Shown here: positions 1 through 41,668 of the stretch, in pieces
Layout: each line of letters begins with the position of its first letter
Position numbering within the stretch: position 1 is the first letter of the stretch
Origin: a virus
Virus record (IMG/VR): IMGVR_UViG_3300045988_062043
Length of the DNA stretch: 41,668 nt
Strand: one strand, 5' to 3'
The notes under the pieces: generated by a model
Told to the model about the DNA's origin: nothing
The model's input: only the letters and a program-made list of their open reading frames with translations
The model's database searches: none
Position numbers and translations under genes: made by a program

Positions 1-217
1 CGACCGGGGCGCGGCGTCTGCTACGGGCTACCAGGGCGCGGCGTCTGCTACGGGCGACCGGGGCGCGGCGTCTGCTACGGGCTACCAGGGCGCGGCGTCT
101 GCTACGGGCTGCCAGGGCGCGGCGTCTGCTACGGGCAACCGGGGCGCGGCGTCTGCTACGGGCAACCTGGGCGCGGCGTCTGCTACGGGCGACCTGGGCG
201 CGGCGTCTGCTACGGGC
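1..217 (+). repeat. Tandem 27-nt coding repeat, 8 units; same array as 41518-41668
   Basis: Unit = [GAC/TAC/TGC/AAC][CGG/CAG/CTG]GGCGCGGCGTCTGCTACGGGC. 24 of 27 nt are invariant and only unit positions 1, 2 and 5 vary. Encodes xxGAASATG. Confidence 0.95.
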
Positions 218-418
218 AAAGCGGGAGTCGCACTTGCTGCAGGGTTTGGCTGCAAAGCAAAGGGAGCGCTTGGGTGCGCAATCTGTGTGGTAGAGCGCGG
301 TAATTGGGACGGAGAGACGCACCCTATTATCAACATCAAAGCAGCGATTGTAGACGGGGACATCATTAAGGCAGATACCTACTATAGGCTAATAAATGGA
401 GCGTTTGTCGAGGCATAA
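2..418 (+). CDS. C-terminal part of a wrap-around repeat protein (N-terminal part at 41195-41668), DUF7666-like phage protein
   Basis: Open from the window edge in frame 2 to TAA 416-418. Repeats are followed by KAGVALAAGFGCKAKGALGCAICVVERGNWDGETHPIINIKAAIVDGDIIKADTYYRLINGAFVEA. nt 1-34 are identical to 41635-41668. Confidence 0.8.
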   Translation, partial: DRGAASATGYQGAASATGDRGAASATGYQGAASATGCQGAASATGNRGAASATGNLGAASATGDLGAASATGKAGVALAAGFGCKAKGALGCAICVVERGNWDGETHPIINIKAAIVDGDIIKADTYYRLINGAFVEA

Positions 419-500
419 AAAGAGCCGTCGCCAGAGGGCCTAATCTCTGACGGCGGCGAGGGGAACAAATACACCCCTATTATGGGGCACAGGAGGAGAG

Positions 501-794
501 ATGTCAATGGGGATCACGCAGGAAACCCGCAGAGAGGGCTATAATCGTGCGCTCTCTGCGATCACGCCGCGCCAAGCACTAATTATCTCGGCGCTCAGGA
601 CGGGACCTATGACTGCGGCTGAGGTGGCGGACAAGCTGGGGTTTGGAGACCTCAATGCGGTAAGGCCACGACTCAATGAGTTAGAAAAGATGGAGATCGT
701 GCATGTAATAGATAAGCGGATCAACCCGCACAGTGGCATAAACAATGCGGTGTACGAGTTGAAAAGGGAGGCAGGAGAATGCTGCACTCAATAA
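501..794 (+). CDS. Winged-helix DNA-binding protein (MarR/ArsR-like)
   Basis: 97 aa with AGGAGG just upstream. MTAAEVADKLGFGDLNAVRPRLNELEKMEIV reads as a wHTH recognition helix plus wing. Confidence 0.6.
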   Translation: MSMGITQETRREGYNRALSAITPRQALIISALRTGPMTAAEVADKLGFGDLNAVRPRLNELEKMEIVHVIDKRINPHSGINNAVYELKREAGECCTQ

Positions 795-1051
795 TGGACG
801 ATCCGCAAGACCGCTCCGCAGAGGCTTATTGCCAACATTGTAAAGCAGAACTTTGGGGCGGCGGCGCAGAGCCTGATTACGAAGGCAAAACTTTGTGCTC
901 CCAATGTCGGGAAGATATAGCCGATACGGAGCACCGGAAAGAGATGATTACCGCAGTTTTGGAGGCGGTAGATCAAGAAAATAAAAAGTATTTGTCCGAT
1001 GATGTGTGCACCGTCATTTGGAACAGGTTAGTTGCAAAATTTGGAATATAG
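779..1051 (+). CDS. Zinc-ribbon hypothetical protein
   Basis: 90 aa with GGGAGG 7 nt upstream. Two CxxC pairs (CQHC...CSQC). Overlaps the previous gene by 16 nt. Confidence 0.55.
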   Translation: MLHSIMDDPQDRSAEAYCQHCKAELWGGGAEPDYEGKTLCSQCREDIADTEHRKEMITAVLEAVDQENKKYLSDDVCTVIWNRLVAKFGI

Positions 1052-1060
1052 GAGGCCAAA

Positions 1061-1657
1061 ATGAATATCTACGAGAAAATAGCCTCCATTATGGGGGATA
1101 TCCAGTACCTTGCAAAGGACGATAGGGTGGAGTTTAACAAGACCAGTTATCGCGCACTGTCAGAAGAAAAAGTCACCTCTATCATGCGGTCGGAGCTCGT
1201 GAAGCACAAATTGGTCGTGTACCCAGTGGCCCAGACCACGAATCGTTCTGGCACGATTACCCACGTAGATGTGACATATCGGATGGTCAATGTGGAAGAC
1301 CCCAAGGAATACATAGAGATCGCCTCTTGCGGAGACGGCGCGGACACGCAGGATAAGGGGAGCGGCAAGGCGATGACGTATGCCTTTAAGTACATGTGGC
1401 TCAGGACATTTGCTTTGCCGACTGGAGAGGACCCTGACAAGATTTCCAGCGCGGAATTAGACGCGAAACAGGCAAATATACAGCCTCCAGGGCCTCATTG
1501 CTCGGACTGTGGGAAAGAGATTATGCCATACAACGATGGTAAGAGAGTCATCATCGCCGCAGAAATGGCAGCTCGATCCACGGAGATGTTTGGGCGAGCG
1601 CTATGTGCTAAGTGCTCCAAGGCGGAGGGCCGGAGAAGGGCGGATGCTGGCGCATGA
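1061..1657 (+). CDS. erf: ERF-family single-strand annealing protein
   Basis: 198 aa with a GGAGG RBS. GDGADTQDKGSGKAMTYAFKYMWLRTFALPTGEDPD matches the ERF core motif. C-terminal CxxC..CxxC. Confidence 0.8.
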   Translation: MNIYEKIASIMGDIQYLAKDDRVEFNKTSYRALSEEKVTSIMRSELVKHKLVVYPVAQTTNRSGTITHVDVTYRMVNVEDPKEYIEIASCGDGADTQDKGSGKAMTYAFKYMWLRTFALPTGEDPDKISSAELDAKQANIQPPGPHCSDCGKEIMPYNDGKRVIIAAEMAARSTEMFGRALCAKCSKAEGRRRADAGA

Positions 1658-2184
1658 TACTGACCTGTGACAAGGCCCGTTGGTATGAGGACAGTGAGGG
1701 GTTTTGGGCGGCGTTCCGCACACGGGACCGGGCATCAGCCGCCAAGATTGCCGAGCAGATGGACGGCGCTTGGGTAGTTGAGGCCCGAAAACAGCCCCGT
1801 AGGCGCAGCCTGGACGCTAACGCCTACCTGTGGGTACTGCTGGACAAACTTGCGGCGGCGCTGGGACAGACCAAGGAGGAGCTGTACCGGGGCTTTATCC
1901 GGGAGATTGGTGTCTTCCGGGATTTTCACCTTGCGCCGGAAGAGGCGGCAACCTTTGAGGTGGCATGGTCCCGTCTGGGAACCGGTTGGGTCACGGAGCG
2001 GGTGGACTACACCCACGACGGGGAGCAGTTGGTGATCCGGGCCTATTACGGCAGCAGTCAATACAACACCAAGCAGATGACCCGCCTTATCCGCAGCGTG
2101 GCAGAGGAGTGCAAAGCACAAGGGATAGAGACTATGACACCGGAGGAGCTGGCCGGTCTGATGGACCGCCGGCAGGCTGTTTGA
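1654..2184 (+). CDS. NinB/Orf-like recombination mediator (putative)
   Basis: ATGA overlap with the erf stop. RRRSLDANAYLWVLLDKLA resembles the lambda NinB RSLDQNRKLWACLGDV motif. Start taken at 1654, not the track start 1612. Confidence 0.55.
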   Translation: MILTCDKARWYEDSEGFWAAFRTRDRASAAKIAEQMDGAWVVEARKQPRRRSLDANAYLWVLLDKLAAALGQTKEELYRGFIREIGVFRDFHLAPEEAATFEVAWSRLGTGWVTERVDYTHDGEQLVIRAYYGSSQYNTKQMTRLIRSVAEECKAQGIETMTPEELAGLMDRRQAV

Positions 2185-2465
2185 TGGATAGCATTTTACA
2201 GGGCGATACGCGAGAGTGCTACCTCACAGGGGCAACAGATGGGCTCCATAGACATCATATTTATTTCGGCAATCCTAACCGCAAAATCAGCGAGGCAAAC
2301 GGGTTCTGGGTATGGCTCCGCTGGGACTGGCACAATGGTGCCGAGTATGGAGTGCATTTTAACAGAGACCTGGACTTAAAGCTTAAACGGGAGTGCCAAG
2401 AGAAATACGAGGAGACCCACAGCCGGGAGGAGTTCCGGAAGCTGATCGGGAAAAGTTACTTGTAG
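2184..2465 (+). CDS. Hypothetical protein (C..HRHH motif, possibly nuclease-like)
   Basis: 93 aa. The start overlaps the previous stop (TGATG), so it sits in the operon context. Confidence 0.5.
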   Translation: MDSILQGDTRECYLTGATDGLHRHHIYFGNPNRKISEANGFWVWLRWDWHNGAEYGVHFNRDLDLKLKRECQEKYEETHSREEFRKLIGKSYL

Positions 2466-2476
2466 GAGAACGAAGC

Positions 2477-2551
2477 ATGCTCAACAAAATTTTTATCTTG
2501 GGGCGCTTAACCCGTGATAGGCTGGCTTATAGAGAGGCGGGGACCCAATGA
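2477..2551 (+). pseudogene. ssb: Orphan 5' fragment of an ssb gene (first 14 codons)
   Basis: GGAGA RBS, then MLNKIFILGRLTRD (a canonical SSB N-terminus). It diverges into RLAYREAGTQ*, and its stop overlaps the ATG of the HNH gene. Compare the intact ssb start MLNKIFLQGRLCKN at 3042. Confidence 0.7.
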
Positions 2552-3048
2552 AAACATGGACAACGGAAGAAATAGATGTTTTGATTCAAAATTATAATGT
2601 TGTTTCGAATGAAACACTCGCAACGTTAATCCCCAATAAAACGAAGCAAGGAATTTATAAAAAGGCATATAAACTTGGGCTTCGCAAATCAAAGGAAATC
2701 GAATTTTTAAATAGATCGCTCTCCAGAAAAAGAGAACGGGGAAGCAACTGGAACGGAGGCGTAAGAGTCACAAAAAGAGGATATAGGCAAGTTCTTTCCC
2801 CTGAACACTCGAGAGCAGATTCATCCGGTTACGTAATGGAGCACATATTAGTTTGGGAAAGAGAAACGGGTTTTCCCGTTCCTGATGGATGTTGCATCCA
2901 TCATTTGAACGGAAACAAATCTGATAATCGGATTGAAAATCTTTGCCTTATGTCTTTTGGATCGCACACCACTTTTCACCATTTAGGGAAGCGTCACTCA
3001 GAAGAAACAAAGCAAAAAATAAGAGAACAGAGGGCAAAGGTATGCTGA
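2548..3048 (+). CDS. Free-standing HNH homing endonuclease
   Basis: 166 aa. CCIHHLNGNKSDNRIENLCLMSFGSHTTFHH is an HNH motif. Markedly AT-rich relative to its flanks and sits between the ssb fragment and the intact ssb. Confidence 0.85.
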   Translation: MKTWTTEEIDVLIQNYNVVSNETLATLIPNKTKQGIYKKAYKLGLRKSKEIEFLNRSLSRKRERGSNWNGGVRVTKRGYRQVLSPEHSRADSSGYVMEHILVWERETGFPVPDGCCIHHLNGNKSDNRIENLCLMSFGSHTTFHHLGKRHSEETKQKIREQRAKVC

Positions 3049-3494
3049 ACAAAATATTTTTGCAGGGACGGCTTTGCAAAAACCCCGAGCTCCGGAACAC
3101 CCAGAACGGCACCGCCGTGGCGTCCTTCTCCCTGGCCGTGGACCGGGACTTCAAGGACAAGGAGACCGGGGAGAAGAAGGCGGACTTCATCAATGTGGTT
3201 GCCTGGCGCTCCACCGCCGAGTTTGTCTCCCGGTATTTCACCAAGGGCCGTATGGCCGTCGTGGAAGGCCGTCTCCAGATCCGGGATTACACGGACCGGG
3301 ACGGCAATAAGCGCACCGCCGCAGAGGTAGTGGCCGACAACGTCTATTTTGGCGACTCCAAGCGGGACGCCGAGGGCGGCGGCTACGGCGGCTCATATGG
3401 CGGCGGACATTCCGCGCCGCCCTACGGTGCACCAGGGCAGCACGTGGACCAGTTCGCAGAGCTGGAGGAGGACGACGGTAATCTCCCATTTTGA
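3042..3494 (+). CDS. ssb: Single-stranded DNA-binding protein
   Basis: 150 aa with an OB-fold N-terminus (MLNKIFLQGRLCKNPELRNTQNGTAVASFSLAV), a Gly-rich linker and the acidic tip EEDDGNLPF. Confidence 0.9.
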   Translation: MLNKIFLQGRLCKNPELRNTQNGTAVASFSLAVDRDFKDKETGEKKADFINVVAWRSTAEFVSRYFTKGRMAVVEGRLQIRDYTDRDGNKRTAAEVVADNVYFGDSKRDAEGGGYGGSYGGGHSAPPYGAPGQHVDQFAELEEDDGNLPF

Positions 3495-3524
3495 TGGACC
3501 GACAATAGACGGGCAGGTGAGCAG

Positions 3525-4253
3525 GTGGAGAGACAGCAATTTACATTTTACCGTAGCTACTATGAGGCGCTGAAAACGCTGCCCAAAAAAGAGCGTGAGG
3601 CGGTCATCATGGCAATGTGCGCCTATGCTCTGGACGAAGAGGAGCCGGAGCTGTCTGGCGTGCCAGCGTCTTGTTTCACGTTGATCCGTCCAACACTGGA
3701 CAGCGGTCGGAACAAAGCGAGAAACAGGAGCGGCAAAACGAAAACAAAACAAGAACAAAACGATAACAAACAGGAAGAAACGGGTAAGGAGAAAGAGGGA
3801 GAGGGAGAGGTAGAGGTAGAGAGAGAGAACGATAGTTTAAAAATATCTCCCCCTGTCGGGGGAGATACAAAAGCCGCCGTCATTGCCGATTACCTGGACC
3901 GAGTAAACCCGGCTGCCTCCCCGGCGTCGCTGGAAGAGCTGAGCGGGTATGCCCGGCGCATGGGAGAGGCGGTATGCAAGCGGGCGTTTGACGTTGCGCT
4001 GGACAGCAAAAAGGCTACATGGCCGTACATACGGGCCATTTTGAGGGACAAAGAAACCAGAGGAGTGAAATGCCTGGCGGACTGGGACAGGCTGGAAAAT
4101 GTCGAACGACCATCCCCTGGCAAAGGCAAGGGCCCCAAAAGCGGGTATTACGGGGGTACTGGAGACGATGCAGAGAAAATCGAGGGCGATCTGGACTGGG
4201 TGGAACGATATCTGGAGGCGAAAAAGCAGGATGAGCGGGAAAATGAGCCGTGA
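3525..4253 (+). CDS. Replisome organizer / DnaD-domain replication protein
   Basis: 242 aa. Phage replisome-organizer-like N-terminus (FTFYRSYYEAL), a charged low-complexity linker, and a DnaD-like C-terminus (ATWPYIRAILRDKETRGVKCLADW). Confidence 0.7.
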   Translation: MERQQFTFYRSYYEALKTLPKKEREAVIMAMCAYALDEEEPELSGVPASCFTLIRPTLDSGRNKARNRSGKTKTKQEQNDNKQEETGKEKEGEGEVEVERENDSLKISPPVGGDTKAAVIADYLDRVNPAASPASLEELSGYARRMGEAVCKRAFDVALDSKKATWPYIRAILRDKETRGVKCLADWDRLENVERPSPGKGKGPKSGYYGGTGDDAEKIEGDLDWVERYLEAKKQDERENEP

Positions 4254-4563
4254 AAAGGGCAAGCGAGGAGAACGGGAATGGGCGCGCTGCTGCCGGGACA
4301 ACGGGTATGATTGCCGCCGCACCAGCCAGTATTGCGGACAGTCTGGAGACGCCTCTGATGTTGTGGGCCTGCCCGGTATCCACCAGGAGGTCAAACGGGT
4401 GGAGCGCCTTGACCTGTACGGGGCTATGCTCCAGGCCAAGAGAGACGCAAAGCGTGGGGAGATACCGATTGTGGCGCATCGGAAAAATGACCACAGGTGG
4501 GTCGTTATCATGGACGCCGAGGATTGGTTTGCGCTCTACGGCGCGTGGGAGATGGAGCGGTGA
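4231..4563 (+). CDS. PD-(D/E)xK nuclease, Holliday-junction-resolvase-like
   Basis: KGKRGEREW...GDASDVVGLPGIHQEVKRV gives a D...E-V-K signature. The start is ambiguous (4231 or 4243). Confidence 0.55.
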   Translation: MSGKMSREKGKRGEREWARCCRDNGYDCRRTSQYCGQSGDASDVVGLPGIHQEVKRVERLDLYGAMLQAKRDAKRGEIPIVAHRKNDHRWVVIMDAEDWFALYGAWEMER

Positions 4564-4814
4564 AAGATTACCTTGGATTTTGGGGAGACAGACCGGGGCA
4601 GAAACCGGCTGACGAGATCAAGGGCGCTCACAGGCCATGGCTGGAGGCGGACAAGCCCTATGAGGCTTACCACCAGGCAGAACCGCAAGAGAGCATTGAC
4701 CGGTGTCTAACATGCAAAATCCGGAGGAGGTATTGCCATGGCAATGGCGTCGGATGCAAAGACTACGAGACACGCGGCGGGTCAAACCGAGGGAGAAAGA
4801 GGGCGGCAGGATGA
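4560..4814 (+). CDS. Hypothetical Cys-containing protein
   Basis: GTG start overlapping the previous stop (GTGA). Its own stop overlaps the next ATG (ATGA), which suggests translational coupling. Confidence 0.45.
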   Translation: MKDYLGFWGDRPGQKPADEIKGAHRPWLEADKPYEAYHQAEPQESIDRCLTCKIRRRYCHGNGVGCKDYETRGGSNRGRKRAAG

Positions 4815-5302
4815 CCTGGAAGATGATCGAGGGCTACCGATGCCCTTATCGCATCAGCGACCAGGGAGAGGTGCAGAGGCAAACGAAGGATGGGCGTTGG
4901 GTACGGGTGAGTGCTCATCTGTCACGAAACCGGGCCTATCTGACACTCAGAAAGGCTGACGGTATTCCGCAGAAAGTGGCGGTGGTGCGGCTTATGGATA
5001 CCTACTTCTTCGGGGGCAGGGCAAAACGGGATAACATGCACCTCATGCACAAAAACGGGGCCAAAATGGACTGCGCGGTTGAAAATCTGGTCATCACCAC
5101 CAAGAAGGAGATCGGGAAGCACTGGGGCGGCACCGGGAGGCGAAAGGCAGTTGTGCGGCGCGACCGGAACGGCGCGGAGACGATGTACAAAAGTATAACT
5201 GCTGCGGCAAAGGCAAACGGAATTAGCAGGACTGGGCTATGCAGGCGGCTCAACGGTAAGACACAGGACCCAAGAGGGTATCGATTTGAGCGGCTGGATT
5301 AG
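4811..5302 (+). CDS. NUMOD4/HNH_3-type homing-endonuclease-like protein
   Basis: MTWKMIEGYRCPYRISDQGEVQR is NUMOD4-like. HKNGAKMDCAVENL is an HNH_3-like motif. There is a C-terminal HTH (ITAAAKANGISRTGLCRRLNG). Confidence 0.7.
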   Translation: MTWKMIEGYRCPYRISDQGEVQRQTKDGRWVRVSAHLSRNRAYLTLRKADGIPQKVAVVRLMDTYFFGGRAKRDNMHLMHKNGAKMDCAVENLVITTKKEIGKHWGGTGRRKAVVRRDRNGAETMYKSITAAAKANGISRTGLCRRLNGKTQDPRGYRFERLD

Positions 5303-5401
5303 CATGGACATCGCCGTGCTTTGTGTGCAGCTCGGCAATCTTCATGTGGCGGAAACGACACGGGCTGGTATCCCGTGTTAGGCGGAAAGGAGAGCTTGCG
5401 G

Positions 5402-5692
5402 ATGTACATTGTGAGCGCGAATCAGTCCCAGGTGGTTGATTCGGCTTTTGTGGAGCGTTTTGTCCTGATTGAGAAACCAGATGCGGTGATCTTAGCGGCA
5501 AGTTACAACGACACGCGCCTGCCTGTGACCCTGACCAAGTTCCGCGCGATGAGCGAGGCACGCAATACCCTGTTAGACCTCGCAAACGCATTGGGCGGCG
5601 GCCAGACGGTATACCATCTACAGGACTATCTGGCGGATGGAAGCATGACCTGGAAGCGGGATGCGCGGGTCAAAAGGAGAGGAGGGTCCTGA
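5402..5692 (+). CDS. Hypothetical protein
   Basis: 96 aa with an AAAGGAGAG RBS. Start taken at the internal ATG of track ORF 5321. Confidence 0.5.
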   Translation: MYIVSANQSQVVDSAFVERFVLIEKPDAVILAASYNDTRLPVTLTKFRAMSEARNTLLDLANALGGGQTVYHLQDYLADGSMTWKRDARVKRRGGS

Positions 5693-6051
5693 TGGACATT
5701 GATAAACTGATTGAGGCTGTGAGACTGTGCGGCAGCTCGCCAACAATCTATCAGTGCGAGGCGTGTGCCTACTATACGGGTGGAGATATGGGGGCGTGTA
5801 TACCGGAGATGACGGCACAGGCCGCCGACGCCCTCTCCGCTCTCAGGAGCGAGCTGGAGCAGGTGGAGCAGGAGAGGGATGTGGCGTATAAACTACTTGG
5901 TGGAGAGCCCCCAAAGACCTGTAAGACCTGTGTCCTTTGGGGGGGAAACGGATGGGGACAGTACCAAATTGGGTACTGTGCAGGAGATGACAACCCGCAT
6001 GGGCCGAATGATTTTTGTTCCAGGCATCGCGGGCCGCAGAAGGAGGGATGA
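5692..6051 (+). CDS. Cys-rich hypothetical protein
   Basis: 119 aa. Start overlaps the previous stop. Several Cys pairs (CEAC, CKTC). Confidence 0.55.
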   Translation: MDIDKLIEAVRLCGSSPTIYQCEACAYYTGGDMGACIPEMTAQAADALSALRSELEQVEQERDVAYKLLGGEPPKTCKTCVLWGGNGWGQYQIGYCAGDDNPHGPNDFCSRHRGPQKEG

Positions 6052-6054
6052 GCG

Positions 6055-6471
6055 ATGGCCATAAAAAATTACACGTCCGGGGTAGACGTGTACACGAGCC
6101 TAGGGGAAATTCAAGGAGCGCTTGCGGCGCATGGGGCGCGACAGATCATGGTGGAGTATGATGACCAGGGACGTCCCACCGGTGTAGCCTTTGCCATTGA
6201 CACGCCGAACGGGCGACGGGGCTTTATGCTCCCGGCCAACATCGATGGAGTATGCCAAGTACTCCAGCGGCAAAAAGTCAAGGCAGACCTGGCACAGGCG
6301 GAGCGTACAGGCTGGCGCAATATCCGAGACTGGGTGCTGGCGCAAATGGCGATCATTGAGGCCGGGATGGTGAGCATGGACGAGGTGTTTCTACCATACA
6401 TGACCGACGGTCGAGGCAATACACTGTACCAGCTCTATCAGGGCGGACAACTGGCTTTGGGGGAGGGATGA
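6055..6471 (+). CDS. Hypothetical phage protein
   Basis: 138 aa with a GGAGGG RBS, tightly packed in the operon. Confidence 0.55.
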   Translation: MAIKNYTSGVDVYTSLGEIQGALAAHGARQIMVEYDDQGRPTGVAFAIDTPNGRRGFMLPANIDGVCQVLQRQKVKADLAQAERTGWRNIRDWVLAQMAIIEAGMVSMDEVFLPYMTDGRGNTLYQLYQGGQLALGEG

Positions 6472-6473
6472 GC

Positions 6474-6620
6474 ATGGAGTGTAAATGCGCAAAATGCGGA
6501 GAAGTACGGGAAATCGTCTGTAGAGTAGATGGTGAGCCGTGGTGTGAGGAGTGCTTGGACAAAGCGTTGGGATTGATAGAGGAGGCAAAGCAGGCCAAAC
6601 ATGGACATCGGACTCATTGA
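6474..6620 (+). CDS. Small zinc-ribbon protein (48 aa)
   Basis: MECKCAKCGEVREIVCRVDGEPWCEECLDKAL. Begins 3 nt after the previous stop. Below the track cut-off. Overlaps the next gene by 20 nt. Confidence 0.4.
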   Translation: MECKCAKCGEVREIVCRVDGEPWCEECLDKALGLIEEAKQAKHGHRTH

Positions 6621-7476
6621 TGTGGATGGTCACAGTGGGTTCCCCAATTTGGCGTTGATGCGCTTGGCGGCATGGCACAAAGCGAGAGGTGACACCGTGG
6701 AGTGGTGGGATGGGTTTAAAACCTACGACCGGGTATACATGAGCAAGGTATTTACGTTTTCATCGGACGTGGAGACCGTCATCCGGGCGAATGAGGTGAT
6801 CCGTGGCGGTACCGGGTACAAGGACTATGGCAGTCTGCCGCCGGAGATAGAGGCAACCTCACCGGATTACAGCATGTATCCACACGTAACGCATGCGGTC
6901 GGATTTTTGACAAGAGGTTGCATCCGTAATTGTCCGTGGTGTATTGTGCCACGCAAAGAGGGGGAGATACGCCCGGCCTCCACCTGGGAGGAGATCAAGC
7001 GGCCTGACAGCCGTGACCTGGTGCTATTGGACAACAATGTCCTGGCCCATCCGCATGGCCTGGAGCAGATCGATAAGATGGGGCATGCGCAGGTACGGGT
7101 AGATTTTAATCAGGGTTTGGACGCCCGGCTAATTACGCCGGAGATTGCCAGACTGTTGTCAAGGCTGCGGTGGATACGGTTTGTGCGCCTGAGCTGCGAC
7201 ACGGCGTCTATGCTCCCGGTGATCGAGCAGGCGGCGGCCTATATGAGGGAGGCTGGGATTGCACCGTCACGATTTTGGTGCTACATGCTGGTGCAGGATG
7301 TGGACGAGGCACACCGGCGTGCGCTGGCACTGGACAAGCTTGGCATTACCCCGTTTGCGCAGCCGTACAGGGATTATGACGGCGGTGAGCCGACTACAGA
7401 GCAGCGCAGGTTCGCGCGATGGGTCAATATGCGGGCCGCGTTTAAGTCGTGTAAATGGGAGGACTTTAGAGGGTGA
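6601..7476 (+). CDS. Radical SAM domain protein, substrate unknown
   Basis: 291 aa. CxxxCxxC cluster motif in TRGCIRNCPWCIVP. Confidence 0.75.
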   Translation: MDIGLIDVDGHSGFPNLALMRLAAWHKARGDTVEWWDGFKTYDRVYMSKVFTFSSDVETVIRANEVIRGGTGYKDYGSLPPEIEATSPDYSMYPHVTHAVGFLTRGCIRNCPWCIVPRKEGEIRPASTWEEIKRPDSRDLVLLDNNVLAHPHGLEQIDKMGHAQVRVDFNQGLDARLITPEIARLLSRLRWIRFVRLSCDTASMLPVIEQAAAYMREAGIAPSRFWCYMLVQDVDEAHRRALALDKLGITPFAQPYRDYDGGEPTTEQRRFARWVNMRAAFKSCKWEDFRG

Positions 7477-7904
7477 TCATCTTGACAGATCATATTAGCA
7501 ATCAGCATGCCAAAGCCGACGCCGGAAAGCCGCGCCCCACGCTGGTACCGGTCTCGCTGATCGAGGCCGTGGCAGCGGTACGCATGTTTGGGTGCGCCAA
7601 GTACCACGATCCGGACAACTGGCGTCAGGTTGAGCCGCAGCGCTACAGGGATGCTTTGTACCGGCACTGGTTGGCTTATCTCAAAGGCGAGCAGTGCGAT
7701 CAGGAGAGCGGATTGCCTCACCTGTGGCATTTGGCCTGCAATGCGGCGTTTTTGATCGAGATGGAGGGAATGCTATCAGAGGGGAGAAAAGCCGCCCCTG
7801 TGATGGGGCGGCTTGGTGCGGGGGGGATGCGCGGTAGAGCGCACATTACAGCAGCTCCCTCACATCCACGTCCAGCGCGTCCGCCAGAGCCAGAGCATTG
7901 GTGA
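7473..7904 (+). CDS. DUF5664-like protein (family also annotated dATP/dGTP diphosphohydrolase N-terminal domain)
   Basis: DAGKPRPTLVP...FGCAKYHDPDNWR...YRHWLAYLKGEQCDQESGLPHLWHLACNAAFLIE fits the family pattern. The last ~44 codons read through a terminator hairpin and overlap the convergent gene, so the true C-terminus is doubtful. Confidence 0.65.
   Translation: MIILTDHISNQHAKADAGKPRPTLVPVSLIEAVAAVRMFGCAKYHDPDNWRQVEPQRYRDALYRHWLAYLKGEQCDQESGLPHLWHLACNAAFLIEMEGMLSEGRKAAPVMGRLGAGGMRGRAHITAAPSHPRPARPPEPEHW
7789..7814 (-). terminator. Intrinsic terminator of the reverse-strand cassette
   Basis: AAGCCGCCCC-TGTGAT-GGGGCGGCTT, a 10-bp stem, followed by TTCT on the minus strand. Lies 32 nt after the XRE stop. 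Confidence 0.6.
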
Positions 7905-8127
7905 GGGTGACGTTGCCCATCTTACCCTCGCCCTGCTCGATGCGCTGGATCTGTCTTTTATTGACGCCGGACCGCGCTGATAGCTCGTCGAGGCTCATGT
8001 GCTCACGGCGGCGGGCCCACTCCAGATTTGTGATTGGCTTATTGCGGCAGTCACGTCCGTAAGACACCAGGGGGCAGACGGTGCAGTCGCCGTCTGCCCG
8101 GATACAGTCTCCGTATTTACGTCTCAT
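7846..8127 (-). CDS. XRE-family HTH regulator with an N-terminal 4-Cys motif
   Basis: 93 aa. C8-x6-C15-x2-C18-x8-C27, then the HTH MSLDELSARSGVNKRQIQRIEQG. ATGA overlap with the upstream gene. Confidence 0.75.
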   Translation of the reverse strand: MRRKYGDCIRADGDCTVCPLVSYGRDCRNKPITNLEWARRREHMSLDELSARSGVNKRQIQRIEQGEGKMGNVTLTNALALADALDVDVRELL

Positions 8128-8462
8128 TTGATCACCTGGTTGTAGTATCCGTGCTCACCGTTGTTGCCGAGCCGCTCCACGTCATCCAGACTATACCCAC
8201 TAAAATACTTAGCTTGAGGGGTAACTCCCAGGCCGGGGAGGTCAGGGTGATGCTTGTACAGGTAACGCATAAGCTGTATTTTGACAGGCTCGGTTAAATC
8301 ATCCGGGATGCCGCCAGGCGCGGAAGCGTCCAAGTGGAGATATCCATCTTTGACCTTGCGGTCATCGGACAGGACATCCCATCCGTCCTCAGAAAACTTG
8401 ACTACTGCTTTCCCGCCGAAGCAGGACAAAGCGATAAGAGTGATCTCGTTGGATTTTCCCAT
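8124..8462 (-). CDS. Hypothetical protein, translationally coupled to the XRE gene
   Basis: 112 aa with GGAGGA upstream. No motif recognised. Confidence 0.55.
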   Translation of the reverse strand: MGKSNEITLIALSCFGGKAVVKFSEDGWDVLSDDRKVKDGYLHLDASAPGGIPDDLTEPVKIQLMRYLYKHHPDLPGLGVTPQAKYFSGYSLDDVERLGNNGEHGYYNQVIK

Positions 8463-8516
8463 TTTGCATCCTCCTTTTTTGTTGCCATCGTGAGTTTCGG
8501 GGTGAGATTTCTGTTT

Positions 8517-8768
8517 TTAGATTTCACTTTGCCATGCTTCGAATTTTGCGATCATCGTATCATCTGATACCCTGTAATACTCCACGACAATCCTCAAGTC
8601 CCCGGTCCCAGTGGCGGGCTCAACTTTCTCCCACCAGTCCCAGCCAAAGTCTCCTTGTACGTCCTCCTCGGCGGCTACGTCTACAAGCTTGTCGCTGTAT
8701 GTCTCCTCATAGTTGTACCCGCTCCCGTCAACCCACTCTTTGATCGTGATAACTTCTCTTACTTCCAT
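8517..8768 (-). CDS. Small, highly acidic hypothetical protein
   Basis: 83 aa with 21 D/E versus 7 K/R. RBS GGAGAAGGAGAAGG. Start taken at the internal ATG of track ORF 8517-8975. Confidence 0.55.
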   Translation of the reverse strand: MEVREVITIKEWVDGSGYNYEETYSDKLVDVAAEEDVQGDFGWDWWEKVEPATGTGDLRIVVEYYRVSDDTMIAKFEAWQSEI

Positions 8769-8817
8769 TTTCCTTCTCCTTCTGCCCTCGTAACCTCCGG
8801 GGCGGGACGTTTCTGCG

Positions 8818-9048
8818 TTAATATTGCCAGGTGATTTTTTGCTCGTTGTCCATATCGACCCAAGCAAGTTTATAGGTCTTCTGGAGGTCATCTCCATGAT
8901 AGCCGCTAACCGTGACATATACCCGGTGCTTCCCGTAGTTTTTCCACTCGCGCGCGTCCAACTTGTAGCTGTCATAGTAGCTCATAATTTTTTCCGCTTT
9001 CCCCGTCAGGATCTCGATAGTTCCGTCCGTCAATCCGTATTTCTCCAT
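8818..9048 (-). CDS. Hypothetical protein, first gene of the reverse cassette
   Basis: 76 aa with AGGAGGAGC 6 nt upstream of the ATG. Confidence 0.55.
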   Translation of the reverse strand: MEKYGLTDGTIEILTGKAEKIMSYYDSYKLDAREWKNYGKHRVYVTVSGYHGDDLQKTYKLAWVDMDNEQKITWQY

Positions 9049-9096
9049 TTTTTGCTCCTCCTAATTTTGATCTGCCCGGTCCCTTGCTGTGATTAT

Positions 9097-9125
9097 ATTA
9101 TACGCCAATATTGCCTAGTTGTCAA
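9097..9125 (-). promoter_or_regulatory. Consensus sigma-70-type promoter driving the reverse cassette
   Basis: The minus strand reads TTGACA (9125-9120), a 17-nt spacer, then TATAAT (9102-9097). It lies ~50 nt upstream of the ATG at 9048. Confidence 0.7.
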
Positions 9126-9132
9126 GACAAAA

Positions 9133-9141
9133 TGCTAAAAT
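9133..9141 (+). promoter_or_regulatory. Extended -10 promoter (TGcTAAAAT) for the rightward XRE gene
   Basis: TGCTAAAAT lies 30 nt upstream of the TTG start at 9171, back-to-back with the leftward promoter. Confidence 0.4.
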
Positions 9142-9170
9142 TATCTGATATTTTTTAGGAGGGGTGGCCG

Positions 9171-9401
9171 TTGAATGAGTTCCCGGAGCGGTTGAGGAAA
9201 CTGAGGGAGAGCAGGCGTCCAGTGCGGAGTATGACGGTGACATCACAGTTGATGGGGTTGCACCCTGATATGCTGAGACGGTATGAGCGGGGAGAAGTAG
9301 AGCCGTCAATGGGCGCATTATATAAGATTGCTGACTATTACGGCGTCAGCACAGATTACTTAATGGGCCGTACAAACTTTCCGTTTGTACATAGACTGTA
9401 A
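9171..9401 (+). CDS. XRE-family HTH protein
   Basis: 76 aa. TTG start with AGGAGG 8 nt upstream. LRRYERGEVEPSMGALYKIADYYGVSTDYLMGRTN is a typical XRE C-terminal pattern. Confidence 0.7.
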   Translation: MNEFPERLRKLRESRRPVRSMTVTSQLMGLHPDMLRRYERGEVEPSMGALYKIADYYGVSTDYLMGRTNFPFVHRL

Positions 9402-10110
9402 CCTTTTATCATCTCAAAAATAAGAGGGAAGCCCTCCCACAAAAGTGGGAAGCAAATCCGGTAATTATGCGACAATGGGAGCGTGGGGGCGAATGCCTCC
9501 CGCTCCCTTCCATTTCCTCCTCCTTTCTCATTGCCGGGCCTCCCTCCCGGCAGCGGCACGCAGGCAAAGCCGTAAACCTGCAACATAGCCCGTAAGGGCT
9601 ATATGTCCTTGTAGCTCAGAGGTAGAGCCTGAGGGTTAATAGGCCCTCTAGAGTCGCCGGTTCGAGTCCGGTCGAGGGCACAGAAAACCACGACGCCAGG
9701 TTTACGGAGTGGCGACAATGTCGTCGCTCTACTTTAGAGGCGGACTTGTAGCTCGCTCCAAAGGCCAAGGAGCTGACTGTGGAAAGACACTATACTTGTG
9801 GATCGGGGTCGCTCACCTCGCAAGTAAAATCATTAGCGGCCTGCCAGTAGCCATAGCTGGCCGACTCCGGGCAGAATGGCAGCCTTGAGAGTCAAAACCG
9901 CGCTATCCCGCTGAAAACTGCCGTGAGTACCTGTGCACAGGTCAATGCGGTGTGACAATCTAAGTGGGACAGCGCACATATGCCGCTCCTATCTGCATGA
10001 GGATATGGACGGCCCTATGGATGTGCCCCGAGCTGCGGCGGGTGGCCCGCAGCAAATCAGGAGAGGGCAGACCCCGCTCACCGCCCTCTCCTCAATAAAA
10101 CGAAACCACA
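9402..10110 (+). ncRNA. Candidate large structured noncoding RNA region (class undetermined)
   Basis: ~710 nt without a credible ORF in an otherwise gene-dense genome. Many GC-rich helices can be paired by hand: 9477-9507, 9533-9551, 9587-9600 (GUAA loop), 9843-9861, 9929-9942, 10032-10053, 10061-10090. Confidence 0.45.
9605..9680 (+). tRNA. tRNA-like element with a non-canonical anticodon arm (isotype undetermined)
   Basis: Acceptor GTCCTTG/CGAGGGC (7 bp, 2 G-U). D arm GCTC-AGAGGTA-GAGC. T arm GCCGG-TTCGAGT-CCGGT. The anticodon stem GAGGG/CCCTC closes an 8-nt loop TTAATAGG. Confidence 0.5.
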
Positions 10111-10125
10111 TGAGAGGTGGCGATC

Positions 10126-10509
10126 ATGGCTGCACGGCTGACGGATAGGCAAAAAAAGAAAATAGTGGCCGATTATCTGGAAACCGAAAGCTATAACGCC
10201 ACAGCGAAGAAAAACGGCGTTTGCGGGCAAACAGTGCGCCGTGTTGTTGAGGAATCTCAAGGAATCACCGAAAATCTCAAACGGAAAAAAGAGGAGAACA
10301 CCGCCGACATCCTGGCCTACATGGACAGCCAGCGGGGCATTGTGTGTGAGATCATCGGTAAGGGACTGGCTGCCCTGAATGACCCGGACAAGCTGGCGGA
10401 GGCCAAACCGGCGCAGATCACCACGGCAATCGGGACGCTGATTGATAAATGGGCGCTCGTCAAGGGCGAAGGGGAAGAGGGCAAGGTGCAGGTGATTATT
10501 GATGTCTGA
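10126..10509 (+). CDS. terS: Terminase small subunit
   Basis: N-terminal HTH (KKIVADYLETESYNATAKKNGVCGQTVRRVV). Position immediately 5' of terL. ATG 10126 has GAGAGGTGG 5 nt upstream (the track start 10117 is GTG). Confidence 0.7.
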   Translation: MAARLTDRQKKKIVADYLETESYNATAKKNGVCGQTVRRVVEESQGITENLKRKKEENTADILAYMDSQRGIVCEIIGKGLAALNDPDKLAEAKPAQITTAIGTLIDKWALVKGEGEEGKVQVIIDV

Positions 10510-11740
10510 GGTGCGGCTTTCTTCTGTCCTTGGCCCCGCTTTCCACTTGCTGGCTCGTGATGTATTTCGGCACGGCCACACGCACTACGACCTATCCGGC
10601 GGGCGCGGATCACTGAAATCCTCCTGTGTGTCTCTGCTGGTACCGCTTATCCTACTGACCAATCCAAACACTCACGCTCTAGTGCTCCGCAAGGTGGCAA
10701 ACACCATTCGGGACAGCGTGTATGCGCAATACCTGTGGGCCATCGGAGAACTGGGTATGGCGGCATACTGGGACGCTAAAGTACAGCCCATGGAACTGAT
10801 TTATAAACCGACAGGGCAAAAAATCATGTTCCGGGGCGCTGATGATCCTATGAAAATCAAGTCCATCAAAGTGCCGTCCGGATATATTGCTGTTACCCAT
10901 TTCGAAGAAAAGGATCAGTTTGCAGGGCAGGCTGAAATTCGCACTATCCTCCAATCGACCATGCGCGGCGGCTCCAAGTTTTGGAATTTTGAGAGCTACA
11001 ACCCGCCGATCAGCCGGGACAACTGGGCCAACAAGGACAGCCTGGAGGAGCGGGCGGACCGGATATGCCACAAAAGTACATACTTGGAGGCCCCGCCCGA
11101 ATGGCTGGGAGCACAGTTTTTAGCAGAGGCCGAACGCCTGAAAGAAACGGATGAGCGGGCGTATCGCCACGAATACTTAGGTGAGGCAGTTGGAACTGGC
11201 GGGAATGTGTTTGAAAACCTTGAGCTTCGGGAAATCAAGGACGAGGAAATTTCTCATTTCGACCGGATTTATCAAGGAACAGACTGGGGGTATTTCCCTG
11301 ATGCCTATGCTTTTATCCGTTTACATTACGACAAAACGAGGGAAACCATTTATCTGATCGACGAAAACTACGTTCATAAACAGAGTAATGAAGCTACTGG
11401 AAAATGGATAAAAGGGAAAAAGTACACAGACGCATACATCATTTGTGATAGTGCGGAGCCGAAAAGTGTGGCAGATTACCGGGCATTAAGCCTCCCAGCG
11501 AAATCTGCCGTCAAGGGTCCGGGTAGCTTGGACTACTCCATGAAATGGCTTGCCCGTAGAAAAATCATTATCGACCGCAGAAGGACCCCGCACGCTTATG
11601 ATGAGTTCGTAAATTACGAATATGAGCGAAATAAGGACGGAGAAATCATAAGCGGATACCCTGATGAGAATGACCATGTGATTTCGGCTGTCCGTTATGC
11701 GCTTGAGCCTGCATATAGGAGGATGGGTGTAATTGCGTAG
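10502..11740 (+). CDS. terL: Terminase large subunit (PBSX/Terminase_3-like)
   Basis: 412 aa. Walker A-like SGGRGSLKSS. ALVLRKVANTIRDSVY and a C-terminal nuclease region with DENDHVISAVRYAL. Confidence 0.9.
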   Translation: MSEVRLSSVLGPAFHLLARDVFRHGHTHYDLSGGRGSLKSSCVSLLVPLILLTNPNTHALVLRKVANTIRDSVYAQYLWAIGELGMAAYWDAKVQPMELIYKPTGQKIMFRGADDPMKIKSIKVPSGYIAVTHFEEKDQFAGQAEIRTILQSTMRGGSKFWNFESYNPPISRDNWANKDSLEERADRICHKSTYLEAPPEWLGAQFLAEAERLKETDERAYRHEYLGEAVGTGGNVFENLELREIKDEEISHFDRIYQGTDWGYFPDAYAFIRLHYDKTRETIYLIDENYVHKQSNEATGKWIKGKKYTDAYIICDSAEPKSVADYRALSLPAKSAVKGPGSLDYSMKWLARRKIIIDRRRTPHAYDEFVNYEYERNKDGEIISGYPDENDHVISAVRYALEPAYRRMGVIA

Positions 11741-11747
11741 GCCTGAA

Positions 11748-12191
11748 ATGAAAAAGAAATACCCACGTATTTACAAGGTGTGGCAGAGCATCCGCCAGAG
11801 GTGCAATAACCCAAACGACAAGAACTACTTTGATTACGGCGAAAGAGGAATATCGGTTTGCAAAGAATGGGACGAGTCTCCTGAGGCGTTTGTCATGTGG
11901 GCGCTCGAAAATGGATACAGAGACGACTTGAGTATAGACCGCATTGATGTAAACGGGAATTACAGCCCCGATAATTGCAGGTGGGCAACAGCCACACAAC
12001 AAGCAAGAAATAAGCGAATTGAGAAAATTAACAAAACCGGGGTAAATGGCGTTCACATGGATAGGGGTAAATATAGGGCAATTATCTATGTGGATAGCAA
12101 AAAAATAGACCTTGGAAGATACGAGACGCTTGAAGAAGCAAAATCTGCCAGGAAACGTGGAGAAGCTCTTTATTGGGGAGTGACAGCATGA
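11748..12191 (+). CDS. AP2-domain / degenerate HNH homing-endonuclease-like protein
   Basis: YKVWQSIRQRCNNPNDKNYFDYGERGISVCKEW, SIDRIDVNGNYSPDNCRWAT, and an AP2-like segment (GVHMDRGKYRAIIYVDSKKIDLGRYETLEEA). Inserted between terL and the portal gene. Confidence 0.65.
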   Translation: MKKKYPRIYKVWQSIRQRCNNPNDKNYFDYGERGISVCKEWDESPEAFVMWALENGYRDDLSIDRIDVNGNYSPDNCRWATATQQARNKRIEKINKTGVNGVHMDRGKYRAIIYVDSKKIDLGRYETLEEAKSARKRGEALYWGVTA

Positions 12192-13606
12192 CCATCATCG
12201 AGAAGCTGAAAGAACTGGGCTTTGCCACTATCAGCGAGGACTTTTACCGCAAAGTTCAGGAGTGGAAAAGCTGGTATGTGGGAGATGTGAAGGGCTTCCA
12301 CCGGTACAAGGTCCGAAACGGAACGAGCATGGTCCGATGCAAGCGGTACACTCTCAACATGGGTAAGAAAATCCCGGAGGACTGGGCAAACCTCCTGATG
12401 AATGAGAAGGTAAAAATCACTTTGGAGGGGCAGAAAGAGCAGGCGTTCGTTGACCGAGTGTTCACCGAAAATAATTTCCCGGTCAAAGCAAACGAGATGC
12501 AGGAAAAGGCGTTTGCTCTTGGGACAGTGGCTTTTATTCCGCGTGTGGTGGGAATGGAGGCAAAGGAGACTGGGCCCGTTCCAGGCAGCGCAAGAGGCAT
12601 TGTGATGGACTATGTGACCGTGGAGCACATCTGGCCGCTGGCGTGGCAAAACGGAATCATTACGGAGTGCGCTTTTGAAAGCATTGTTACCGTAAACGGA
12701 GAGCAATACTGTTACCTGCAAATCCACCACAAGGTCAACGGGCTGTATGACATTGAGAACCGACTATATAAATACCGGAACAACAATGTGGACACCGAAG
12801 TGGGCTTAACCTCTGTGCCAAACTTTAAACGGGTGCCACGGGTGGTACATACAGGGTCTGACCGGCGGCAGTTTGTCATTGACCGGCCCAATATCGCAAA
12901 CAATTTTGACGATTCCCCACTTGGAATATCCATCTATGCAAATTCCATTGATGTTCTCAAGGGCGTAGATGTAGCCTATGACAGTTACGTCAACGAATTT
13001 GTCCTAGGGAAAAAGCGCATCATGGTCAAACCATCTGCCATGAAATACCTAGACGGAGAGCCGGTCTTTGACAGCGACGATTTGGCCTATTATGTGCTCC
13101 CAGAGGATGTGAGTGACGGAGCAGTTATTACCCCAATCGATATGACCCTCCGCACACAGGAGCACAATACAGGCATCCAGGACCAGCTCAATTTGTTGTC
13201 CAGTAAGTGCGGTTTCGGAGAGACCTATTATCGCTTTGATGGTGGGAGCATCACCACGGCGACACAAGTTATCAGCGAGAACTCCACCATGTTCCGCACG
13301 ATCAAAAAACATGAAATCATTCTGGAGCAGGCCCTAATTGAACTGTGCCGTATCATCATCCGCCTAGGCAACACAGCCATGAACGCTGGGCTAAATGAAG
13401 ATGTGGAGATTTCTATTGACTTTGATGATTCCATCATCGAGGACAAGCAGTCTGATTTTGCTCGTGATATGCAACTCCTAAACGCCGGAATCATGAACGA
13501 CTGGGAGTTCAGGGCTAAATGGATGAATGAGGACGAAGCCACGGCAAAGAAGATGTTGCCGAAGATGGAGGATATGACGGACGAGGAGGAAGAGGAGATT
13601 GAATGA
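12188..13606 (+). CDS. Portal protein (SPP1 gp6-like)
   Basis: 472 aa. ATGA overlap with the upstream gene. Position, size and an acidic C-terminus (MTDEEEEEIE). Confidence 0.8.
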   Translation: MTIIEKLKELGFATISEDFYRKVQEWKSWYVGDVKGFHRYKVRNGTSMVRCKRYTLNMGKKIPEDWANLLMNEKVKITLEGQKEQAFVDRVFTENNFPVKANEMQEKAFALGTVAFIPRVVGMEAKETGPVPGSARGIVMDYVTVEHIWPLAWQNGIITECAFESIVTVNGEQYCYLQIHHKVNGLYDIENRLYKYRNNNVDTEVGLTSVPNFKRVPRVVHTGSDRRQFVIDRPNIANNFDDSPLGISIYANSIDVLKGVDVAYDSYVNEFVLGKKRIMVKPSAMKYLDGEPVFDSDDLAYYVLPEDVSDGAVITPIDMTLRTQEHNTGIQDQLNLLSSKCGFGETYYRFDGGSITTATQVISENSTMFRTIKKHEIILEQALIELCRIIIRLGNTAMNAGLNEDVEISIDFDDSIIEDKQSDFARDMQLLNAGIMNDWEFRAKWMNEDEATAKKMLPKMEDMTDEEEEEIE

Positions 13607-15213
13607 GGTATCCATTCACCCCAGAACTTCTCGATGCCCTCCCCGAAGAGCTGGCCGAGCTTTACCGCAGCCTGGAGGCAACCCTCCTTGACGAGATATG
13701 CTCCCGCCTGAAGCTGTCCGGTCAACTCAACGAGGTTACGGTGCAGGACATACGGGCCCTTCGCTCCCACGGCATCGACCTGACGGAGATCGAAAAGGCG
13801 ATCCAGCGCACCGCAAGCATCAGCCAGAGCGACCTCGAAAAGCTCCTGGACGATGTTGTGGAGCGCAACCAAAGGTATTACCAAGAGGTCATGGACCTTA
13901 CTGGGGTGACTGCTCCTGAGACGCTGGTGAGTGCCGCCGACATCGCAGCCATTATGGCACAGGCGCAGAGAGAAATTGGCAACCTGACCCGATCTATGGG
14001 CTTTCTGGTGGACAATGGCCGGACAATGCTGGCCCCGGCGAGGGCCTATCAATGGGCGCTGGAAAATGCAGAAATGCAGGTCATGAGCGGGGCCGTCTCG
14101 TACAACCAGGCCATCAAAAACGCCGTCAAACAGCTTGCAGACAGCGGAATACGCAAGGTTGACTATGAGAGCGGCCACCGTGACCACATTGATGTGGCTG
14201 CCCGCCGGGCAGTGATGACAGGCGTGTCCCAACTCTGCGCCAAATACACAGAGCAAAGTGCGGAGTATTTGGAAACGCCCTATTTTGAAATATCCGCCCA
14301 CATCGGGGCGCGAGATACCGGCGTCGGCTGGCAGAACCACAAGGCGTGGCAGGGCCGGGTTTACTCCATCAGGGCCGGGGACAAATATCCGAGCATCTAC
14401 GAGGTATGTGGGCTTGGCTATGTGGACGGCCTGGAGGGTGCTAACTGTCGGCATAAACGATTTGCTTTTGTGGATGGCGTGATGGAGCGCACATATACCG
14501 ACGAGGAGCTGGCCCACATAGATGATGGGCACGACGTGGACTTTGAGGGAAAGCACTACACGGCTTATGAGGCCACACAGAAACAGCGGCAGATCGAGCG
14601 AACCGTCCGCAAGCTGAAACGTGAACAGACAGCATATAAGGCCGCAGGGCTGACAGAGAACGCACAGGCGGTGACTGCCCGCATCCGGCGGCTGAACAAA
14701 GAATACAAAGCGTTCAGCAAGGAAGCGGGGTTGCCGATGCAGATGGAGAGGATGAGGGTATATGAAGAAGTAAAAGCAGTTGAAAAACCTGCTGTTCGTG
14801 ATACAATAGAGAAAACGAACGGCGGGGGTTCTCCTGTGCATACTGTCGGAAGAATTGATGTTGAGAAATATAAGGTAGTCGCAGATAAAATCCAGACCGA
14901 TGAAGTCATTATTACTGATGAGCGGATCGAGCACATTAGAGAACGCCATCCAAATGATTTTGAACGGTATTCACAATATCTCAAACAGATTGTTGAAGAA
15001 CCTGACTATATTCTGGAGGCAAATAAGCCAAATACAGCATTTCTTTTGAAAGAGTTTGTAGAGGCGGATGAAAGATTTCAGCTTATTTTGAGACTTGCTG
15101 TTGAGGGGGACATTCCGGGATACAAGAACTCTATCATTACATTTCTCAAAGTGGAGGAGAAGCGTTACAGAAGATACTTGCGCACGAAGAAAATGCTTTA
15201 CAAATCTGAATAA
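13603..15213 (+). CDS. MuF/SPP1-gp7-like head morphogenesis protein fused to a C-terminal PBECR-type (Barnase/EndoU/RelE-like) nuclease-toxin domain
   Basis: 536 aa. MuF core (EISAHIGARDTGVGWQNHKAWQGRVYS). The C-terminal ~150 aa (IITDERIEHIRERHPNDFERYSQYLKQIVEEPDYILEANKPNTAFLLKEF) lies in a visibly AT-richer segment. Confidence 0.75.
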   Translation: MRYPFTPELLDALPEELAELYRSLEATLLDEICSRLKLSGQLNEVTVQDIRALRSHGIDLTEIEKAIQRTASISQSDLEKLLDDVVERNQRYYQEVMDLTGVTAPETLVSAADIAAIMAQAQREIGNLTRSMGFLVDNGRTMLAPARAYQWALENAEMQVMSGAVSYNQAIKNAVKQLADSGIRKVDYESGHRDHIDVAARRAVMTGVSQLCAKYTEQSAEYLETPYFEISAHIGARDTGVGWQNHKAWQGRVYSIRAGDKYPSIYEVCGLGYVDGLEGANCRHKRFAFVDGVMERTYTDEELAHIDDGHDVDFEGKHYTAYEATQKQRQIERTVRKLKREQTAYKAAGLTENAQAVTARIRRLNKEYKAFSKEAGLPMQMERMRVYEEVKAVEKPAVRDTIEKTNGGGSPVHTVGRIDVEKYKVVADKIQTDEVIITDERIEHIRERHPNDFERYSQYLKQIVEEPDYILEANKPNTAFLLKEFVEADERFQLILRLAVEGDIPGYKNSIITFLKVEEKRYRRYLRTKKMLYKSE

Positions 15214-15378
15214 AACGGCTATAATTCAAGTAGAATAGAATGGTTCTTTGAGGTGGACAATTTCGTGGCATCCACACGCCGATGGTATTGACAGGGGAAA
15301 CCCGAGAGATGCAGGAGAACGCCACGCCTGCCAAAGAACCAGACTACGAGGGAAGGAGGCCGCAGAGATGTGGCTTCC

Positions 15379-15401
15379 TTTTCCCTTGCTCGGAGGGAAA
15401 A
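15379..15401 (+). promoter_or_regulatory. Hairpin sequestering the RBS and start codon of the KTR gene
   Basis: TTTTCCCT (15379-86) pairs perfectly with AGGGAAAA (15394-401). It overlaps the SD GGAGGG and the A of the ATG. Confidence 0.4.
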
Positions 15402-15550
15402 TGATTAAAGAAGATATTTACGGGAAAAAGTGGTATTGCTGTCCCCATTGCGGAAAGTCTCTTTTTCCAGTCCGAACAGATACCAAAATACAACATATGC
15501 CATTTCGATGTAAGGCTTGTAAGCACGACATTGAAGTAAATATTGCATAG
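15401..15550 (+). CDS. Cysteine-rich KTR-type zinc-ribbon protein (49 aa)
   Basis: WYCCPHCGKSLFPVRTDTKIQHMPFRCKACKHDIEVNI matches the Cys_rich_KTR pattern. GGAGGG RBS. Confidence 0.6.
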   Translation: MIKEDIYGKKWYCCPHCGKSLFPVRTDTKIQHMPFRCKACKHDIEVNIA

Positions 15551-15570
15551 AGCCAAGAGCCTGTGAGCCA

Positions 15571-15619
15571 AGAGCCATTGATTGCTGAACAATCAGCAGT
15601 TGATGGCTCTTTTTGTTTG
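15571..15619 (+). terminator. Intrinsic terminator
   Basis: A long imperfect hairpin AGAGCCAT...ATGGCTCT (15571-15610) followed by TTTTTGTTTG. Confidence 0.65.
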
Positions 15620-15709
15620 TCAGAGAAGACGCTAAAACCCAAACGGCAGAGAAGCCGAAAATCCCAAACACAAGACAGAGAAGTCTATAAAACCCAAAGG
15701 AGAAGCATT

Positions 15710-16189
15710 ATGGCGAACATTGATACAAGCACTATTGAAGGGTTTGACGGCATGACCGCCGACGAAAAAGTAACGGCGCTGCTCAGTTTTCAAATCCCCG
15801 ACCCTGTTGACCTGTCTGGATATGTGAAAAAGGATGTCTTTGACACGAAAGCAACGGAGGCCGCCTCCCTCGCAAAGCAGCTGAAAACGAAAACGACAGA
15901 GGCGGATACCGCCGCCGGGACGCTTTCCACGACACAAGCAGAGTTGGAGGCGCTCAAGCGAAGCTATTATGTCGCATCCAAGGGCCTGACCGGCGAGGAA
16001 GCGGAGTTCATCGCCTTCAAGGCCGGAAAGATGGTGGACGATAAGACCACCTTCGAGCAGGCCGTGGACGCGCTGACTGCTGACCGAAAGAAAACCACTT
16101 TCGATTGGACTGCTCCTGTGGGCGGCGGAAGCACGAAAACAGGAGAAAACGATGTAATGAACGCCCTGATTAGGGGCGCACTCAAGTAA
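15710..16189 (+). CDS. Scaffolding protein
   Basis: 159 aa with an AAAGGAGAAG RBS. Helical and charged. Sits immediately upstream of the major capsid gene. Confidence 0.65.
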   Translation: MANIDTSTIEGFDGMTADEKVTALLSFQIPDPVDLSGYVKKDVFDTKATEAASLAKQLKTKTTEADTAAGTLSTTQAELEALKRSYYVASKGLTGEEAEFIAFKAGKMVDDKTTFEQAVDALTADRKKTTFDWTAPVGGGSTKTGENDVMNALIRGALK

Positions 16190-16204
16190 GAAAGGAGCCT
16201 ATCA

Positions 16205-17173
16205 ATGGCTGACATTATCGACAGAAGCAAACTTTCCGGGCTTATCCCCGAGCCTGTGACCCGTGAGATTATCCAGGGGGCAGTAACGGAGTCCGCCGTG
16301 CTGCGGATGGCCCGGCGGCTGCCCAATATGACCAGCAAGACCCAGACCCTCAATGTGCTGGATGCGCTACCCACCGCCTACTTTGTCAACGGCGAGGCGG
16401 CCACCGGAGCGACCGACTCCAAGGCGTCCCTGAAAAAGACCACCAACATGGCGTGGGACAAGAAGAAAATTTACGCTGAGGAGATCGCCGTCATTGTCCC
16501 TATTCCGGAGGCAGTGTTGGATGACAGCGATTATGATATTTGGGGTGAGGTTCGTCCTCGTTTGACTGAGGCATTCGGCAAGGTGATCGACGCCGCAATC
16601 CTGTACGGCACGGACAAGCCTACCTCCTGGCGCGATGGCCTTGTGCCCTCGGCCACCACCGCAGGCGCTGTTGTGACGGCTACTAGCGATATTTTCAAGG
16701 ATATCATGGGCGAGGGCGGCGTAATTGCTAAAGTGGAGGAGAGCGGTTACATCCCAAACGGCGTAATGGCTGCCATTCAGATGCGCGCCAAGCTGCGCGG
16801 CCTTGTAGACAAGAACGGTCAGCCCATCTTTAAGACCGATATGCAGGGAGATACCCGCTATGCCCTGGACGGTATGTCCATGTATTTCCCCGTAAACGGT
16901 GCTTATGATCCGGAGGAGTCCCTCGCTATCGTGGGCGATTGGAGCCAACTGGTTTATGCGATCCGTCAGAATATGACCTTCAAGATCTTCGACAGCGGCG
17001 TGGTGCAGGATCCCACCACCGGAAACATCCTCTATAACCTGATGCAAAACGATATGGTGGCGCTCCGCGCGGTCATGCGTCTGGGGTGGGAAATCCCCAA
17101 CCCCATCAACGCTTATAATGTCGGGAATACCAAGGCTTTCCCGTTTTCCGTCTACGCCCCGGCGGGGGAATGA
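16205..17173 (+). CDS. Major capsid protein (HK97 fold family)
   Basis: 322 aa. Position, size and typical sequence features (LPNMTSKTQTLNVLDALPTAYFVNGE...WDKKKIYAEEIAVIVPIPEAVLDDS). Confidence 0.85.
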   Translation: MADIIDRSKLSGLIPEPVTREIIQGAVTESAVLRMARRLPNMTSKTQTLNVLDALPTAYFVNGEAATGATDSKASLKKTTNMAWDKKKIYAEEIAVIVPIPEAVLDDSDYDIWGEVRPRLTEAFGKVIDAAILYGTDKPTSWRDGLVPSATTAGAVVTATSDIFKDIMGEGGVIAKVEESGYIPNGVMAAIQMRAKLRGLVDKNGQPIFKTDMQGDTRYALDGMSMYFPVNGAYDPEESLAIVGDWSQLVYAIRQNMTFKIFDSGVVQDPTTGNILYNLMQNDMVALRAVMRLGWEIPNPINAYNVGNTKAFPFSVYAPAGE

Positions 17174-17451
17174 GTGCGCGCCTCTCGGGGCTGACGATTG
17201 GCGCGCTGATGCTTACTCCGCCGTTTGACCCGGACACGACGGAGTACACAGCCACAACCACAAATGCGACCAATACGGTGACCGCTACACCGGAGGATGA
17301 GGACGCCACAGTCACCATCCTGAACGGCGGTGCGCCGGTTGAAAACGGCACCGCCGCAACGTGGGTGGACGGCGCAAACACCCTGACCATTACGGTGAAA
17401 AACGGGACGGCCCAGAAAGTTTATTCCGTAAACGTCACAAAATCGACCTAA
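17170..17451 (+). CDS. Cadherin-like/Ig-like beta-sandwich protein (head decoration candidate)
   Basis: 93 aa. LTPPFDPDTTEYTATTTNATNTVTATPEDEDATVTI...TLTITVKNGTAQKVYSVNV is a cadherin-like repeat pattern. ATGA overlap with the capsid gene. Confidence 0.6.
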   Translation: MSARLSGLTIGALMLTPPFDPDTTEYTATTTNATNTVTATPEDEDATVTILNGGAPVENGTAATWVDGANTLTITVKNGTAQKVYSVNVTKST

Positions 17452-17465
17452 AAGGAGGCTTTGCA

Positions 17466-17924
17466 ATGGCTTACGCAGACTATGAGTATTACACAACCAC
17501 ATATCTGGGGACAGCCATTAAAGAGGCCGACTTTCCGCACCTGTCTCTGCGTGCAAGTTCCTTTTTGGATTACTACACGCAGGGCCGGGCGGCCCAAAAC
17601 TCAGACCTGGACGCCCTAAAAATGGCGTGCTGCGCTGTTTCGGAGCAGTACCAAGTCATCGATACAGCGCGAGCGTTGGCACAAAAAGCACTGTCCTCCT
17701 CCCTCTCTTCTGAGGGGGGTGAGCTGCAAAGTCAGACTGTTGGCAGCTGGTCCAAGACCTACAGAAGCGCTGGGGACAGTGCTGCACAAGCAACAGCCTC
17801 CGCCTCCTCCGCCCAGGCATTGCTTGCCAATGTTGCTAGTCAGTATTTGGCCGGTACGGGACTCCTGTATCGTGGGAGGAGGTGCGGCTGTGGATATGTT
17901 CCCCCATGTTGTGACAGTCTATAA
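17466..17924 (+). CDS. Head-tail connector (gp6-like)
   Basis: 152 aa. MAYADYEYYTTTYLGTAI...F..L..RAS is the N-terminal pattern typical of connector/adaptor proteins, and the position fits. Confidence 0.55.
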   Translation: MAYADYEYYTTTYLGTAIKEADFPHLSLRASSFLDYYTQGRAAQNSDLDALKMACCAVSEQYQVIDTARALAQKALSSSLSSEGGELQSQTVGSWSKTYRSAGDSAAQATASASSAQALLANVASQYLAGTGLLYRGRRCGCGYVPPCCDSL

Positions 17925-18342
17925 CACAGAAACCACGGAGCTCCCTGAGAACAATTTTGAACCATCCCTAGTCAATCATATCACAGTACTGCGTGGGGTC
18001 CTCCTGGATGCTTCCAAGGGCTCTAACGTGGCGAAAAGCGGCTTAGAGGGTGCGGACGCGGTAATCCTCTATATTCCGGTCAGCGTGGAGGCCGTGGACG
18101 GTGTGACCGGTGCGGCAAAGCGGTACATTGGCCCTATTGAGTTCTGGCGATCGGATGATAAATCCTCCCTATGGACCCTTTCTGTGAGCCGCAACTGCTT
18201 TTTTGTCAAGGGGGAAGCAGTACACCCGGACTGGACAGTACAGACTATAGAGGCCGCCTATGACGACGTGTATGACGTGACAAAGGTAGATTTTAAAGAC
18301 TTCGGTGGGGATATGTCGCACTGGGAAGTCGGGGGGAAATAA
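17896..18342 (+). CDS. Head closure / head-tail joining protein
   Basis: 148 aa. Assigned by position in the morphogenesis operon. Start taken at the internal ATG of track ORF 17719. Confidence 0.5.
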   Translation: MFPHVVTVYNTETTELPENNFEPSLVNHITVLRGVLLDASKGSNVAKSGLEGADAVILYIPVSVEAVDGVTGAAKRYIGPIEFWRSDDKSSLWTLSVSRNCFFVKGEAVHPDWTVQTIEAAYDDVYDVTKVDFKDFGGDMSHWEVGGK

Positions 18343-18343
18343 A

Positions 18344-18796
18344 GTGCTGAAATTCACGGTGCACACCGATGGCTTAGAGTCCATCAAGGACAAGCTAGCT
18401 GAGGGATGTACTAAAGCGGAGCATACTGTGGCACTCCAAGTGAGAAAAGACACGTCGCCGTATGTGCCGGCGTTGACAGGCAGCCTGGATACACGGACAC
18501 GGGTTGACGGTTCGGAGGTGATATACCCGGGCCCATATGCCCGCTATCTCTATTACGGCAAAGTCATGGTGGATTCTGCAACCGGGAAAGGCCCCATGCG
18601 CATTGTGAGTGAGGATGGGACAGAGGTAATCCGATTCCGCAAGGGAGCAAAGCTAAAGCCGACAGATCGGGACCTTAAGATACGGCGTTCTATGCACCGC
18701 AAAGCGCAATCTTATTGGTTTGAAGCCAGCAAAGCAAAGAATCTTCCCAAATGGCTATGTGTGGCAAAGGAGGCAACATTGCATGAGCTCAAATGA
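18344..18796 (+). CDS. HK97 gp10-like minor capsid / tail-attachment protein
   Basis: YVPALTGSL...VIYPGPYARYLYYGK...AQSYWFEASK fits that family pattern. GTG 18344 follows the previous stop, with ATG 18305 as an alternative start. Confidence 0.55.
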   Translation: MLKFTVHTDGLESIKDKLAEGCTKAEHTVALQVRKDTSPYVPALTGSLDTRTRVDGSEVIYPGPYARYLYYGKVMVDSATGKGPMRIVSEDGTEVIRFRKGAKLKPTDRDLKIRRSMHRKAQSYWFEASKAKNLPKWLCVAKEATLHELK

Positions 18797-19244
18797 AAAA
18801 CAGAGGTTGTCTGTCTCTGCGTCAGAGCGCAGCAAGATTGACCGGAAAGTTTTGGCGTGGCTAAATCAATACCCAGGCTTGCCGATTTCTGTAGTAAAAA
18901 CAGAGCCGCAGCTGCCAATCAACGAAAGGGGAATGGCGCTGTCTGCTTCCACAAACGCCTATTACAGCAGACACTTTATTCTTGGAGGCTATCAAGCGGA
19001 GTATTCGTTCAAAATTATTTATCGTATTAAGCCGGGAATTGGCAGTATGGACGCAAGGCTTGACGCACTGGAAACATTAAATTTGATGGGAGACTGGTGT
19101 AGCGAAAACTTCCCTGACTTGGGCGAGGAAATCCGTGTGCAGAAAGTAACCCCAACATCCTCCGCAGAACTTTATGCCCCGTATGAGAACGGAGACGAAG
19201 ATTATTTTATCGAAATGAAGCTGACCTATGAGGTCGGCGTTTGA
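18783..19244 (+). CDS. Tail completion / tail terminator-like protein
   Basis: 153 aa. Assigned by its position just before the major tail protein. Confidence 0.45.
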   Translation: MSSNEKQRLSVSASERSKIDRKVLAWLNQYPGLPISVVKTEPQLPINERGMALSASTNAYYSRHFILGGYQAEYSFKIIYRIKPGIGSMDARLDALETLNLMGDWCSENFPDLGEEIRVQKVTPTSSAELYAPYENGDEDYFIEMKLTYEVGV

Positions 19245-19258
19245 AAGGAGAAAGCATA

Positions 19259-19786
19259 ATGGCAGACCTTGAATTTAACACTACGGCGGGCCAGACCATT
19301 GCCCGAGAACTTCTGATTGCCTATCTTAACACAGGGACCGCGGAGTCTCCCTCATGGAGTGCGTTCGGCAAACGCGTAGAAGACTCCGATGAGGAAATGG
19401 ACTGGAGCCAGGAGTCCACGCAGGACATCCTTGGGAACACCTGGACCACCATGAAGAAGCCCATCATTACCCAGTCTTTTGACCCCATCCCTATGGACGC
19501 CGGAGACGCTGCCGCAGTAAAGCTGTGGAATCTTGGTGTAAAGGACCAGAACGCCCAGTCTCTTGCCAACCAGGATATGCTGATCGCTCATTTCTACGCT
19601 GATTCCGGCGAGGCCACCTTTGCAGAGCGGTACAGCGGGAGCGCCATTGCCGTGACCCGCATTGGCGGCGAGGGCGGAGGCAACCTGGAAATTTCCACAG
19701 AGATCACCTACGGCGGCGAGCGTACCCTTGGTACGGTGACGAGAACCGGCAGCACGGTCACCTTTACTCCTGACGGGGCGGTGTAA
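19259..19786 (+). CDS. Major tail protein
   Basis: 175 aa with an AAAGGAGAAAG RBS. Position and size. N-terminal LEFNTTAGQTIARELLIAYLNTGT is typical of siphovirus tube proteins. Confidence 0.7.
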   Translation: MADLEFNTTAGQTIARELLIAYLNTGTAESPSWSAFGKRVEDSDEEMDWSQESTQDILGNTWTTMKKPIITQSFDPIPMDAGDAAAVKLWNLGVKDQNAQSLANQDMLIAHFYADSGEATFAERYSGSAIAVTRIGGEGGGNLEISTEITYGGERTLGTVTRTGSTVTFTPDGAV

Positions 19787-19789
19787 CAC

Positions 19790-20218
19790 ATGAAGGAACT
19801 GAACTTTGAATCGGGCCTTGTTACTTACTCCCTGAACGGAAAGTGTGAGGTCACATTTAACCCAACCGACAGCAACTTTGTGGAGCGCCTTTATTCCGCC
19901 TTTGAGGAACTAGACAAGAAGCAGGAGGGGTACAAGGCCCAGGTCGAGAAGATGGCAAACAAACGAGAGGTGTTTGACTTTGCCAGGGAACGGGACGCGG
20001 AAATGCGGGGAATCATCGACGGCCTGTTTGGCGTTCCAGTGAGTGATGTACTCTTTGGCGATATGAACGTTTACGCTGTGGCCGCTGGGCTTCCGGCGTG
20101 GTGCAACCTGATGCTGGCCGTGATGGACGAAATCGACAGCACATACACCAGAGAACAGAAATCAACCAATCCGCGCATTGCAAAATACACTGCAAAATAT
20201 CAGAAGTACCACAAGTGA
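19790..20218 (+). CDS. Tail assembly chaperone
   Basis: 142 aa. Lies between the major tail and tape measure genes. Confidence 0.55.
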   Translation: MKELNFESGLVTYSLNGKCEVTFNPTDSNFVERLYSAFEELDKKQEGYKAQVEKMANKREVFDFARERDAEMRGIIDGLFGVPVSDVLFGDMNVYAVAAGLPAWCNLMLAVMDEIDSTYTREQKSTNPRIAKYTAKYQKYHK

Positions 20219-20229
20219 GGTAGTACGGC

Positions 20230-20796
20230 ATGGGTTACGGACTCCCAAAAAGTGTTGAAATAGACGGGCAGGAATTTGCCGTTCGCTATGACTTCCGGGT
20301 CATCCTGGACATTTTCGAGGCAATAAACGACCCGGAACTAAGCGACGAGGACCGTGCCCTTGCCGTGCTCCATATGTTCTATGTGGACTTCGAGGCGCTG
20401 ACCGACTACGACGTTGCGTTAAAAGAGTGCTTCAAATTTATCAACGGCGGCCAGGAGCAGGAGGGGCAAAAAAAGCAGCCCCAGCTTGTGGCGTGGGAGC
20501 AAGACTTCCAGTACATCGTGGCGCCGGTCAACCGGGTGCTGGGCTATGAGACCAGGGCGTTAGAGTACGACCAGGAGGGCAACACAGGCGGCGTACACTG
20601 GTGGACCTTTCTTTCCGCGTACATGGAAATTGGAGACTGCCTGTTCGCTCAAATCGTTGGCATTAGAAGCAAAAAGGCAAAAGGCAAAAAGCTGGATAAG
20701 ACCGAACAAGAATTTTACAGAAAAAATAAAGAAATTGTAGACATAAAGGTCTGCTACACAGAGTCGGAGGAAGCACTAATCAAGGCGTGGACATAA
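20230..20796 (+). CDS. Gp15-like tail assembly protein
   Basis: 188 aa. VEIDGQEFAVRYDFRVILDIFEAINDPELSDEDRA resembles the bacteriophage Gp15 family N-terminus. Confidence 0.55.
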   Translation: MGYGLPKSVEIDGQEFAVRYDFRVILDIFEAINDPELSDEDRALAVLHMFYVDFEALTDYDVALKECFKFINGGQEQEGQKKQPQLVAWEQDFQYIVAPVNRVLGYETRALEYDQEGNTGGVHWWTFLSAYMEIGDCLFAQIVGIRSKKAKGKKLDKTEQEFYRKNKEIVDIKVCYTESEEALIKAWT

Positions 20797-20820
20797 AAAA
20801 GCCGCCCCCAAAGGAGCGGC
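20795..20820 (-). terminator. Terminator for reverse gene 20829-21389 (possibly bidirectional)
   Basis: GCCGCCCC-CAAA-GGAGCGGC (8 bp, 1 mismatch), followed on the minus strand by TTTTTT. Confidence 0.6.
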
Positions 20821-20828
20821 CTTGGTCA

Positions 20829-21389
20829 TCAATTTGGGTAGACCGTAATCACATCGCTTTCCGTCAATTGGTTCAGCGTCTCGCTATTTAAGACAGAAAG
20901 GCGGAACTCCACTTTTTCAACATCTTCAAGCGGCGTCTCACAGAACACGATGAAGGAGCCAGTCACACTTTTCCCTGAAAGAGCAGTCACGGGCAAGCCT
21001 GTCCCTGTGGAACAGTGAGAATTGTCCACATAGACATCATCGAGCACGTACATTTGCTCTACGTCGCCTGTGTTGTCCACGGAGAGGGAGACATAAAAGC
21101 ACCCATCCACTAAGTCGGAGCTGGAGCAGCCCTTGTACTCCGCCTCGAAGCCATCACCGGAAAATGTCAAGGTTTTGGCTGTGTGGTCGCCCTGAGTGTT
21201 CTGGGCGCTGGACGTTCTACCGCCCATGGAACCGGCCACGACGGCCACACAGCCAATGACGGCGATCACCGCTACCACCGCGCAGGCAACATAGACGCCC
21301 TGGTGCTGTTTCGCCCCGCAGCGGGGGCAGGCTTTTTCCGACTTTGCGATTTCCGCCCCGCAAGTCTTACATTTCATCAGTTTTCCCAT
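20829..21389 (-). CDS. Zinc-ribbon, single-TM protein with an extracytoplasmic beta-sandwich (DUF4352-like) domain; a moron inside the tail module
   Basis: 186 aa. CKTCGAEI...CPRCG, a TM segment VYVACAVVAVIAVIGCVAVVAG, then a beta-rich domain. GGAGGG RBS. It is the only reverse gene in the late operon. Confidence 0.7.
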   Translation of the reverse strand: MGKLMKCKTCGAEIAKSEKACPRCGAKQHQGVYVACAVVAVIAVIGCVAVVAGSMGGRTSSAQNTQGDHTAKTLTFSGDGFEAEYKGCSSSDLVDGCFYVSLSVDNTGDVEQMYVLDDVYVDNSHCSTGTGLPVTALSGKSVTGSFIVFCETPLEDVEKVEFRLSVLNSETLNQLTESDVITVYPN

Positions 21390-21418
21390 TTCAATTTCCC
21401 TCCAAAGGTGGTGATTTT

Positions 21419-23920
21419 ATGGCAGCAGATGGTTCCATCATCATTGACACCAGAATTGATGATAAAAAAGCGCAACAGGGACTAAACCGACTTAACCGGA
21501 AGATTCAAACGCTCAACGACCAAATTTATGTCAAGCAACAGCAGAAAATGCCTTTGGTGGAACAGTCAAAGGAACTGGGTGCGCAGCTTGACGCCGCAAA
21601 GGCAAAGTTGGCTTCTCTCCAAAGCACAAGCTACGGCGGTGTAGGTAAAGCGGAAATCCAGGAGCAAAAGGAGCAGGTGCGTCTGCTTCAAAGCGAATGG
21701 AACAAGGTACAAGGTCAGGTTGAAAGCTACAACAACGCAATCAGTAAGGCAAGCTTAGAGCTTAACCTGTCAAAAGAGCGGGCCGGAGCCATTCAGGCGC
21801 AGCTTGCTACCGGAAGCGCTAGTGGGAAAAAACTGGCTAATTCGATGAATCAAGCCAGAAAACAGGCGTCTCGTTTTGCTGACAACATCGGGCGGGCAAT
21901 CGGAATGAGCCTTATGTTCAGCTTTGCGTTCCGGGCGGTGACTGCGTTTACAGAGTGGATGGGGAAAGTCATCAAAGTAAACGATGAAGCGTCGGAAGCC
22001 GTTGGACGGCTCAAGGGCGCTTTACTGACGATGGTTCAGCCGCTTTTCAACGTCATTATACCAGCCTTCACAACATTTGTAAATATTCTGAGTCGAATCG
22101 TCACCGCCATATCGAGCGTTGTATCCGCTATGTTTGGCATGACGCAAGAGCAGGCGGCAAAGGCGGCGGAGGAACTGTATAAGGAAACAGAAGCCCTGAA
22201 CGGTGTAGGGAACGCGGCAAAAGACGCGGAGAAGTCGCTTGCCAGCTTTGACACCATCAATAAGCTGTCTGAAAACGAACAAGGGAGAGGCGCTGGAGCG
22301 GCTGCTTCGGAGGGCATCAGCCCGATTTTTGAGGATTTTAACACAGAAGAATACAAGCGGAAAATTGACGAGCTGACGGCGTATGTTTCTGGTGCACTAC
22401 TTGCACTTGGCGCTCTTCTTGCCTTTTCTGGCGTCAATGTCCCCCTCGGCCTTGCGCTTATGGCGGCGGGAGCAATCGGCCTTGTTTCTGTGCTCGCTGA
22501 AAACTGGGGCGCTCTTGATGGTCCTTTGCAAGCGGCCATTACAAGAGTCCTTGTAATTCTTGGCACGGCAGCTTTGGTAATTGGTGCAGTATTGGCGTTT
22601 TCCGGTGCAAATCTTCCTCTTGGCATCGGGCTTATGGTAGCTGGAGCCGCGGCTCTTGCAGCGGCGGCGGCCATAAACTGGGGGTCAATGGATGCCGAAG
22701 TGAGAAACACCATTACCGGCATTTTGGAAATCGTAAGTGGTGCGCTTTTGGTTCTGGGCGCTGTCTTTACATTTTCTGGTGCCAATATTCCCCTTGGCAT
22801 TGGGTTACTGGTGGCTGGGGCCGCTTCTCTTGCTACGACCGTTGCGCTTAATTGGGATGGCGCGACCACAAGTATTAAACAGGTAGTCACGGACATTTTA
22901 CTTCTGATGGGCACAGCTTTTTTGGTAATTGGCGCTGTGCTCACGTTTTCCGGCGCAAATCTTCCTCTTGGCATCGGGCTTATGGTAGCTGGAGCCGTTG
23001 GGCTGGCTTCTGCCGCCGCCTTAAACTGGGAAACCGTTCAGGCGGCTTTACAAGGCCCTATTGGAGCTATTATCGCCGCTGTCAGCGCAGCACTTCTTGT
23101 TCTTGGCGCGGTTTTCGTTTTTACTGGCACAAACCTCCCTCTTGGGATTGGCCTTTTGATCGTGGGGGCCGTAGGACTTGCAACAACGGCAGTTGTTAAT
23201 TGGGAAACAATTCAAACGGCAATGCAAGGCCCCATCGGGGCGGTGACTGCAATAGTTAGCGGCGCTTTGCTTGTGCTTGGCGTGGTTTTGCTGTTTACCG
23301 GGGCCGGTATACCGCTAGGACTTGGGCTGATCGCCGTAGGAGCTGCCGGGCTTGTTCTCGCAATCACGCCAAACTGGAATTTCATTCAGGATGCAATTTC
23401 TGGGGCCTGGGACAGCTTTGTATCCTGGTGGGATGCTGGGCCAGCCAAATTCTTTACGCTGGATTATTGGGCAAACCTCGGGGAAGACATACTCAATGGT
23501 TTGCTTAACGGGCTTAAAAGCGTTTGGTCGAGTGTCACAAACTGGGTGTCAGAAAAAGTCGGCTGGATAACAGGCCAATTCACAGACGCAAAAAATTCTG
23601 CGCCAACAATAAATTCTTCCTCAACCAGAATGTCTGCTGCTATTAGCACAAAAAGCATTCCGGCTCTGGCCCGTGGCGCCGTCATTCCGCCCAACCGGGA
23701 GTTTTTGGCTATTCTGGGTGATCAAAAGAGCGGGACCAATATCGAGGCCCCCGCGTCTGAAATTGAAGCTGCCGTTGCTCGCGGAATGCAGTCGGGCAGT
23801 GGGGTTTACGGCGGCCAGCTCACGATTACTATAAAGCCCGCATCCGGGTTAACGCGATACCTGAGTTACGAGCTGGACGACGAGTCAAAGCGGCGTGGAT
23901 ATAAATTAGTCAAGGCTTGA
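21419..23920 (+). CDS. Tape measure protein
   Basis: 833 aa with an AAAGGTGGTGA RBS. Coiled-coil N-terminus and multiple hydrophobic repeats. Position fits. Confidence 0.85.
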   Translation: MAADGSIIIDTRIDDKKAQQGLNRLNRKIQTLNDQIYVKQQQKMPLVEQSKELGAQLDAAKAKLASLQSTSYGGVGKAEIQEQKEQVRLLQSEWNKVQGQVESYNNAISKASLELNLSKERAGAIQAQLATGSASGKKLANSMNQARKQASRFADNIGRAIGMSLMFSFAFRAVTAFTEWMGKVIKVNDEASEAVGRLKGALLTMVQPLFNVIIPAFTTFVNILSRIVTAISSVVSAMFGMTQEQAAKAAEELYKETEALNGVGNAAKDAEKSLASFDTINKLSENEQGRGAGAAASEGISPIFEDFNTEEYKRKIDELTAYVSGALLALGALLAFSGVNVPLGLALMAAGAIGLVSVLAENWGALDGPLQAAITRVLVILGTAALVIGAVLAFSGANLPLGIGLMVAGAAALAAAAAINWGSMDAEVRNTITGILEIVSGALLVLGAVFTFSGANIPLGIGLLVAGAASLATTVALNWDGATTSIKQVVTDILLLMGTAFLVIGAVLTFSGANLPLGIGLMVAGAVGLASAAALNWETVQAALQGPIGAIIAAVSAALLVLGAVFVFTGTNLPLGIGLLIVGAVGLATTAVVNWETIQTAMQGPIGAVTAIVSGALLVLGVVLLFTGAGIPLGLGLIAVGAAGLVLAITPNWNFIQDAISGAWDSFVSWWDAGPAKFFTLDYWANLGEDILNGLLNGLKSVWSSVTNWVSEKVGWITGQFTDAKNSAPTINSSSTRMSAAISTKSIPALARGAVIPPNREFLAILGDQKSGTNIEAPASEIEAAVARGMQSGSGVYGGQLTITIKPASGLTRYLSYELDDESKRRGYKLVKA
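22388..23400 (+). repeat. Six tandem ~174-nt (58-aa) repeats inside the tape measure gene
   Basis: Each unit is GALLVLGAV(F/L)xFSGANxPLGIGLxVAGAxxLAxxAxxNW plus a linker. NW anchors lie near 22503, 22677, 22851, 23025, 23199 and 23373. The 45-nt block gcaaatcttcctcttggcatcgggcttatggtagctggagccg recurs exactly. Confidence 0.85.
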
Positions 23921-23931
23921 AGGTGATACAT

Positions 23932-24330
23932 ATGAGCGCAAATTATATCAAAATCAATGGTCAGTCCTTCGACGCCAAAGTAGCGATCTCAGACTACGAA
24001 GAAAACTTTAACGTGCTGGATGGAGAAAATGCAGGGCGAGTAAAGAATGGGGGCATGGTCAGGGATGTCATCGGTACATATATTGGACATAAAATCACTT
24101 TTTTCAGCGCAAGCAACGCAGAAGGGTTCGATGCCCTATGGGATTACCTGGTGCAGCACTCTGTGGACGACTTTGTAACACTTGAAGCCGCCGATGGGCA
24201 AAGCACCATTATATACGAAGCATATTATACATCCGGCAAAAGAAAAATACGAACGGTGCAGGACGGCGTAAATTACTGGAACGAAATAGAAGTCAATTTT
24301 GTCCCAGTTAACCCGCAGGTGACGCCATGA
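23932..24330 (+). CDS. Distal tail protein-like
   Basis: 132 aa with a GAAGGTGA RBS. Position immediately after the tape measure gene. Confidence 0.45.
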   Translation: MSANYIKINGQSFDAKVAISDYEENFNVLDGENAGRVKNGGMVRDVIGTYIGHKITFFSASNAEGFDALWDYLVQHSVDDFVTLEAADGQSTIIYEAYYTSGKRKIRTVQDGVNYWNEIEVNFVPVNPQVTP

Positions 24331-26450
24331 GCTATAAAATTATATATGGGGACCGGACTTTCACAGCCAAGGATATCAAGGAGGGACATTGTTTCATCGG
24401 AAATTCCATTGCCGGGGACGAGCTCACAATTGATACCTTGGATGTGACGGTCAAAAGCTTCGACACGCAGTTTTTCCCGCTGACGGACTCGGACGGGTAT
24501 CTCCTGTGTGATTCAAACGGGCACTTCCTTGTGGCCCGGCCCAGACTGGATGATCTGACACAGTATGTCTATGGCGATCCAGTATATTACTACCATGACG
24601 ATGTGCTGATCGGTAAGTTTTTCCTGTCCTCTGTGATGCGGGTAGGGCTAATCCATTATAAGCTCTCCTGCATTTCAGGGGTCGGCCTGCTGGACAATAC
24701 CCAGCATTACGGTGGTATGTACACGGGACAAGCCCTGTCCGATGTAGTCGCTGATATTATTTCCGGCACGGTAGAGTACAGCATAGACGAGGCGTATCAA
24801 AGTATCCCTGTTTATAACTGGCTGCCCATCGGGACGCGGAGAGAAAACCTCCACCAGCTTTTGTTTGCGATGGGGCTCGCGCTGAAAAAAGACGCAAACG
24901 GAATTATACGGATCACAGCTCTCACAGACAGCGATCCAGCGGAAATCGAAGAGAGCCGTTTGTTTTCGGGCGGCAGCATTGATTACAACACACCGTCCAC
25001 AGCGGTTTCGGTTGCGGAGCACACATACATAGCATTTGCATCCGACGAGACGGCCACGTTGTTTTCGGGCGAGGCGGCGGCGGAAGATATCATTACTCCC
25101 AATGGAGTCAAGGTATCTGGCGTGCTTGTGCCGTTTGATGACCCGATACATGATCTTCGGATTGACAACGGGAAAATTTTAGAGAGCGGCGTAAACTACG
25201 CTGTACTGGCACAGAGCTCAGATTGCCTCCTCACCGGTCAAAAGTATACGCACATTGTACGGGAAATTTTACGCGGCGAGGCTGGGGCCAGCAAGGACAA
25301 CACCGCTACTGTTACGGACGCGACGCTTGTAAATCTGGCAAATTCCGAAAATGTGGCCGAGCGCGTACTTGCTTACTACAGCAAAGCACGCACTGTCTCC
25401 AATGATCTCGTGGTCGGTACAGAGCGCCCAGGCGACCCAATAAGCATGGATGACCCGTTTGGAGACCCCATGACGGGCATTATAAAATCCATGGATATCA
25501 ATATATCCAATTTGCTCAGAGCGCAAACCGAATTTGTGGAGGGGTACACACCCACCGGAATTGGCAATTATTATGAGCATCTCATTATCATCACCGAAGA
25601 TGGGACGGTCACAATCCCGGCAGAAGCAAAAGGCAGGGTGCGCCTTGTCCTCATCTCAGGCGGTCAAGGCGGCGCATCCGGCGAAAAAGGCGCAGACGGC
25701 ACCAATGACAGCCAAAGCGACGGAAACGGCGGTAAGCCTGGTGCGGGTGGTAAGGCTGGTAAGGGCGGTTCCGGAGGCCGCATTTACATTGCCACGATCC
25801 CGGTAACTCCGGGACAAACCTTTGCGGTAAAAATTGGGCGAGGCGGAGTCTACGGCTTTTATTCGGAGGACGGATCGGAAGAAGGCTCGTTTGGAGGAGA
25901 CACCACTTTTGGGGAATACTCCACCGCGAATGGCCGTGCATCTGAGACTGGATTTGTCGAAATGTTCGGCGGGGTCGTATACGGCTTGCCCGGTGATGAC
26001 GGTGTGGACGGCGGCAACGGCAGTGGAGAGGACGGCGAGGGAGAAAACGTCGTATATAATGGCGTTACATACACGCCCGGCGCACAGGGAGAAACCGCGA
26101 GATACGAAAGCAGCAGAATGACCGTCGTAGGCATTGGTGGCTATGGCGGCGGTGCAGCAGCAGGCCACAACGGGAAAGACGGCGATTCGGGCTCCGCAAC
26201 TTATAATGGCGGAGATGGATACGGCACCGGCGGCGACGGCGGCGCGGGTGCGGACGCGGATGCTCCGGCCACTACTCAGCACCGTGGCAGAGGCGGAACG
26301 GGTGGCAACGGCGGCGGCGGTGGCGGTGCAGCAGGCGGTGCATCGAATAACAATGTGACAACCAATAAATGGGATGGCGAGAACGGTATCGGCGGTGCGG
26401 GAAGCCATGGTGGGACAGGCGGCCTGGGAATTGCTTTTTTGTACTATTGA
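24327..26450 (+). CDS. Tail tip / tail-associated protein with a C-terminal glycine-rich domain
   Basis: 707 aa. Position after the Dit-like gene. The C-terminal ~280 aa is rich in GGxGG/GxDG (GGQGGASGEKGADG...GGTGGNGGGGGGAAGG). Confidence 0.6.
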   Translation: MSYKIIYGDRTFTAKDIKEGHCFIGNSIAGDELTIDTLDVTVKSFDTQFFPLTDSDGYLLCDSNGHFLVARPRLDDLTQYVYGDPVYYYHDDVLIGKFFLSSVMRVGLIHYKLSCISGVGLLDNTQHYGGMYTGQALSDVVADIISGTVEYSIDEAYQSIPVYNWLPIGTRRENLHQLLFAMGLALKKDANGIIRITALTDSDPAEIEESRLFSGGSIDYNTPSTAVSVAEHTYIAFASDETATLFSGEAAAEDIITPNGVKVSGVLVPFDDPIHDLRIDNGKILESGVNYAVLAQSSDCLLTGQKYTHIVREILRGEAGASKDNTATVTDATLVNLANSENVAERVLAYYSKARTVSNDLVVGTERPGDPISMDDPFGDPMTGIIKSMDINISNLLRAQTEFVEGYTPTGIGNYYEHLIIITEDGTVTIPAEAKGRVRLVLISGGQGGASGEKGADGTNDSQSDGNGGKPGAGGKAGKGGSGGRIYIATIPVTPGQTFAVKIGRGGVYGFYSEDGSEEGSFGGDTTFGEYSTANGRASETGFVEMFGGVVYGLPGDDGVDGGNGSGEDGEGENVVYNGVTYTPGAQGETARYESSRMTVVGIGGYGGGAAAGHNGKDGDSGSATYNGGDGYGTGGDGGAGADADAPATTQHRGRGGTGGNGGGGGGAAGGASNNNVTTNKWDGENGIGGAGSHGGTGGLGIAFLYY

Positions 26451-26459
26451 GGTGATAGC

Positions 26460-27422
26460 GTGGCAAGTATTATAAAAAAACTGATCAACGGGATTTTGGG
26501 CGACGTGGTACAGCTTGATCACTCCGCCCAAGATATTGACGACACCATCACAAAAACGTCCCAACTCACCGGGCGTAATCTGCTGGATAACTGGTATTTT
26601 GCGGACCCGATCAATCAGAGGGGACAGACGAGTTACACGGGCGCGGTATATGGGGTTGACCGCTGGCGTAGTTTGACCGGGAACACGATTTCCGTTGAGA
26701 TGTCTGGGCTGCGCATTACAGGGAGTAATGACACCTCATTTTCGAACATGATCCAGCAGAATATCCCAGAAGAGTTGTTAAACGCTCTGGACGGAAAAAC
26801 CGTTACAGCGTCTATCCTTGTATCCGAAAATACGGGCGGTGGCGCTGTAGCTGCCAGACTTGGGGCAGCCGCTGGAAGTGCTGTTACGACGGGGCTGTCT
26901 ACATATACAGTGACATTTAATAAGAGCTCACATTCCTATTTTTCCATCCAGTGTGCCACCCCTAAGGCCGCAAATTTCGTAGTGCAGGCGGTTAAACTCG
27001 AGCTCGGCACTCAACAGACCTTGGCGCGCAAAGCCGTAGACGGTACGTGGACGCTGATTGACCCGCCGCCTAATAAGGCGGAAGAGCTGGCGAAGTGTCA
27101 GAGGTATTTCTACAGAAAAAAAGGACCTGGTTCCTATTCGAATTATGGCAACGGTTATATCAACTCCGCAAATGGTGCATTTATTTTCGTTAATGTGCCA
27201 GAAATGCGAGTTGCGCCGACTGTTGCGGCAAGCGGCAATTTTAGATTAAGCACGCCAGGAACAGCAATTTCAGTTACTTCAATTTCTTCCGGCGGGGCAT
27301 CCACTAATGGGTTTTATCGGATTTCTGCATCTGCGGCGAACTCGTTAACATCTAATACGCCGGTATGGTTGCAGGCAAACAACGACGTCTCTACATACAT
27401 TGACTTTTCCGCAGACCTATAA
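26460..27422 (+). CDS. Tail fibre / receptor-binding-like protein
   Basis: 320 aa. GTG start with GAGGTGA upstream. Beta-rich. Position within the fibre cluster. Confidence 0.5.
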   Translation: MASIIKKLINGILGDVVQLDHSAQDIDDTITKTSQLTGRNLLDNWYFADPINQRGQTSYTGAVYGVDRWRSLTGNTISVEMSGLRITGSNDTSFSNMIQQNIPEELLNALDGKTVTASILVSENTGGGAVAARLGAAAGSAVTTGLSTYTVTFNKSSHSYFSIQCATPKAANFVVQAVKLELGTQQTLARKAVDGTWTLIDPPPNKAEELAKCQRYFYRKKGPGSYSNYGNGYINSANGAFIFVNVPEMRVAPTVAASGNFRLSTPGTAISVTSISSGGASTNGFYRISASAANSLTSNTPVWLQANNDVSTYIDFSADL

Positions 27423-27434
27423 GGAGGCAACAAC

Positions 27435-27788
27435 ATGGGAGGAACAAAATCCAAAGTGTACGTCCTCCTTGACGGGGACAAGATCATCCGCTGCGAGGGC
27501 GGGTATACCATGAGCAACATCCAGGACATTGACGCCTGGACGTACATCGACGAGGGCAGCGGCGACCGCTACAACCTGTGCCAAATCCACTACTTTGACG
27601 GGGGCTTATACACTGACGATGGCATCACCCGGTATAAGCTGGAGGACGGTCATGCAGCAGCACGTACCGATGAGGAGATCGAGGCGGACCGTGCAGCGCT
27701 GCCCAAGCCATGCCCTCCTGACCTTGCGTCTCGCGTGGAAGCACTAGAGGAGATCACAGCAGCAATTGAGAGAGGGCTATCCACATGA
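27435..27788 (+). CDS. Hypothetical tail-fibre-associated protein
   Basis: 117 aa with an AAGGAGG RBS, in the operon context. Confidence 0.5.
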
Positions 27789-29146
27789 GACTAAGAGCAA
27801 CAGGCCAAACGCTGGAGTTAGTAGAGTCTGAACGACTGGTCTCCGGGTCGGTAGAAATCTATACGGCAGCATTTGAGTTTGACGCAGCCTGGGATGGGTA
27901 TGTAAAAACAGCGGTGTTTACAGACGATATGGGCCGCAGCGCTGAGATTGCATTGACAGATAATACATGCACAGTCCCATGGGAAATCCTTCGTGCGGGC
28001 AAGTATATCCATATAGGCGTATATGGAGTAAATGGGGACAAGCGATATCCGACAATTTACACGGCAAATGGTCTCAGGGTTTTTGAGGGTGCATTGCCCG
28101 CAAACCCATCTCAGCCCCCGAGCCCCACAGAGTATGAGCAGCTATTGAGCATGATCGGAGACACAGCGGCCCTTAAAACCACGGACAAGTCCTCTTTGGT
28201 TGCGGCAATCAATGAGATATACCAAGCAGGCGGCGGCGGAAAGTCCGTTACAGATGCTCAGGTAAATGGGGACGGCGACCTTATTATTACTCTGTCAGAC
28301 GGCACCACCATCAACGCGGGGCATGTAGTGGGCGCGGATGGTGCGCAGGGCCCAGAGGGACCTCAAGGGCCGCCCGGCGCGGAAGGAGAACAGGGACCAG
28401 CGGGGCCCAAGGGAGACACCGGGGAGCAAGGCCCGCAGGGGCCGAAGGGCGATACCGGTGCCCAGGGATTGCAAGGCCCAAAAGGAGACCAGGGGGAACA
28501 GGGCATCCAAGGCCCGCAGGGGCCAAAAGGTGACACCGGAGACACCGGCCCGCAGGGTCCCGCAGGTGCGGATGGCGTCGGCCTCCCCACGGTGACCGCA
28601 GAGGACAACGGCATGTATGCGGGCGTGGTGGACGGAGCGTGGGGCAAAGTGAGCGCGCCGGGTGGAGGTGGAGAGTGGACAGCGATCCAAACCTTAACGC
28701 TTACTGAAGAGGTTAGGACCGTTTCGGTCAATATGGACTCCTCCGGCGCAAGCTTTGCCTGCAAAGAGATTTTAATAAGGCAATTCACAACGTGCTCCGA
28801 ATCGTCCATACAAAACATGAGCATATATGTAAACAACTCGCCTGTGATCGGAAACATGCCGATGATCAAAAATACCGGGGGCTATGGTCCTGCTGAGATC
28901 ATGATCAACATTGTTAACGGCAGGGTCAAGGCCGAAGTCATATATGTCGATCGCGTGAAAAGCACGGCGGAATTTGAAACGATTACATTACCCTATAATT
29001 ATGTGCCGAGTACTGTAAACAGCGGAAAATGGATGACGAATATTCCGTTCCTCGACGCAAGCAGTATAACGTCGATCAAATTAGAATGTACTAATTCTGC
29101 GGTTACTTTCGGCATTGGCAGCAAATTTGATATTTACGGGAGGTAA
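27785..29146 (+). CDS. Collagen-like repeat tail fibre
   Basis: 453 aa. 27 uninterrupted G-X-Y triplets flanked by globular N- and C-terminal domains. Confidence 0.75.
28331..28573 (+). repeat. Collagen-like (G-X-Y)x27 coding repeat
   Basis: [82 protein letters not shown]. Confidence 0.9.
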
Positions 29147-29149
29147 TCC

Positions 29150-29320
29150 ATGAGAATCTGTGATAACGGCATCTACCGCGACGCCACAGCAGAAGAGCTC
29201 GCGGAGCTGGAGACCATGGGACAGGCCCAGCCCCCCATCTCGCCCACAGAGGCGGAACGGCTCTCCGCGCTGGAGGCGGCCATGCTGGAGCTGATGATGG
29301 GAGGGACGGGCGATGGTTGA
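29150..29320 (+). CDS. Small hypothetical protein (56 aa)
   Basis: MRICDNGIYRDATAEELAELETMG... with GGGAGG 7 nt upstream. Below the track cut-off. Confidence 0.4.
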   Translation: MRICDNGIYRDATAEELAELETMGQAQPPISPTEAERLSALEAAMLELMMGGTGDG

Positions 29321-29429
29321 GTTTATCCGCATCCAGTATCGTCTGGGCCGTCTGACGGCGGAGCAGGTGCGCTCCATGGCCCCGAAGTGGATCGCTACCG
29401 ATCAGGCGGAAGAGATTATCCATATGTGA
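29313..29429 (+). CDS. XkdX-like small phage protein (38 aa)
   Basis: MVEFIRIQYRLGRLTAEQVRSMAPKWIATDQAEEI resembles the XkdX family pattern. Overlaps the previous ORF by 8 nt. Confidence 0.45.
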   Translation: MVEFIRIQYRLGRLTAEQVRSMAPKWIATDQAEEIIHM

Positions 29430-29459
29430 CAGGCCGAAAGGCCGGAAAGGAAAATTATT

Positions 29460-29783
29460 ATGAAGCATCTGTACGAGTACATCAATGAGATCATGGACAT
29501 CGCCTCCGTCAACCACGCGGAGCCGCAGAACGCCAAGGATATGTTTTTGGCCAACGTCAGGAACGCCGGGGACCCCACGCTGCCCCACTACAGGGGCGCG
29601 GGGAATGTGGACTACGCCGCGCTGGCGGAGGACCTGCCCAGACTGACCCGAGAGGGAGCGGCCCTCACTCAGGCGTTATTTGACCACTACAAGGCGCTGG
29701 TGGAGCTACACAGGGCCGGGCGGTACGCCGAGGCGGTGGAGCTGATGCGCGGGGCTGTGGAGGCGGCTGAGGGCGATGAGTAA
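29460..29783 (+). CDS. Hypothetical protein
   Basis: 107 aa. Upstream of the endolysin gene, with an 8-nt overlap. Confidence 0.5.
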   Translation: MKHLYEYINEIMDIASVNHAEPQNAKDMFLANVRNAGDPTLPHYRGAGNVDYAALAEDLPRLTREGAALTQALFDHYKALVELHRAGRYAEAVELMRGAVEAAEGDE

Positions 29784-31152
29784 GTACGTCGCCTCCATCC
29801 CACTGGGGGACATAGACAGGATACGAATCTACATCAACTCCGGCAAGCTGTCCCTCCGGCAGATTGTGGCCCAGGAGGCGCCAGACCTTGCGATCACGGG
29901 CAACTTCTGGCTCTACGAGACCTACCGCCCCACATGCCCCATCAAGGCTGACGGGAAGGTGCTGGCGACCGACGCATACCACTACCCGGCTCTGATCTGG
30001 GATACCGGGCCGGACATCTCCATGGGCATAATCCCGCCCGGCGGGGCCTGCGGCAAAATGAACTATATTGCAAATGCCGCCGGACTCTACCAGGGCAAGC
30101 CGGAGACCATGTACTGCAAGGCTGACGTGCGCGGCAGACGTGGCCGGACCGGGTGGGGCTTCTGCGGCGGGGCGCTCGCCTTTATCGCCTTCCCGGATGG
30201 GAGCGACGGCATGGAGCCGGAGGAGCTGCGGGACTACGTGCAGGGCCTCGGATGGTCTGACTTCATCATGGGCGACGGCGGACGCAAGGTGAACTATTAT
30301 AACAGATCCACCGGGGATATGGTGCAGGGCCGTGACCCAAGCCAGAATCTGATTTTAGTCTACAAACGTAAGAGGGCCCCATCCGAGCCCGACGACAGCG
30401 ATAAGGAGGACAAGCCTATGAGCACAAAATACACCGTCTGTCTTGACCCCGGCCACGGTCCGGACACGGTCAATGGGTCTCCAGACGGGAGTTACAAAGA
30501 GAGAGAATTTGCCTGGGATATGTATACCCGCATCCGCCCACTGTTGGAACGGCATGGCGTCAATGTGATCTGCACCAGGACGGATGACACCAAGCCCAGT
30601 CTGACCGCCCGTTGCGAGGTGAGCAACAAGGCGGGAGCGGACCTGTTTGTCTCTCTGCACTCCAACGCCGATGGCGGCTCCGGCTGGGGGACGGCGCGGG
30701 GGCTGCTGGTCTATACCTCCAGCGGGCCCATGACGGCCAAGCGCAATGTGGCTGCCACTGCCATTGTCAACCGGGCCCATGAGGCGGGGGTATTGCTCCA
30801 CGGGAGCGGCGTCGCCCACCAGATCGAGTACACGGTGCTGGCAAAGACCGACGCACCCGCCGTGCTCATCGAGTATGGATTCCACACCAACCAGGAGGAC
30901 ATTGGTCTGCTGAAAGACAGCTCCTACCGGGACAAGCTGGCAGAGGCCACGGCAAAGGGCGTGTGCGACTTCCTGGGCATCGCCTGGACGGCTGAGAGTG
31001 GCGGGGATGGCACAGATATCCCAGCAGCCGATTGGGCCGCTGAGGCGTGGCAAAAGGCCAAGAGCAATGGTGTCATGGACGGCACCCGGCCTACAGAACC
31101 GATTACCCGGCAGGAGCTGGCCCTGGTGCTGGACCGGCTGAATTTGATTTGA
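29776..31152 (+). CDS. Multidomain endolysin: N-terminal phosphodiester-glycosidase-like (DUF2233/NAGPA-like) domain, Amidase_3 domain, and a C-terminal SLH-like tail
   Basis: 458 aa. The central Amidase_3 signature is VCLDPGHGPDT...ADLFVSLHSNA...EYGFHTN. The N-terminal 200 aa has ITGNFW...GRTGWGF...IMGDGG. The C-terminus is GVMDGTRPTEPITRQELALVLDRL. Confidence 0.75.
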   Translation: MSKYVASIPLGDIDRIRIYINSGKLSLRQIVAQEAPDLAITGNFWLYETYRPTCPIKADGKVLATDAYHYPALIWDTGPDISMGIIPPGGACGKMNYIANAAGLYQGKPETMYCKADVRGRRGRTGWGFCGGALAFIAFPDGSDGMEPEELRDYVQGLGWSDFIMGDGGRKVNYYNRSTGDMVQGRDPSQNLILVYKRKRAPSEPDDSDKEDKPMSTKYTVCLDPGHGPDTVNGSPDGSYKEREFAWDMYTRIRPLLERHGVNVICTRTDDTKPSLTARCEVSNKAGADLFVSLHSNADGGSGWGTARGLLVYTSSGPMTAKRNVAATAIVNRAHEAGVLLHGSGVAHQIEYTVLAKTDAPAVLIEYGFHTNQEDIGLLKDSSYRDKLAEATAKGVCDFLGIAWTAESGGDGTDIPAADWAAEAWQKAKSNGVMDGTRPTEPITRQELALVLDRLNLI

Positions 31153-31166
31153 TGGAGGTACTTACT

Positions 31167-31445
31167 ATGGATATTACTGAGCTCGGCATTGCGGCGCTGC
31201 CCGCGATCACTGTCATCTGCCTGCTGGTGGCCCAGGCCGCCAAGGCCACGGCGCTGGACAACAAATGGCTCCCGGTCATCTGCGGTGCGGTGGGCGGTGC
31301 GCTGGGTGCGCTGGCGATGCGCATCATGCCGGATTACCCGGCGCAGGATTACATCACCGCCGTTGCAGTTGGCATCGTCTCCGGTCTCGCGGCAACCGGC
31401 GTCAATCAGGTTTATAAACAGCTCACCGGAGGTAAGGAGGGCTAA
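31167..31445 (+). CDS. Holin
   Basis: 92 aa with 2-3 TM segments and the tail GIVSGLAATGVNQVYKQLTGG. GGAGGT lies 7 nt upstream. An in-frame ATG at 31152 gives a possible 5-codon-longer form. Confidence 0.7.
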   Translation: MDITELGIAALPAITVICLLVAQAAKATALDNKWLPVICGAVGGALGALAMRIMPDYPAQDYITAVAVGIVSGLAATGVNQVYKQLTGGKEG

Positions 31446-31448
31446 GCA

Positions 31449-31700
31449 ATGGAGTGGACCACAGTAACAGTGATTATCGCCCTTGTGGGCCTTGGGGCGG
31501 CAATTATTAAGCCGATTGTATCACTCACGAGGTCCATTACTGAGCTGACAATCCAAGTCAAGGGGCTACGTACCGATATGGATAAGCAGACCGAGCACAA
31601 CCGAGAAATCCACAAACGCCTGTGGGACCACAATGATGAGCAGGATGACCGGCTGGATGACCACGAGCGGCGGATCGGCTCCCTGGAGCACAAAGCATGA
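31449..31700 (+). CDS. N-terminal-TM coiled-coil lysis accessory protein
   Basis: 83 aa. TM segment TVTVIIALVGLGAAII, then a charged coiled coil. AAGGAGG RBS. Confidence 0.5.
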   Translation: MEWTTVTVIIALVGLGAAIIKPIVSLTRSITELTIQVKGLRTDMDKQTEHNREIHKRLWDHNDEQDDRLDDHERRIGSLEHKA

Positions 31701-31760
31701 GATAATCCCTGACCTAGCATTTAAGTTGAGATTTGATATCTTTGAAGAGGGAGTGTAAAT

Positions 31761-32006
31761 GTGGGAGCGCACGTTAACATGCCCGAAACCCTGAAAAATC
31801 TATTGCGGTCGGAGATTGAACAGGCAATTTACCAGGCGAATCTCGGGAAAACAGACACCGGGATAGCGCAGAGGTATTTGATAGAGCAAATACCTCAAAT
31901 TGATATCGCAGCAGAATACGGGTGCGAGCGCTCCACAATATCAAGACGACTTCTGCGCATCATTGATAAGGTCGAATCGACTGCCCAAAGGCTAAATTAC
32001 ACATAA
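31761..32006 (+). CDS. Sigma-70 region-4-like HTH protein
   Basis: IAQRYLIEQIPQIDIAAEYGCERSTISRRLLRIIDKV is a region-4-type HTH. GTG 31761 has GAGGGAG upstream, with ATG 31779 as an alternative start. Confidence 0.55.
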   Translation: MGAHVNMPETLKNLLRSEIEQAIYQANLGKTDTGIAQRYLIEQIPQIDIAAEYGCERSTISRRLLRIIDKVESTAQRLNYT

Positions 32007-32025
32007 TTTCACAAAACACGCACAC

Positions 32026-32064
32026 GCCTTCACTGGATTGCCACCCAGTGGAGGCGATTTTTTT
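32026..32064 (+). terminator. Strong intrinsic terminator ending the late/lysis operon
   Basis: GCCTTCACTGG-ATTGCCAC-CCAGTGGAGGC (11 bp, one G-U), then GATTTTTTT. Confidence 0.8.
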
Positions 32065-32090
32065 GTATAGTAAAGGCAGAGGTGATCCTT

Positions 32091-32321
32091 ATGGGAAACG
32101 AGCTGATAACACGGCTTATTAACTGCGGATTCTCCGAGCCAAATGCCAGAGATATCTATTACCGGTATTATATTTGCGGAGATTTTGATGGACTCGAATC
32201 CTTTTTGTGCGCAAATGAGAGCATAAAAATAAAAGCAAATGCTCAAATCTCAACTGCGGAGAAAAATGGAGAATGGGAAGATATATCAAATACAATGCAA
32301 ACCCAGACGGAAAAAATGTAG
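32091..32321 (+). CDS. Hypothetical protein (island gene A)
   Basis: 76 aa with GAGGTGA 5 nt upstream. AT-rich segment. Confidence 0.45.
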   Translation: MGNELITRLINCGFSEPNARDIYYRYYICGDFDGLESFLCANESIKIKANAQISTAEKNGEWEDISNTMQTQTEKM

Positions 32322-32665
32322 GGGACTGCACAGTCAGAGCAATTTCTACAGCGCTTGACCAAAGCTGGGAAGAAACCTACATTGGATTAGCTCTCCAGGG
32401 GTTTTTGATGGGCGATCTTCCCTCAGCAAATTCTGTATGGGGGGCCTATCTCAGGTCTAAAGGCTTTGTACGCCGTATTGTGCCGGATACTTGCCCAGAC
32501 TGTTACAACGTGTCTGATTTTGCAGAGGAACATCCGGATGGTACATATATTTTAGCTCTGTCAGGCCATGTGGTATGTGTCAGGGACGGGAACTGGATCG
32601 ATACATGGGATTCTGGTGGTGGAGTCCCGTTATATTACTGGTGCGAAAGAAAGGATGAATCTTAA
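32273..32665 (+). CDS. Putative papain-fold cysteine peptidase-like protein (island gene B)
   Basis: 130 aa. GDCTVRAIS (Cys), SGHVVCV (His) and IDTWDS (Asp) occur in the order expected for a C-H-D triad. Overlaps gene A by 49 nt in another frame. Confidence 0.5.
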   Translation: MGRYIKYNANPDGKNVGDCTVRAISTALDQSWEETYIGLALQGFLMGDLPSANSVWGAYLRSKGFVRRIVPDTCPDCYNVSDFAEEHPDGTYILALSGHVVCVRDGNWIDTWDSGGGVPLYYWCERKDES

Positions 32666-33160
32666 ATGGCATTTGCTCAACCCTATTTTGGCGGCTATCA
32701 GCCTGGGTATTATCAACCCCCTATGCCGGATCAGCTTGCGCAACTGCGGCAGAATCAATTCCAGCCAATCGCGCAGCCCGTAGTACAGCCGCCCCAGATG
32801 CAGCAGCCTCCGCAAAATCAGCCCGCATCCAACGGGATTATCTGGTGCCAGGGGGAAGAAGGCGCAAAAGGATTTTTGGTTGCGGCGGGCAATAGCGTGA
32901 TGTTGATGGACAGCGAGTCCAGCACGTTTTATATCAAGAGCACCGATGCGTCAGGCATGCCACAACCGCTGAGGATCTTCGACTATACCGAGCGCACAGC
33001 CACACCTAAAATTGCGACTCCGGCCAATATGCCCCCCAATGTAGAGTTTGCTACAAAAGCGGAGGTTGAGGCCCTGGCGGCTCGTTTAGACGCTCTGACA
33101 AGCAAAGATACTGCCAAGCCCGCGAAAAAATCTGCGAAGGAGGATACAGATAATGCCTAA
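32666..33160 (+). CDS. Q/P-rich hypothetical protein (island gene C)
   Basis: 164 aa. N-terminal QP-rich low complexity, a conserved-looking core GIIWCQGEEGAKGFLVAAGNSVMLMDSESSTFYIKSTDASGMPQPLRIFDY, and a helical tail. Confidence 0.6.
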   Translation: MAFAQPYFGGYQPGYYQPPMPDQLAQLRQNQFQPIAQPVVQPPQMQQPPQNQPASNGIIWCQGEEGAKGFLVAAGNSVMLMDSESSTFYIKSTDASGMPQPLRIFDYTERTATPKIATPANMPPNVEFATKAEVEALAARLDALTSKDTAKPAKKSAKEDTDNA

Positions 33161-33380
33161 TCCGCTCTTTTCTATGCTCGGAGGCAATATGCCCTCTATG
33201 CCTGGCCCAATGGGTAATTTTGCACAGATGATGCAGCAGTTTCAGCAATTCCGGGCGAATTTCCAGGGGGACCCGAAAGCAGAGGTGGAAAAACTGCTGC
33301 AATCCGGAAAAATGAATCAGAGTCAGCTCAACCAATTGCAGAATATGGCGAGACAATTTCAGCAGCTTATGCCCAAATAA
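33153..33380 (+). CDS. Small M/Q-rich hypothetical protein (island gene D)
   Basis: 75 aa with a strong RBS GAAGGAGGA 8 nt upstream. QQFQQFRANFQGDPKAEVEKLLQSGKMNQSQLNQLQNMARQFQQL. Confidence 0.6.
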   Translation: MPNPLFSMLGGNMPSMPGPMGNFAQMMQQFQQFRANFQGDPKAEVEKLLQSGKMNQSQLNQLQNMARQFQQLMPK

Positions 33381-33451
33381 GGCTATAATCGTGGCCACGA
33401 TTTAATATAGCAACCTTAAAATTATTTTGTAAATGCGAAAGGAGACTACAT

Positions 33452-34195
33452 ATGTCTTTGAGTTCTGATGGTACTGTGATGACCATGCCTGTTGCACCCA
33501 CCAATATGGGCGGAAACGGCTTCGGCGGCTTTGGCGGAGATGGTGCGTGGTGGATTATTATCCTGTTTTTGTTTGTTTTCTGCGGCTGGGGCAACAACGG
33601 CTGGGGCGGAAATGGTGGCGGCATGAACGGCGGCGTCGGTTCTGAGGTCCAGCGCGGATTTGACCACTCCTCCGTTGTAACCAAGCTGGACGGCATCACC
33701 CAGGGTATTTGTGACAGCACCTATGCCCTTAACAACGCCATCAATACCGGCTTCTCCAATGCGGAACTGTCCCGGTGCAATCAGCAGTCGGCCCTGATGC
33801 AGCAGCTCAACAATATGGCTATGCAGGCTCAGAACTGCTGCTGCGAGACCCAGCGGGCGATTGACGGCGTGAATTACAACATGGCAACCAATACATGCGC
33901 CCTCCAGAACACCATGAACAACAACACCAGGGACATTATTGACAATGCCAATGCCAATTCCAGGGCCATCCTCGATTATCTGTGCCAGGATAAGATTTCT
34001 ACTCTCCAGGCCGAAAATCAGAGTCTCCGGCTGGCTGCGTCTCAGGCGAACCAGAACGCGGTACTCCAGGCGGCAATGGACGCAAACACTGCGGAGATTC
34101 TGCGCCGCACCGCACCTCTGCCTGTCCCGGCTTATCAGGTGGCAAACCCCTATACGGGTGTCTATGGAAGCTGCTGCAATCCCTGCGGCTGCTAA
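33452..34195 (+). CDS. Gly-rich single-TM, N/Q- and Cys-rich protein (island gene E)
   Basis: 247 aa with an AAAGGAGA RBS. GGNGFGGFGGDGAWWIIILFLFVFCGWGNNGWGGNGGG is a YjcZ-like tiny-TM motif. Followed by a long N/Q-rich helical region with 12 Cys, ending in GSCCNPCGC. Confidence 0.65.
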   Translation: MSLSSDGTVMTMPVAPTNMGGNGFGGFGGDGAWWIIILFLFVFCGWGNNGWGGNGGGMNGGVGSEVQRGFDHSSVVTKLDGITQGICDSTYALNNAINTGFSNAELSRCNQQSALMQQLNNMAMQAQNCCCETQRAIDGVNYNMATNTCALQNTMNNNTRDIIDNANANSRAILDYLCQDKISTLQAENQSLRLAASQANQNAVLQAAMDANTAEILRRTAPLPVPAYQVANPYTGVYGSCCNPCGC

Positions 34196-34260
34196 ACTGC
34201 ATAACTGCATCTATTTCGTGACATCACGAAATTGTTCGGCCCCGTGCCGATTTTGAACAT

Positions 34261-34292
34261 AGCGGCGGGGCAATGGCCTCGCCGCTTATTTT
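34261..34292 (+). terminator. Probable intrinsic terminator after gene E
   Basis: AGCGGCG-12 nt-CGCCGCT followed by TATTTTA. Flanked by two further perfect hairpins (34214-34231 and 34297-34312). Confidence 0.45.
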
Positions 34293-34332
34293 AACCGCCT
34301 CGAAATCGAGGCATTTAGAAAGGATTGATTTT

Positions 34333-34755
34333 ATGGCTGAGTATACGAATATTGGCCCTGTGACTGTAGCCGCTGGGCAGAATGTGCCCCTTACCGAAAC
34401 TGCCGTATCTGGGGGAAGCTGTATCGTCCATCGTGAAGGAGCTGGCATTGTGACCCTGCGGGGCCAGACTAACCAGTGCCGGGCACGGTACAAAGTGAGC
34501 TTTGGTGGAAACATTGCAATCCCCACCGGCGGGGCCGTGGCTCCGATCTCCATTGCTTTGTCTGTGAGCGGTGAGCCGCTTGCCAGCGCAACTGCAATTG
34601 TAACGCCCGCTGCGGTGGAAGACTATTTCAACGTGTTCACGGCAGTCTTTATCGAGGTGCCGCGTGGCTGCTGTGTGACGGTAGCAGTCGAAAATACCAG
34701 CACTCAGGCGATCAATGTTGCAAACAGCAATCTGATTGCCGAGCGTGTATGCTAA
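34333..34755 (+). CDS. All-beta protein, possible TNF/C1q-like jelly roll (BclA-C-terminal-domain-like) (island gene F)
   Basis: 140 aa. Alternating beta pattern GQNVPLTETAVSGGSCIVHREGAGIVTLRG...YKVSFGGNIAIPTGGAVAPISIALSVSGEPL...VAVENTSTQAINVANSNLI. Confidence 0.5.
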   Translation: MAEYTNIGPVTVAAGQNVPLTETAVSGGSCIVHREGAGIVTLRGQTNQCRARYKVSFGGNIAIPTGGAVAPISIALSVSGEPLASATAIVTPAAVEDYFNVFTAVFIEVPRGCCVTVAVENTSTQAINVANSNLIAERVC

Positions 34756-34772
34756 TGGAGAGGAGAGATATT

Positions 34773-35210
34773 ATGAGCATGAGAGCCTTAGAGGACCTAC
34801 GCGAAATGCTCTGCGACGAGCTGGACGAAATCGCAAAAAAGCAGGAAATGTCCGCAGGCGACCTTGAAACCGTCCATAAACTCACAGACACCATTAAAAA
34901 CATTGATAAAATCATTATCATGGATGAGGATGGTGGCTATAGTCAGGCCGGAGACTGGGAGATGGAGGGCCGTGGCAATTATGGGCGCGGAAGCAGCTAC
35001 GCAAGCCGTGGCAAGCATTATGTAAGAGGCCACTACAGCAGAGATGGCGGAGACTATAGCGAGCGCCACCGCGACAGCATGGGCCGTTATAGCCGAAATG
35101 GGGCAAAAGAGCACATGATGACGCAGCTGGAAGAGATGGAGCGTAACGCCAGTAATGACAAAGAGCGAGATGCAATCCGCCGTTGTATCAACCAGCTAGA
35201 GTCCACCTAA
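34773..35210 (+). CDS. Hypothetical helical protein with an R/G/S/Y-rich centre (island gene G)
   Basis: 145 aa with a GGAGAGGAGAG RBS. MSMRALEDLREMLCDELDEIAKKQEMSAGDLETVHKLTDTIKNIDKI, then GRGNYGRGSSYASRGKHYVRGHYSRDGGDYSERHRDSMGRYSR. Confidence 0.6.
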   Translation: MSMRALEDLREMLCDELDEIAKKQEMSAGDLETVHKLTDTIKNIDKIIIMDEDGGYSQAGDWEMEGRGNYGRGSSYASRGKHYVRGHYSRDGGDYSERHRDSMGRYSRNGAKEHMMTQLEEMERNASNDKERDAIRRCINQLEST

Positions 35211-35225
35211 AAAGGAGGCGGCCAT

Positions 35226-35561
35226 ATGTTGGACGCCAAAGAAATCGACGTAGCAATCGCCGAACTGGAGTATAAAGACTCCAGCTATAGTAACTACGCA
35301 AAGCTGGCAAGCCTCTACACAATCCGGGACCAAATGACCCGGCATGCAGATCGAGGCTATGAGCGGGCCTACTCTGCAGCACCAGCGGCCCTGGAAGAAC
35401 CCACTCGTGTAATCCGGTACGGCGACAGCGACTTTTTGCGGGCCGTGGAGGGCAAAGACCCTGCGGCGGTGTGGGATATCATGGATGAGTTAATGGACAC
35501 GCTCAAAGTAGTCAACACAAGAGTGTACAATAGCGTTATGCGGAAAATAGACGCAGTGTAG
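35226..35561 (+). CDS. Hypothetical protein (island gene H)
   Basis: 111 aa with AGGAGG 7 nt upstream. Confidence 0.55.
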   Translation: MLDAKEIDVAIAELEYKDSSYSNYAKLASLYTIRDQMTRHADRGYERAYSAAPAALEEPTRVIRYGDSDFLRAVEGKDPAAVWDIMDELMDTLKVVNTRVYNSVMRKIDAV

Positions 35562-35563
35562 CA

Positions 35564-35594
35564 AATTAGCCCCAGAAACTGGGGCTAATTTTAT
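35564..35594 (+). terminator. Intrinsic terminator ending the accessory island
   Basis: AATTAGCCCCAG-AAA-CTGGGGCTAATT (12 bp, perfect), then TTAT. Confidence 0.75.
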
Positions 35595-35645
35595 GCGTTA
35601 TATAATATGATTAAACCGCCCGGTTATTATAGATTATACAACGGT

Positions 35646-36950
35646 TCAGATTAAATCAAAATCGGCCACTGAATCGTTGGATAGATAGATCTTTTTGACT
35701 GTTTTGCGCCAAAAAGATTGTTTGCCGTCCCGTGGCAGGTCATCATACAATTGTCTCCAGTCGCCCCAGAAGCGGGATTTTAATGCCTCGATGTCAATAT
35801 CCGGGACATCTTCTGGGATTGCCGCCAGCTCATCATTAAGCGCCCTAAACTGCCTTTTATAATCCTGCATCGAAATCAGATCAGATATATAGAGCTCCGA
35901 CAGCTTGGACAATTTCCGCTGGATCGCGTCTCTTTTGGGCTTGTGCGATATAGCTCTCTGCTCATTGCGGCTAATGATTGATGTCTGTACTTTTGCTTCT
36001 ATGCGGTCCAGCATGTACGCCTCAATTTTCTCTTCATTGTAATTTTTGTTGTTAGAGCATCCAGTCTTTTTCCTGCTAGAACTGCACCCGTAGTAATGAG
36101 TCTCTTTGTGCACTCGTGATACCGAATACCCTCCCAATCGATTACCGCACTTGGGGCAGATTAAGAGCCCGGAAAAGAGATACACCCGGCTTTGTGTCGT
36201 CTTCCGGACGATACATCCACGGAGAGAGTTCGCTTTTCTGTATTCATCCGGAGAAATGATGGCGGGTATTGTTATTCCGGCAAATTTCCCCATGTAAGCG
36301 GGGTTAGAAAACATGTACCGCGCCGAAGTGTACGATAGCCCAAGCTCCGGATATTCCCTAATTACCTTCGAGATTGATCCAGCTTCCAGGTACATATCAA
36401 ACGCGGCGCGGACCATAGGCCCGGTCACCGGGTCAATGACCACCGATTTTCCGTCCAATTTGTATCCTTTTGGTACATTACCAGTTATGGGCTCGTTTCT
36501 CTCTTTCTTACCCTCAAAAACAAATTTAATCCGTTCGCTGGTCCGGTCCGCTTCGTCCTGAGCGACACTGAGCATGATATTAACTTTAAATCTACCGGAG
36601 GCTGTGACCGTTTCGTAGTCCTCTTGTGTAGCTCTCCAAGTAACGTTATGGGCGTCAAGGACACGTTGCACCTCATAATAATCGGAGATATTCCGGAACC
36701 ACCGGTCCAATTTTATGAACAAGACCATATCAATTTTATCGGATTCAATGTCCGCCAATAAGCGCATAAATTCTGGCCGCTTTGTATATCTTTTACGAGC
36801 ACTCTTCCCGGCATCTAAATAGCAATCCACAACTTTCATGCCGTGTCCCTTTGCATAATCTCTTAGGTGGGCTTCCTGCTCATCCATGGACAGGCCGTGC
36901 CTTGCTTGCTCCTCGGTGCTCACGCGGATATATATAGCTGCTCGCGTCAT
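35646..36950 (-). CDS. int: Large serine recombinase (phage integrase)
   Basis: 434 aa. AAIYIRVSTEEQ carries the catalytic Ser motif in a resolvase domain. Recombinase domain, zinc ribbon (CPKCGNRL...YYGCSS...C) and a coiled-coil C-terminus. Confidence 0.9.
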   Translation of the reverse strand: MTRAAIYIRVSTEEQARHGLSMDEQEAHLRDYAKGHGMKVVDCYLDAGKSARKRYTKRPEFMRLLADIESDKIDMVLFIKLDRWFRNISDYYEVQRVLDAHNVTWRATQEDYETVTASGRFKVNIMLSVAQDEADRTSERIKFVFEGKKERNEPITGNVPKGYKLDGKSVVIDPVTGPMVRAAFDMYLEAGSISKVIREYPELGLSYTSARYMFSNPAYMGKFAGITIPAIISPDEYRKANSLRGCIVRKTTQSRVYLFSGLLICPKCGNRLGGYSVSRVHKETHYYGCSSSRKKTGCSNNKNYNEEKIEAYMLDRIEAKVQTSIISRNEQRAISHKPKRDAIQRKLSKLSELYISDLISMQDYKRQFRALNDELAAIPEDVPDIDIEALKSRFWGDWRQLYDDLPRDGKQSFWRKTVKKIYLSNDSVADFDLI

Positions 36951-37101
36951 AAACTTGCTCCCTCCCCCACCTTGCCATAGGTCTCCCTTGCATTTCCGCC
37001 GACAATATGATATCCTAGGTTCGGCGCTACCCGCAACGGTAGGCGGTTGTCCCCTCCATCCCGGAGGGGACTTCTTGCCCCCTCCGCCGCAAGAGGGGGT
37101 G

Positions 37102-37191
37102 ATGCTTATGCTTACATACTCAGAGCTGTTTCAGTTCTGCCTTGTAGTCATCGGCATTATTGGCCTGTTTTTTCAGGCAAAAAAGAAGTAA
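37102..37191 (+). CDS. 29-aa hydrophobic peptide, holin-like type I toxin candidate
   Basis: MLMLTYSELFQFCLVVIGIIGLFFQAKKK: a single TM plus a KKK tail. The SD GAGGGGG is sequestered in hairpin 37078-37099. A second 9-bp hairpin lies at 37049-37071. Confidence 0.55.
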   Translation: MLMLTYSELFQFCLVVIGIIGLFFQAKKK

Positions 37192-37268
37192 CCGCCCAGC
37201 CTCCAAGCAAGCGGTTACTTCTGTAACACTGTAAGGGGCCAACCGTCTGCCGGTAGCGCCCTCTCTCT
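37179..37268 (-). ncRNA. Candidate antisense sRNA (type I antitoxin-like) convergent with the toxin ORF
   Basis: Bounded by the minus-strand promoter at 37275-37303 and a minus-strand terminator (AGAAGTAACCGC-15 nt-GCGGTTACTTCT at 37222-37184, then TTTTT). Overlaps the last toxin codons. Confidence 0.5.
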
Positions 37269-37274
37269 ATCCCA

Positions 37275-37303
37275 AGTATAGCCGCCCTACGCCAAATTGT
37301 CAA
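37275..37303 (-). promoter_or_regulatory. Near-consensus promoter for the antisense sRNA
   Basis: The minus strand reads TTGACA (37303-37298), a 17-nt spacer, then TATACT (37280-37275). Confidence 0.55.
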
Positions 37304-37389
37304 GGCCCCGTTCCGGCCAACACCGGGGAGGGGGTTTCGTTAATCTCCCCGTCCGGTGTTGGTAGCGCCGGGCGGGGAATATTATTTTG

Positions 37390-37938
37390 TTATAGCGCTG
37401 CCGGATCGAACTCCATATAGGCAATCGGCGGATCACTGTCAAAGGTGAGCCACTCGCCGATCTCGACCTCCACCACGGAGGTGGTATTGGAGAGGACAAA
37501 TGCTGCTTGTACGTCAATGGTAGTTCCGGGGCGAACCTCCGTCATGAACGAATCAGAATCATAAACGGAGTCGTCCATGATGATGGCGGTTTCCAGCCCA
37601 ACTCCGTCCTGGAATGCAGAACAGGAGACAGCAACCATTGCGCTGGTGGTGTCTTCGCTGTTGTTGGTCCAGGAATATGTGATCGCAATAGCGGGGTTAC
37701 CTTCATAGTCCTCGGTTAAAACAGCGAATTTAATTTCTACTTCATAGTCTCCGAGCGTTGCAATGTTGCTTGACACCTCGGGTTCCGGAGTATCCTGCAC
37801 TTCCTGCGTCTCTTGCGGCTCAGTTTGTGTCGGAGCTGAACTGTTTTGCGGCTCTACACTTTCCCCTGGATCGGATACCGCGCATCCAGAAACCATGGCC
37901 AGCATGGAAAGCACGAGGATTAATGCTATCTTTTTCAT
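37390..37938 (-). CDS. Lipoprotein, DUF5067-like
   Basis: 182 aa. Signal peptide with lipobox MKKIALILVLSMLAMVSGC. LGDYEVEIKFAVLTEDYEGNPAIAITYSWTNNSEDTTSAM...AFQDGVGLE fits DUF5067. Confidence 0.75.
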   Translation of the reverse strand: MKKIALILVLSMLAMVSGCAVSDPGESVEPQNSSAPTQTEPQETQEVQDTPEPEVSSNIATLGDYEVEIKFAVLTEDYEGNPAIAITYSWTNNSEDTTSAMVAVSCSAFQDGVGLETAIIMDDSVYDSDSFMTEVRPGTTIDVQAAFVLSNTTSVVEVEIGEWLTFDSDPPIAYMEFDPAAL

Positions 37939-38074
37939 TTTCTTTTCCTTCTTTCTTCGCTCTATTTTTACCGCCCCGGCGGGTAGGTCACTTATCTTGG
38001 AATGGGATACCGCCGGCTGGTGATGGCCCGGCCTTGGCAGACCAGCGACCGGCCAACATCGGGGCAGGGGATTT

Positions 38075-38464
38075 TTATTTTTCTGGAGTTTTAGCATGAG
38101 CAGATTCATTTTGGGCGATTATTTTTTTAAGCTTTGCGAAACCGACAAAGGAAAGAACCATTTCAATCATCACAAAGAAGAAATATAACGGGAATAAAAT
38201 CATAGCAACAGCGTACAAAACCGCACCAGTCAGAGCAAAACCCCTGTGGTTCATAGTCCATCCTAAGATATTGAAAATGACAGCAAGCCCAGCACAGATA
38301 AGATGCGGGAATACAAGCGCTGTTGCAATGCCTGCTCCGATCGCTTCAGCTCCATCCACGCCGGAATTAGTGCCAGTCCAATAAGAAATGCTGTACAATA
38401 TGTAAGCAATTCCTATCACTGCGGAAATGAGCAACAATACGCTACGCTTTTTCTTTACCTTCAT
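38075..38464 (-). CDS. Integral membrane protein (about 4 TM)
   Basis: 129 aa with an AAGGAGGAAGAGG RBS. Four hydrophobic segments. Confidence 0.65.
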   Translation of the reverse strand: MKVKKKRSVLLLISAVIGIAYILYSISYWTGTNSGVDGAEAIGAGIATALVFPHLICAGLAVIFNILGWTMNHRGFALTGAVLYAVAMILFPLYFFFVMIEMVLSFVGFAKLKKIIAQNESAHAKTPEK

Positions 38465-38766
38465 TTTCCTCTTCCTCCTTATTTTATCCGCACCCTGCGG
38501 CAAAGATGCTACATGATACCACACTAAAAGTCCAATAAACGTCTCTTTTGTTGTTGCCCTATAAATTCTACAGGCTTAACAAAATAGATAGAATTTATTT
38601 GGGAGGTGTGGCTATTGCTTTAATGGAACTAATGTTCTAAAATATAAACCATAGTAAAAGTTCACAAATAGTTCACCATTCACTTATTTACATTTTGTGA
38701 CAATATATGCTAATATAATCCAAAAGAAACATTTTCCAAAAAATAAGTATGGGAGGGCGCAAAAAG

Positions 38767-38901
38767 ATGACGCCGAGGAAAGAACCTGTTGATACACTCA
38801 GGAAAGAAATTGAACTTGTCCTTGCTCGGAATAAAAATGAAAACTATTTAAAAGCTCTCCTCACGCGTGCCCTTATCCTTGAAAAACTACATAAGGAATA
38901 A
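38767..38901 (+). CDS. Small hypothetical protein (44 aa)
   Basis: MTPRKEPVDTLRKEIELVLARNKNENYLKALLTRALILEKLHKE with GGGAGGG 9 nt upstream. Followed directly by a terminator. Confidence 0.4.
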   Translation: MTPRKEPVDTLRKEIELVLARNKNENYLKALLTRALILEKLHKE

Positions 38902-38906
38902 TCAAT

Positions 38907-38938
38907 AAGGCCCCGGGGAACCGGGGCCTTATTTTTTT
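38907..38938. terminator. Bidirectional terminator shared by the small ORF and the repressor gene
   Basis: AAGGCCCCGG-GGAA-CCGGGGCCTT (10 bp, perfect), then ATTTTTTT on the + strand. The repressor stop codon lies in the 3' arm. Confidence 0.75.
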
Positions 38939-39297
38939 GTGAAGCCGTCTATCAGTTTTCTGATGGCGGCTTTTTCGTCGTCATCCATAAGCCAATATGC
39001 CTTTATAATCCGCTTAATTAGATCATCGTCTGACATATGAATCCGTTCCATAACTTCAAGGAACTCTTCGTCCTCGTCCTTCTGGATATGAGGCTCGCCT
39101 TCGCCGGTACGCAGCCAAAGCTCAGAGATATTAAATTCTCGGCAAATATCGGCAATGGTGCGGTCGCTGGGCACTTTTTCACCAGAGACTAGCCTAGAAA
39201 TAAAGGACTGCGAAACATTGATTTTCTCTGCAAAAGCGGTCTTTGTTAGTTTGCTGTCCTTTACACACCACGCAATTCTATCATTGATAGCCTCCAC
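38929..39297 (-). CDS. CI-like repressor (XRE HTH)
   Basis: 122 aa. GTG start with GGAGGG 8 nt upstream. LTKTAFAEKINVSQSFISRLVSGEKVPSDRTIADICREFNISELWLRTGEG. Divergent from a strong rightward promoter. Confidence 0.8.
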   Translation of the reverse strand: MEAINDRIAWCVKDSKLTKTAFAEKINVSQSFISRLVSGEKVPSDRTIADICREFNISELWLRTGEGEPHIQKDEDEEFLEVMERIHMSDDDLIKRIIKAYWLMDDDEKAAIRKLIDGFTKK

Positions 39298-39382
39298 TTT
39301 TCATCCCTCCTGTCTGCCACCTATTAAATCACAAAAGGGAAAAGAAGTCAAGAAAAAAATATGACCCAGACATAAAAAGTGC

Positions 39383-39411
39383 TTGACATATTGTCTTAGG
39401 CATGATATATT
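39383..39411 (+). promoter_or_regulatory. Early lytic promoter (PR-like)
   Basis: TTGACA (39383-88), a 17-nt spacer, then TATATT (39406-11), preceded by TGa (extended -10). Confidence 0.7.
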
Positions 39412-39423
39412 ATGTCCAGGACA
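39385..39423. promoter_or_regulatory. Candidate operator half-site palindromes (TGTC/GACA)
   Basis: GACATATTGTC (39385-95) overlaps the -35. TGTCCAGGACA (39413-23) lies just after the -10. A related GACCCAGACA lies near 39363-72. Confidence 0.4.
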
Positions 39424-39439
39424 AAGAGGAGGTGAGACG

Positions 39440-39619
39440 ATGCCTGTATATGACACCAGCAAACTCGCAGATGCACGGACTGTTGCCGAGAATCTAGCGG
39501 GTCTCCCCAAAGAAGCGTTACTTTATATCGCTGGATATGCAGAGGGTGTTCGAGATAAGCCTAAACGCCGAAAAAAGGTCCAGCAGAAGGCCAATGAAGA
39601 AAAAGAAGCCCGCCCCTGA
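39440..39619 (+). CDS. First early-lytic gene (Cro position), function unassigned
   Basis: 59 aa with a GAGGAGGTGA RBS. Basic C-terminus. No clear HTH seen. Confidence 0.55.
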   Translation: MPVYDTSKLADARTVAENLAGLPKEALLYIAGYAEGVRDKPKRRKKVQQKANEEKEARP

Positions 39620-39628
39620 CGGGGCGGG
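39609..39628 (-). terminator. Terminator for reverse gene 39690-40055
   Basis: CCCGCCCC-TGAC-GGGGCGGG followed on the minus strand by CTTCTTTTTCTT. Confidence 0.5.
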
Positions 39629-39649
39629 GAATAAGGAGGTGGTGGTTTT

Positions 39650-39760
39650 ATGCGAGAAAGAAAGCCTGGGTGTTGGCGCGACATTCTCCCTAATGTGTCG
39701 ATTGCTGTGTCTGTCGTTGCGGTTGTCCTTGCGGCAGCGGCTCTGGCTGCCCGGATGTAA
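39650..39760 (+). CDS. 36-aa single-TM peptide (uncertain)
   Basis: MRERKPGCWRDILPNVSIAVSVVAVVLAAAALAARM with a strong RBS AAGGAGGTGG 7 nt upstream. Overlaps the 3' end of the convergent gene by 71 nt. Confidence 0.35.
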   Translation: MRERKPGCWRDILPNVSIAVSVVAVVLAAAALAARM

Positions 39761-40055
39761 GTAGTCCGATCAATGAGATCAGGATTGCAATAGCGGACAA
39801 AATCAGTGCAATGGTTGCCTTTATATCACTCCTCCAGGCTCGCTTGTGTTCAAGCAAAGCGGACTCCCCGGTTGGAGTAATCCGGCACTGTTCTTCTAGA
39901 TGAACGATTTCGTTTATGTAGTTCAGTTCTAATAAGTGTCCTATATTCAAAGAGGCAACAGCAATCCCATAGGCGGAAAGGCTTGACTTAGAGACCCACT
40001 TCCCGTCTTCAGATTGCAAAGCTTTTAGAAACCTGCGCGTTTTTGGATCAAGCAT
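39690..40055 (-). CDS. Winged-helix-like protein with a C-terminal TM anchor
   Basis: 121 aa with a GGAGAGGAGG RBS. TM segment ATIALILSAIAILISLIGLL. Has its own promoter. Confidence 0.6.
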   Translation of the reverse strand: MLDPKTRRFLKALQSEDGKWVSKSSLSAYGIAVASLNIGHLLELNYINEIVHLEEQCRITPTGESALLEHKRAWRSDIKATIALILSAIAILISLIGLLTSGQPEPLPQGQPQRQTQQSTH

Positions 40056-40081
40056 AGTGTTGCCTCCTCTCCCCTTGCCCC

Positions 40082-40110
40082 ATTATAACACAAGGAAGAC
40101 TGGAACACAA
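40082..40110 (-). promoter_or_regulatory. Promoter of reverse gene 39690-40055
   Basis: The minus strand reads TTGTGT, a 17-nt spacer, then TATAAT with an extended -10 TG (..TGTTATAAT). Confidence 0.55.
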
Positions 40111-40241
40111 CAAAAAGCGCCCCGCCGGGCGTTAGCTCCACCCAGCGAGGCAGCAAACCTAATTGATTACGCCAATCAGGCTTGCAGGAAGATTATACCA
40201 CATCCTCCTTCAAGCCGCAAGTAAAAGGAGGATTTTTGCTC

Positions 40242-40433
40242 ATGAACGAAAATGACAAGGTTTCTGAGTTAGTCCGGCAGAATCACAACTCCCGCAAACT
40301 CACCAGCGAGGCCGTGGAGGCCCTGACTGGGAAACCGCTGGAATGGTTTATTGAAGCGGTAGGAAACAGAAATGAGGTGAAAGAAGATGGGAACAAGCTC
40401 AACCCAGACACATACGACAACAAAAAACAGTAA
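40242..40433 (+). CDS. Hypothetical early protein
   Basis: 63 aa with an AAAGGAGGA RBS. Confidence 0.5.
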   Translation: MNENDKVSELVRQNHNSRKLTSEAVEALTGKPLEWFIEAVGNRNEVKEDGNKLNPDTYDNKKQ

Positions 40434-40446
40434 GGAGGGCGCACAT

Positions 40447-40572
40447 ATGGAGTCCGAGAAAAAAGTAGAGAAGAAGATCCTCAAAGAAGAGCACTTGGAT
40501 TACCTAATCGAATTGTGGCTGAAATACCACAATGAAACCGCTGTAGAGATCAAAAAAACCTATGTTGCATAA
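40447..40572 (+). CDS. Hypothetical early protein (41 aa)
   Basis: TAAGGAGGG RBS. MESEKKVEKKILKEEHLDYLIELWLKYHNETAVEIKKTYVA. Confidence 0.4.
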   Translation: MESEKKVEKKILKEEHLDYLIELWLKYHNETAVEIKKTYVA

Positions 40573-40622
40573 GAAAGCCCCGCTTGTCTAGCACCAAGCG
40601 GGGCACGGAAGAGGTACACGAA

Positions 40623-41198
40623 ATGGAACGCATACCATCACACAGCAGGAATTATACCACAAGGCGGTGGGTGCCGTCAAGCGCAGTGCGGGACCTTATC
40701 CTTACCGGTATTGCCATTGGGATTTGTCTTGCGGCCTGCTGCGGGGTCCACGCGCTGGACGCGGGCCCATCCATCGCCCACACGCTGGACAAGCACCCCG
40801 GCGGACCAGTGCTGGCACGGGAATTATTGGAGGCAGAGCTTATCAATCCCACTCCACTATCGGACGAGCTGTACATAGTCCTGCTGGATGCCTGCGAGGA
40901 GAGCGGCGTAGAGGTGTCGCTTGCGCTTGGCGTGATCGAGGTGGAGAGTGGTTTTGACGTGGACGCGGTGAGCCCTGCGGGCTGCTATGGACTCATGCAG
41001 CTTAACCCGGAGTACTTTCCCAGCGGCCTCACTGCGGGGGAAAACATCCGGACGGGCACGGAGTACCTTGGGAGCTTGTTGGACCGCTACGGAGACACAG
41101 GCGCGGCCCTGACGGCATACAATGCAGGCCACGACACCGGAGACCGGGAGTATGCGGAGAAGGTGATCGGAGCGGCTGAGAAATGGAGGAGCGCATGA
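40623..41198 (+). CDS. Membrane-anchored lytic transglycosylase (SLT domain)
   Basis: N-terminal TM segment, then LGVIEVESGFDVDAVSPAGCYGLMQL...LTAYNAGH, which are SLT catalytic motifs. Confidence 0.8.
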   Translation: MERIPSHSRNYTTRRWVPSSAVRDLILTGIAIGICLAACCGVHALDAGPSIAHTLDKHPGGPVLARELLEAELINPTPLSDELYIVLLDACEESGVEVSLALGVIEVESGFDVDAVSPAGCYGLMQLNPEYFPSGLTAGENIRTGTEYLGSLLDRYGDTGAALTAYNAGHDTGDREYAEKVIGAAEKWRSA

Positions 41199-41668
41199 AT
41201 TACAAAGGTATGGACGCAAACATGCAATGCAGAGGATTCCAATATGAAGTTGGAAAAGAATATGAGACAGACGAAGCAGTAGTATGCGAAGCGGGATTCC
41301 ACGCGTGCGAATATCCGCTCGACGTCATCAATTATTACGCTCCGGCAGAAAGCCGATATGCTGTCGTCGAGCAAAGCGGAAAAATCAGCAAATCCGGTGA
41401 TGATACAAAAGTTGCATCGACAGAGATTAAGATCGTGGCCGAAATAGGCATTGCAGAATTGGTAAAAGCAGCCATCGAATATACAAAGACACGTGCCAAA
41501 GAAGAGCCCGGTGGGCACGCTACGGGCAACCTGGGCGCGGCGTCTGCTACGGGCAACCGGGGCGCGGCGTCTGCTACGGGCTACCAGGGCGCGGCGTCTG
41601 CTACGGGCGACCGGGGCGCGGCGTCTGCTACGGGCGACCGGGGCGCGGCGTCTGCTACGGGCTACCAG
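41195..41668 (+). CDS. N-terminal part of the wrap-around DUF7666-like repeat protein (continues at 2-418)
   Basis: ATGA overlap with the SLT stop. MNYKGMDANMQCRGFQYEVGKEYETDEAVVCEAGFHACEYPLDVINYY. Open to the window edge (158 codons) and absent from the track because it has no stop. Confidence 0.8.
   Translation, partial: MNYKGMDANMQCRGFQYEVGKEYETDEAVVCEAGFHACEYPLDVINYYAPAESRYAVVEQSGKISKSGDDTKVASTEIKIVAEIGIAELVKAAIEYTKTRAKEEPGGHATGNLGAASATGNRGAASATGYQGAASATGDRGAASATGDRGAASATGYQ
41518..41668 (+). repeat. Tandem 27-nt coding repeat (5.2 units), same array as 1-217
   Basis: Units with variable dicodons AACCTG, AACCGG, TACCAG, GACCGG, GACCGG, TACCAG. The remaining nucleotides are invariant. 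Confidence 0.95.

What the first reader, a model, noticed from the sequence alone, without database searches (positions are those of the whole stretch)
7789..9125. Reverse-strand four-gene cassette driven by a perfect TTGACA-17-TATAAT promoter and ending in a Cys4-XRE regulator
Seen: four genes are embedded between the rightward early operon and the packaging genes, and they run leftward from a textbook consensus promoter (9125-9097) to their own terminator (7814-7789).
- A 76-aa protein.
- An 83-aa protein with 21 acidic versus 7 basic residues.
- A 112-aa protein.
- A 93-aa XRE HTH with an N-terminal C-x6-C-x2-C-x8-C motif, translationally coupled to the 112-aa gene by an ATGA overlap.

The upstream DUF5664 gene loses its natural end. 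Its last ~44 codons read through the cassette terminator and overlap the XRE gene by 59 nt, which is what an insertion would produce.

Established: small, strongly acidic phage proteins are often DNA mimics or anti-defence factors. A coupled unknown-plus-HTH pair is the usual toxin-antitoxin or defence-regulator layout. An MqsA-type antitoxin also combines a zinc finger with an XRE HTH.

Inference: this is an autonomous moron with a counter-defence, exclusion or TA-like function.
Basis: partly seen in the sequence, partly recalled or inferred. Interest (0 to 1): 0.65.

Follow-up and report, generated by a model that had tools for sequence, protein, structure and literature searches.

The report
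Self-repressed accessory gene cassette in prophage
A 1.4-kb block in a gut-bacterium (Intestinimonas) prophage carries its own perfect promoter, three small proteins of unknown function and a four-cysteine DNA-binding regulator; it is one version of a widespread, undescribed cassette family in which promoter and regulator stay fixed while the small, often very acidic, cargo genes are swapped, a layout best known from phage anti-defence (anti-CRISPR) operons.

Summary
There are four real leftward genes, a unique perfect TTGACA-17-TATAAT promoter and a strong terminator hairpin. The upstream dGTP_diPhyd_N (ex-DUF5664) gene reads 44 codons into the block.

Comparative data show a discrete accessory block, about 7787-9156. 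Only 7 of 54 phages with closely related terminases carry it. Relatives without it have only rightward genes at that site.

Sampling by the Cys4-XRE regulator gave 64 unique cassettes.
- All 49 unique regulator variants keep C-x6-C-x2-C-x8-C.
- The promoter is near-perfect, with a 16-bp palindrome (ACGCTAATATTAGCGT) in its spacer.
- The cargo falls into at least 12 unrelated sets of small proteins, and nine cargo families have pI about 4.1.
- No cargo matches Pfam, PHROGs, PADLOC or PDB. The 112-aa protein models confidently (pLDDT 90) but has no fold match.

The best reading is an acr-aca-like operon: a burst of cargo expression on DNA entry, then autorepression by the Cys4-XRE. The regulatory logic is well supported. 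The anti-defence role is inferred from architecture only.

A toxin-antitoxin or MqsA reading is disfavoured. Host: Intestinimonas butyriciproducens. Verdict: a new variant of a known kind, with moderately high interest.

The parts
7787..9156 (.). The whole accessory cassette: a block present or absent between the last rightward early gene and the rightward HTH gene.
   Evidence: Homology to cassette-less relatives (L100, L069, L079, L082, L071) stops at 7768 and resumes at 9157-9172. Cassette-bearing relatives with other left flanks align from 7787 or 7822. Only 7 of 54 TerL-anchored loci carry it.
9097..9125 (-). Perfect sigma-70-type promoter TTGACA-N17-TATAAT that drives the cassette.
   Evidence: 12/12 match. 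Unique in the window, with 0 matches in 100 shuffles. Conserved in all cassette types.
9102..9117 (.). Operator O1, a palindrome in the promoter spacer that abuts the -10 box (ACGCCAATATTGCCTA; core GCCAATATTGCC at 9104-9115). It is the predicted binding site of the Cys4-XRE dimer.
   Evidence: The family consensus is ACGCTAATATTAGCGT, inside TTGACattacGctAATATTaGCGTATAaT, from 25 unique promoters. This is the only match in the window. Binding is inferred, not shown.
9131..9146 (.). O2-like second operator or AT-rich upstream element just upstream of -35 (ATGCTAAAATTATCTG). It could also act as an extended -10 (TGcTAAAAT, 9134-9142) for rightward transcription of the HTH gene.
   Evidence: It matches 12 of 16 positions of the second palindrome ATGCTAATATTAGCAT. 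An O2-like site lies upstream of -35 in 27 of 64 cassettes, about 31 nt centre-to-centre from O1 where measured (L140). The stretch is conserved in all window-type loci and in L081.
8818..9048 (-). Cargo gene 1: 76-aa protein of unknown function (pI 6.1).
   Evidence: ORF with AGGAGG ribosome-binding site. dN/dS 0.09. No Pfam, PADLOC, NCBIfam or PDB match; only a weak phrog_5091 hit, E 0.0027. A 62-aa relative precedes a different acidic cargo in L164.
8517..8768 (-). Cargo gene 2: 83-aa strongly acidic protein (21 D+E, 7 K+R, pI 4.05) with an FGWDWWE motif.
   Evidence: dN/dS 0.19. No family or PDB match. A 38%-identical homolog lies in an early operon of Dulem virus 39, after a Cro-type HTH gene.
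8124..8462 (-). Cargo gene 3: 112-aa protein, a member of a rare phage family (conserved GYLH...PGLGATPQxxYF...IGNxG). It has four beta strands followed by three helices.
   Evidence: 39 representative clusters among 1.84 billion proteins. The AF2 model has pLDDT 89.8 and pTM 0.84. Foldseek against PDB and BFVD gave no hit with E<0.7 or TM>0.3. dN/dS 0.17. The family occurs fused to a Cas_VVA1548/Csx16 ring-nuclease-like domain (P0017) and to the Cys4 mini-domain (P0041).
7846..8127 (-). Terminal regulator: 93-aa protein with an N-terminal C-x6-C-x2-C-x8-C mini-domain (residues 1-30) and an XRE/HTH_3 domain (residues 35-93). Predicted autorepressor.
   Evidence: Pfam HTH_3 E 9.5e-10. The closest solved sequence is controller protein C.AhdI, E 3e-4 with a profile. 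All 49 unique variants keep the four Cys. dN/dS 0.08. The family has 1944 clusters at E<=1e-8.
7789..7814 (-). Intrinsic terminator of the cassette: GC-rich 10-bp stem, 6-nt loop, then UUUUCU.
   Evidence: Sequence. dG -21.8 kcal/mol. Stem conserved with an inverted loop in L024; absent in L012.
7769..7904 (+). Non-homologous 3' extension of the dGTP_diPhyd_N gene (about 44 codons). It is translated from the junction, the terminator hairpin and the antisense strand of the XRE gene, with a 59-nt overlap.
   Evidence: The same tail is attached to unrelated upstream proteins in relatives. Natural ends are seen where the cassette is absent or spaced away.
9171..9401 (+). Flanking gene, not part of the cassette: a 76-aa RstR/XRE-type HTH protein transcribed divergently from the cassette.
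   Evidence: HTH_3 E 5e-10; NCBIfam phage_RstR E 9e-13, below cutoff. tblastn matches (45-95% identity) lie upstream of TerL in 50 of 54 related phages, mostly without the cassette. In L100 it overlaps the stop of the preceding rightward gene.

Best explanation
The block at about 7787-9156 is an autonomous accessory cassette that is exchanged horizontally among phages.

Proposed mechanism:
1. When the phage DNA enters the cell, or when repression lapses, host RNA polymerase fires the consensus promoter at 9125-9097 without any phage factor.
2. One mRNA is made that encodes three small cargo proteins (76 aa, acidic 83 aa, 112 aa) and, last, the Cys4-XRE regulator, which is translationally coupled to the 112-aa gene.
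3. As the regulator accumulates, its dimer binds the palindrome in the promoter spacer (O1, 9102-9117), and probably a second site just upstream of -35. This shuts the promoter down to a low level.
4. The hairpin at 7789-7814 ends the transcript.

The cargo proteins are the payload. By analogy with acr-aca operons, they most likely bind and inhibit host defence components or other host factors early in infection.

What is shown: the anatomy, the presence/absence polymorphism, the conserved promoter-plus-palindrome-plus-regulator frame, and the variable cargo. What is inferred: DNA binding and autorepression (strong inference), early timing, and the anti-defence role of the cargo (moderate inference).
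For: Anatomy:
- A unique perfect promoter, a terminator, and four genes under purifying selection.

Accessory nature:
- Only 7 of 54 phages with 83-87%-identical TerL carry the cassette.
- Relatives with the same dGTP_diPhyd_N and HTH genes have only rightward genes between them.
- The same cassette sits in phages with different terminases and portals, and with different upstream genes.
- A variant cassette (128 aa, acidic 86 aa, Cys4-XRE, same promoter) sits at another site, between the leader and terS, in L081. Another lies near lysis genes in MT835513.

Fixed frame, variable cargo:
- Among 64 unique cassettes the promoter is near-perfect, with the conserved 16-bp palindrome ACGCTAATATTAGCGT in the spacer.
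- All 49 unique XRE variants keep the four Cys.
- Cargo falls into at least 12 unrelated sets of 58-185-aa proteins. Nine cargo families have pI about 4.1.

Fit to the acr-aca operon layout as used by AcaFinder (PMC9765179):
- Same strand, gaps under 250 bp, proteins under 200 aa, an HTH protein under 150 aa.
- An inverted repeat overlaps the promoter, as for Aca proteins (PMC13551039; PMC6765145).

Other points:
- The consensus operator occurs only once in the window, at the cassette's own promoter, which fits autoregulation.
- One relative of the 112-aa family is fused to a Csx16 (Cas_VVA1548) ring-nuclease-like domain. Csx16 degrades cA4, and ring nucleases are used by phages as anti-CRISPRs (PMC12409355).
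Against: - No cargo protein matches any known anti-defence, Acr or defence family in Pfam, PHROGs, PADLOC, NCBIfam or PDB. A dedicated Acr/anti-defence library was not available.
- The XRE profile did not retrieve solved Aca proteins at E<=1. Only a weak hit to the HTH of AcrIIA15 appeared, E 0.045.
- The window's O1 departs from the 16-bp consensus at 3 positions, and O2 at 4.
- Binding, timing and phenotype are all untested.
- A strong constitutive-type promoter with a terminator, opposed to the neighbouring genes, is also what a lysogeny-expressed moron looks like.
- The Csx16 fusion is a single case among 39 clusters.
- The 112-aa protein is not acidic and has conserved polar residues, so it could be an enzyme or a ligand binder rather than an inhibitor.
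Confidence: 0.5

Rival explanations
1. Lysogenic-conversion or superinfection-exclusion moron. The cassette is expressed from the prophage at a level set by the Cys4-XRE, and its small proteins protect the lysogen, for example by blocking other phages, or alter host physiology.
For: It has its own promoter and terminator and is oriented against the flanking lytic genes. In 45 of 64 cassettes the upstream flank codes on the opposite strand. It shows presence/absence polymorphism among related prophages. It occurs in integrated prophages on contigs of 193-278 kb.
Against: Cargo proteins are very small (58-185 aa), frequently pI about 4.1, and lack predicted enzymatic or membrane domains. Known prophage defence cargo is usually larger, and PADLOC finds nothing. 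The phage already has candidate conversion genes in its lysogeny module, such as the DUF5067 gene. Tight autorepression through a palindrome inside the promoter fits burst-then-off expression better than steady expression.
Confidence: 0.2
2. Developmental switch. The Cys4-XRE and the divergent HTH (9171-9401) form a second genetic switch at the early/late boundary that times late (packaging) gene expression. The three small proteins would be co-regulators or middle genes.
For: The cassette sits immediately upstream of a conserved HTH gene, a structured leader and terS. The promoter region is back-to-back with the HTH gene. The rightward HTH has tblastn matches upstream of TerL in 50 of 54 relatives.
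Against: 46 of 54 relatives with closely related TerL have neither the cassette nor a Cys4-XRE within 6 kb upstream of TerL, and most keep a match to the HTH gene. Related cassettes sit elsewhere in other phages, before terS in L081 and near lysis genes in MT835513. Cargo is interchangeable. The XRE operator occurs only at its own promoter in this genome.
Confidence: 0.12
3. Type II toxin-antitoxin module. The 112-aa protein is a toxin and the translationally coupled Cys4-XRE is its antitoxin and autorepressor (MqsRA/HigBA-like order). The 76- and 83-aa genes would be passengers.
For: Toxin-first order with an ATGA overlap and an HTH second gene. A fusion of the Cys4 mini-domain to the 112-aa family next to an XRE gene (P0041, L018/L019) suggests a functional link. 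There are weak HTH similarities to HipB and HigA.
Against: The same XRE (51-100% identity) is coupled to at least 12 unrelated partners, and it has no extra domain for toxin binding other than the invariant Cys4 motif. The 112-aa family occurs without an XRE (L017) and as the C-terminal domain of 200-360-aa phage proteins. The confident model matches no toxin fold. The HigB hit has E 0.31, which is noise. MqsA model TIGR03830 does not hit the XRE. The family is rare and phage-restricted, unlike TA toxins.
Confidence: 0.07

Closest known systems
acr-aca (anti-CRISPR / anti-CRISPR-associated) operons, e.g. acrIF-aca1 of Pseudomonas phage JBD30 and acrIF8-aca2 of Pectobacterium phage ZF40
   Same: A short operon of small proteins lacking known homologs, often acidic, ending in a small HTH regulator. 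A strong promoter with an inverted repeat overlapping it, through which the regulator represses its own operon. A conserved regulator with variable cargo, which is the basis of guilt-by-association discovery. Patchy presence among related phages (PMC9765179, PMC13551039, PMC6765145, PMC9410906).
   Different: No cargo is homologous to a known Acr. The regulator is not detectably related to solved Aca proteins. It carries an N-terminal four-cysteine mini-domain; PMC13551039 still poses zinc-finger-type regulation of acr operons as an open question, so I found none described for an Aca. The host clade is Oscillospiraceae (Intestinimonas). Anti-defence activity is untested.
Controller (C) proteins of restriction-modification systems (C.AhdI, C.BclI)
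   Same: The closest solved sequences to the HTH domain are C.AhdI (E 3e-4) and C.BclI (E 0.0056). Both are small dimeric XRE regulators that bind palindromic operators, often two adjacent sites, at their own promoter to time expression of a co-transcribed payload.
   Different: No restriction enzyme or methyltransferase is present in the cargo. C proteins lack the Cys4 extension and usually come first in the operon, not last.
Phage morons (as defined for lambdoid phages)
   Same: An extra transcription unit with its own promoter and terminator, inserted between genes that are adjacent in related phages.
   Different: GC content is not distinct (0.518 against 0.528). The unit has its own dedicated repressor and belongs to a modular family with swappable cargo.
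MqsRA / HigBA type II toxin-antitoxin modules
   Same: A small first gene is translationally coupled to an XRE-HTH second gene. MqsA also combines a zinc-binding domain with an XRE HTH (from my own knowledge).
   Different: The cysteine spacing differs (C-x6-C-x2-C-x8-C within 27 residues), and TIGR03830 gives no hit. The partner is not fixed. The partner's fold is not RelE-like.

Membership tests
acr-aca-type anti-defence operon | Short-gene operon: all genes on one strand, intergenic gaps <250 bp, all proteins <200 aa (AcaFinder criteria, PMC9765179) | tested here: met
   The four genes are on the minus strand with gaps of 49, 54 and -4 nt. The proteins are 76, 83, 112 and 93 aa.
acr-aca-type anti-defence operon | Contains a small (<150 aa) HTH regulator, typically the last gene | tested here: met
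   The 93-aa protein with HTH_3 (E 9.5e-10) is the last gene.
acr-aca-type anti-defence operon | Inverted repeat overlapping the operon promoter, conserved with the regulator | tested here: met
   The 16-bp palindrome ACGCTAATATTAGCGT lies in the -35/-10 spacer across 25 unique promoters. The window copy is at 9102-9117, with 3 mismatches.
acr-aca-type anti-defence operon | Regulator conserved while the upstream cargo genes vary between elements | tested here: met
   At least 12 unrelated cargo sets lie upstream of Cys4-XRE homologs of 51-100% identity.
acr-aca-type anti-defence operon | At least one cargo gene homologous to a known Acr or anti-defence protein | tested here: inconclusive
   No hit in Pfam, PHROGs, NCBIfam or PDB sequences. 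No dedicated Acr/anti-defence library (dbAPIS, AcrDB, DefenseFinder anti-defence models) was available.
acr-aca-type anti-defence operon | Regulator belongs to a named Aca family (Aca1-Aca14) | tested here: inconclusive
   The profile search of PDB at E<=1 returned C.AhdI, 434 Cro, HipB, HigA and AcrIIA15, but no Aca entry. Aca HMMs were not available.
acr-aca-type anti-defence operon | Cargo inhibits a host defence system; regulator represses the operon in vivo | not testable with these tools
   Needs EMSA or reporter assays and phage or plasmid challenge assays.
Type II toxin-antitoxin (MqsRA/HigBA-like) | Antitoxin belongs to the MqsA (CxxCG-CxxCG-HTH) family | tested here: not met
   NCBIfam TIGR03830 does not hit the Cys4-XRE at E<=1. 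The cysteine spacing is C-x6-C-x2-C-x8-C.
Type II toxin-antitoxin (MqsRA/HigBA-like) | Toxin has a known toxin fold or family | tested here: not met
   The AF2 model (pLDDT 89.8) has no Foldseek hit in PDB, best E 1.9. The profile hit to HigB has E 0.31. There is no Pfam or PADLOC hit.
Type II toxin-antitoxin (MqsRA/HigBA-like) | Toxin and antitoxin co-occur as a fixed pair | tested here: not met
   The XRE pairs with at least 12 other partners. The 112-aa family occurs without an XRE in L017 and as a domain of larger proteins.
Phage moron | Own promoter and terminator | tested here: met
   Sequence signals only. Activity was not tested.
Phage moron | Lies between genes that are adjacent in related phages | tested here: met
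   In L100 the dGTP_diPhyd_N gene, a 120-aa gene and the HTH gene are all rightward. Homology breaks at 7768 and resumes at 9157. 7 of 54 loci carry the cassette.
Phage moron | Base composition distinct from the neighbours | tested here: not met
   GC is 0.518 against 0.528 for the window. There is only a local dip to 0.46-0.50 over 8300-9200.
C-protein-controlled restriction-modification system | Co-transcribed restriction endonuclease and/or methyltransferase | tested here: not met
   No such domain is found in any cargo protein.

The most novel reading that the evidence does not exclude
The Cys4-XRE defines a large, undescribed family of anti-defence 'cargo slots' in phages of gut Oscillospiraceae: 1944 protein clusters at 90% identity (E<=1e-8). 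Its regulator would be a new kind of Aca with a metal-binding (Zn or Fe-S) sensor mini-domain. Its at least 12 cargo sets, including the fold-orphan 112-aa family and nine pI-4 families, would be new classes of defence inhibitors, some perhaps aimed at cyclic-oligonucleotide signalling (suggested by the Csx16 fusion). The metal or redox state of the strictly anaerobic host might then gate how long the anti-defence burst lasts.
Probability: 0.3. Interest if true: 0.78.

Novelty: new variant of a known kind. Interest (0 to 1): 0.62.

Why it matters
Anti-defence genes of phages that infect strictly anaerobic gut Clostridia are almost unknown, because these hosts are hard to work with and the proteins have no homologs.

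If the architecture means what it means elsewhere, the Cys4-XRE gene and its promoter palindrome (TTGACA..ACGCTAATATTAGCGT-ATAAT) form a ready search handle. It already points to more than a dozen candidate inhibitor families, each present on tens to hundreds of metagenomic contigs.

The regulator would also be the first Aca-like protein I am aware of with a cysteine-rich, probably metal-binding, module. PMC13551039 raises zinc-finger-type regulators of acr operons as an open question.

Even if the cargo turns out not to be anti-defence, the cassette is a clean natural example of a plug-and-play expression unit (consensus promoter, operator, repressor, terminator) from a butyrate-producing gut bacterium. 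That could be useful for genetic tools in these organisms.

Tried and rejected
- Family searches of the four proteins (Pfam, PHROGs, PADLOC, NCBIfam) gave only generic HTH hits for the XRE.
- Single-sequence AF2 of the 112-aa protein was useless, pLDDT 42. It had to be repeated with an alignment.
- Foldseek of the good model against PDB and BFVD found nothing.
- A weak SPO1_gp41 Pfam hit appeared in 1 of 32 family members, E 0.0015. I rejected it as non-reproducible.
- Scanning genome contigs with the family alignment failed because no conserved block was available. The single-protein scan gave one MAG contig labelled Collinsella, probably a mis-binned phage.
- My first idea, that the cassette is a conserved core module, came from sampling by identity to the cassette's own proteins. 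TerL-anchored sampling overturned it.
- I first read TTGTCAAGACAA (9120-9131) and TATCTGATA (9142-9150) as operators. They are not conserved and not enriched. The real conserved palindrome emerged only from the cross-cassette comparison.
- I first read TGcTAAAAT (9134-9142) as a rightward extended -10. It is at least equally well explained as half of the second operator.
- I recalled Cas_VVA1548 as Csx20. The literature says Csx16, and I corrected this.
- A 42-aa ORF in the leader (9467-9595) is ruled out by frame-breaking indels in relatives.
- No flanking direct or inverted repeats suggesting transposition were evident by eye at the cassette ends; this was not tested with a tool.
- Nucleotide search of the INPHARED phage collection gave only an 80-nt match to Flavonifractor phage Castelnaud, outside the cassette.


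Full report
**1. What is in the sequence**

The window is a complete temperate phage of about 41.7 kb. It is the same as contig ERZ28582824 scaffold_189. It has a lysogeny module at 35.6-39.6 kb, with a serine integrase, a DUF5067 protein and a CI-like XRE repressor. Rightward early and replication genes follow, then the packaging genes from 10117. Exact-sequence look-ups name the host as Intestinimonas butyriciproducens, a member of the Oscillospiraceae. The XRE is WP_343121244.1, and a variant of the 76-aa protein lies in the SRB521 chromosome.

- 76 aa at 8818-9048
- 83 aa at 8517-8768
- 112 aa at 8124-8462
- 93 aa at 7846-8127

The first three have good ribosome-binding sites, and the last two overlap by ATGA. 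The 83-aa protein has 21 acidic and 7 basic residues, pI 4.05. The 93-aa protein has C-x6-C-x2-C-x8-C followed by an HTH_3 domain.

The promoter TTGACA-17-TATAAT at 9125-9097 is a 12/12 match. It is the only one in the window, and none occurred in 100 shuffles. The hairpin at 7789-7814 has dG about -21.8 kcal/mol and is followed by UUUUCU on the minus strand. All four genes evolve under purifying selection among relatives, with dN/dS of 0.08-0.19.

**2. The upstream gene's tail**

The + strand gene 7473-7904 is PF18909 dGTP_diPhyd_N (the former DUF5664). Its domain covers residues 9-98 of 143. In relatives the protein ends shortly after ...IEMEG...GGET* in L011...EEHK* in L069...GKE* in L079 and ...SIHDGEGGQHEEG* in L100.

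In the window it continues through the terminator hairpin and the antisense strand of the XRE gene. The same tail, MRGRAHITAAPSHPRPARPPEPEHW*, is attached to an unrelated 120-aa protein in L012 and to 153- and 281-aa dGTP_diPhyd_N variants.

**3. Is it an insertion?**

Sampling by identity to the cassette's own proteins was misleading. All such contigs naturally carry the block, which is 87-94% identical over window 7787/7822 to about 9680. It sits in phages with different terminases (Terminase_3 or Terminase_6N), different portals (SPP1-type or P22-type) and different upstream genes.

I therefore sampled by the large terminase instead. This gave 80 IMG/VR loci with TerL 83-87% identical. Of the 54 loci with at least 3.2 kb upstream of TerL:
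- 7 carry all four genes.
- 1 carries only a diverged XRE.
- 46 carry none.
- 50 have a tblastn match (45-95% identity) to the rightward 76-aa HTH gene (9171-9401).

In cassette-less relatives that keep dGTP_diPhyd_N (L100, L069, L079, L082, L071), everything between it and the HTH gene is rightward. In L100 the HTH gene's start overlaps the stop of the preceding gene. Homology with the window stops at 7768 and resumes at 9157, which is 14 nt before the HTH start codon.

So about 7787-9156 is a discrete accessory block in a variable slot. Base composition is not distinctive, 0.518 against 0.528.

**4. The frame is conserved and the cargo is not**

A tblastn search found a 59%-identical Cys4-XRE in MT835513, with different neighbours and near the lysis genes. 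L081 carries the same promoter and a 62%-identical Cys4-XRE with different cargo (128 aa plus a strongly acidic 86 aa), sitting between the leader and terS.

Anchoring on the regulator gave 80 IMG/VR loci with XRE identity of 51-100%. The findings were:
- All 49 unique regulator sequences keep the four cysteines.
- In about 70 loci the operon begins with a near-perfect TTGACA-N17-TATAAT.
- Its spacer contains a 16-bp perfect palindrome, ACGCTAATATTAGCGT, that abuts the -10 box. The consensus of 25 unique 29-mers is TTGACattacGctAATATTaGCGTATAaT.
- 27 of 64 unique cassettes have a second similar palindrome just upstream of -35, about 31 nt centre-to-centre where measured (L140).
- 42 of 64 have a GGGG-N-CCCC hairpin in the 5' UTR.

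The window's copies are O1 at 9102-9117 (ACGCCAATATTGCCTA) and an O2-like site at 9131-9146. The consensus occurs nowhere else in the window.

Between promoter and regulator the cargo differs. There are at least 12 unrelated sets:
- the window type (76 > 83 > 112 aa, about 20 loci)
- a single acidic 108-aa protein (19 loci)
- 89 > 64 aa
- 128 aa alone
- 128 > 86 aa
- 116 or 128 > 86 aa
- 86 > 72 aa
- 65 aa alone
- 70 > 185 aa
- 99 > 98 aa
- 62 > 124 aa
- a five-gene set

Nine cargo families have pI 4.1-4.2. None matches Pfam, PHROGs, PADLOC or PDB sequences in any informative way. All are annotated as 'hypothetical'. The regulator family is large, with 1944 clusters at E<=1e-8, and is named only 'XRE family regulator'. 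Most cassettes are oriented against the genes upstream of their promoter.

**5. The individual proteins**

*The 112-aa protein.* It has only close relatives in the word-indexed search. An exhaustive phmmer search found 39 representative clusters. The motifs GYLH, PGLGATPQxxYF and IGNxG are conserved. The family often forms the C-terminal domain of 200-360-aa proteins.
- One member (P0017) fuses it to a Cas_VVA1548 domain (E 5e-17).
- Cas_VVA1548 is Csx16 (PMC6546367), and Csx16 is a cA4 ring nuclease (PMC12409355).
- Another member (P0041) carries the same Cys4 mini-domain at its N terminus and follows a 70-aa XRE gene.
- With a 14-sequence alignment AF2 gives pLDDT 89.8 and pTM 0.84, with four strands then three helices.
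- Foldseek finds nothing in PDB or BFVD; the best E is 0.8-1.9 and TM stays below 0.3.

*The 83-aa protein.* It has a 38%-identical homolog in an early operon of Dulem virus 39.

*The XRE.* The HTH domain is closest to controller protein C.AhdI, 434 Cro and HipB. No solved structure covers residues 1-30. The MqsA model TIGR03830 does not hit it.

**6. Most likely mechanism**

The anatomy is that of a self-contained expression unit. A consensus promoter needs no phage factor, an operator lies inside the promoter, cargo follows, a translationally coupled repressor is the last gene, and a terminator ends the unit. This predicts a burst of expression on DNA entry followed by autorepression.

The combination of a conserved regulator and operator with freely exchanged small, often very acidic, orphan proteins, and patchy presence among related phages, is the defining layout of acr-aca anti-defence operons. 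In those operons Aca proteins bind inverted repeats overlapping the promoter (PMC6765145, PMC9410906 and PMC13551039; operon criteria from PMC9765179).

I rate the regulatory logic as well supported, about 0.8. The anti-defence role of the cargo is inferred from architecture only, about 0.4-0.45. The Csx16 fusion is a single, weak pointer towards cyclic-oligoadenylate signalling.

**7. Rivals**

- *A lysogeny-expressed conversion or exclusion moron.* This fits the promoter, terminator and orientation. It fits the tiny acidic cargo and the in-promoter operator less well.
- *A developmental switch acting with the neighbouring HTH.* This is contradicted by the cassette's absence from most relatives and by its different positions elsewhere.
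- *A toxin-antitoxin pair (112 aa plus XRE).* This is contradicted by the regulator's many different partners, by occurrences of the 112-aa family without an XRE, and by the lack of any toxin fold.

**8. Novelty**

I found no description of this family. The databases call it generic XRE, and the cargo proteins are all hypothetical. PMC13551039 (2026) still raises zinc-finger-type regulators of acr operons as an open question.

I classify the cassette as a new variant of a known kind: an acr-aca-like self-repressed cargo cassette with a new regulator architecture, in a poorly studied host clade. Membership in a named Aca or Acr family could not be tested, because those libraries were not available.

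Noticed in passing
window 9465-9681 (+): A conserved GC-rich structured leader of about 140 nt lies at 9465-9604. Its hairpins include ATAGCCC-GTAA-GGGCTAT at 9586-9603, and the fold z-score is -3.97. It is followed by a tRNA-like element at 9605-9681 (Rfam tRNA 41.4 bits, above the gathering score of 29). Relatives keep the acceptor, D and T arms but carry three different non-canonical anticodon arms: an 8-nt loop UUAAUAGG with compensatory stem changes, a 6-nt loop, or an unrecognisable arm. Some lack the element entirely. It is not an ordinary decoding tRNA, and the block conserved across mosaic relatives ends at its 3' end..
   Followed up: partly
window 9171-9401 (+): The rightward 76-aa RstR/XRE-type HTH gene has tblastn matches (45-95% identity) within 6 kb upstream of TerL in 50 of 54 related phages, usually as the last gene of the rightward early operon. 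It is a candidate regulator of the packaging/late operon. In cassette-bearing phages it is cut off from the early operon and needs another promoter, possibly TGcTAAAAT at 9134-9142..
   Followed up: partly
L005 2522-3367 and L008 1216-2061 (relatives); window 6601-7904: In some relatives a deletion between window positions about 7116 and 7575 fuses the radical-SAM-like gene (phrog_9298, window 6601-7476) in frame to the C-terminal part of dGTP_diPhyd_N. The result is a 281-aa chimera that also carries the read-through tail..
   Followed up: no
window 6601-7904 (+); relatives L012/L013 8319-9563: The early region pairs a radical-SAM-like protein with a dATP/dGTP diphosphohydrolase-like domain. 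Some relatives add a PAPS_reduct-family protein. Together these hint at a nucleotide- or DNA-modification module..
   Followed up: no
window 9426-9438 (-): A terminator-like hairpin with a T run lies on the minus strand, directly after the stop of the rightward HTH gene. Relatives have different hairpin sequences at the same place. What leftward transcript it would stop is unclear..
   Followed up: no
loci L128-L186 (5' UTRs of other Cys4-XRE cassettes): 42 of 64 cassettes have a conserved GGGG-N3-7-CCCC hairpin between the transcription start and the ribosome-binding site of the first cargo gene. This recalls the 5'-UTR RNA motifs bound by Aca1 and Aca2. The window-type cassette has a different 5' UTR.; PMC13551039.
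   Followed up: no
proteins P0016, P0018, P0033, P0036, P0040 (relatives of window 8124-8462): Longer members of the 112-aa family share a second conserved region with the motif YN..(H/A)NEGG.GY(I/V)P upstream of the common domain. It matches no Pfam family..
   Followed up: no
window 37390-38109 (-): A 239-aa DUF5067 protein is encoded between the serine integrase and the CI-like repressor. It is a second candidate lysogeny-expressed accessory gene of this prophage..
   Followed up: no
L025 2805-3014 (MT835513) downstream of its Cys4-XRE: A 69-aa cysteine-rich ORF overlaps the end of the Cys4-XRE gene in MT835513. It may be a further cassette component in that phage..
   Followed up: no

What the first reader, a model, noticed from the sequence alone, without database searches (positions are those of the whole stretch)
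9402..10110. ~710-nt ORF-free, hairpin-dense region with an embedded tRNA-like element just upstream of terS: candidate large ornate ncRNA
Seen: in a genome where most genes abut or overlap (ATGA/GTGA junctions), about 710 nt between the XRE stop (9401) and the terS RBS carry no credible ORF. The only ORFs are RBS-less fragments (9356-9586 minus, 9933-10148 plus).

The stretch is full of GC-rich helices I could pair by hand:
- 9477-9507: 13 bp, one bulge, GAAU loop.
- 9533-9551.
- 9587-9600: AGCCC-GUAA-GGGCU, a GNRA-type loop.
- 9605-9680: the tRNA-like cloverleaf.
- 9843-9861, with a competing CUGCCA/UGGCAG pairing to 9877-9882.
- 9929-9942: a perfect 14-nt palindrome.
- 10032-10053.
- 10061-10090.

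Established: very large structured RNAs of the GOLLD and ROOL classes occur in prophages of Firmicutes and are frequently adjacent to, or enclose, tRNAs.

Inference: this is either a member of such a class or an unclassified large phage RNA. It lies between a regulator and the packaging genes, so late-phase expression is plausible.
Basis: partly seen in the sequence, partly recalled or inferred. Interest (0 to 1): 0.8.

Follow-up and report, generated by a model that had tools for sequence, protein, structure and literature searches.

The report
Structured RNA array heading phage late genes
The gene-free stretch before the phage's DNA-packaging genes holds a regulated promoter and about 640 bases of conserved, intricately folded non-coding RNA: two tRNA look-alikes and a roughly 210-base pseudoknotted RNA of a family that no database describes and whose job is unknown.

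Summary
Region 9402-10116 has no conserved ORF, folds far better than shuffles (z = -5.9), and contains a tRNA-like cloverleaf.

It is not ROOL, GOLLD or any other Rfam 15 family. It is probably not one 710-nt RNA.

- **9435-9476** looks like DNA-level control. A dyad sits exactly 40.5 bp upstream of an extended -10 element (TATGcGACAAT). At least 15 lineage-specific dyads keep this geometry and track the variant of the adjacent XRE protein.
- **From about 9480** runs a modular structured leader of the late operon:
  - hairpins H1-H4;
  - a tRNA-like element derived from tRNA-Ile with an 8-nt anticodon loop that cannot decode (9605-9680);
  - a 207-nt RNA (9774-9980) with an H-type pseudoknot, two kissing hairpins and a long closing helix;
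  - an acceptor/T-arm-like minihelix (9982-10013);
  - two GC hairpins.

A covariance model built without the window hits it at 113 bits. Across 62 distinct homologues, 21 of 41 pairs show compensatory changes (0 of 500 shuffles match).

Genuine tRNAs abut the element in relatives, which suggests RNase P/Z punctuation. Close relatives lack the 207-nt module, so it is accessory.

Hosts are Flavonifractor-group gut bacteria. Function is unknown.

The parts
9171..9401 (+). Small XRE-type HTH protein gene (76 aa), the candidate regulator of the promoter downstream
   Evidence: Pfam HTH_3, E = 5e-10. A homologue lies 200-1000 nt upstream on the same strand in most loci that carry the RNA.
9435..9450 (.). 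Dyad TCCCAC-AAAA-GTGGGA, candidate operator, centred at -40.5 relative to the -10 hexamer
   Evidence: At least 15 different dyad sequences in relatives are all centred at -40.5. The dyad type tracks the XRE variant.
9466..9476 (+). Extended -10 promoter element TATG-c-GACAAT, with no -35 consensus
   Evidence: The hexamer varies among lineages as GACAAT, GAAAAT, TAGAAT or TAAAAT. The TG extension is present only when the hexamer starts with G. Promoter activity is inferred, not shown.
9477..9507 (+). Hairpin H1 (13 bp, one bulge, GAAU loop), starting directly after the -10 hexamer. Possible terminator or insulator for read-through from the XRE promoter.
   Evidence: z = -5.3. Lineage-specific covarying versions include GGGAGCA/UGCUCCC, GGCUGUGG/CCACAGCC and GGGUGUAGAGG/CCUCUACACCC.
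9508..9532 (+). Pyrimidine-only (C/U) tract with CCUCC repeats
   Evidence: Read directly from the sequence. Present in all lineages in variable form. Function unknown.
9533..9602 (+). Leader hairpins: H2 (9533-9551), two overlapping helices (9554-9572 and 9560-9581), and H4 (9585-9602, GNRA loop). They end in AUAUG just before tRNA-like 1.
   Evidence: The H4 loop is GUAA, GGAA or UUAC in relatives. The block is nearly invariant in close relatives and is replaced by other hairpins in distant ones.
9605..9680 (+). tRNA-like element 1: a cloverleaf with canonical acceptor, D and T arms. The anticodon arm is extended and has an 8-nt loop, UUAAUAGG.
   Evidence: Rfam tRNA 41.4 bits. ARAGORN 'tRNA-???'. 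Homologous to the canonical tRNA-Ile(GAU) of L071. The anticodon stem covaries, and the loop is 6 or 8 nt in relatives.
9681..9773 (+). Spacer hairpins, including GGCGAC-AAU-GUCGUC (9711-9725) and P1, GCUCC-AAAGGCCAA-GGAGC (9755-9773)
   Evidence: P1 covaries (GUCUC/GAGGC, GCUCC/GGGGC) and is absent in some lineages.
9774..9980 (+). 207-nt pseudoknotted RNA of a new family:
- UGAC.
- P2, 9779-9790.
- H-type pseudoknot: S1 9794-9798 with 9821-9825; S2 9807-9813 with 9835-9841.
- Hairpins K1 (9843-9861) and K2 (9863-9893), with kissing loops GCCAU 9850-9854 and AUGGC 9876-9880.
- D domain, 9900-9980: GCGCU-AU-CCCGCU-GAAAACUGCCG, variable hairpin 9929-9942, then CGGUGUGACAAUCUA-AGUGGG-AC-AGCGC-ACAUA.
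   Evidence: Model R1, built without the window, hits 9774-9982 at 112.8 bits, E = 1e-32. The single-sequence fold of 9900-9980 reproduces the comparative D-domain structure.
9982..10013 (+). tRNA-like element 2: a minihelix with a 7-bp acceptor-like stem, a 5-bp arm and loop GCAUGA. It occupies the position taken by a genuine tRNA in relatives.
   Evidence: Folds at -14.7 kcal/mol, z = -2.9. Relatives have GCCUCUC-CUCGCC-GCAUGA-GGCGGG-CGGUGGC-ACCA, with covarying stems and an encoded ACCA. tRNA-Thr or tRNA-Gln starts at the same offset in L071, L225 and L026.
10032..10053 (+). Hairpin E, GCUGCGG-CGGGUGGC-CCGCAGC
   Evidence: Its few variants give no clear covariation. Found only in relatives that have the same terS type.
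10060..10091 (+). Hairpin F (9-11 bp GC-rich stem, variable loop, no U tract), about 20 nt upstream of the terS ribosome-binding site
   Evidence: The stem is kept through G-C to G-U changes, and the loop is replaced in relatives.
10112..10128 (+). terS ribosome-binding site (GAGAGGUGG) and ATG at 10126: the start of the late/packaging operon
   Evidence: terS has HTH-type domains; terL is Terminase_3.

Best explanation
The gap is a regulated non-coding transcription unit at the head of the late (packaging) operon.

1. **Start of transcription (inferred).** A dimeric regulator, most likely the adjacent XRE protein, binds the dyad at -40.5. It controls a sigma-A-type promoter that has an extended -10 element and no -35. 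Transcription would start near 9480-9483.
2. **Insulation (inferred).** The full H1 hairpin can form only in transcripts that read through from the XRE promoter. It could therefore insulate the late operon from early transcription.
3. **A structured array (shown).** The roughly 640-nt transcript consists of independently folding modules.
4. **Processing (inferred).** The two tRNA-derived modules are a cloverleaf that cannot decode and an acceptor/T-arm minihelix. I propose they act as RNase P and RNase Z punctuation, as real tRNAs do at the same positions in relatives. Cutting there would split the precursor into discrete stable RNAs and separate them from the terS mRNA.
5. **The released RNA.** The main product would be the 207-nt RNA. 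Its universally conserved core is the D domain, a long irregular helix with invariant internal-loop bases: GAAAAC opposite GUGACAAUCUA. I take this RNA to be an accessory, trans-acting RNA or RNP made late in infection. The invariant internal loop is the likely binding surface for a protein or another RNA.

Shown: conservation, structure, covariation, strand, modularity, tRNA adjacency and promoter geometry. Inferred: XRE binding, the transcription start, RNase P/Z cleavage and action in trans.
For: **Structure**
- z = -5.9 for the whole region.
- Model R1 was built from 14 relatives, without the window. It hits the window at 112.8 bits.
- On 62 distinct homologues, 94.5% of cells are paired against 31-46% in slid controls. 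21 of 41 pairs carry double-sided changes. No shuffle of 500 reaches the observed value on any of the five measures.
- On an alignment made by MAFFT alone, 92.6% of cells are paired against 36-46%.
- Pseudoknot helix S2 was tested on an alignment not fitted to it. It is 85.6% paired, with 3 of 5 pairs changed on both sides.
- The kissing loops occur as six different complementary pairs.

**Strand**
- G-U to A-U and G-U to G-C exchanges keep pairing only on the + strand, for example at pairs 440:544 and 424:564.

**Punctuation**
- Neighbouring tRNAs are always co-oriented with the element. tRNA-Thr and tRNA-Gln lie 0-2 nt after its 3' end (ACAUA), and tRNA-Arg lies 2 nt before its start (UGAC).
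- The motif AUAUG precedes tRNA-like 1, the minihelix and the real tRNAs.
- tRNA-like 1 is homologous to a canonical tRNA-Ile.

**Promoter**
- The hexamer varies towards TATAAT, with a compensating TG extension. At least 15 different dyads are all centred at -40.5 and sort with the XRE variant.

**Accessory nature**
- L115, L096, L102 and L125 join the leader directly to the minihelix, with no tRNA-like 1 and no 207-nt RNA.

**Context**
- The order XRE upstream, terS downstream is conserved.
Against: - There is no transcript, 5'/3'-end or RNase P/Z cleavage data.
- H1 begins 0-3 nt after the -10 hexamer, so a normal start site would cut off its 5' arm. My reconciliation (H1 acts only on read-through transcripts) is untested.
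- The dyad lies about 35 nt downstream of the XRE stop codon. Its correlation with the XRE variant could therefore reflect linkage alone.
- The invariant D2 sequence UGUGACAAU resembles the promoter's own extended -10 (TGCGACAAT), and I cannot explain this.
- The K1/K2 pairing in the window's own subtype (Type II) is ambiguous: CUGCCA/UGGCAG competes with it, and the few Type II variants do not decide.
- Alignment A5 is fitted to the model, which inflates the percentage of paired cells.
- No function is demonstrated.
Confidence: 0.5

Rival explanations
1. Cis-acting leader. The structured RNA stays attached to the late mRNA and controls it. Possible modes are processive antitermination of RNA polymerase (as with HK022 put RNA or EAR), attenuation, or control of terS translation, with the CU-rich tract sequestering purine-rich ribosome-binding sequences.
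For: - The array lies between a regulated promoter and terS, and no U-tract terminator separates them.
- The order XRE, RNA, then the late genes is conserved.
- The CCUCC-rich tract (9508-9532) and the purine-rich F hairpin and RBS pair in the global MFE fold.
Against: - Close relatives with the same XRE and terS lack the 207-nt RNA and tRNA-like 1.
- In other relatives, 1-3 kb of unrelated genes separate the RNA from terS.
- tRNAs abutting the element would be excised by RNase P/Z, which would sever any tether.
- The CU-tract to RBS pairing does not covary: UUUCUCAU against UUUCCCAU, with an invariant RBS.
Confidence: 0.18
2. Self-cleaving ribozyme for tRNA maturation. The 207-nt RNA, or its D domain, cleaves at its own end to release the neighbouring tRNA or tRNA-like element, as theta (minimal HDV-like) ribozymes of gut phages do at tRNA 3' ends.
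For: - The element's ends coincide with tRNA ends within 0-2 nt.
- It has a pseudoknotted fold with invariant unpaired bases.
- Gut-phage tRNAs are known to carry adjacent ribozymes (bioRxiv 10.1101/2023.06.13.544163).
Against: - No Rfam ribozyme family matches, even at E <= 10.
- The pseudoknot lacks a P3/L3 hairpin and does not start at the junction with the tRNA, so it does not have the HDV topology.
- RNase P and RNase Z already account for tRNA-end processing.
Confidence: 0.1
3. One large ornate RNA of the ROOL/GOLLD kind. The whole ~640 nt functions as a single, possibly multimeric, RNA that encloses tRNA-like domains. The complementary loops would then make contacts between molecules.
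For: - The overall fold is strongly favoured.
- The setting is a prophage with tRNAs nearby.
- The covarying loop-loop complementarity could equally act between molecules, as in ROOL/GOLLD cages (PMC12286853, found; only its abstract was read) or phi29 pRNA (from general knowledge).
Against: - No ROOL, GOLLD or pRNA model hit.
- Modules occur separately and in different combinations: D alone, K1-K2-D, P2-D, or the leader joined directly to the minihelix.
- Canonical tRNAs replace the tRNA-like modules in some relatives.
Confidence: 0.1
4. DNA-level site. The conserved blocks and dyads are the pac/cos packaging site or other protein-binding DNA, not RNA.
For: - The region is immediately upstream of terS/terL (Terminase_3).
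- The E and F blocks travel with the terS type.
- Part of the region (9435-9476) does look like DNA-level control.
Against: - Compensatory changes, including G-U pairs specific to the + strand, occur in 21 of 41 helix positions, plus a pseudoknot.
- tRNA genes are co-oriented and interleaved with the blocks.
- The main module is absent in phages with the same terminase and lies kilobases from terS in others.
Confidence: 0.05
5. Decaying tRNA cluster. The region holds pseudo-tRNAs and remnants with no present function, conserved only through recent common descent.
For: tRNA-like 1 derives from tRNA-Ile and has lost a usable anticodon loop.
Against: - Near-invariant blocks persist across lineages whose flanking XRE proteins are only 45-75% identical.
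- Stems covary.
- The non-canonical loop UUAAUAGG is itself conserved over five lineages whose stems differ.
Confidence: 0.04

Closest known systems
ROOL and GOLLD RNAs (large ornate RNAs of Firmicutes prophages, often next to tRNAs)
   Same: Phage-encoded, co-oriented with and adjacent to tRNAs, a complex pseudoknotted fold, unknown function, and loop-loop complementarity that could mediate multimerisation.
   Different: No match to either covariance model. The conserved unit is much smaller (about 80-210 nt). It is modular and flanked by tRNA-like punctuation. Hosts are restricted to the Flavonifractor group.
Theta (minimal HDV-like) ribozymes next to tRNAs of gut phages (bioRxiv 10.1101/2023.06.13.544163)
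   Same: A structured, pseudoknotted RNA abutting phage tRNAs within 0-2 nt in gut Caudoviricetes. The implied role is in tRNA-end formation or late-phase regulation.
   Different: The fold is different: no P1 at the junction, no P3/L3, and no HDV-family hit. It is 3-4 times larger. Self-cleavage has not been tested.
Phage T4 tRNA operon with co-transcribed stable 'species 1 and 2' RNAs, and tRNA-punctuated precursors such as MALAT1-mascRNA (from general knowledge)
   Same: Non-tRNA stable RNAs are transcribed together with tRNAs or tRNA-like elements and released by RNase P/Z.
   Different: Here some punctuation elements have lost decoding ability. The unit heads the late operon under a dyad-controlled promoter. 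Processing is inferred only.
phi29 packaging RNA (pRNA)
   Same: A phage RNA encoded beside the packaging genes, with two loops whose complementarity covaries between relatives.
   Different: No Rfam pRNA hit. This phage has a classical terS/terL terminase. Close relatives package without the module.
Class II activator-dependent promoters (CRP/FNR at -41.5, lambda cI at PRM) and late activators encoded just upstream of terS in Firmicutes phages (RinA/ArpU type), from general knowledge
   Same: A dyad centred near -41, no -35 consensus, a regulator gene immediately upstream, and the late operon downstream.
   Different: The regulator is a 76-aa XRE/HTH_3 protein, not a RinA/ArpU family member. 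Neither binding nor activation has been tested.

Membership tests
ROOL RNA (Rfam) | Match to the ROOL covariance model | tested here: not met
   No hit at gathering score on the whole window, nor at E <= 10 with permissive filters on 9300-10200. None in 12 homologous loci.
GOLLD RNA (Rfam) | Match to the GOLLD covariance model | tested here: not met
   Same searches.
Other large or catalytic RNAs in Rfam 15 (HEARO, OLE, group I/II introns, tmRNA, RNase P, 6S, pRNA, HDV-like, hammerhead, twister and others) | Match to any of the 4227 covariance models | tested here: not met
   One search lists only tRNA plus five sub-threshold chance-level hits, each 16-27 bits against gathering scores of 50-78. 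ARAGORN finds no tmRNA.
tRNA (functional, decoding) | Cloverleaf with acceptor, D and T arms | tested here: met
   RF00005 at 41.4 bits against a gathering score of 29. Aligns with the canonical tRNA-Ile(GAU) of L071.
tRNA (functional, decoding) | 7-nt anticodon loop with U33 and a 3-nt anticodon | tested here: not met
   The loop is the 8-nt UUAAUAGG, and ARAGORN reports 'tRNA-???' (aata). Rfam alignment shows a 10-nt insert where 7 nt are expected. Relatives have 6-nt loops, reported as anticodon 'ga'.
tRNA (functional, decoding) | Aminoacylation, CCA addition, RNase P/Z processing | not testable with these tools
   CCA is not encoded after 9680 (the sequence continues CAG). The minihelix of relatives encodes ACCA.
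Theta / minimal HDV-like ribozyme | Nested double pseudoknot with P1 starting at the cleavage site next to the tRNA 3' end, a P3/L3 hairpin, and a catalytic C in J4/2 | tested here: not met
   No HDV-family hit. S1/S2 form a simple H-type pseudoknot that starts about 20 nt into the element, with only 6-8 nt between S2-5' and S1-3'.
Theta / minimal HDV-like ribozyme | Self-cleavage | not testable with these tools
   Requires an in-vitro assay.
New RNA family defined here (model R1) | UGAC, P2, S1/S2 pseudoknot, K1/K2 kissing hairpins and D domain with invariant GCUGAAAACUGCC and GGUGUGACAAUCUAAG | tested here: met
   The window scores 112.8 bits, E = 1e-32, with a model built without it. The D domain is reproduced by a single-sequence fold.
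Activator-type (class II) regulated promoter | -10 hexamer with A at position 2 and T at position 6, varying towards TATAAT | tested here: met
   The hexamer is GACAAT, GAAAAT, TAGAAT or TAAAAT. A TG extension is present only with G-initial hexamers.
Activator-type (class II) regulated promoter | Regulator dyad centred near -41.5, overlapping a missing -35 | tested here: met
   At least 15 distinct dyads are all centred at -40.5.
Activator-type (class II) regulated promoter | Transcription start and regulator binding | not testable with these tools
   No transcript or binding data. The simple two-hexamer scan finds nothing here because there is no -35.

The most novel reading that the evidence does not exclude
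The 207-nt RNA (9774-9980) would be a new class of functional phage RNA with its own biochemical activity, made at the onset of late gene expression. Three forms are open:
- a multimerising scaffold or packaging cofactor that uses its covarying loop pair, like pRNA or the ROOL/GOLLD cages;
- an RNA-polymerase or sigma-factor ligand whose invariant, partly single-stranded UGUGACAAU mimics the operon's own extended -10 element, in the manner of 6S or put RNA;
- a new ribozyme.

In each case the non-decoding tRNA-like elements would be dedicated processing handles or decoys.
Probability: 0.2. Interest if true: 0.85.

Novelty: new variant of a known kind. Interest (0 to 1): 0.66.

Why it matters
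**A new RNA family.** The finding adds a well-supported complex-folded RNA family, absent from Rfam 15, to the small set of ornate, tRNA-associated phage RNAs whose function is a long-standing open question.

**It is testable.**
- It occurs in a cultured, inducible prophage: Flavonifractor phage Castelnaud of the OMM12 strain F. plautii YL31.
- Natural deletion variants exist.
- It has a candidate regulator-operator pair.

**tRNA genes can decay into something else.** The tRNA-Ile-derived element keeps its acceptor, D and T arms under selection while it loses decoding ability.

**Annotation.** Three 'hypothetical protein' calls in the Castelnaud record lie over this RNA and are probably spurious.

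Tried and rejected
**Searches that found nothing**
- Rfam at gathering score and at E <= 10 found only tRNA.
- BLAST against 50,697 phage records found only an 83-nt match, in phage Castelnaud.
- Full-text searches for the conserved sequences and for related descriptions found no prior description.
- The catalogue of about 10,000 candidate viral structured RNAs (PMC10690425) may contain it anonymously, but its supplements are not held.

**Readings rejected**
- Small-ORF coding.
- GCGACA as a -35 element. The hexamer 17 bp downstream (AATGCC, TACCCT or TATACC) lacks the essential final T, judged by inspection.
- D2's TGTGACAAT as a second dyad-controlled promoter. The variable hairpin upstream of it is not at a fixed distance (centre at -30.5 in the window, variable elsewhere), and the motif does not vary as a -10 element would.
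- CU-tract pairing with the terS RBS, which shows no covariation.

**Inconclusive**
- The motif TGNGACAAT occurs 3 times in the window against 1.4 expected, which is not significant.
- RNAalifold alone cannot see the pseudoknots.
- The covariance-model alignment mis-aligns K1/K2 of the window's subtype, so these helices were checked by local folding instead.
Full report
**1. The observation**

The window is a temperate siphovirus-like genome. It encodes a serine recombinase (35646-36950), terS, a Terminase_3 terL and a portal protein.

- A 76-aa XRE/HTH_3 gene (9171-9401) and terS (ATG at 10126) are separated by 724 nt.
- ARAGORN finds one 'tRNA-???' at 9605-9681 with a 4-nt 'anticodon'. Rfam scores 9605-9680 as tRNA at 41.4 bits.
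- The + strand folds at -290.8 kcal/mol against -250.3 +/- 6.8 for dinucleotide shuffles, z = -5.9. The minus strand gives z = -4.3.

**2. Known families**

A whole-window Rfam scan at gathering thresholds finds only this tRNA and a skipping-rope RNA elsewhere. A permissive scan of 9300-10200 (E <= 10) adds only chance-level fragments. There is no match to ROOL, GOLLD, HEARO, OLE, introns, tmRNA, RNase P, 6S, pRNA or any ribozyme. Twelve homologous loci give the same answer.

**3. Homologues**

- terS relatives in IMG/VR gave 80 loci. Two DNA-pattern scans added about 165 more.
- BLAST and block mapping show the same conserved blocks in the same order in more than 100 viral contigs. Variable hairpins separate the blocks.
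- The blocks stay nearly invariant where the flanking XRE proteins are only 45-75% identical.
- The species-representative genome set places the element in Flavonifractor plautii, Pseudoflavonifractor, Muriventricola aceti and two uncultured Eubacteriales.
- The only cultured phage that carries it is Flavonifractor phage Castelnaud. There it lies under three 'hypothetical protein' calls between a 'transcriptional regulator' and the HNH/terS genes.

**4. The 207-nt RNA (9774-9980)**

Reading the alignments gives this architecture:
- UGAC.
- A small hairpin P2 with loop GAAAGA. Its stem occurs as GUG/CAC, GCG/CGC, GCUG/CAGC or CCCCG/CGGGG.
- An H-type pseudoknot.
  - S1 is CCGGG/CCCGG in most relatives and ACUUG/CAAGU in the window.
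  - S2 is GCGUC/GACGC, with variants GCGCC/GGCGC, GUGCC/GGCAC and CCGUU/AACGG. The window has GGUCGCU/AGCGGCC.
- Two hairpins, K1 and K2, with complementary loops.
- A long closing 'D domain': GCGCU-AU-CCCGCU-GAAAACUGCC-N, a variable hairpin, then N'-GGUGUGACAAUCUA-AGCGGG-A(C)-GGCGC-ACAUA.

Statistical support:
- On a MAFFT-only alignment of 14 relatives, the full structure including both pseudoknots has 92.6% of cells paired, against 36-46% when the partners are slid.
- A covariance model built from those 14 sequences, without the window, hits the window at 112.8 bits.
- Over 62 distinct hits, 94.5% of cells pair. 21 of 41 pairs show changes on both sides, in 125 cells against 34 expected. 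No shuffle of 500 reaches the observed value on any measure, including the two that relatedness alone rarely inflates. This alignment is fitted to the nested structure, so its paired percentage is generous. The MAFFT-only result and the pseudoknot test do not share that bias.
- S2 is not part of the model. It is 85.6% paired, with 3 of 5 pairs changed on both sides.
- The K1/K2 loops occur as GUCAU/AUGAC, GUCAUAG/CUAUGAC, CAUGG/CCAUG, GCCUC/GAGGC, GUCU/AGAC and, in the window, GCCAU/AUGGC.
- One-sided changes of G-U to A-U or G-C keep pairing only on the + strand.
- A single-sequence fold of 9900-9980 reproduces the D domain.

One weak point remains. The few variants of that subtype do not settle which pairing is real.

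**5. Modularity**

- The D domain is the universal unit. Some loci have D alone, some K1-K2-D and some P2-D. Others carry an extra domain between K2 and D.
- Four close relatives (L115, L096, L102, L125) join the 5' leader directly to the minihelix. They lack both tRNA-like 1 and the 207-nt RNA.
- The module is therefore accessory. It is not needed for late transcription or packaging in those phages.

**6. tRNAs and tRNA-like elements**

- All tRNAs near the element are co-oriented with it.
- tRNA-Thr or tRNA-Gln starts 0-2 nt after ACAUA in L071, L222, L225, L026 and L163. tRNA-Arg ends 2 nt before UGAC in L091.
- In the window the corresponding 3' position holds a minihelix (9982-10013; 7-bp and 5-bp stems, loop GCAUGA; z = -2.9). 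Relatives have covarying stems there and an encoded ACCA.
- tRNA-like 1 aligns along its acceptor, D and T arms with the canonical tRNA-Ile(GAU) of L071.
- Its anticodon arm has been remodelled. The stem covaries: GAGGG/CCCUC, GCGGG/CCCGC, CCCG/UGGG or CCCC/GGGG. The loop is 8 nt (UUAAUAGG, kept in five lineages) or 6 nt (AAGAUA, AUGAUC). It cannot decode in the standard way.
- AUAUG precedes tRNA-like 1, the minihelix and the real tRNAs.
- From this I infer that RNase P and RNase Z punctuate a polycistronic precursor. No data here show the cleavage.

**7. The 5' end is promoter and operator**

- Every lineage has, just before hairpin H1, the hexamer GACAAT, GAAAAT, TAGAAT or TAAAAT.
- G-initial hexamers are preceded by (T/C)ATGC, a TRTG-type extension. 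T-initial hexamers are not. This is the variation expected of a -10 element. There is no -35 consensus.
- With the hexamer set at -12 to -7, a perfect dyad is centred at exactly -40.5 in at least 15 sequence-unrelated versions, whatever the arm length (5-10 bp) or spacer.
- Each dyad type goes with one XRE variant. This could be co-evolution of binding specificity, or simply linkage.
- This geometry is that of a class II regulator site.
- H1 begins 0-3 nt after the hexamer, so transcripts from this promoter would lack part of its 5' arm. H1 is followed by a C/U-rich tract, which is U-rich in some lineages.
- My reading is that H1 terminates or insulates read-through from the XRE promoter, while transcripts from the dyad-controlled promoter escape it. 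This reading is untested.

**8. What it most likely is and does**

The region is a regulated non-coding unit at the head of the late operon. It produces tRNA-punctuated, stable structured RNAs.
- The 207-nt RNA is an accessory, probably trans-acting RNA or RNP.
- Its invariant internal-loop bases (GAAAAC opposite GUGACAAUCUA) are the likely binding surface.
- The rivals are weighed in their own sections: a cis-acting antitermination or translation leader, a self-cleaving ribozyme, one large multimeric RNA, a packaging DNA site, and decaying tRNAs.
- The strongest arguments against a cis-acting or DNA role are the natural deletion variants, the variable distance to terS, and the strand-specific covariation.

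**9. Unexplained**

- The invariant D2 sequence UGUGACAAU resembles the operon's own extended -10 (TGCGACAAT). A third TGTGACAAT lies in a promoter-like AT-rich region at 38696.
- The tRNA-like loops have short complementarities elsewhere in the region. I did not test these.

**10. Verdict**

- This is a new family within the known kind of tRNA-associated ornate phage RNAs.
- It has a testable regulatory context and an experimental host.

Noticed in passing
window 15243-15339 (+): A skipping-rope RNA (Rfam RF02924, 53.2 bits against a gathering score of 36.7). It lies just after the 13603-15213 ORF and overlaps the start of the 15248-15550 ORF in the structural module.
   Followed up: no
window 9097-9125 (-) and 9126-9170: A perfect sigma-70-type promoter, TTGACA-17-TATAAT, on the minus strand. 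It faces a leftward operon (9048 down to 7846) that ends with a second XRE/HTH_3 gene (7846-8127). It is divergent from the XRE gene at 9171, giving a switch-like arrangement in the middle of the genome.
   Followed up: partly
window 6601-7904 (+): A radical-SAM-like ORF (weak Pfam hit) is followed by a protein with the dATP/dGTP diphosphohydrolase N-terminal domain (PF18909, E = 7e-28). This suggests a DNA base-modification module just upstream.
   Followed up: no
window 38696-38704 (+), with 38768-38935: A third TGTGACAAT lies in a 36% GC intergenic region, 64 nt upstream of a 44-codon + strand ORF. That ORF is followed by a strong terminator-like hairpin (38909-38935) next to the lysogeny genes. 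It may be another promoter of the same extended -10 type.
   Followed up: partly
window 11733-12191 (+): A 152-aa ORF between terL and portal has no Pfam hit. Its sequence looks like an AP2/HNH-type homing-endonuclease DNA-binding protein, on my reading only.
   Followed up: no
L071 2944-3013 (+): A related phage carries an int-alpA RNA (Rfam RF02996, 51.8 bits) upstream of an antirepressor-like gene.
   Followed up: no
L039 1985-2088, L193, L232, L159: Some relatives carry a second kind of unit: UGAC-CCCCG-GAAAGA-CGGGG followed by a non-canonical tRNA-like element. That element has acceptor GGAACCU/AGGUUCC and T arm GCAAG-UUCAAAU-CUUGC, and ARAGORN does not call it. Other lineages have a D-arm-less tRNA-like element, GCCGCAG...GGAGGGUCGCGCCCUCCAUGCGGCA.
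   Followed up: partly
window 9636-9643 against 9988-9992 and 10014-10018; L002 tRNA-like loop against the terS start: The remodelled anticodon-like loops have short complements nearby. The window's UAAUAGG can pair with CCUAU (two sites). The AGAUA loop of L006-type relatives can pair with UAUCU in the minihelix. The CAUGAUCG loop of L002 can pair with CGAUCAUG at the terS start codon. These could be chance matches.
   Followed up: no
L001 (ON453903.1 22244-22744): Three short 'hypothetical protein' CDS annotated in phage Castelnaud (WAK79708, WAK79709, WAK79710) overlie the promoter, leader and pseudoknotted RNA. They are probably spurious.
   Followed up: partly

Follow-up and report, generated by a model that had tools for sequence, protein, structure and literature searches.

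A conserved operon of gut Clostridia phages that may build a membrane-anchored protein assembly

In the window analyzed here, a 41,668-nucleotide stretch of viral DNA (IMG/VR record IMGVR_UViG_3300045988_062043), eight open reading frames on the same strand, A to H, follow the lysis genes, and we asked whether they form one unit and what such a unit might do. The eight reading frames were present as originally predicted, as was the strong terminator after the lysis genes, a hairpin followed by a T-run (Table 1). The description of their products as unassignable was correct for curated collections since none of A to H matched a Pfam, NCBIfam, or PADLOC family; however, B to G each matched a PHROG, all of 'unknown function', with E-values between 9e-9 (G) and 1e-73 (E). 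The module is bracketed by one upstream and one downstream terminator, and its GC content is below that of the late operon.

Table 1. Positions of the module genes and flanking features in the window.
Feature	Position	Strand	Basis
Small HTH protein, 81 aa, sigma-70-region-4/LuxR-like	31761..32006	+	Sigma70_r4 and PHROG matches
Intrinsic terminator of the late/lysis operon	32025..32064	+	12-bp stem, 8 GC pairs, T-run
-10-like hexamer TATAGT	32066..32071	+	Directly 3' of the terminator T-run
Gene A, variable small helical protein, 76 aa	32091..32321	+	RBS GAGGTG at 32079-84
Gene B, minimal papain-like cysteine enzyme, 130 aa	32273..32665	+	Triad, model, phrog_3754
Gene C, 164 aa	32666..33160	+	Alignment, phrog_21718
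Gene D, 75 aa	33153..33380	+	phrog_22984 at 1e-20; position conserved
Gene E, 247 aa	33452..34195	+	phrog_16490 at 1e-73; alignment
Structured RNA, 86 nt, three hairpins	34207..34292	+	Covariance model, intergenic regions
Gene F, stand-alone TNF/C1q/BclA-CTD-like jelly roll, 140 aa	34333..34755	+	Model, Foldseek, phrog_20016
Gene G, 145 aa if started at Met9 (frame open from 34749)	34773..35210	+	phrog_28802 at 9e-9; position conserved
Gene H, last module gene, 111 aa	35226..35561	+	Position conserved
Bidirectional terminator, perfect 13-bp hairpin	35564..35594		AAATTAGCCCCAG-AAA-CTGGGGCTAATTT then T
Approximate attP crossover	~35612..35625		Window-versus-prophage identity stops here
Large serine integrase	35646..36950	-	Pfam domains, phrog_95 at 2.5e-102

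A synteny survey revealed that the order B-C-D-E-F-G-H was kept in approximately 28 of 34 related loci at 30-80% identity, while the flanking endolysin and integrase were mostly replaced or unrelated. The proposal of a single module was, therefore, right about a co-inherited unit and wrong about its extent, which is B to H rather than C to H. We concluded that B to H constitute a conserved operon that is very frequent in phages of gut Clostridia. Its carriers are siphophages of Oscillospiraceae, the hosts belong to Oscillospiraceae/Clostridia, and the module is always located 3' of the genes for holin and endolysin. Hundreds of contigs encode proteins identical to those of this window, and the B and F families each comprise more than 7,900 protein clusters, a lower bound because both searches saturate. 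Identity across these phages was the highest for F, the most conserved member (57-81%), followed by B (49-77%), G (33-69%), and H (26-56%). A, which has the motif 'xLIxxGxxxxxAxxxxxxY...LExF', is the sole variable member. Recognizable, but divergent counterparts of A are found in approximately half of the loci; A overlaps B by 49 nt and matched no family, including in the PHROG search. Homing endonucleases are inserted beside E in some genomes. The variability of A and these insertions are consistent with a grab-bag of unrelated morons that are adjacent by chance; however, this reading is extremely improbable because it is contradicted by the conserved order of seven families over approximately 28 loci with mostly unrelated flanks, and the module has a single promoter-like site, a single internal conserved RNA, and a single closing terminator. 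The conserved gene order establishes co-inheritance and probable co-function, and does not in itself imply physical assembly.

The upstream boundary is also conserved. A hairpin with a T-run was present at the matching place in nearly all loci, and homologues of the HTH protein or analogous small HTH genes were located 5' of the module in most of them. The HTH protein matched Pfam Sigma70_r4 with an E-value of 0.007 and a PHROG 'sigma factor' with 6e-6, and is a candidate regulator. Of 26 loci, 11 had an extended -10 element (TGCGAnAAT type) immediately 3' of the T-run, whereas shuffles gave an expectation of 0.7. The promoter signal in this window consists of the -10-like hexamer only, which we regard as a candidate autonomous promoter of the module.

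The genes A to E and F to H are separated by a structured RNA, an uncatalogued element that the earlier reading of this stretch did not include. Its covariance model matched 28-29 loci, solely between E and F, and the window scored 80 bits. Ninety-five percent of the cells in the alignment were paired and 14 of 20 pairs showed compensatory changes, which was reached by 0 of 500 shuffles; the MFE z-score was -4.7, and no Rfam family matched. The first hairpin (34213-34232) varies in sequence and covaries, the second (34236-34250) is UCGGC-CCCGU-GCCGA, and the third (34261-34286) forms an intrinsic terminator with its U-run. Judging from its covariation and the terminator at its end, this RNA may be an attenuator or stoichiometry element between the two gene groups. 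Expression would then be two-tier: A to E from a promoter immediately 3' of the late-operon terminator, and F to H only through read-through of the three-hairpin attenuator RNA.

The closing hairpin was perfect, as predicted; it was not called by a simple terminator scanner because its T-run is short. The neighboring gene is a serine integrase, as expected, with Resolvase (2e-29), Recombinase, and Zn_ribbon_recom domains. The crossover was mapped to approximately 35619-35625 by aligning the window to two prophage copies (L051 and L052) in comparison with a circular copy (L053). In integrated copies, the closing terminator lies inside phage DNA, host DNA starts approximately 25-30 nt past it, and the attR end, distant from the integrase, carries the island. 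Therefore, the premise that the island is integrase-proximal lysogenic cargo reflects the circular map: the module and integrase are adjacent in the circular form only.

The papain-like Cys-His-Asp arrangement proposed for B was borne out. C19, H99, and D110 were invariant in 56 sequences, and in the structural model (pLDDT 93.2) Cys19 caps the N-terminus of a helix. Foldseek gave weak matches for the fold (Josephin-2, AvrPphB, and staphopain). B matched phrog_3754 at 7e-30 and is a candidate maturation protease or isopeptidase. No catalytic-looking invariant residues were found in the other module proteins. Since B is missing from distant variants of the module, it cannot be essential to the module core. 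Low-complexity sequence characterizes C, D, and G. C has a Y/Q/P-rich N-terminus, a conserved core of approximately 55 aa (GIIWVQGEEGAKAYLVAPGNSV.L.DSE...FYIKS.D.SG.P), the helix 'YVTR.EF.AL', and a K/E-rich tail; it matched phrog_21718 at 1e-32, and no Pfam or PDB relative was found. Distant members of this family are encoded by C. perfringens phage CPD1 and bajarodcaudo virus 5. D combines an M/Q/P/N-rich N-terminus with a small helical domain, and CPD1_037 and baj_672 are counterparts of similar design. G has helical ends and an R/G/S/Y-rich center; its most likely start is 34773, based on the gene callers in identical copies and the position at which alignments begin. H is presumed to be helical, and CPD1_042 was identified as a distant relative in a profile search (E-value 9e-9).

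E contains exactly 12 cysteines and terminates in CCNPCGC, as noted previously. It consists of a conserved leader, a hydrophobic segment flanked by Gly and Trp, N/Q-rich helical repeats, and a C-terminal Cys cluster, and CCC was invariant in the family alignment. E looks like a single-pass membrane protein with a hydrophobic core (IIILFLFVF) that resembles a true membrane anchor, while the topology, suggested by a weak positive-inside signal, may be N-in and C-out. No signal peptide or membrane segment was visible in the sequences of the other module proteins.

The original prediction of a TNF/C1q-like pattern in F was confirmed by an AlphaFold model (pLDDT 92.7). Its start was moved from 34273 to Met21 because all homologues are approximately 140 aa; the additional upstream stretch overlays the conserved RNA hairpin. 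Foldseek searches of the PDB identified F-BclA, BclA, ExsFA, and BxpB (TM 0.70-0.78, E-values of 2e-7 to 3e-6). Exosporium proteins of Bacillus (BclA-CTD, F-BclA, and ExsFA) accounted for each of the ten best PDB matches, with BxpB and ExsF within the top 14. Stand-alone phage proteins of approximately 135 aa were matched in a viral structure library with TM up to 0.92, and F also matched the TNF-like tail or spike knobs of cyanophage A4, phi812, and A-1(L). Its relatives formed 644 clusters at 50% identity, and the best 150 of these 644 were single-domain proteins of approximately 75-196 aa. F matched phrog_20016 at 4e-64 and presumably forms a trimer.

We tentatively prefer the explanation, which we consider possible rather than probable, that B to H, with optional A, are a self-contained operon building a membrane-anchored, cysteine-crosslinked protein assembly. 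The flanking terminators, the extended -10 of other loci, the lower GC content, and the attR position are consistent with an autonomous unit. E would enter the cytoplasmic membrane via its hydrophobic segment and display the N/Q-rich helical stalk with CCC and the Cys cluster. F, a BclA/ExsF-type trimer, may serve as a globular docking or cap unit, while adaptor or matrix functions would fall to C, D, G, and H. B may mature or trim one module protein, potentially E at its conserved N-terminal leader. Against this assembly, signal peptides are lacking in F, C, D, G, and H, whereas most of E is predicted to be outside the membrane; contact would therefore require that E faces the cytoplasm or that the membrane has been breached. 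The weak topology signal of E, the absence of B from distant variants, and the bare -10-like hexamer of this window also weigh against it.

The same lack of signal peptides and membrane segments is what cytoplasmic assembly into the virion predicts. The module may be a virion accessory or ejection module, in which F would form a trimeric knob or decoration, E would be a fiber shaft or a particle-carried membrane-inserting ejection protein, and the remaining proteins would act as adaptors or chaperones. We consider this to be unlikely. The phage knobs among the matches of F are consistent with it, as are the E-like gene of crAss-like phages, which carries the annotation 'viral fiber/spike' and adjoins virion genes, and a C-like partner in a Bacteroides phage, which weakly matches a PHROG 'virion structural protein' family. 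E also shows a marginal similarity to HEF2/HA2 (E-value 6e-4) with a fusion-peptide-like organization. However, the structural operon and the module have the entire lysis cassette plus a strong terminator between them, the matched PHROGs are all of unknown function, the distribution is accessory and patchy, F is markedly more conserved than is usual for receptor-binding parts, and the core of E looks like a membrane anchor.

The location of the module after the holin and endolysin genes, the membrane segment of E, and a prophage-end site typical of exclusion and defense cargo are consistent with superinfection exclusion, defense, or anti-defense, or with an egress accessory to the lysis cassette. 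In one version of the egress explanation, E is spanin- or fusogen-like: it resembles an i-spanin in outline because a coiled coil and Cys residues accompany its N-terminal membrane segment, and it has the marginal HEF2 similarity. However, the defense alternative of the original prediction received no support from PADLOC, and the family searches identified no effector domains, whether nuclease, NTPase, or other. Seven genes, mostly free of membrane segments and rich in low complexity, are unlike known exclusion or spanin systems. Moreover, the hosts are monoderm, the module has no lipoprotein partner, and the lysis cassette is already complete with an amidase, a Hol44 holin, and a membrane coiled-coil protein, which we take to resemble XhlA in outline. 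We regard this group of roles as doubtful, with a low probability.

The best PDB matches of F raise the possibility of spore-surface lysogenic conversion, in which the mother cell would express B to H during sporulation and incorporate the products into the spore coat or exosporium, with E as a Cys-rich basal element and F as an ExsF/BclA-like unit. The absence of signal peptides suits mother-cell assembly, the hosts are Oscillospiraceae/Clostridia, the island is at a prophage end with its own terminators, and the Cys-, Gly-, Q-, and R/Y/S-rich composition presumably recalls coat proteins. However, the spore idea of the original prediction was weakened because it rests on likeness in fold and composition: no spore-coat or sporulation family matched by sequence, including the YjcZ/tiny-TM and GerQ models, and receptor-binding knobs of phages and proteins of giant viruses also commonly have the TNF fold. 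The extended -10 that forms the conserved promoter-like element is of the sigma-A type, and no recurrent sigma-E or sigma-K type motif was seen by eye at the module loci. Furthermore, a C-D-E-F' variant is carried by bajarodcaudo virus 5, which encodes its own DNA polymerase, has no annotated integrase within 18-58 kb, and is probably virulent. We consider a spore-specific role to be unlikely. The role of the preferred membrane-anchored assembly is most likely phage-centered, with action at the envelope either during lysogeny or late in infection, as suggested by the bajarodcaudo variant and by the E loci with partner sets described below. The E family extends to crAss-like and Bacteroides phages, to Methanomassiliicoccales viruses, and to C. 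perfringens phages, which also argues against a spore-specific role. In crAss-like phages and phages of non-sporulating Bacteroides, E is followed by an analogous partner set, namely, a beta protein, a small beta-plus-helix protein, and an R/Y-rich protein, while viruses of gut methanogens (Methanomassiliicoccales) carry E alone.

The seven genes B to H of the island, together with the terminators that bracket them, are a syntenic operon. A scan with gene F yielded 34 loci (one genome per species), the majority of which were contigs of ~40 kb binned with Oscillospiraceae/Clostridia MAGs. In tblastn searches with the window proteins, the order B-C-D-E-F-G-H was found in ~28 of the 34 loci. Identities to the window were 57-81% for F, 49-77% for B, 33-69% for G, 31-56% for E, 29-64% for C, 36-72% for D, and 26-56% for H. 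The endolysin and integrase of the window had no counterpart in most of these loci by the same search. The B-H order was also kept in Dulem virus 33 and in prophages on contigs of up to 179 kb. The original prediction that the island contains one co-functioning module therefore holds as far as one syntenic unit is concerned; however, the unit extends from B to H and not from C to H. Families occurring independently and without synteny would have pointed to a collection of unrelated morons. This was clearly not the case, and the conserved synteny of seven families makes such a collection extremely improbable, to the point that we regard it as essentially excluded.

The B and F families each comprised more than 7,900 clusters at 90% identity, numbers at which the searches saturate, and the exact window proteins were present on hundreds of contigs. 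The source names of exact and near-exact copies were all "hypothetical" or "uncharacterised", with no functional name among them. A literature search on the PHROG ids of the module, prophage, Oscillospiraceae, and exosporium found nothing relevant. PHROG already lists the module families, all with unknown function, and the fold of F is likewise known. New here are the finding that these genes form a unit, the scale of that unit, the distribution of E across phyla, and an RNA element between E and F. Few uncharacterised gene sets of human-gut Clostridia prophages are as frequent as this module.

The window is a complete temperate siphophage genome, circularly permuted, and its landmarks are listed in the table below. 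The terminator ahead of the island, the eight plus-strand ORFs, and the closing hairpin of the original prediction were all present. Genes F and G were also real, but their starts required correction. The start of F was moved to 34333, which gives a protein of 140 aa; its homologues are all of this length, and the 60 codons upstream overlap a conserved RNA hairpin. The start of G is most probably 34773, as called in identical copies. Gene A, which is small and overlaps B, is genuine but variable, and is an optional neighbor of the module. The GC content was 0.48-0.54 in the module and 0.55-0.62 in the adjoining late genes. A tRNA-like gene of undetermined identity with a four-base anticodon (aata) was detected at 9605-9681 by ARAGORN.

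Coordinates of features in the window and, where a locus is named, in related loci
Feature	Position	Strand	Remark
Early and replication genes	~1-9,000		followed by packaging, head, and tail genes
Tail-fibre-like protein	27785-29146		collagen triple-helix repeat region (Pfam Collagen, E 3e-15) and C-terminal beta-rich domain
Amidase_3 endolysin	29776-31152		lysis cassette
Hol44-type holin	31167-31445		lysis cassette
Small membrane/coiled-coil protein	31449-31700		lysis cassette
Small sigma-region-4/LuxR-like HTH gene	31761-32006		precedes the terminator ahead of the module
Terminator	32025-32064		12-bp hairpin and T-run
-10-like element	32066-32071		TATAGT
Gene A	32091-32321	plus	overlaps B
RNA element	34207-34292	plus	three hairpins, between E and F
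HP1	34213-34232		sequence varies among loci, pairing kept
HP2	34236-34250		UCGGC-CCCGU-GCCGA
HP3	34261-34286		GC-rich stem and U-run, intrinsic terminator
Closing hairpin	~35564-35594		perfect 13-bp hairpin, closes island
Large serine integrase	35646-36950	minus
DUF5067 lipoprotein and multi-pass membrane protein	37390-38524	minus	between integrase and CI repressor
CI-type repressor	38929-39297	minus
Homing endonuclease beside E	L001 8959-9510	minus	Dulem virus 33
Homing endonuclease beside E	L043 4044-4667		CPD1
Homing endonuclease beside E	L047 3006-3626		C3_41T2LP

Identical copies of H were found on two bacterial contigs of 373 and 63 kb, in which host genes directly follow the island (PNPase and ribosomal protein S15 on one, hydrolases and ABC transporters on the other). 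A contig of 41.8 kb has the integrase after H, as does the window. Since the integrated copies carry host DNA after the island, the window represents the circular form. A base-by-base comparison with two integrated copies (L051 and L052, around 10390-10400) placed the attP crossover at ~35612-35625. The shared sequence stops at ~35619-35625, which is ~25-30 nt past the closing terminator and ~20-25 nt before the integrase stop codon, and beyond the crossover the chromosomal surroundings of the same phage differ between the two integrated copies. The prophage of the lysogen carries the island as its terminal block at attR and the integrase at the opposite end. In another prophage lineage (L037-L042, 11322-11798), the module adjoins a 158-aa ORF with sigma-70 regions 3 and 4 only, and trmK and other host genes come after this truncated sigma-factor ORF, which suggests that the lineage integrates into, or beside, a sigma-factor gene.

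The genes for the DUF5067 lipoprotein and the multi-pass membrane protein are a second, conventional site for lysogen-expressed, possibly exclusion, genes. For the island itself, a defence module had been proposed as an alternative. However, no PADLOC model matched A-H or the upstream HTH gene at E<=0.1, and Pfam and NCBIfam scans of A-H also returned nothing significant. We consider a role of the module in exclusion, defence, or egress to be distinctly doubtful.

Almost all loci have the same arrangement upstream of the module: a small HTH gene is followed by a strong terminator and, at once, by a -10-like element. A strict extended -10 (TGnTAnnnT, often TGCGAnAAT) was located directly 3' of the T-run in 11 of 26 loci, against 0.7 in shuffles. 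This conserved element is sigma-A-like, and the pattern suggests an autonomous promoter of the module. The terminator palindrome occupies the place expected of a -35 or activator site and is thus a possible point of action for the HTH protein (31761-32071). No CATA---TA-type sporulation promoter motif recurred upstream of B in the loci inspected by eye. Within the module, a perfect palindrome, ATCGTGGCCACGAT, is located in the D-E spacer (33381-33451), along with a TATAAT that comes directly after the stop codon of D; this could be an internal promoter or operator. The D-E junction of Dulem virus 33 bears a 0.7-kb insertion.

The gap of 137 nt between E and F contains the RNA element, which consists of three hairpins (HP1, HP2, and HP3) and is followed by an RBS (GAAAGGA) and then the F start codon. 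A covariance model built from 25 copies found the element in 28-29 loci at scores of 52-88 bits, always on the coding strand and in the E-F gap only, with none elsewhere at a comparable score. The window copy scored 80 bits (E ~1e-18), and its folding z-score was -4.7. In the model-fitted alignment, which favours the structure somewhat, 95% of the cells were standard pairs and 14 of the 20 pairs were changed on both sides, with covariation in all three helices. None of 500 shuffles reached any of five measures, and slid controls gave only 37-55% pairing. MAFFT/RNAalifold alone overlooked HP1 because its arms were out of register, and the covariance model recovered it. The covariance model did not find the element in distant variants of the module. 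Every Rfam match was far under its threshold, the best being Xoo2 with 18.6 bits against 45.

We read the element as an attenuator or stoichiometry device, with A-E upstream and F-H reliant on read-through. An alternative role is the processing or stabilising of the mRNA. An antiterminator formed by the HP2 loop (GCCCCG) and the HP3 5' arm (CGGGGC) was considered. However, the HP2 loop is unconserved in approximately one third of the loci, so this pairing was not adopted, and no antiterminator pairing common to every locus was found. In two loci (L011 5800-6000 and L014 4965-5157), an additional small ORF is located between the RNA element and F and takes the RBS that normally serves F. Read as an attenuator or otherwise, the three-hairpin element is a candidate new cis-regulatory motif that is directly testable by reporter fusions.

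Gene F was predicted to be a TNF/C1q-like all-beta protein. The AlphaFold2 model, obtained from 51 diverse sequences, was all-beta (pLDDT 92.7, pTM 0.83) and exhibited the ten-stranded antiparallel jelly-roll of the TNF/C1q superfamily. Foldseek returned 115 PDB matches at E<=0.001. The best were F-BclA and BclA, through their C-terminal domains, and the stand-alone proteins ExsFA, BxpB, and ExsF (E 2e-7 to 3e-6, TM 0.70-0.78, 10-15% identity, probability 1.0), followed by TNF-family cytokines (EDA and 4-1BBL), C1QL1, and knob domains of phage tail/spike proteins. The likeness is thus established at the fold level. At the sequence level, however, F had no Pfam/NCBIfam match at E<=1 and did not belong to BclA_C, C1q, or TNF, and a search of its profile against PDB sequences found nothing. 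In the viral library, F matched uncharacterised stand-alone proteins of ~135 aa from sipho-, podo-, and myovirus metagenome contigs (TM <=0.92). The family comprised 644 clusters at 50% identity, the best 150 of which were single-domain proteins of ~75-196 aa; three distant relatives (P0225, P0257, and P0246) sit on contigs of 1.5-2 kb. That the module products are accessories of the virion appears rather unlikely to us. The collagen-repeat tail-fibre-like protein of the window varies in length among sister-phage copies (414-447 aa), and any tie between this fibre and the BclA/ExsF-like F is speculation.

Gene B had been proposed to encode a papain-like enzyme. C19, H99, and D110 were invariant in sets of 21 and 56 sequences, as were G17, D18, W112, and S114. 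In the model of B (pLDDT 93.2), Cys19 opens the helix of residues 19-28. A nucleophile Cys at the start of a helix is a hallmark of papain-like enzymes, and B has both the Cys-His-Asp order and the helix N-terminal Cys of the clan CA triad. Foldseek matches were weak, with none at E<=0.001: Josephin-2 (E 0.024, probability 0.96, TM 0.54) was followed by AvrPphB, staphopain, and TssM (E 0.16-1). None of 21 members matched Pfam, and B fell into no curated peptidase family (C39, C1, NlpC/P60, and others); a PDB sequence search also found no match. The most apt description of B is a divergent, minimal papain-like enzyme. It may be a peptidase, an isopeptidase, or a transferase, and transglutaminase- or acyltransferase-type chemistry may also be built on this fold. 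We considered B as a transglutaminase-like crosslinker of the Q-rich proteins C, D, and E and the K-rich tail of C, and Foldseek returned no transglutaminase fold match.

E is a Cys-rich, membrane-anchored protein whose viral family is widely distributed. The family alignment (24 members) revealed a conserved leader, a Gly/Trp-flanked hydrophobic segment, an invariant CCC, and a terminal Cys cluster, along with N/Q-rich helical repeats that vary in number and the near-invariant motifs SQ..Q and P.P.AY. The N-terminus had been regarded as YjcZ-like. However, E and its 24 family members had no Pfam/NCBIfam match, the YjcZ and tiny_TM_bacill models included, and the likeness is compositional only. 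Basic residues tend to come before the hydrophobic segment, and the homologue in an archaeal virus has an 80-residue N-terminal extension without a signal peptide; on these grounds, we weakly infer an N-in, C-out orientation. The E-family profile matched influenza D/C HEF2 over the fusion-peptide-proximal 110 residues (E 6e-4). This match is marginal and composition-prone, and so we treat it as a lead only. PDB sequence and profile searches with B, C, E, and F found nothing beyond it, and scanning the members of the B, C, and E alignments one by one against Pfam did not reveal a consistent family.

Low-complexity sequence is prominent in C, D, and G. C unites a Y/Q/P-rich N-terminus and a K/E-rich tail with a conserved core (~55 residues) and an amphipathic helix. 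In D, a small helical domain accompanies M/Q/P/N-rich sequence; the centre of G is rich in R/G/S/Y; and H is helical in appearance. For C, D, G, and H, no relative turned up in Pfam, NCBIfam, the PDB, or PADLOC.

Locus-derived profiles detected families of the module outside the Oscillospiraceae phages: bajarodcaudo virus 5 gave matches to E and C, the crAss-like phage cr53_1 to E (5e-61), and the C. perfringens phage CPD1 and its relatives to E (1e-53), C (1e-7), and H (2e-6). The CPD1 genes run C-like, D-like, HNH endonuclease (an insertion), E-like, a Cys-rich beta protein of another kind, a small ORF, and H-like. CPD1 was reported with an integrase, and its close relative CPP8 without lysogeny genes (PMC13203459). 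In bajarodcaudo virus 5, the order is holin, endolysin, membrane coiled-coil protein, small HTH, C-like, D-like, E-like, and a beta protein. This virus encodes a DNA polymerase and a helicase of its own; the 40 kb inspected carry no annotated integrase.

With the crAss E-like query, tblastn detected members of the E family in two Methanomassiliicoccales viruses (annotated as phrog_16490 in one of them), Bacteroides phage C3_41T2LP, and numerous crAss-like phages. Comparable partners come after the E-like gene in both cr53_1 and C3_41T2LP: a beta-rich protein, a small beta-domain-plus-helix protein, and, third, either a small R/Y/D-rich protein or a DUF7841 protein whose tail is R/G/Y-rich. The DUF7841 protein is gp67 of cr53_1, which adjoins the E-like gene there. 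For the beta proteins that follow E in the C. perfringens, rodent, and crAss variants, an Ena/DUF3992-like identity was considered and dropped; Pfam gave no match. The E-like gene of cr53_1 and its neighbor (L045 4644-6016) contain in-frame TAG codons, consistent with stop-codon reassignment. HNH/I-HmuI-type homing endonucleases adjoin E in three unrelated phages.

[quoted passage not shown] This breadth favours a phage-centred function, and points to one tied to the anaerobic gut life of the viruses and not to one host envelope. It is also the main argument against a spore or Gram-positive-envelope role. The resemblance of the module products to spore-coat and exosporium components had been raised in the original prediction, and the conversion of the spore surface would mean that common prophages remodel the transmission stage of abundant commensals. 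However, no Pfam/NCBIfam sporulation family matched A-H, the conserved upstream element is of the sigma-A type, and E relatives occur in viruses of non-sporulating hosts. At the level of sequence, membership of the spore coat or exosporium was not borne out, and we consider spore-surface conversion to be unlikely.

Our leading interpretation, which we hold tentatively, is that the products of B-H would assemble into one membrane-anchored, disulfide-stabilised structure. B would be the maturation enzyme of this assembly, and expression would be two-tiered, with A-E expressed upstream of the RNA element and F-H by read-through. Export signals are absent from F, C, D, G, and H, whereas most of E may be extracytoplasmic, and this is a real difficulty for any assembly model. 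The structure may act at the envelope level, in the lysogen or in late infection.

We also speculate, as a fairly improbable extension, that the module is the Oscillospiraceae form of an unrecognised multi-protein system in Firmicutes and Bacteroidota gut viruses, with E also in methanogen viruses. Its parts would be a membrane-inserting, HA2-like, Cys-rich stalk (E, phrog_16490), a jelly-roll partner, and low-complexity adaptors. The system would build a new virus-encoded envelope or extracellular structure, for example a machine for fusion or egress, or a matrix for protection or attachment that is hardened by oxygen. In the Oscillospiraceae lineage, control of the system would fall to a cis-regulatory RNA of a new class. 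The chance that the module is a really new virus-encoded system is, in our view, similarly low. Seven families shown as one operon provide experimenters with a defined unit for deletion and expression, along with two confident folds and a candidate protease.

The individual components have counterparts in known systems. Terminator-containing leader attenuators resemble the RNA element in that two conserved hairpins precede a GC-rich terminator with a U-run before the next RBS. However, the element is inside an operon and not in a 5' leader, has no universally kept antiterminator pairing, and belongs to no Rfam family. F shares the jelly-roll fold of the Bacillus exosporium proteins BclA-CTD, ExsFA, BxpB, and ExsF (PDB 1wck, 7r1m, 8d02, 9h3d, and 9h38) and, similar to ExsFA and BxpB (~140-170 aa), is a stand-alone protein with no signal peptide. 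In contrast to BclA, its 140 aa contain no repeats, and the N-terminal anchor-plus-collagen-like GXX repeat region is absent. It also differs from the exosporium proteins in being phage-encoded, with relatives in podo- and myovirus metagenome contigs, and in having no Pfam match. B shares with the minimal clan CA enzymes (Josephin, YopT/AvrPphB, and staphopain) the Cys...His...Asp order, the Cys at a helix N-terminus, and a conserved Asn upstream of the Cys. However, B is only 130 aa long, its best match is weak, and it has no Pfam/NCBIfam family.

E resembles class I fusion subunits (influenza HA2/HEF2) and phage i-spanins (Rz) in its Gly-rich hydrophobic segment, long helical region, and conserved Cys. 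Class I fusion proteins are characterised by a cleavage-exposed fusion peptide, a heptad-repeat hairpin, and a C-terminal membrane anchor; unlike HA2/HEF2, E has no C-terminal membrane segment in its sequence. In contrast to Rz, E has no o-spanin partner, no lipobox protein being seen among A-H, and its Oscillospiraceae/Clostridia host lineage is one that we take to be monoderm.

As a whole, the module resembles prophage-end morons and lysogenic-conversion cassettes (Hendrix-type, and the Gram-positive toxin cassettes after lysis genes) in its post-lysis place at the attR end, its bracketing terminators, its promoter-like element, and its GC content below that of the late operon. Both terminators are present in the window, and the promoter-like elements are enriched across the loci and weak in the window itself. 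However, the module has no recognisable toxin, enzyme, or exclusion function. It differs further from morons in comprising seven strictly syntenic genes with a candidate internal regulatory RNA, and in having variants in phages of apparently virulent type.
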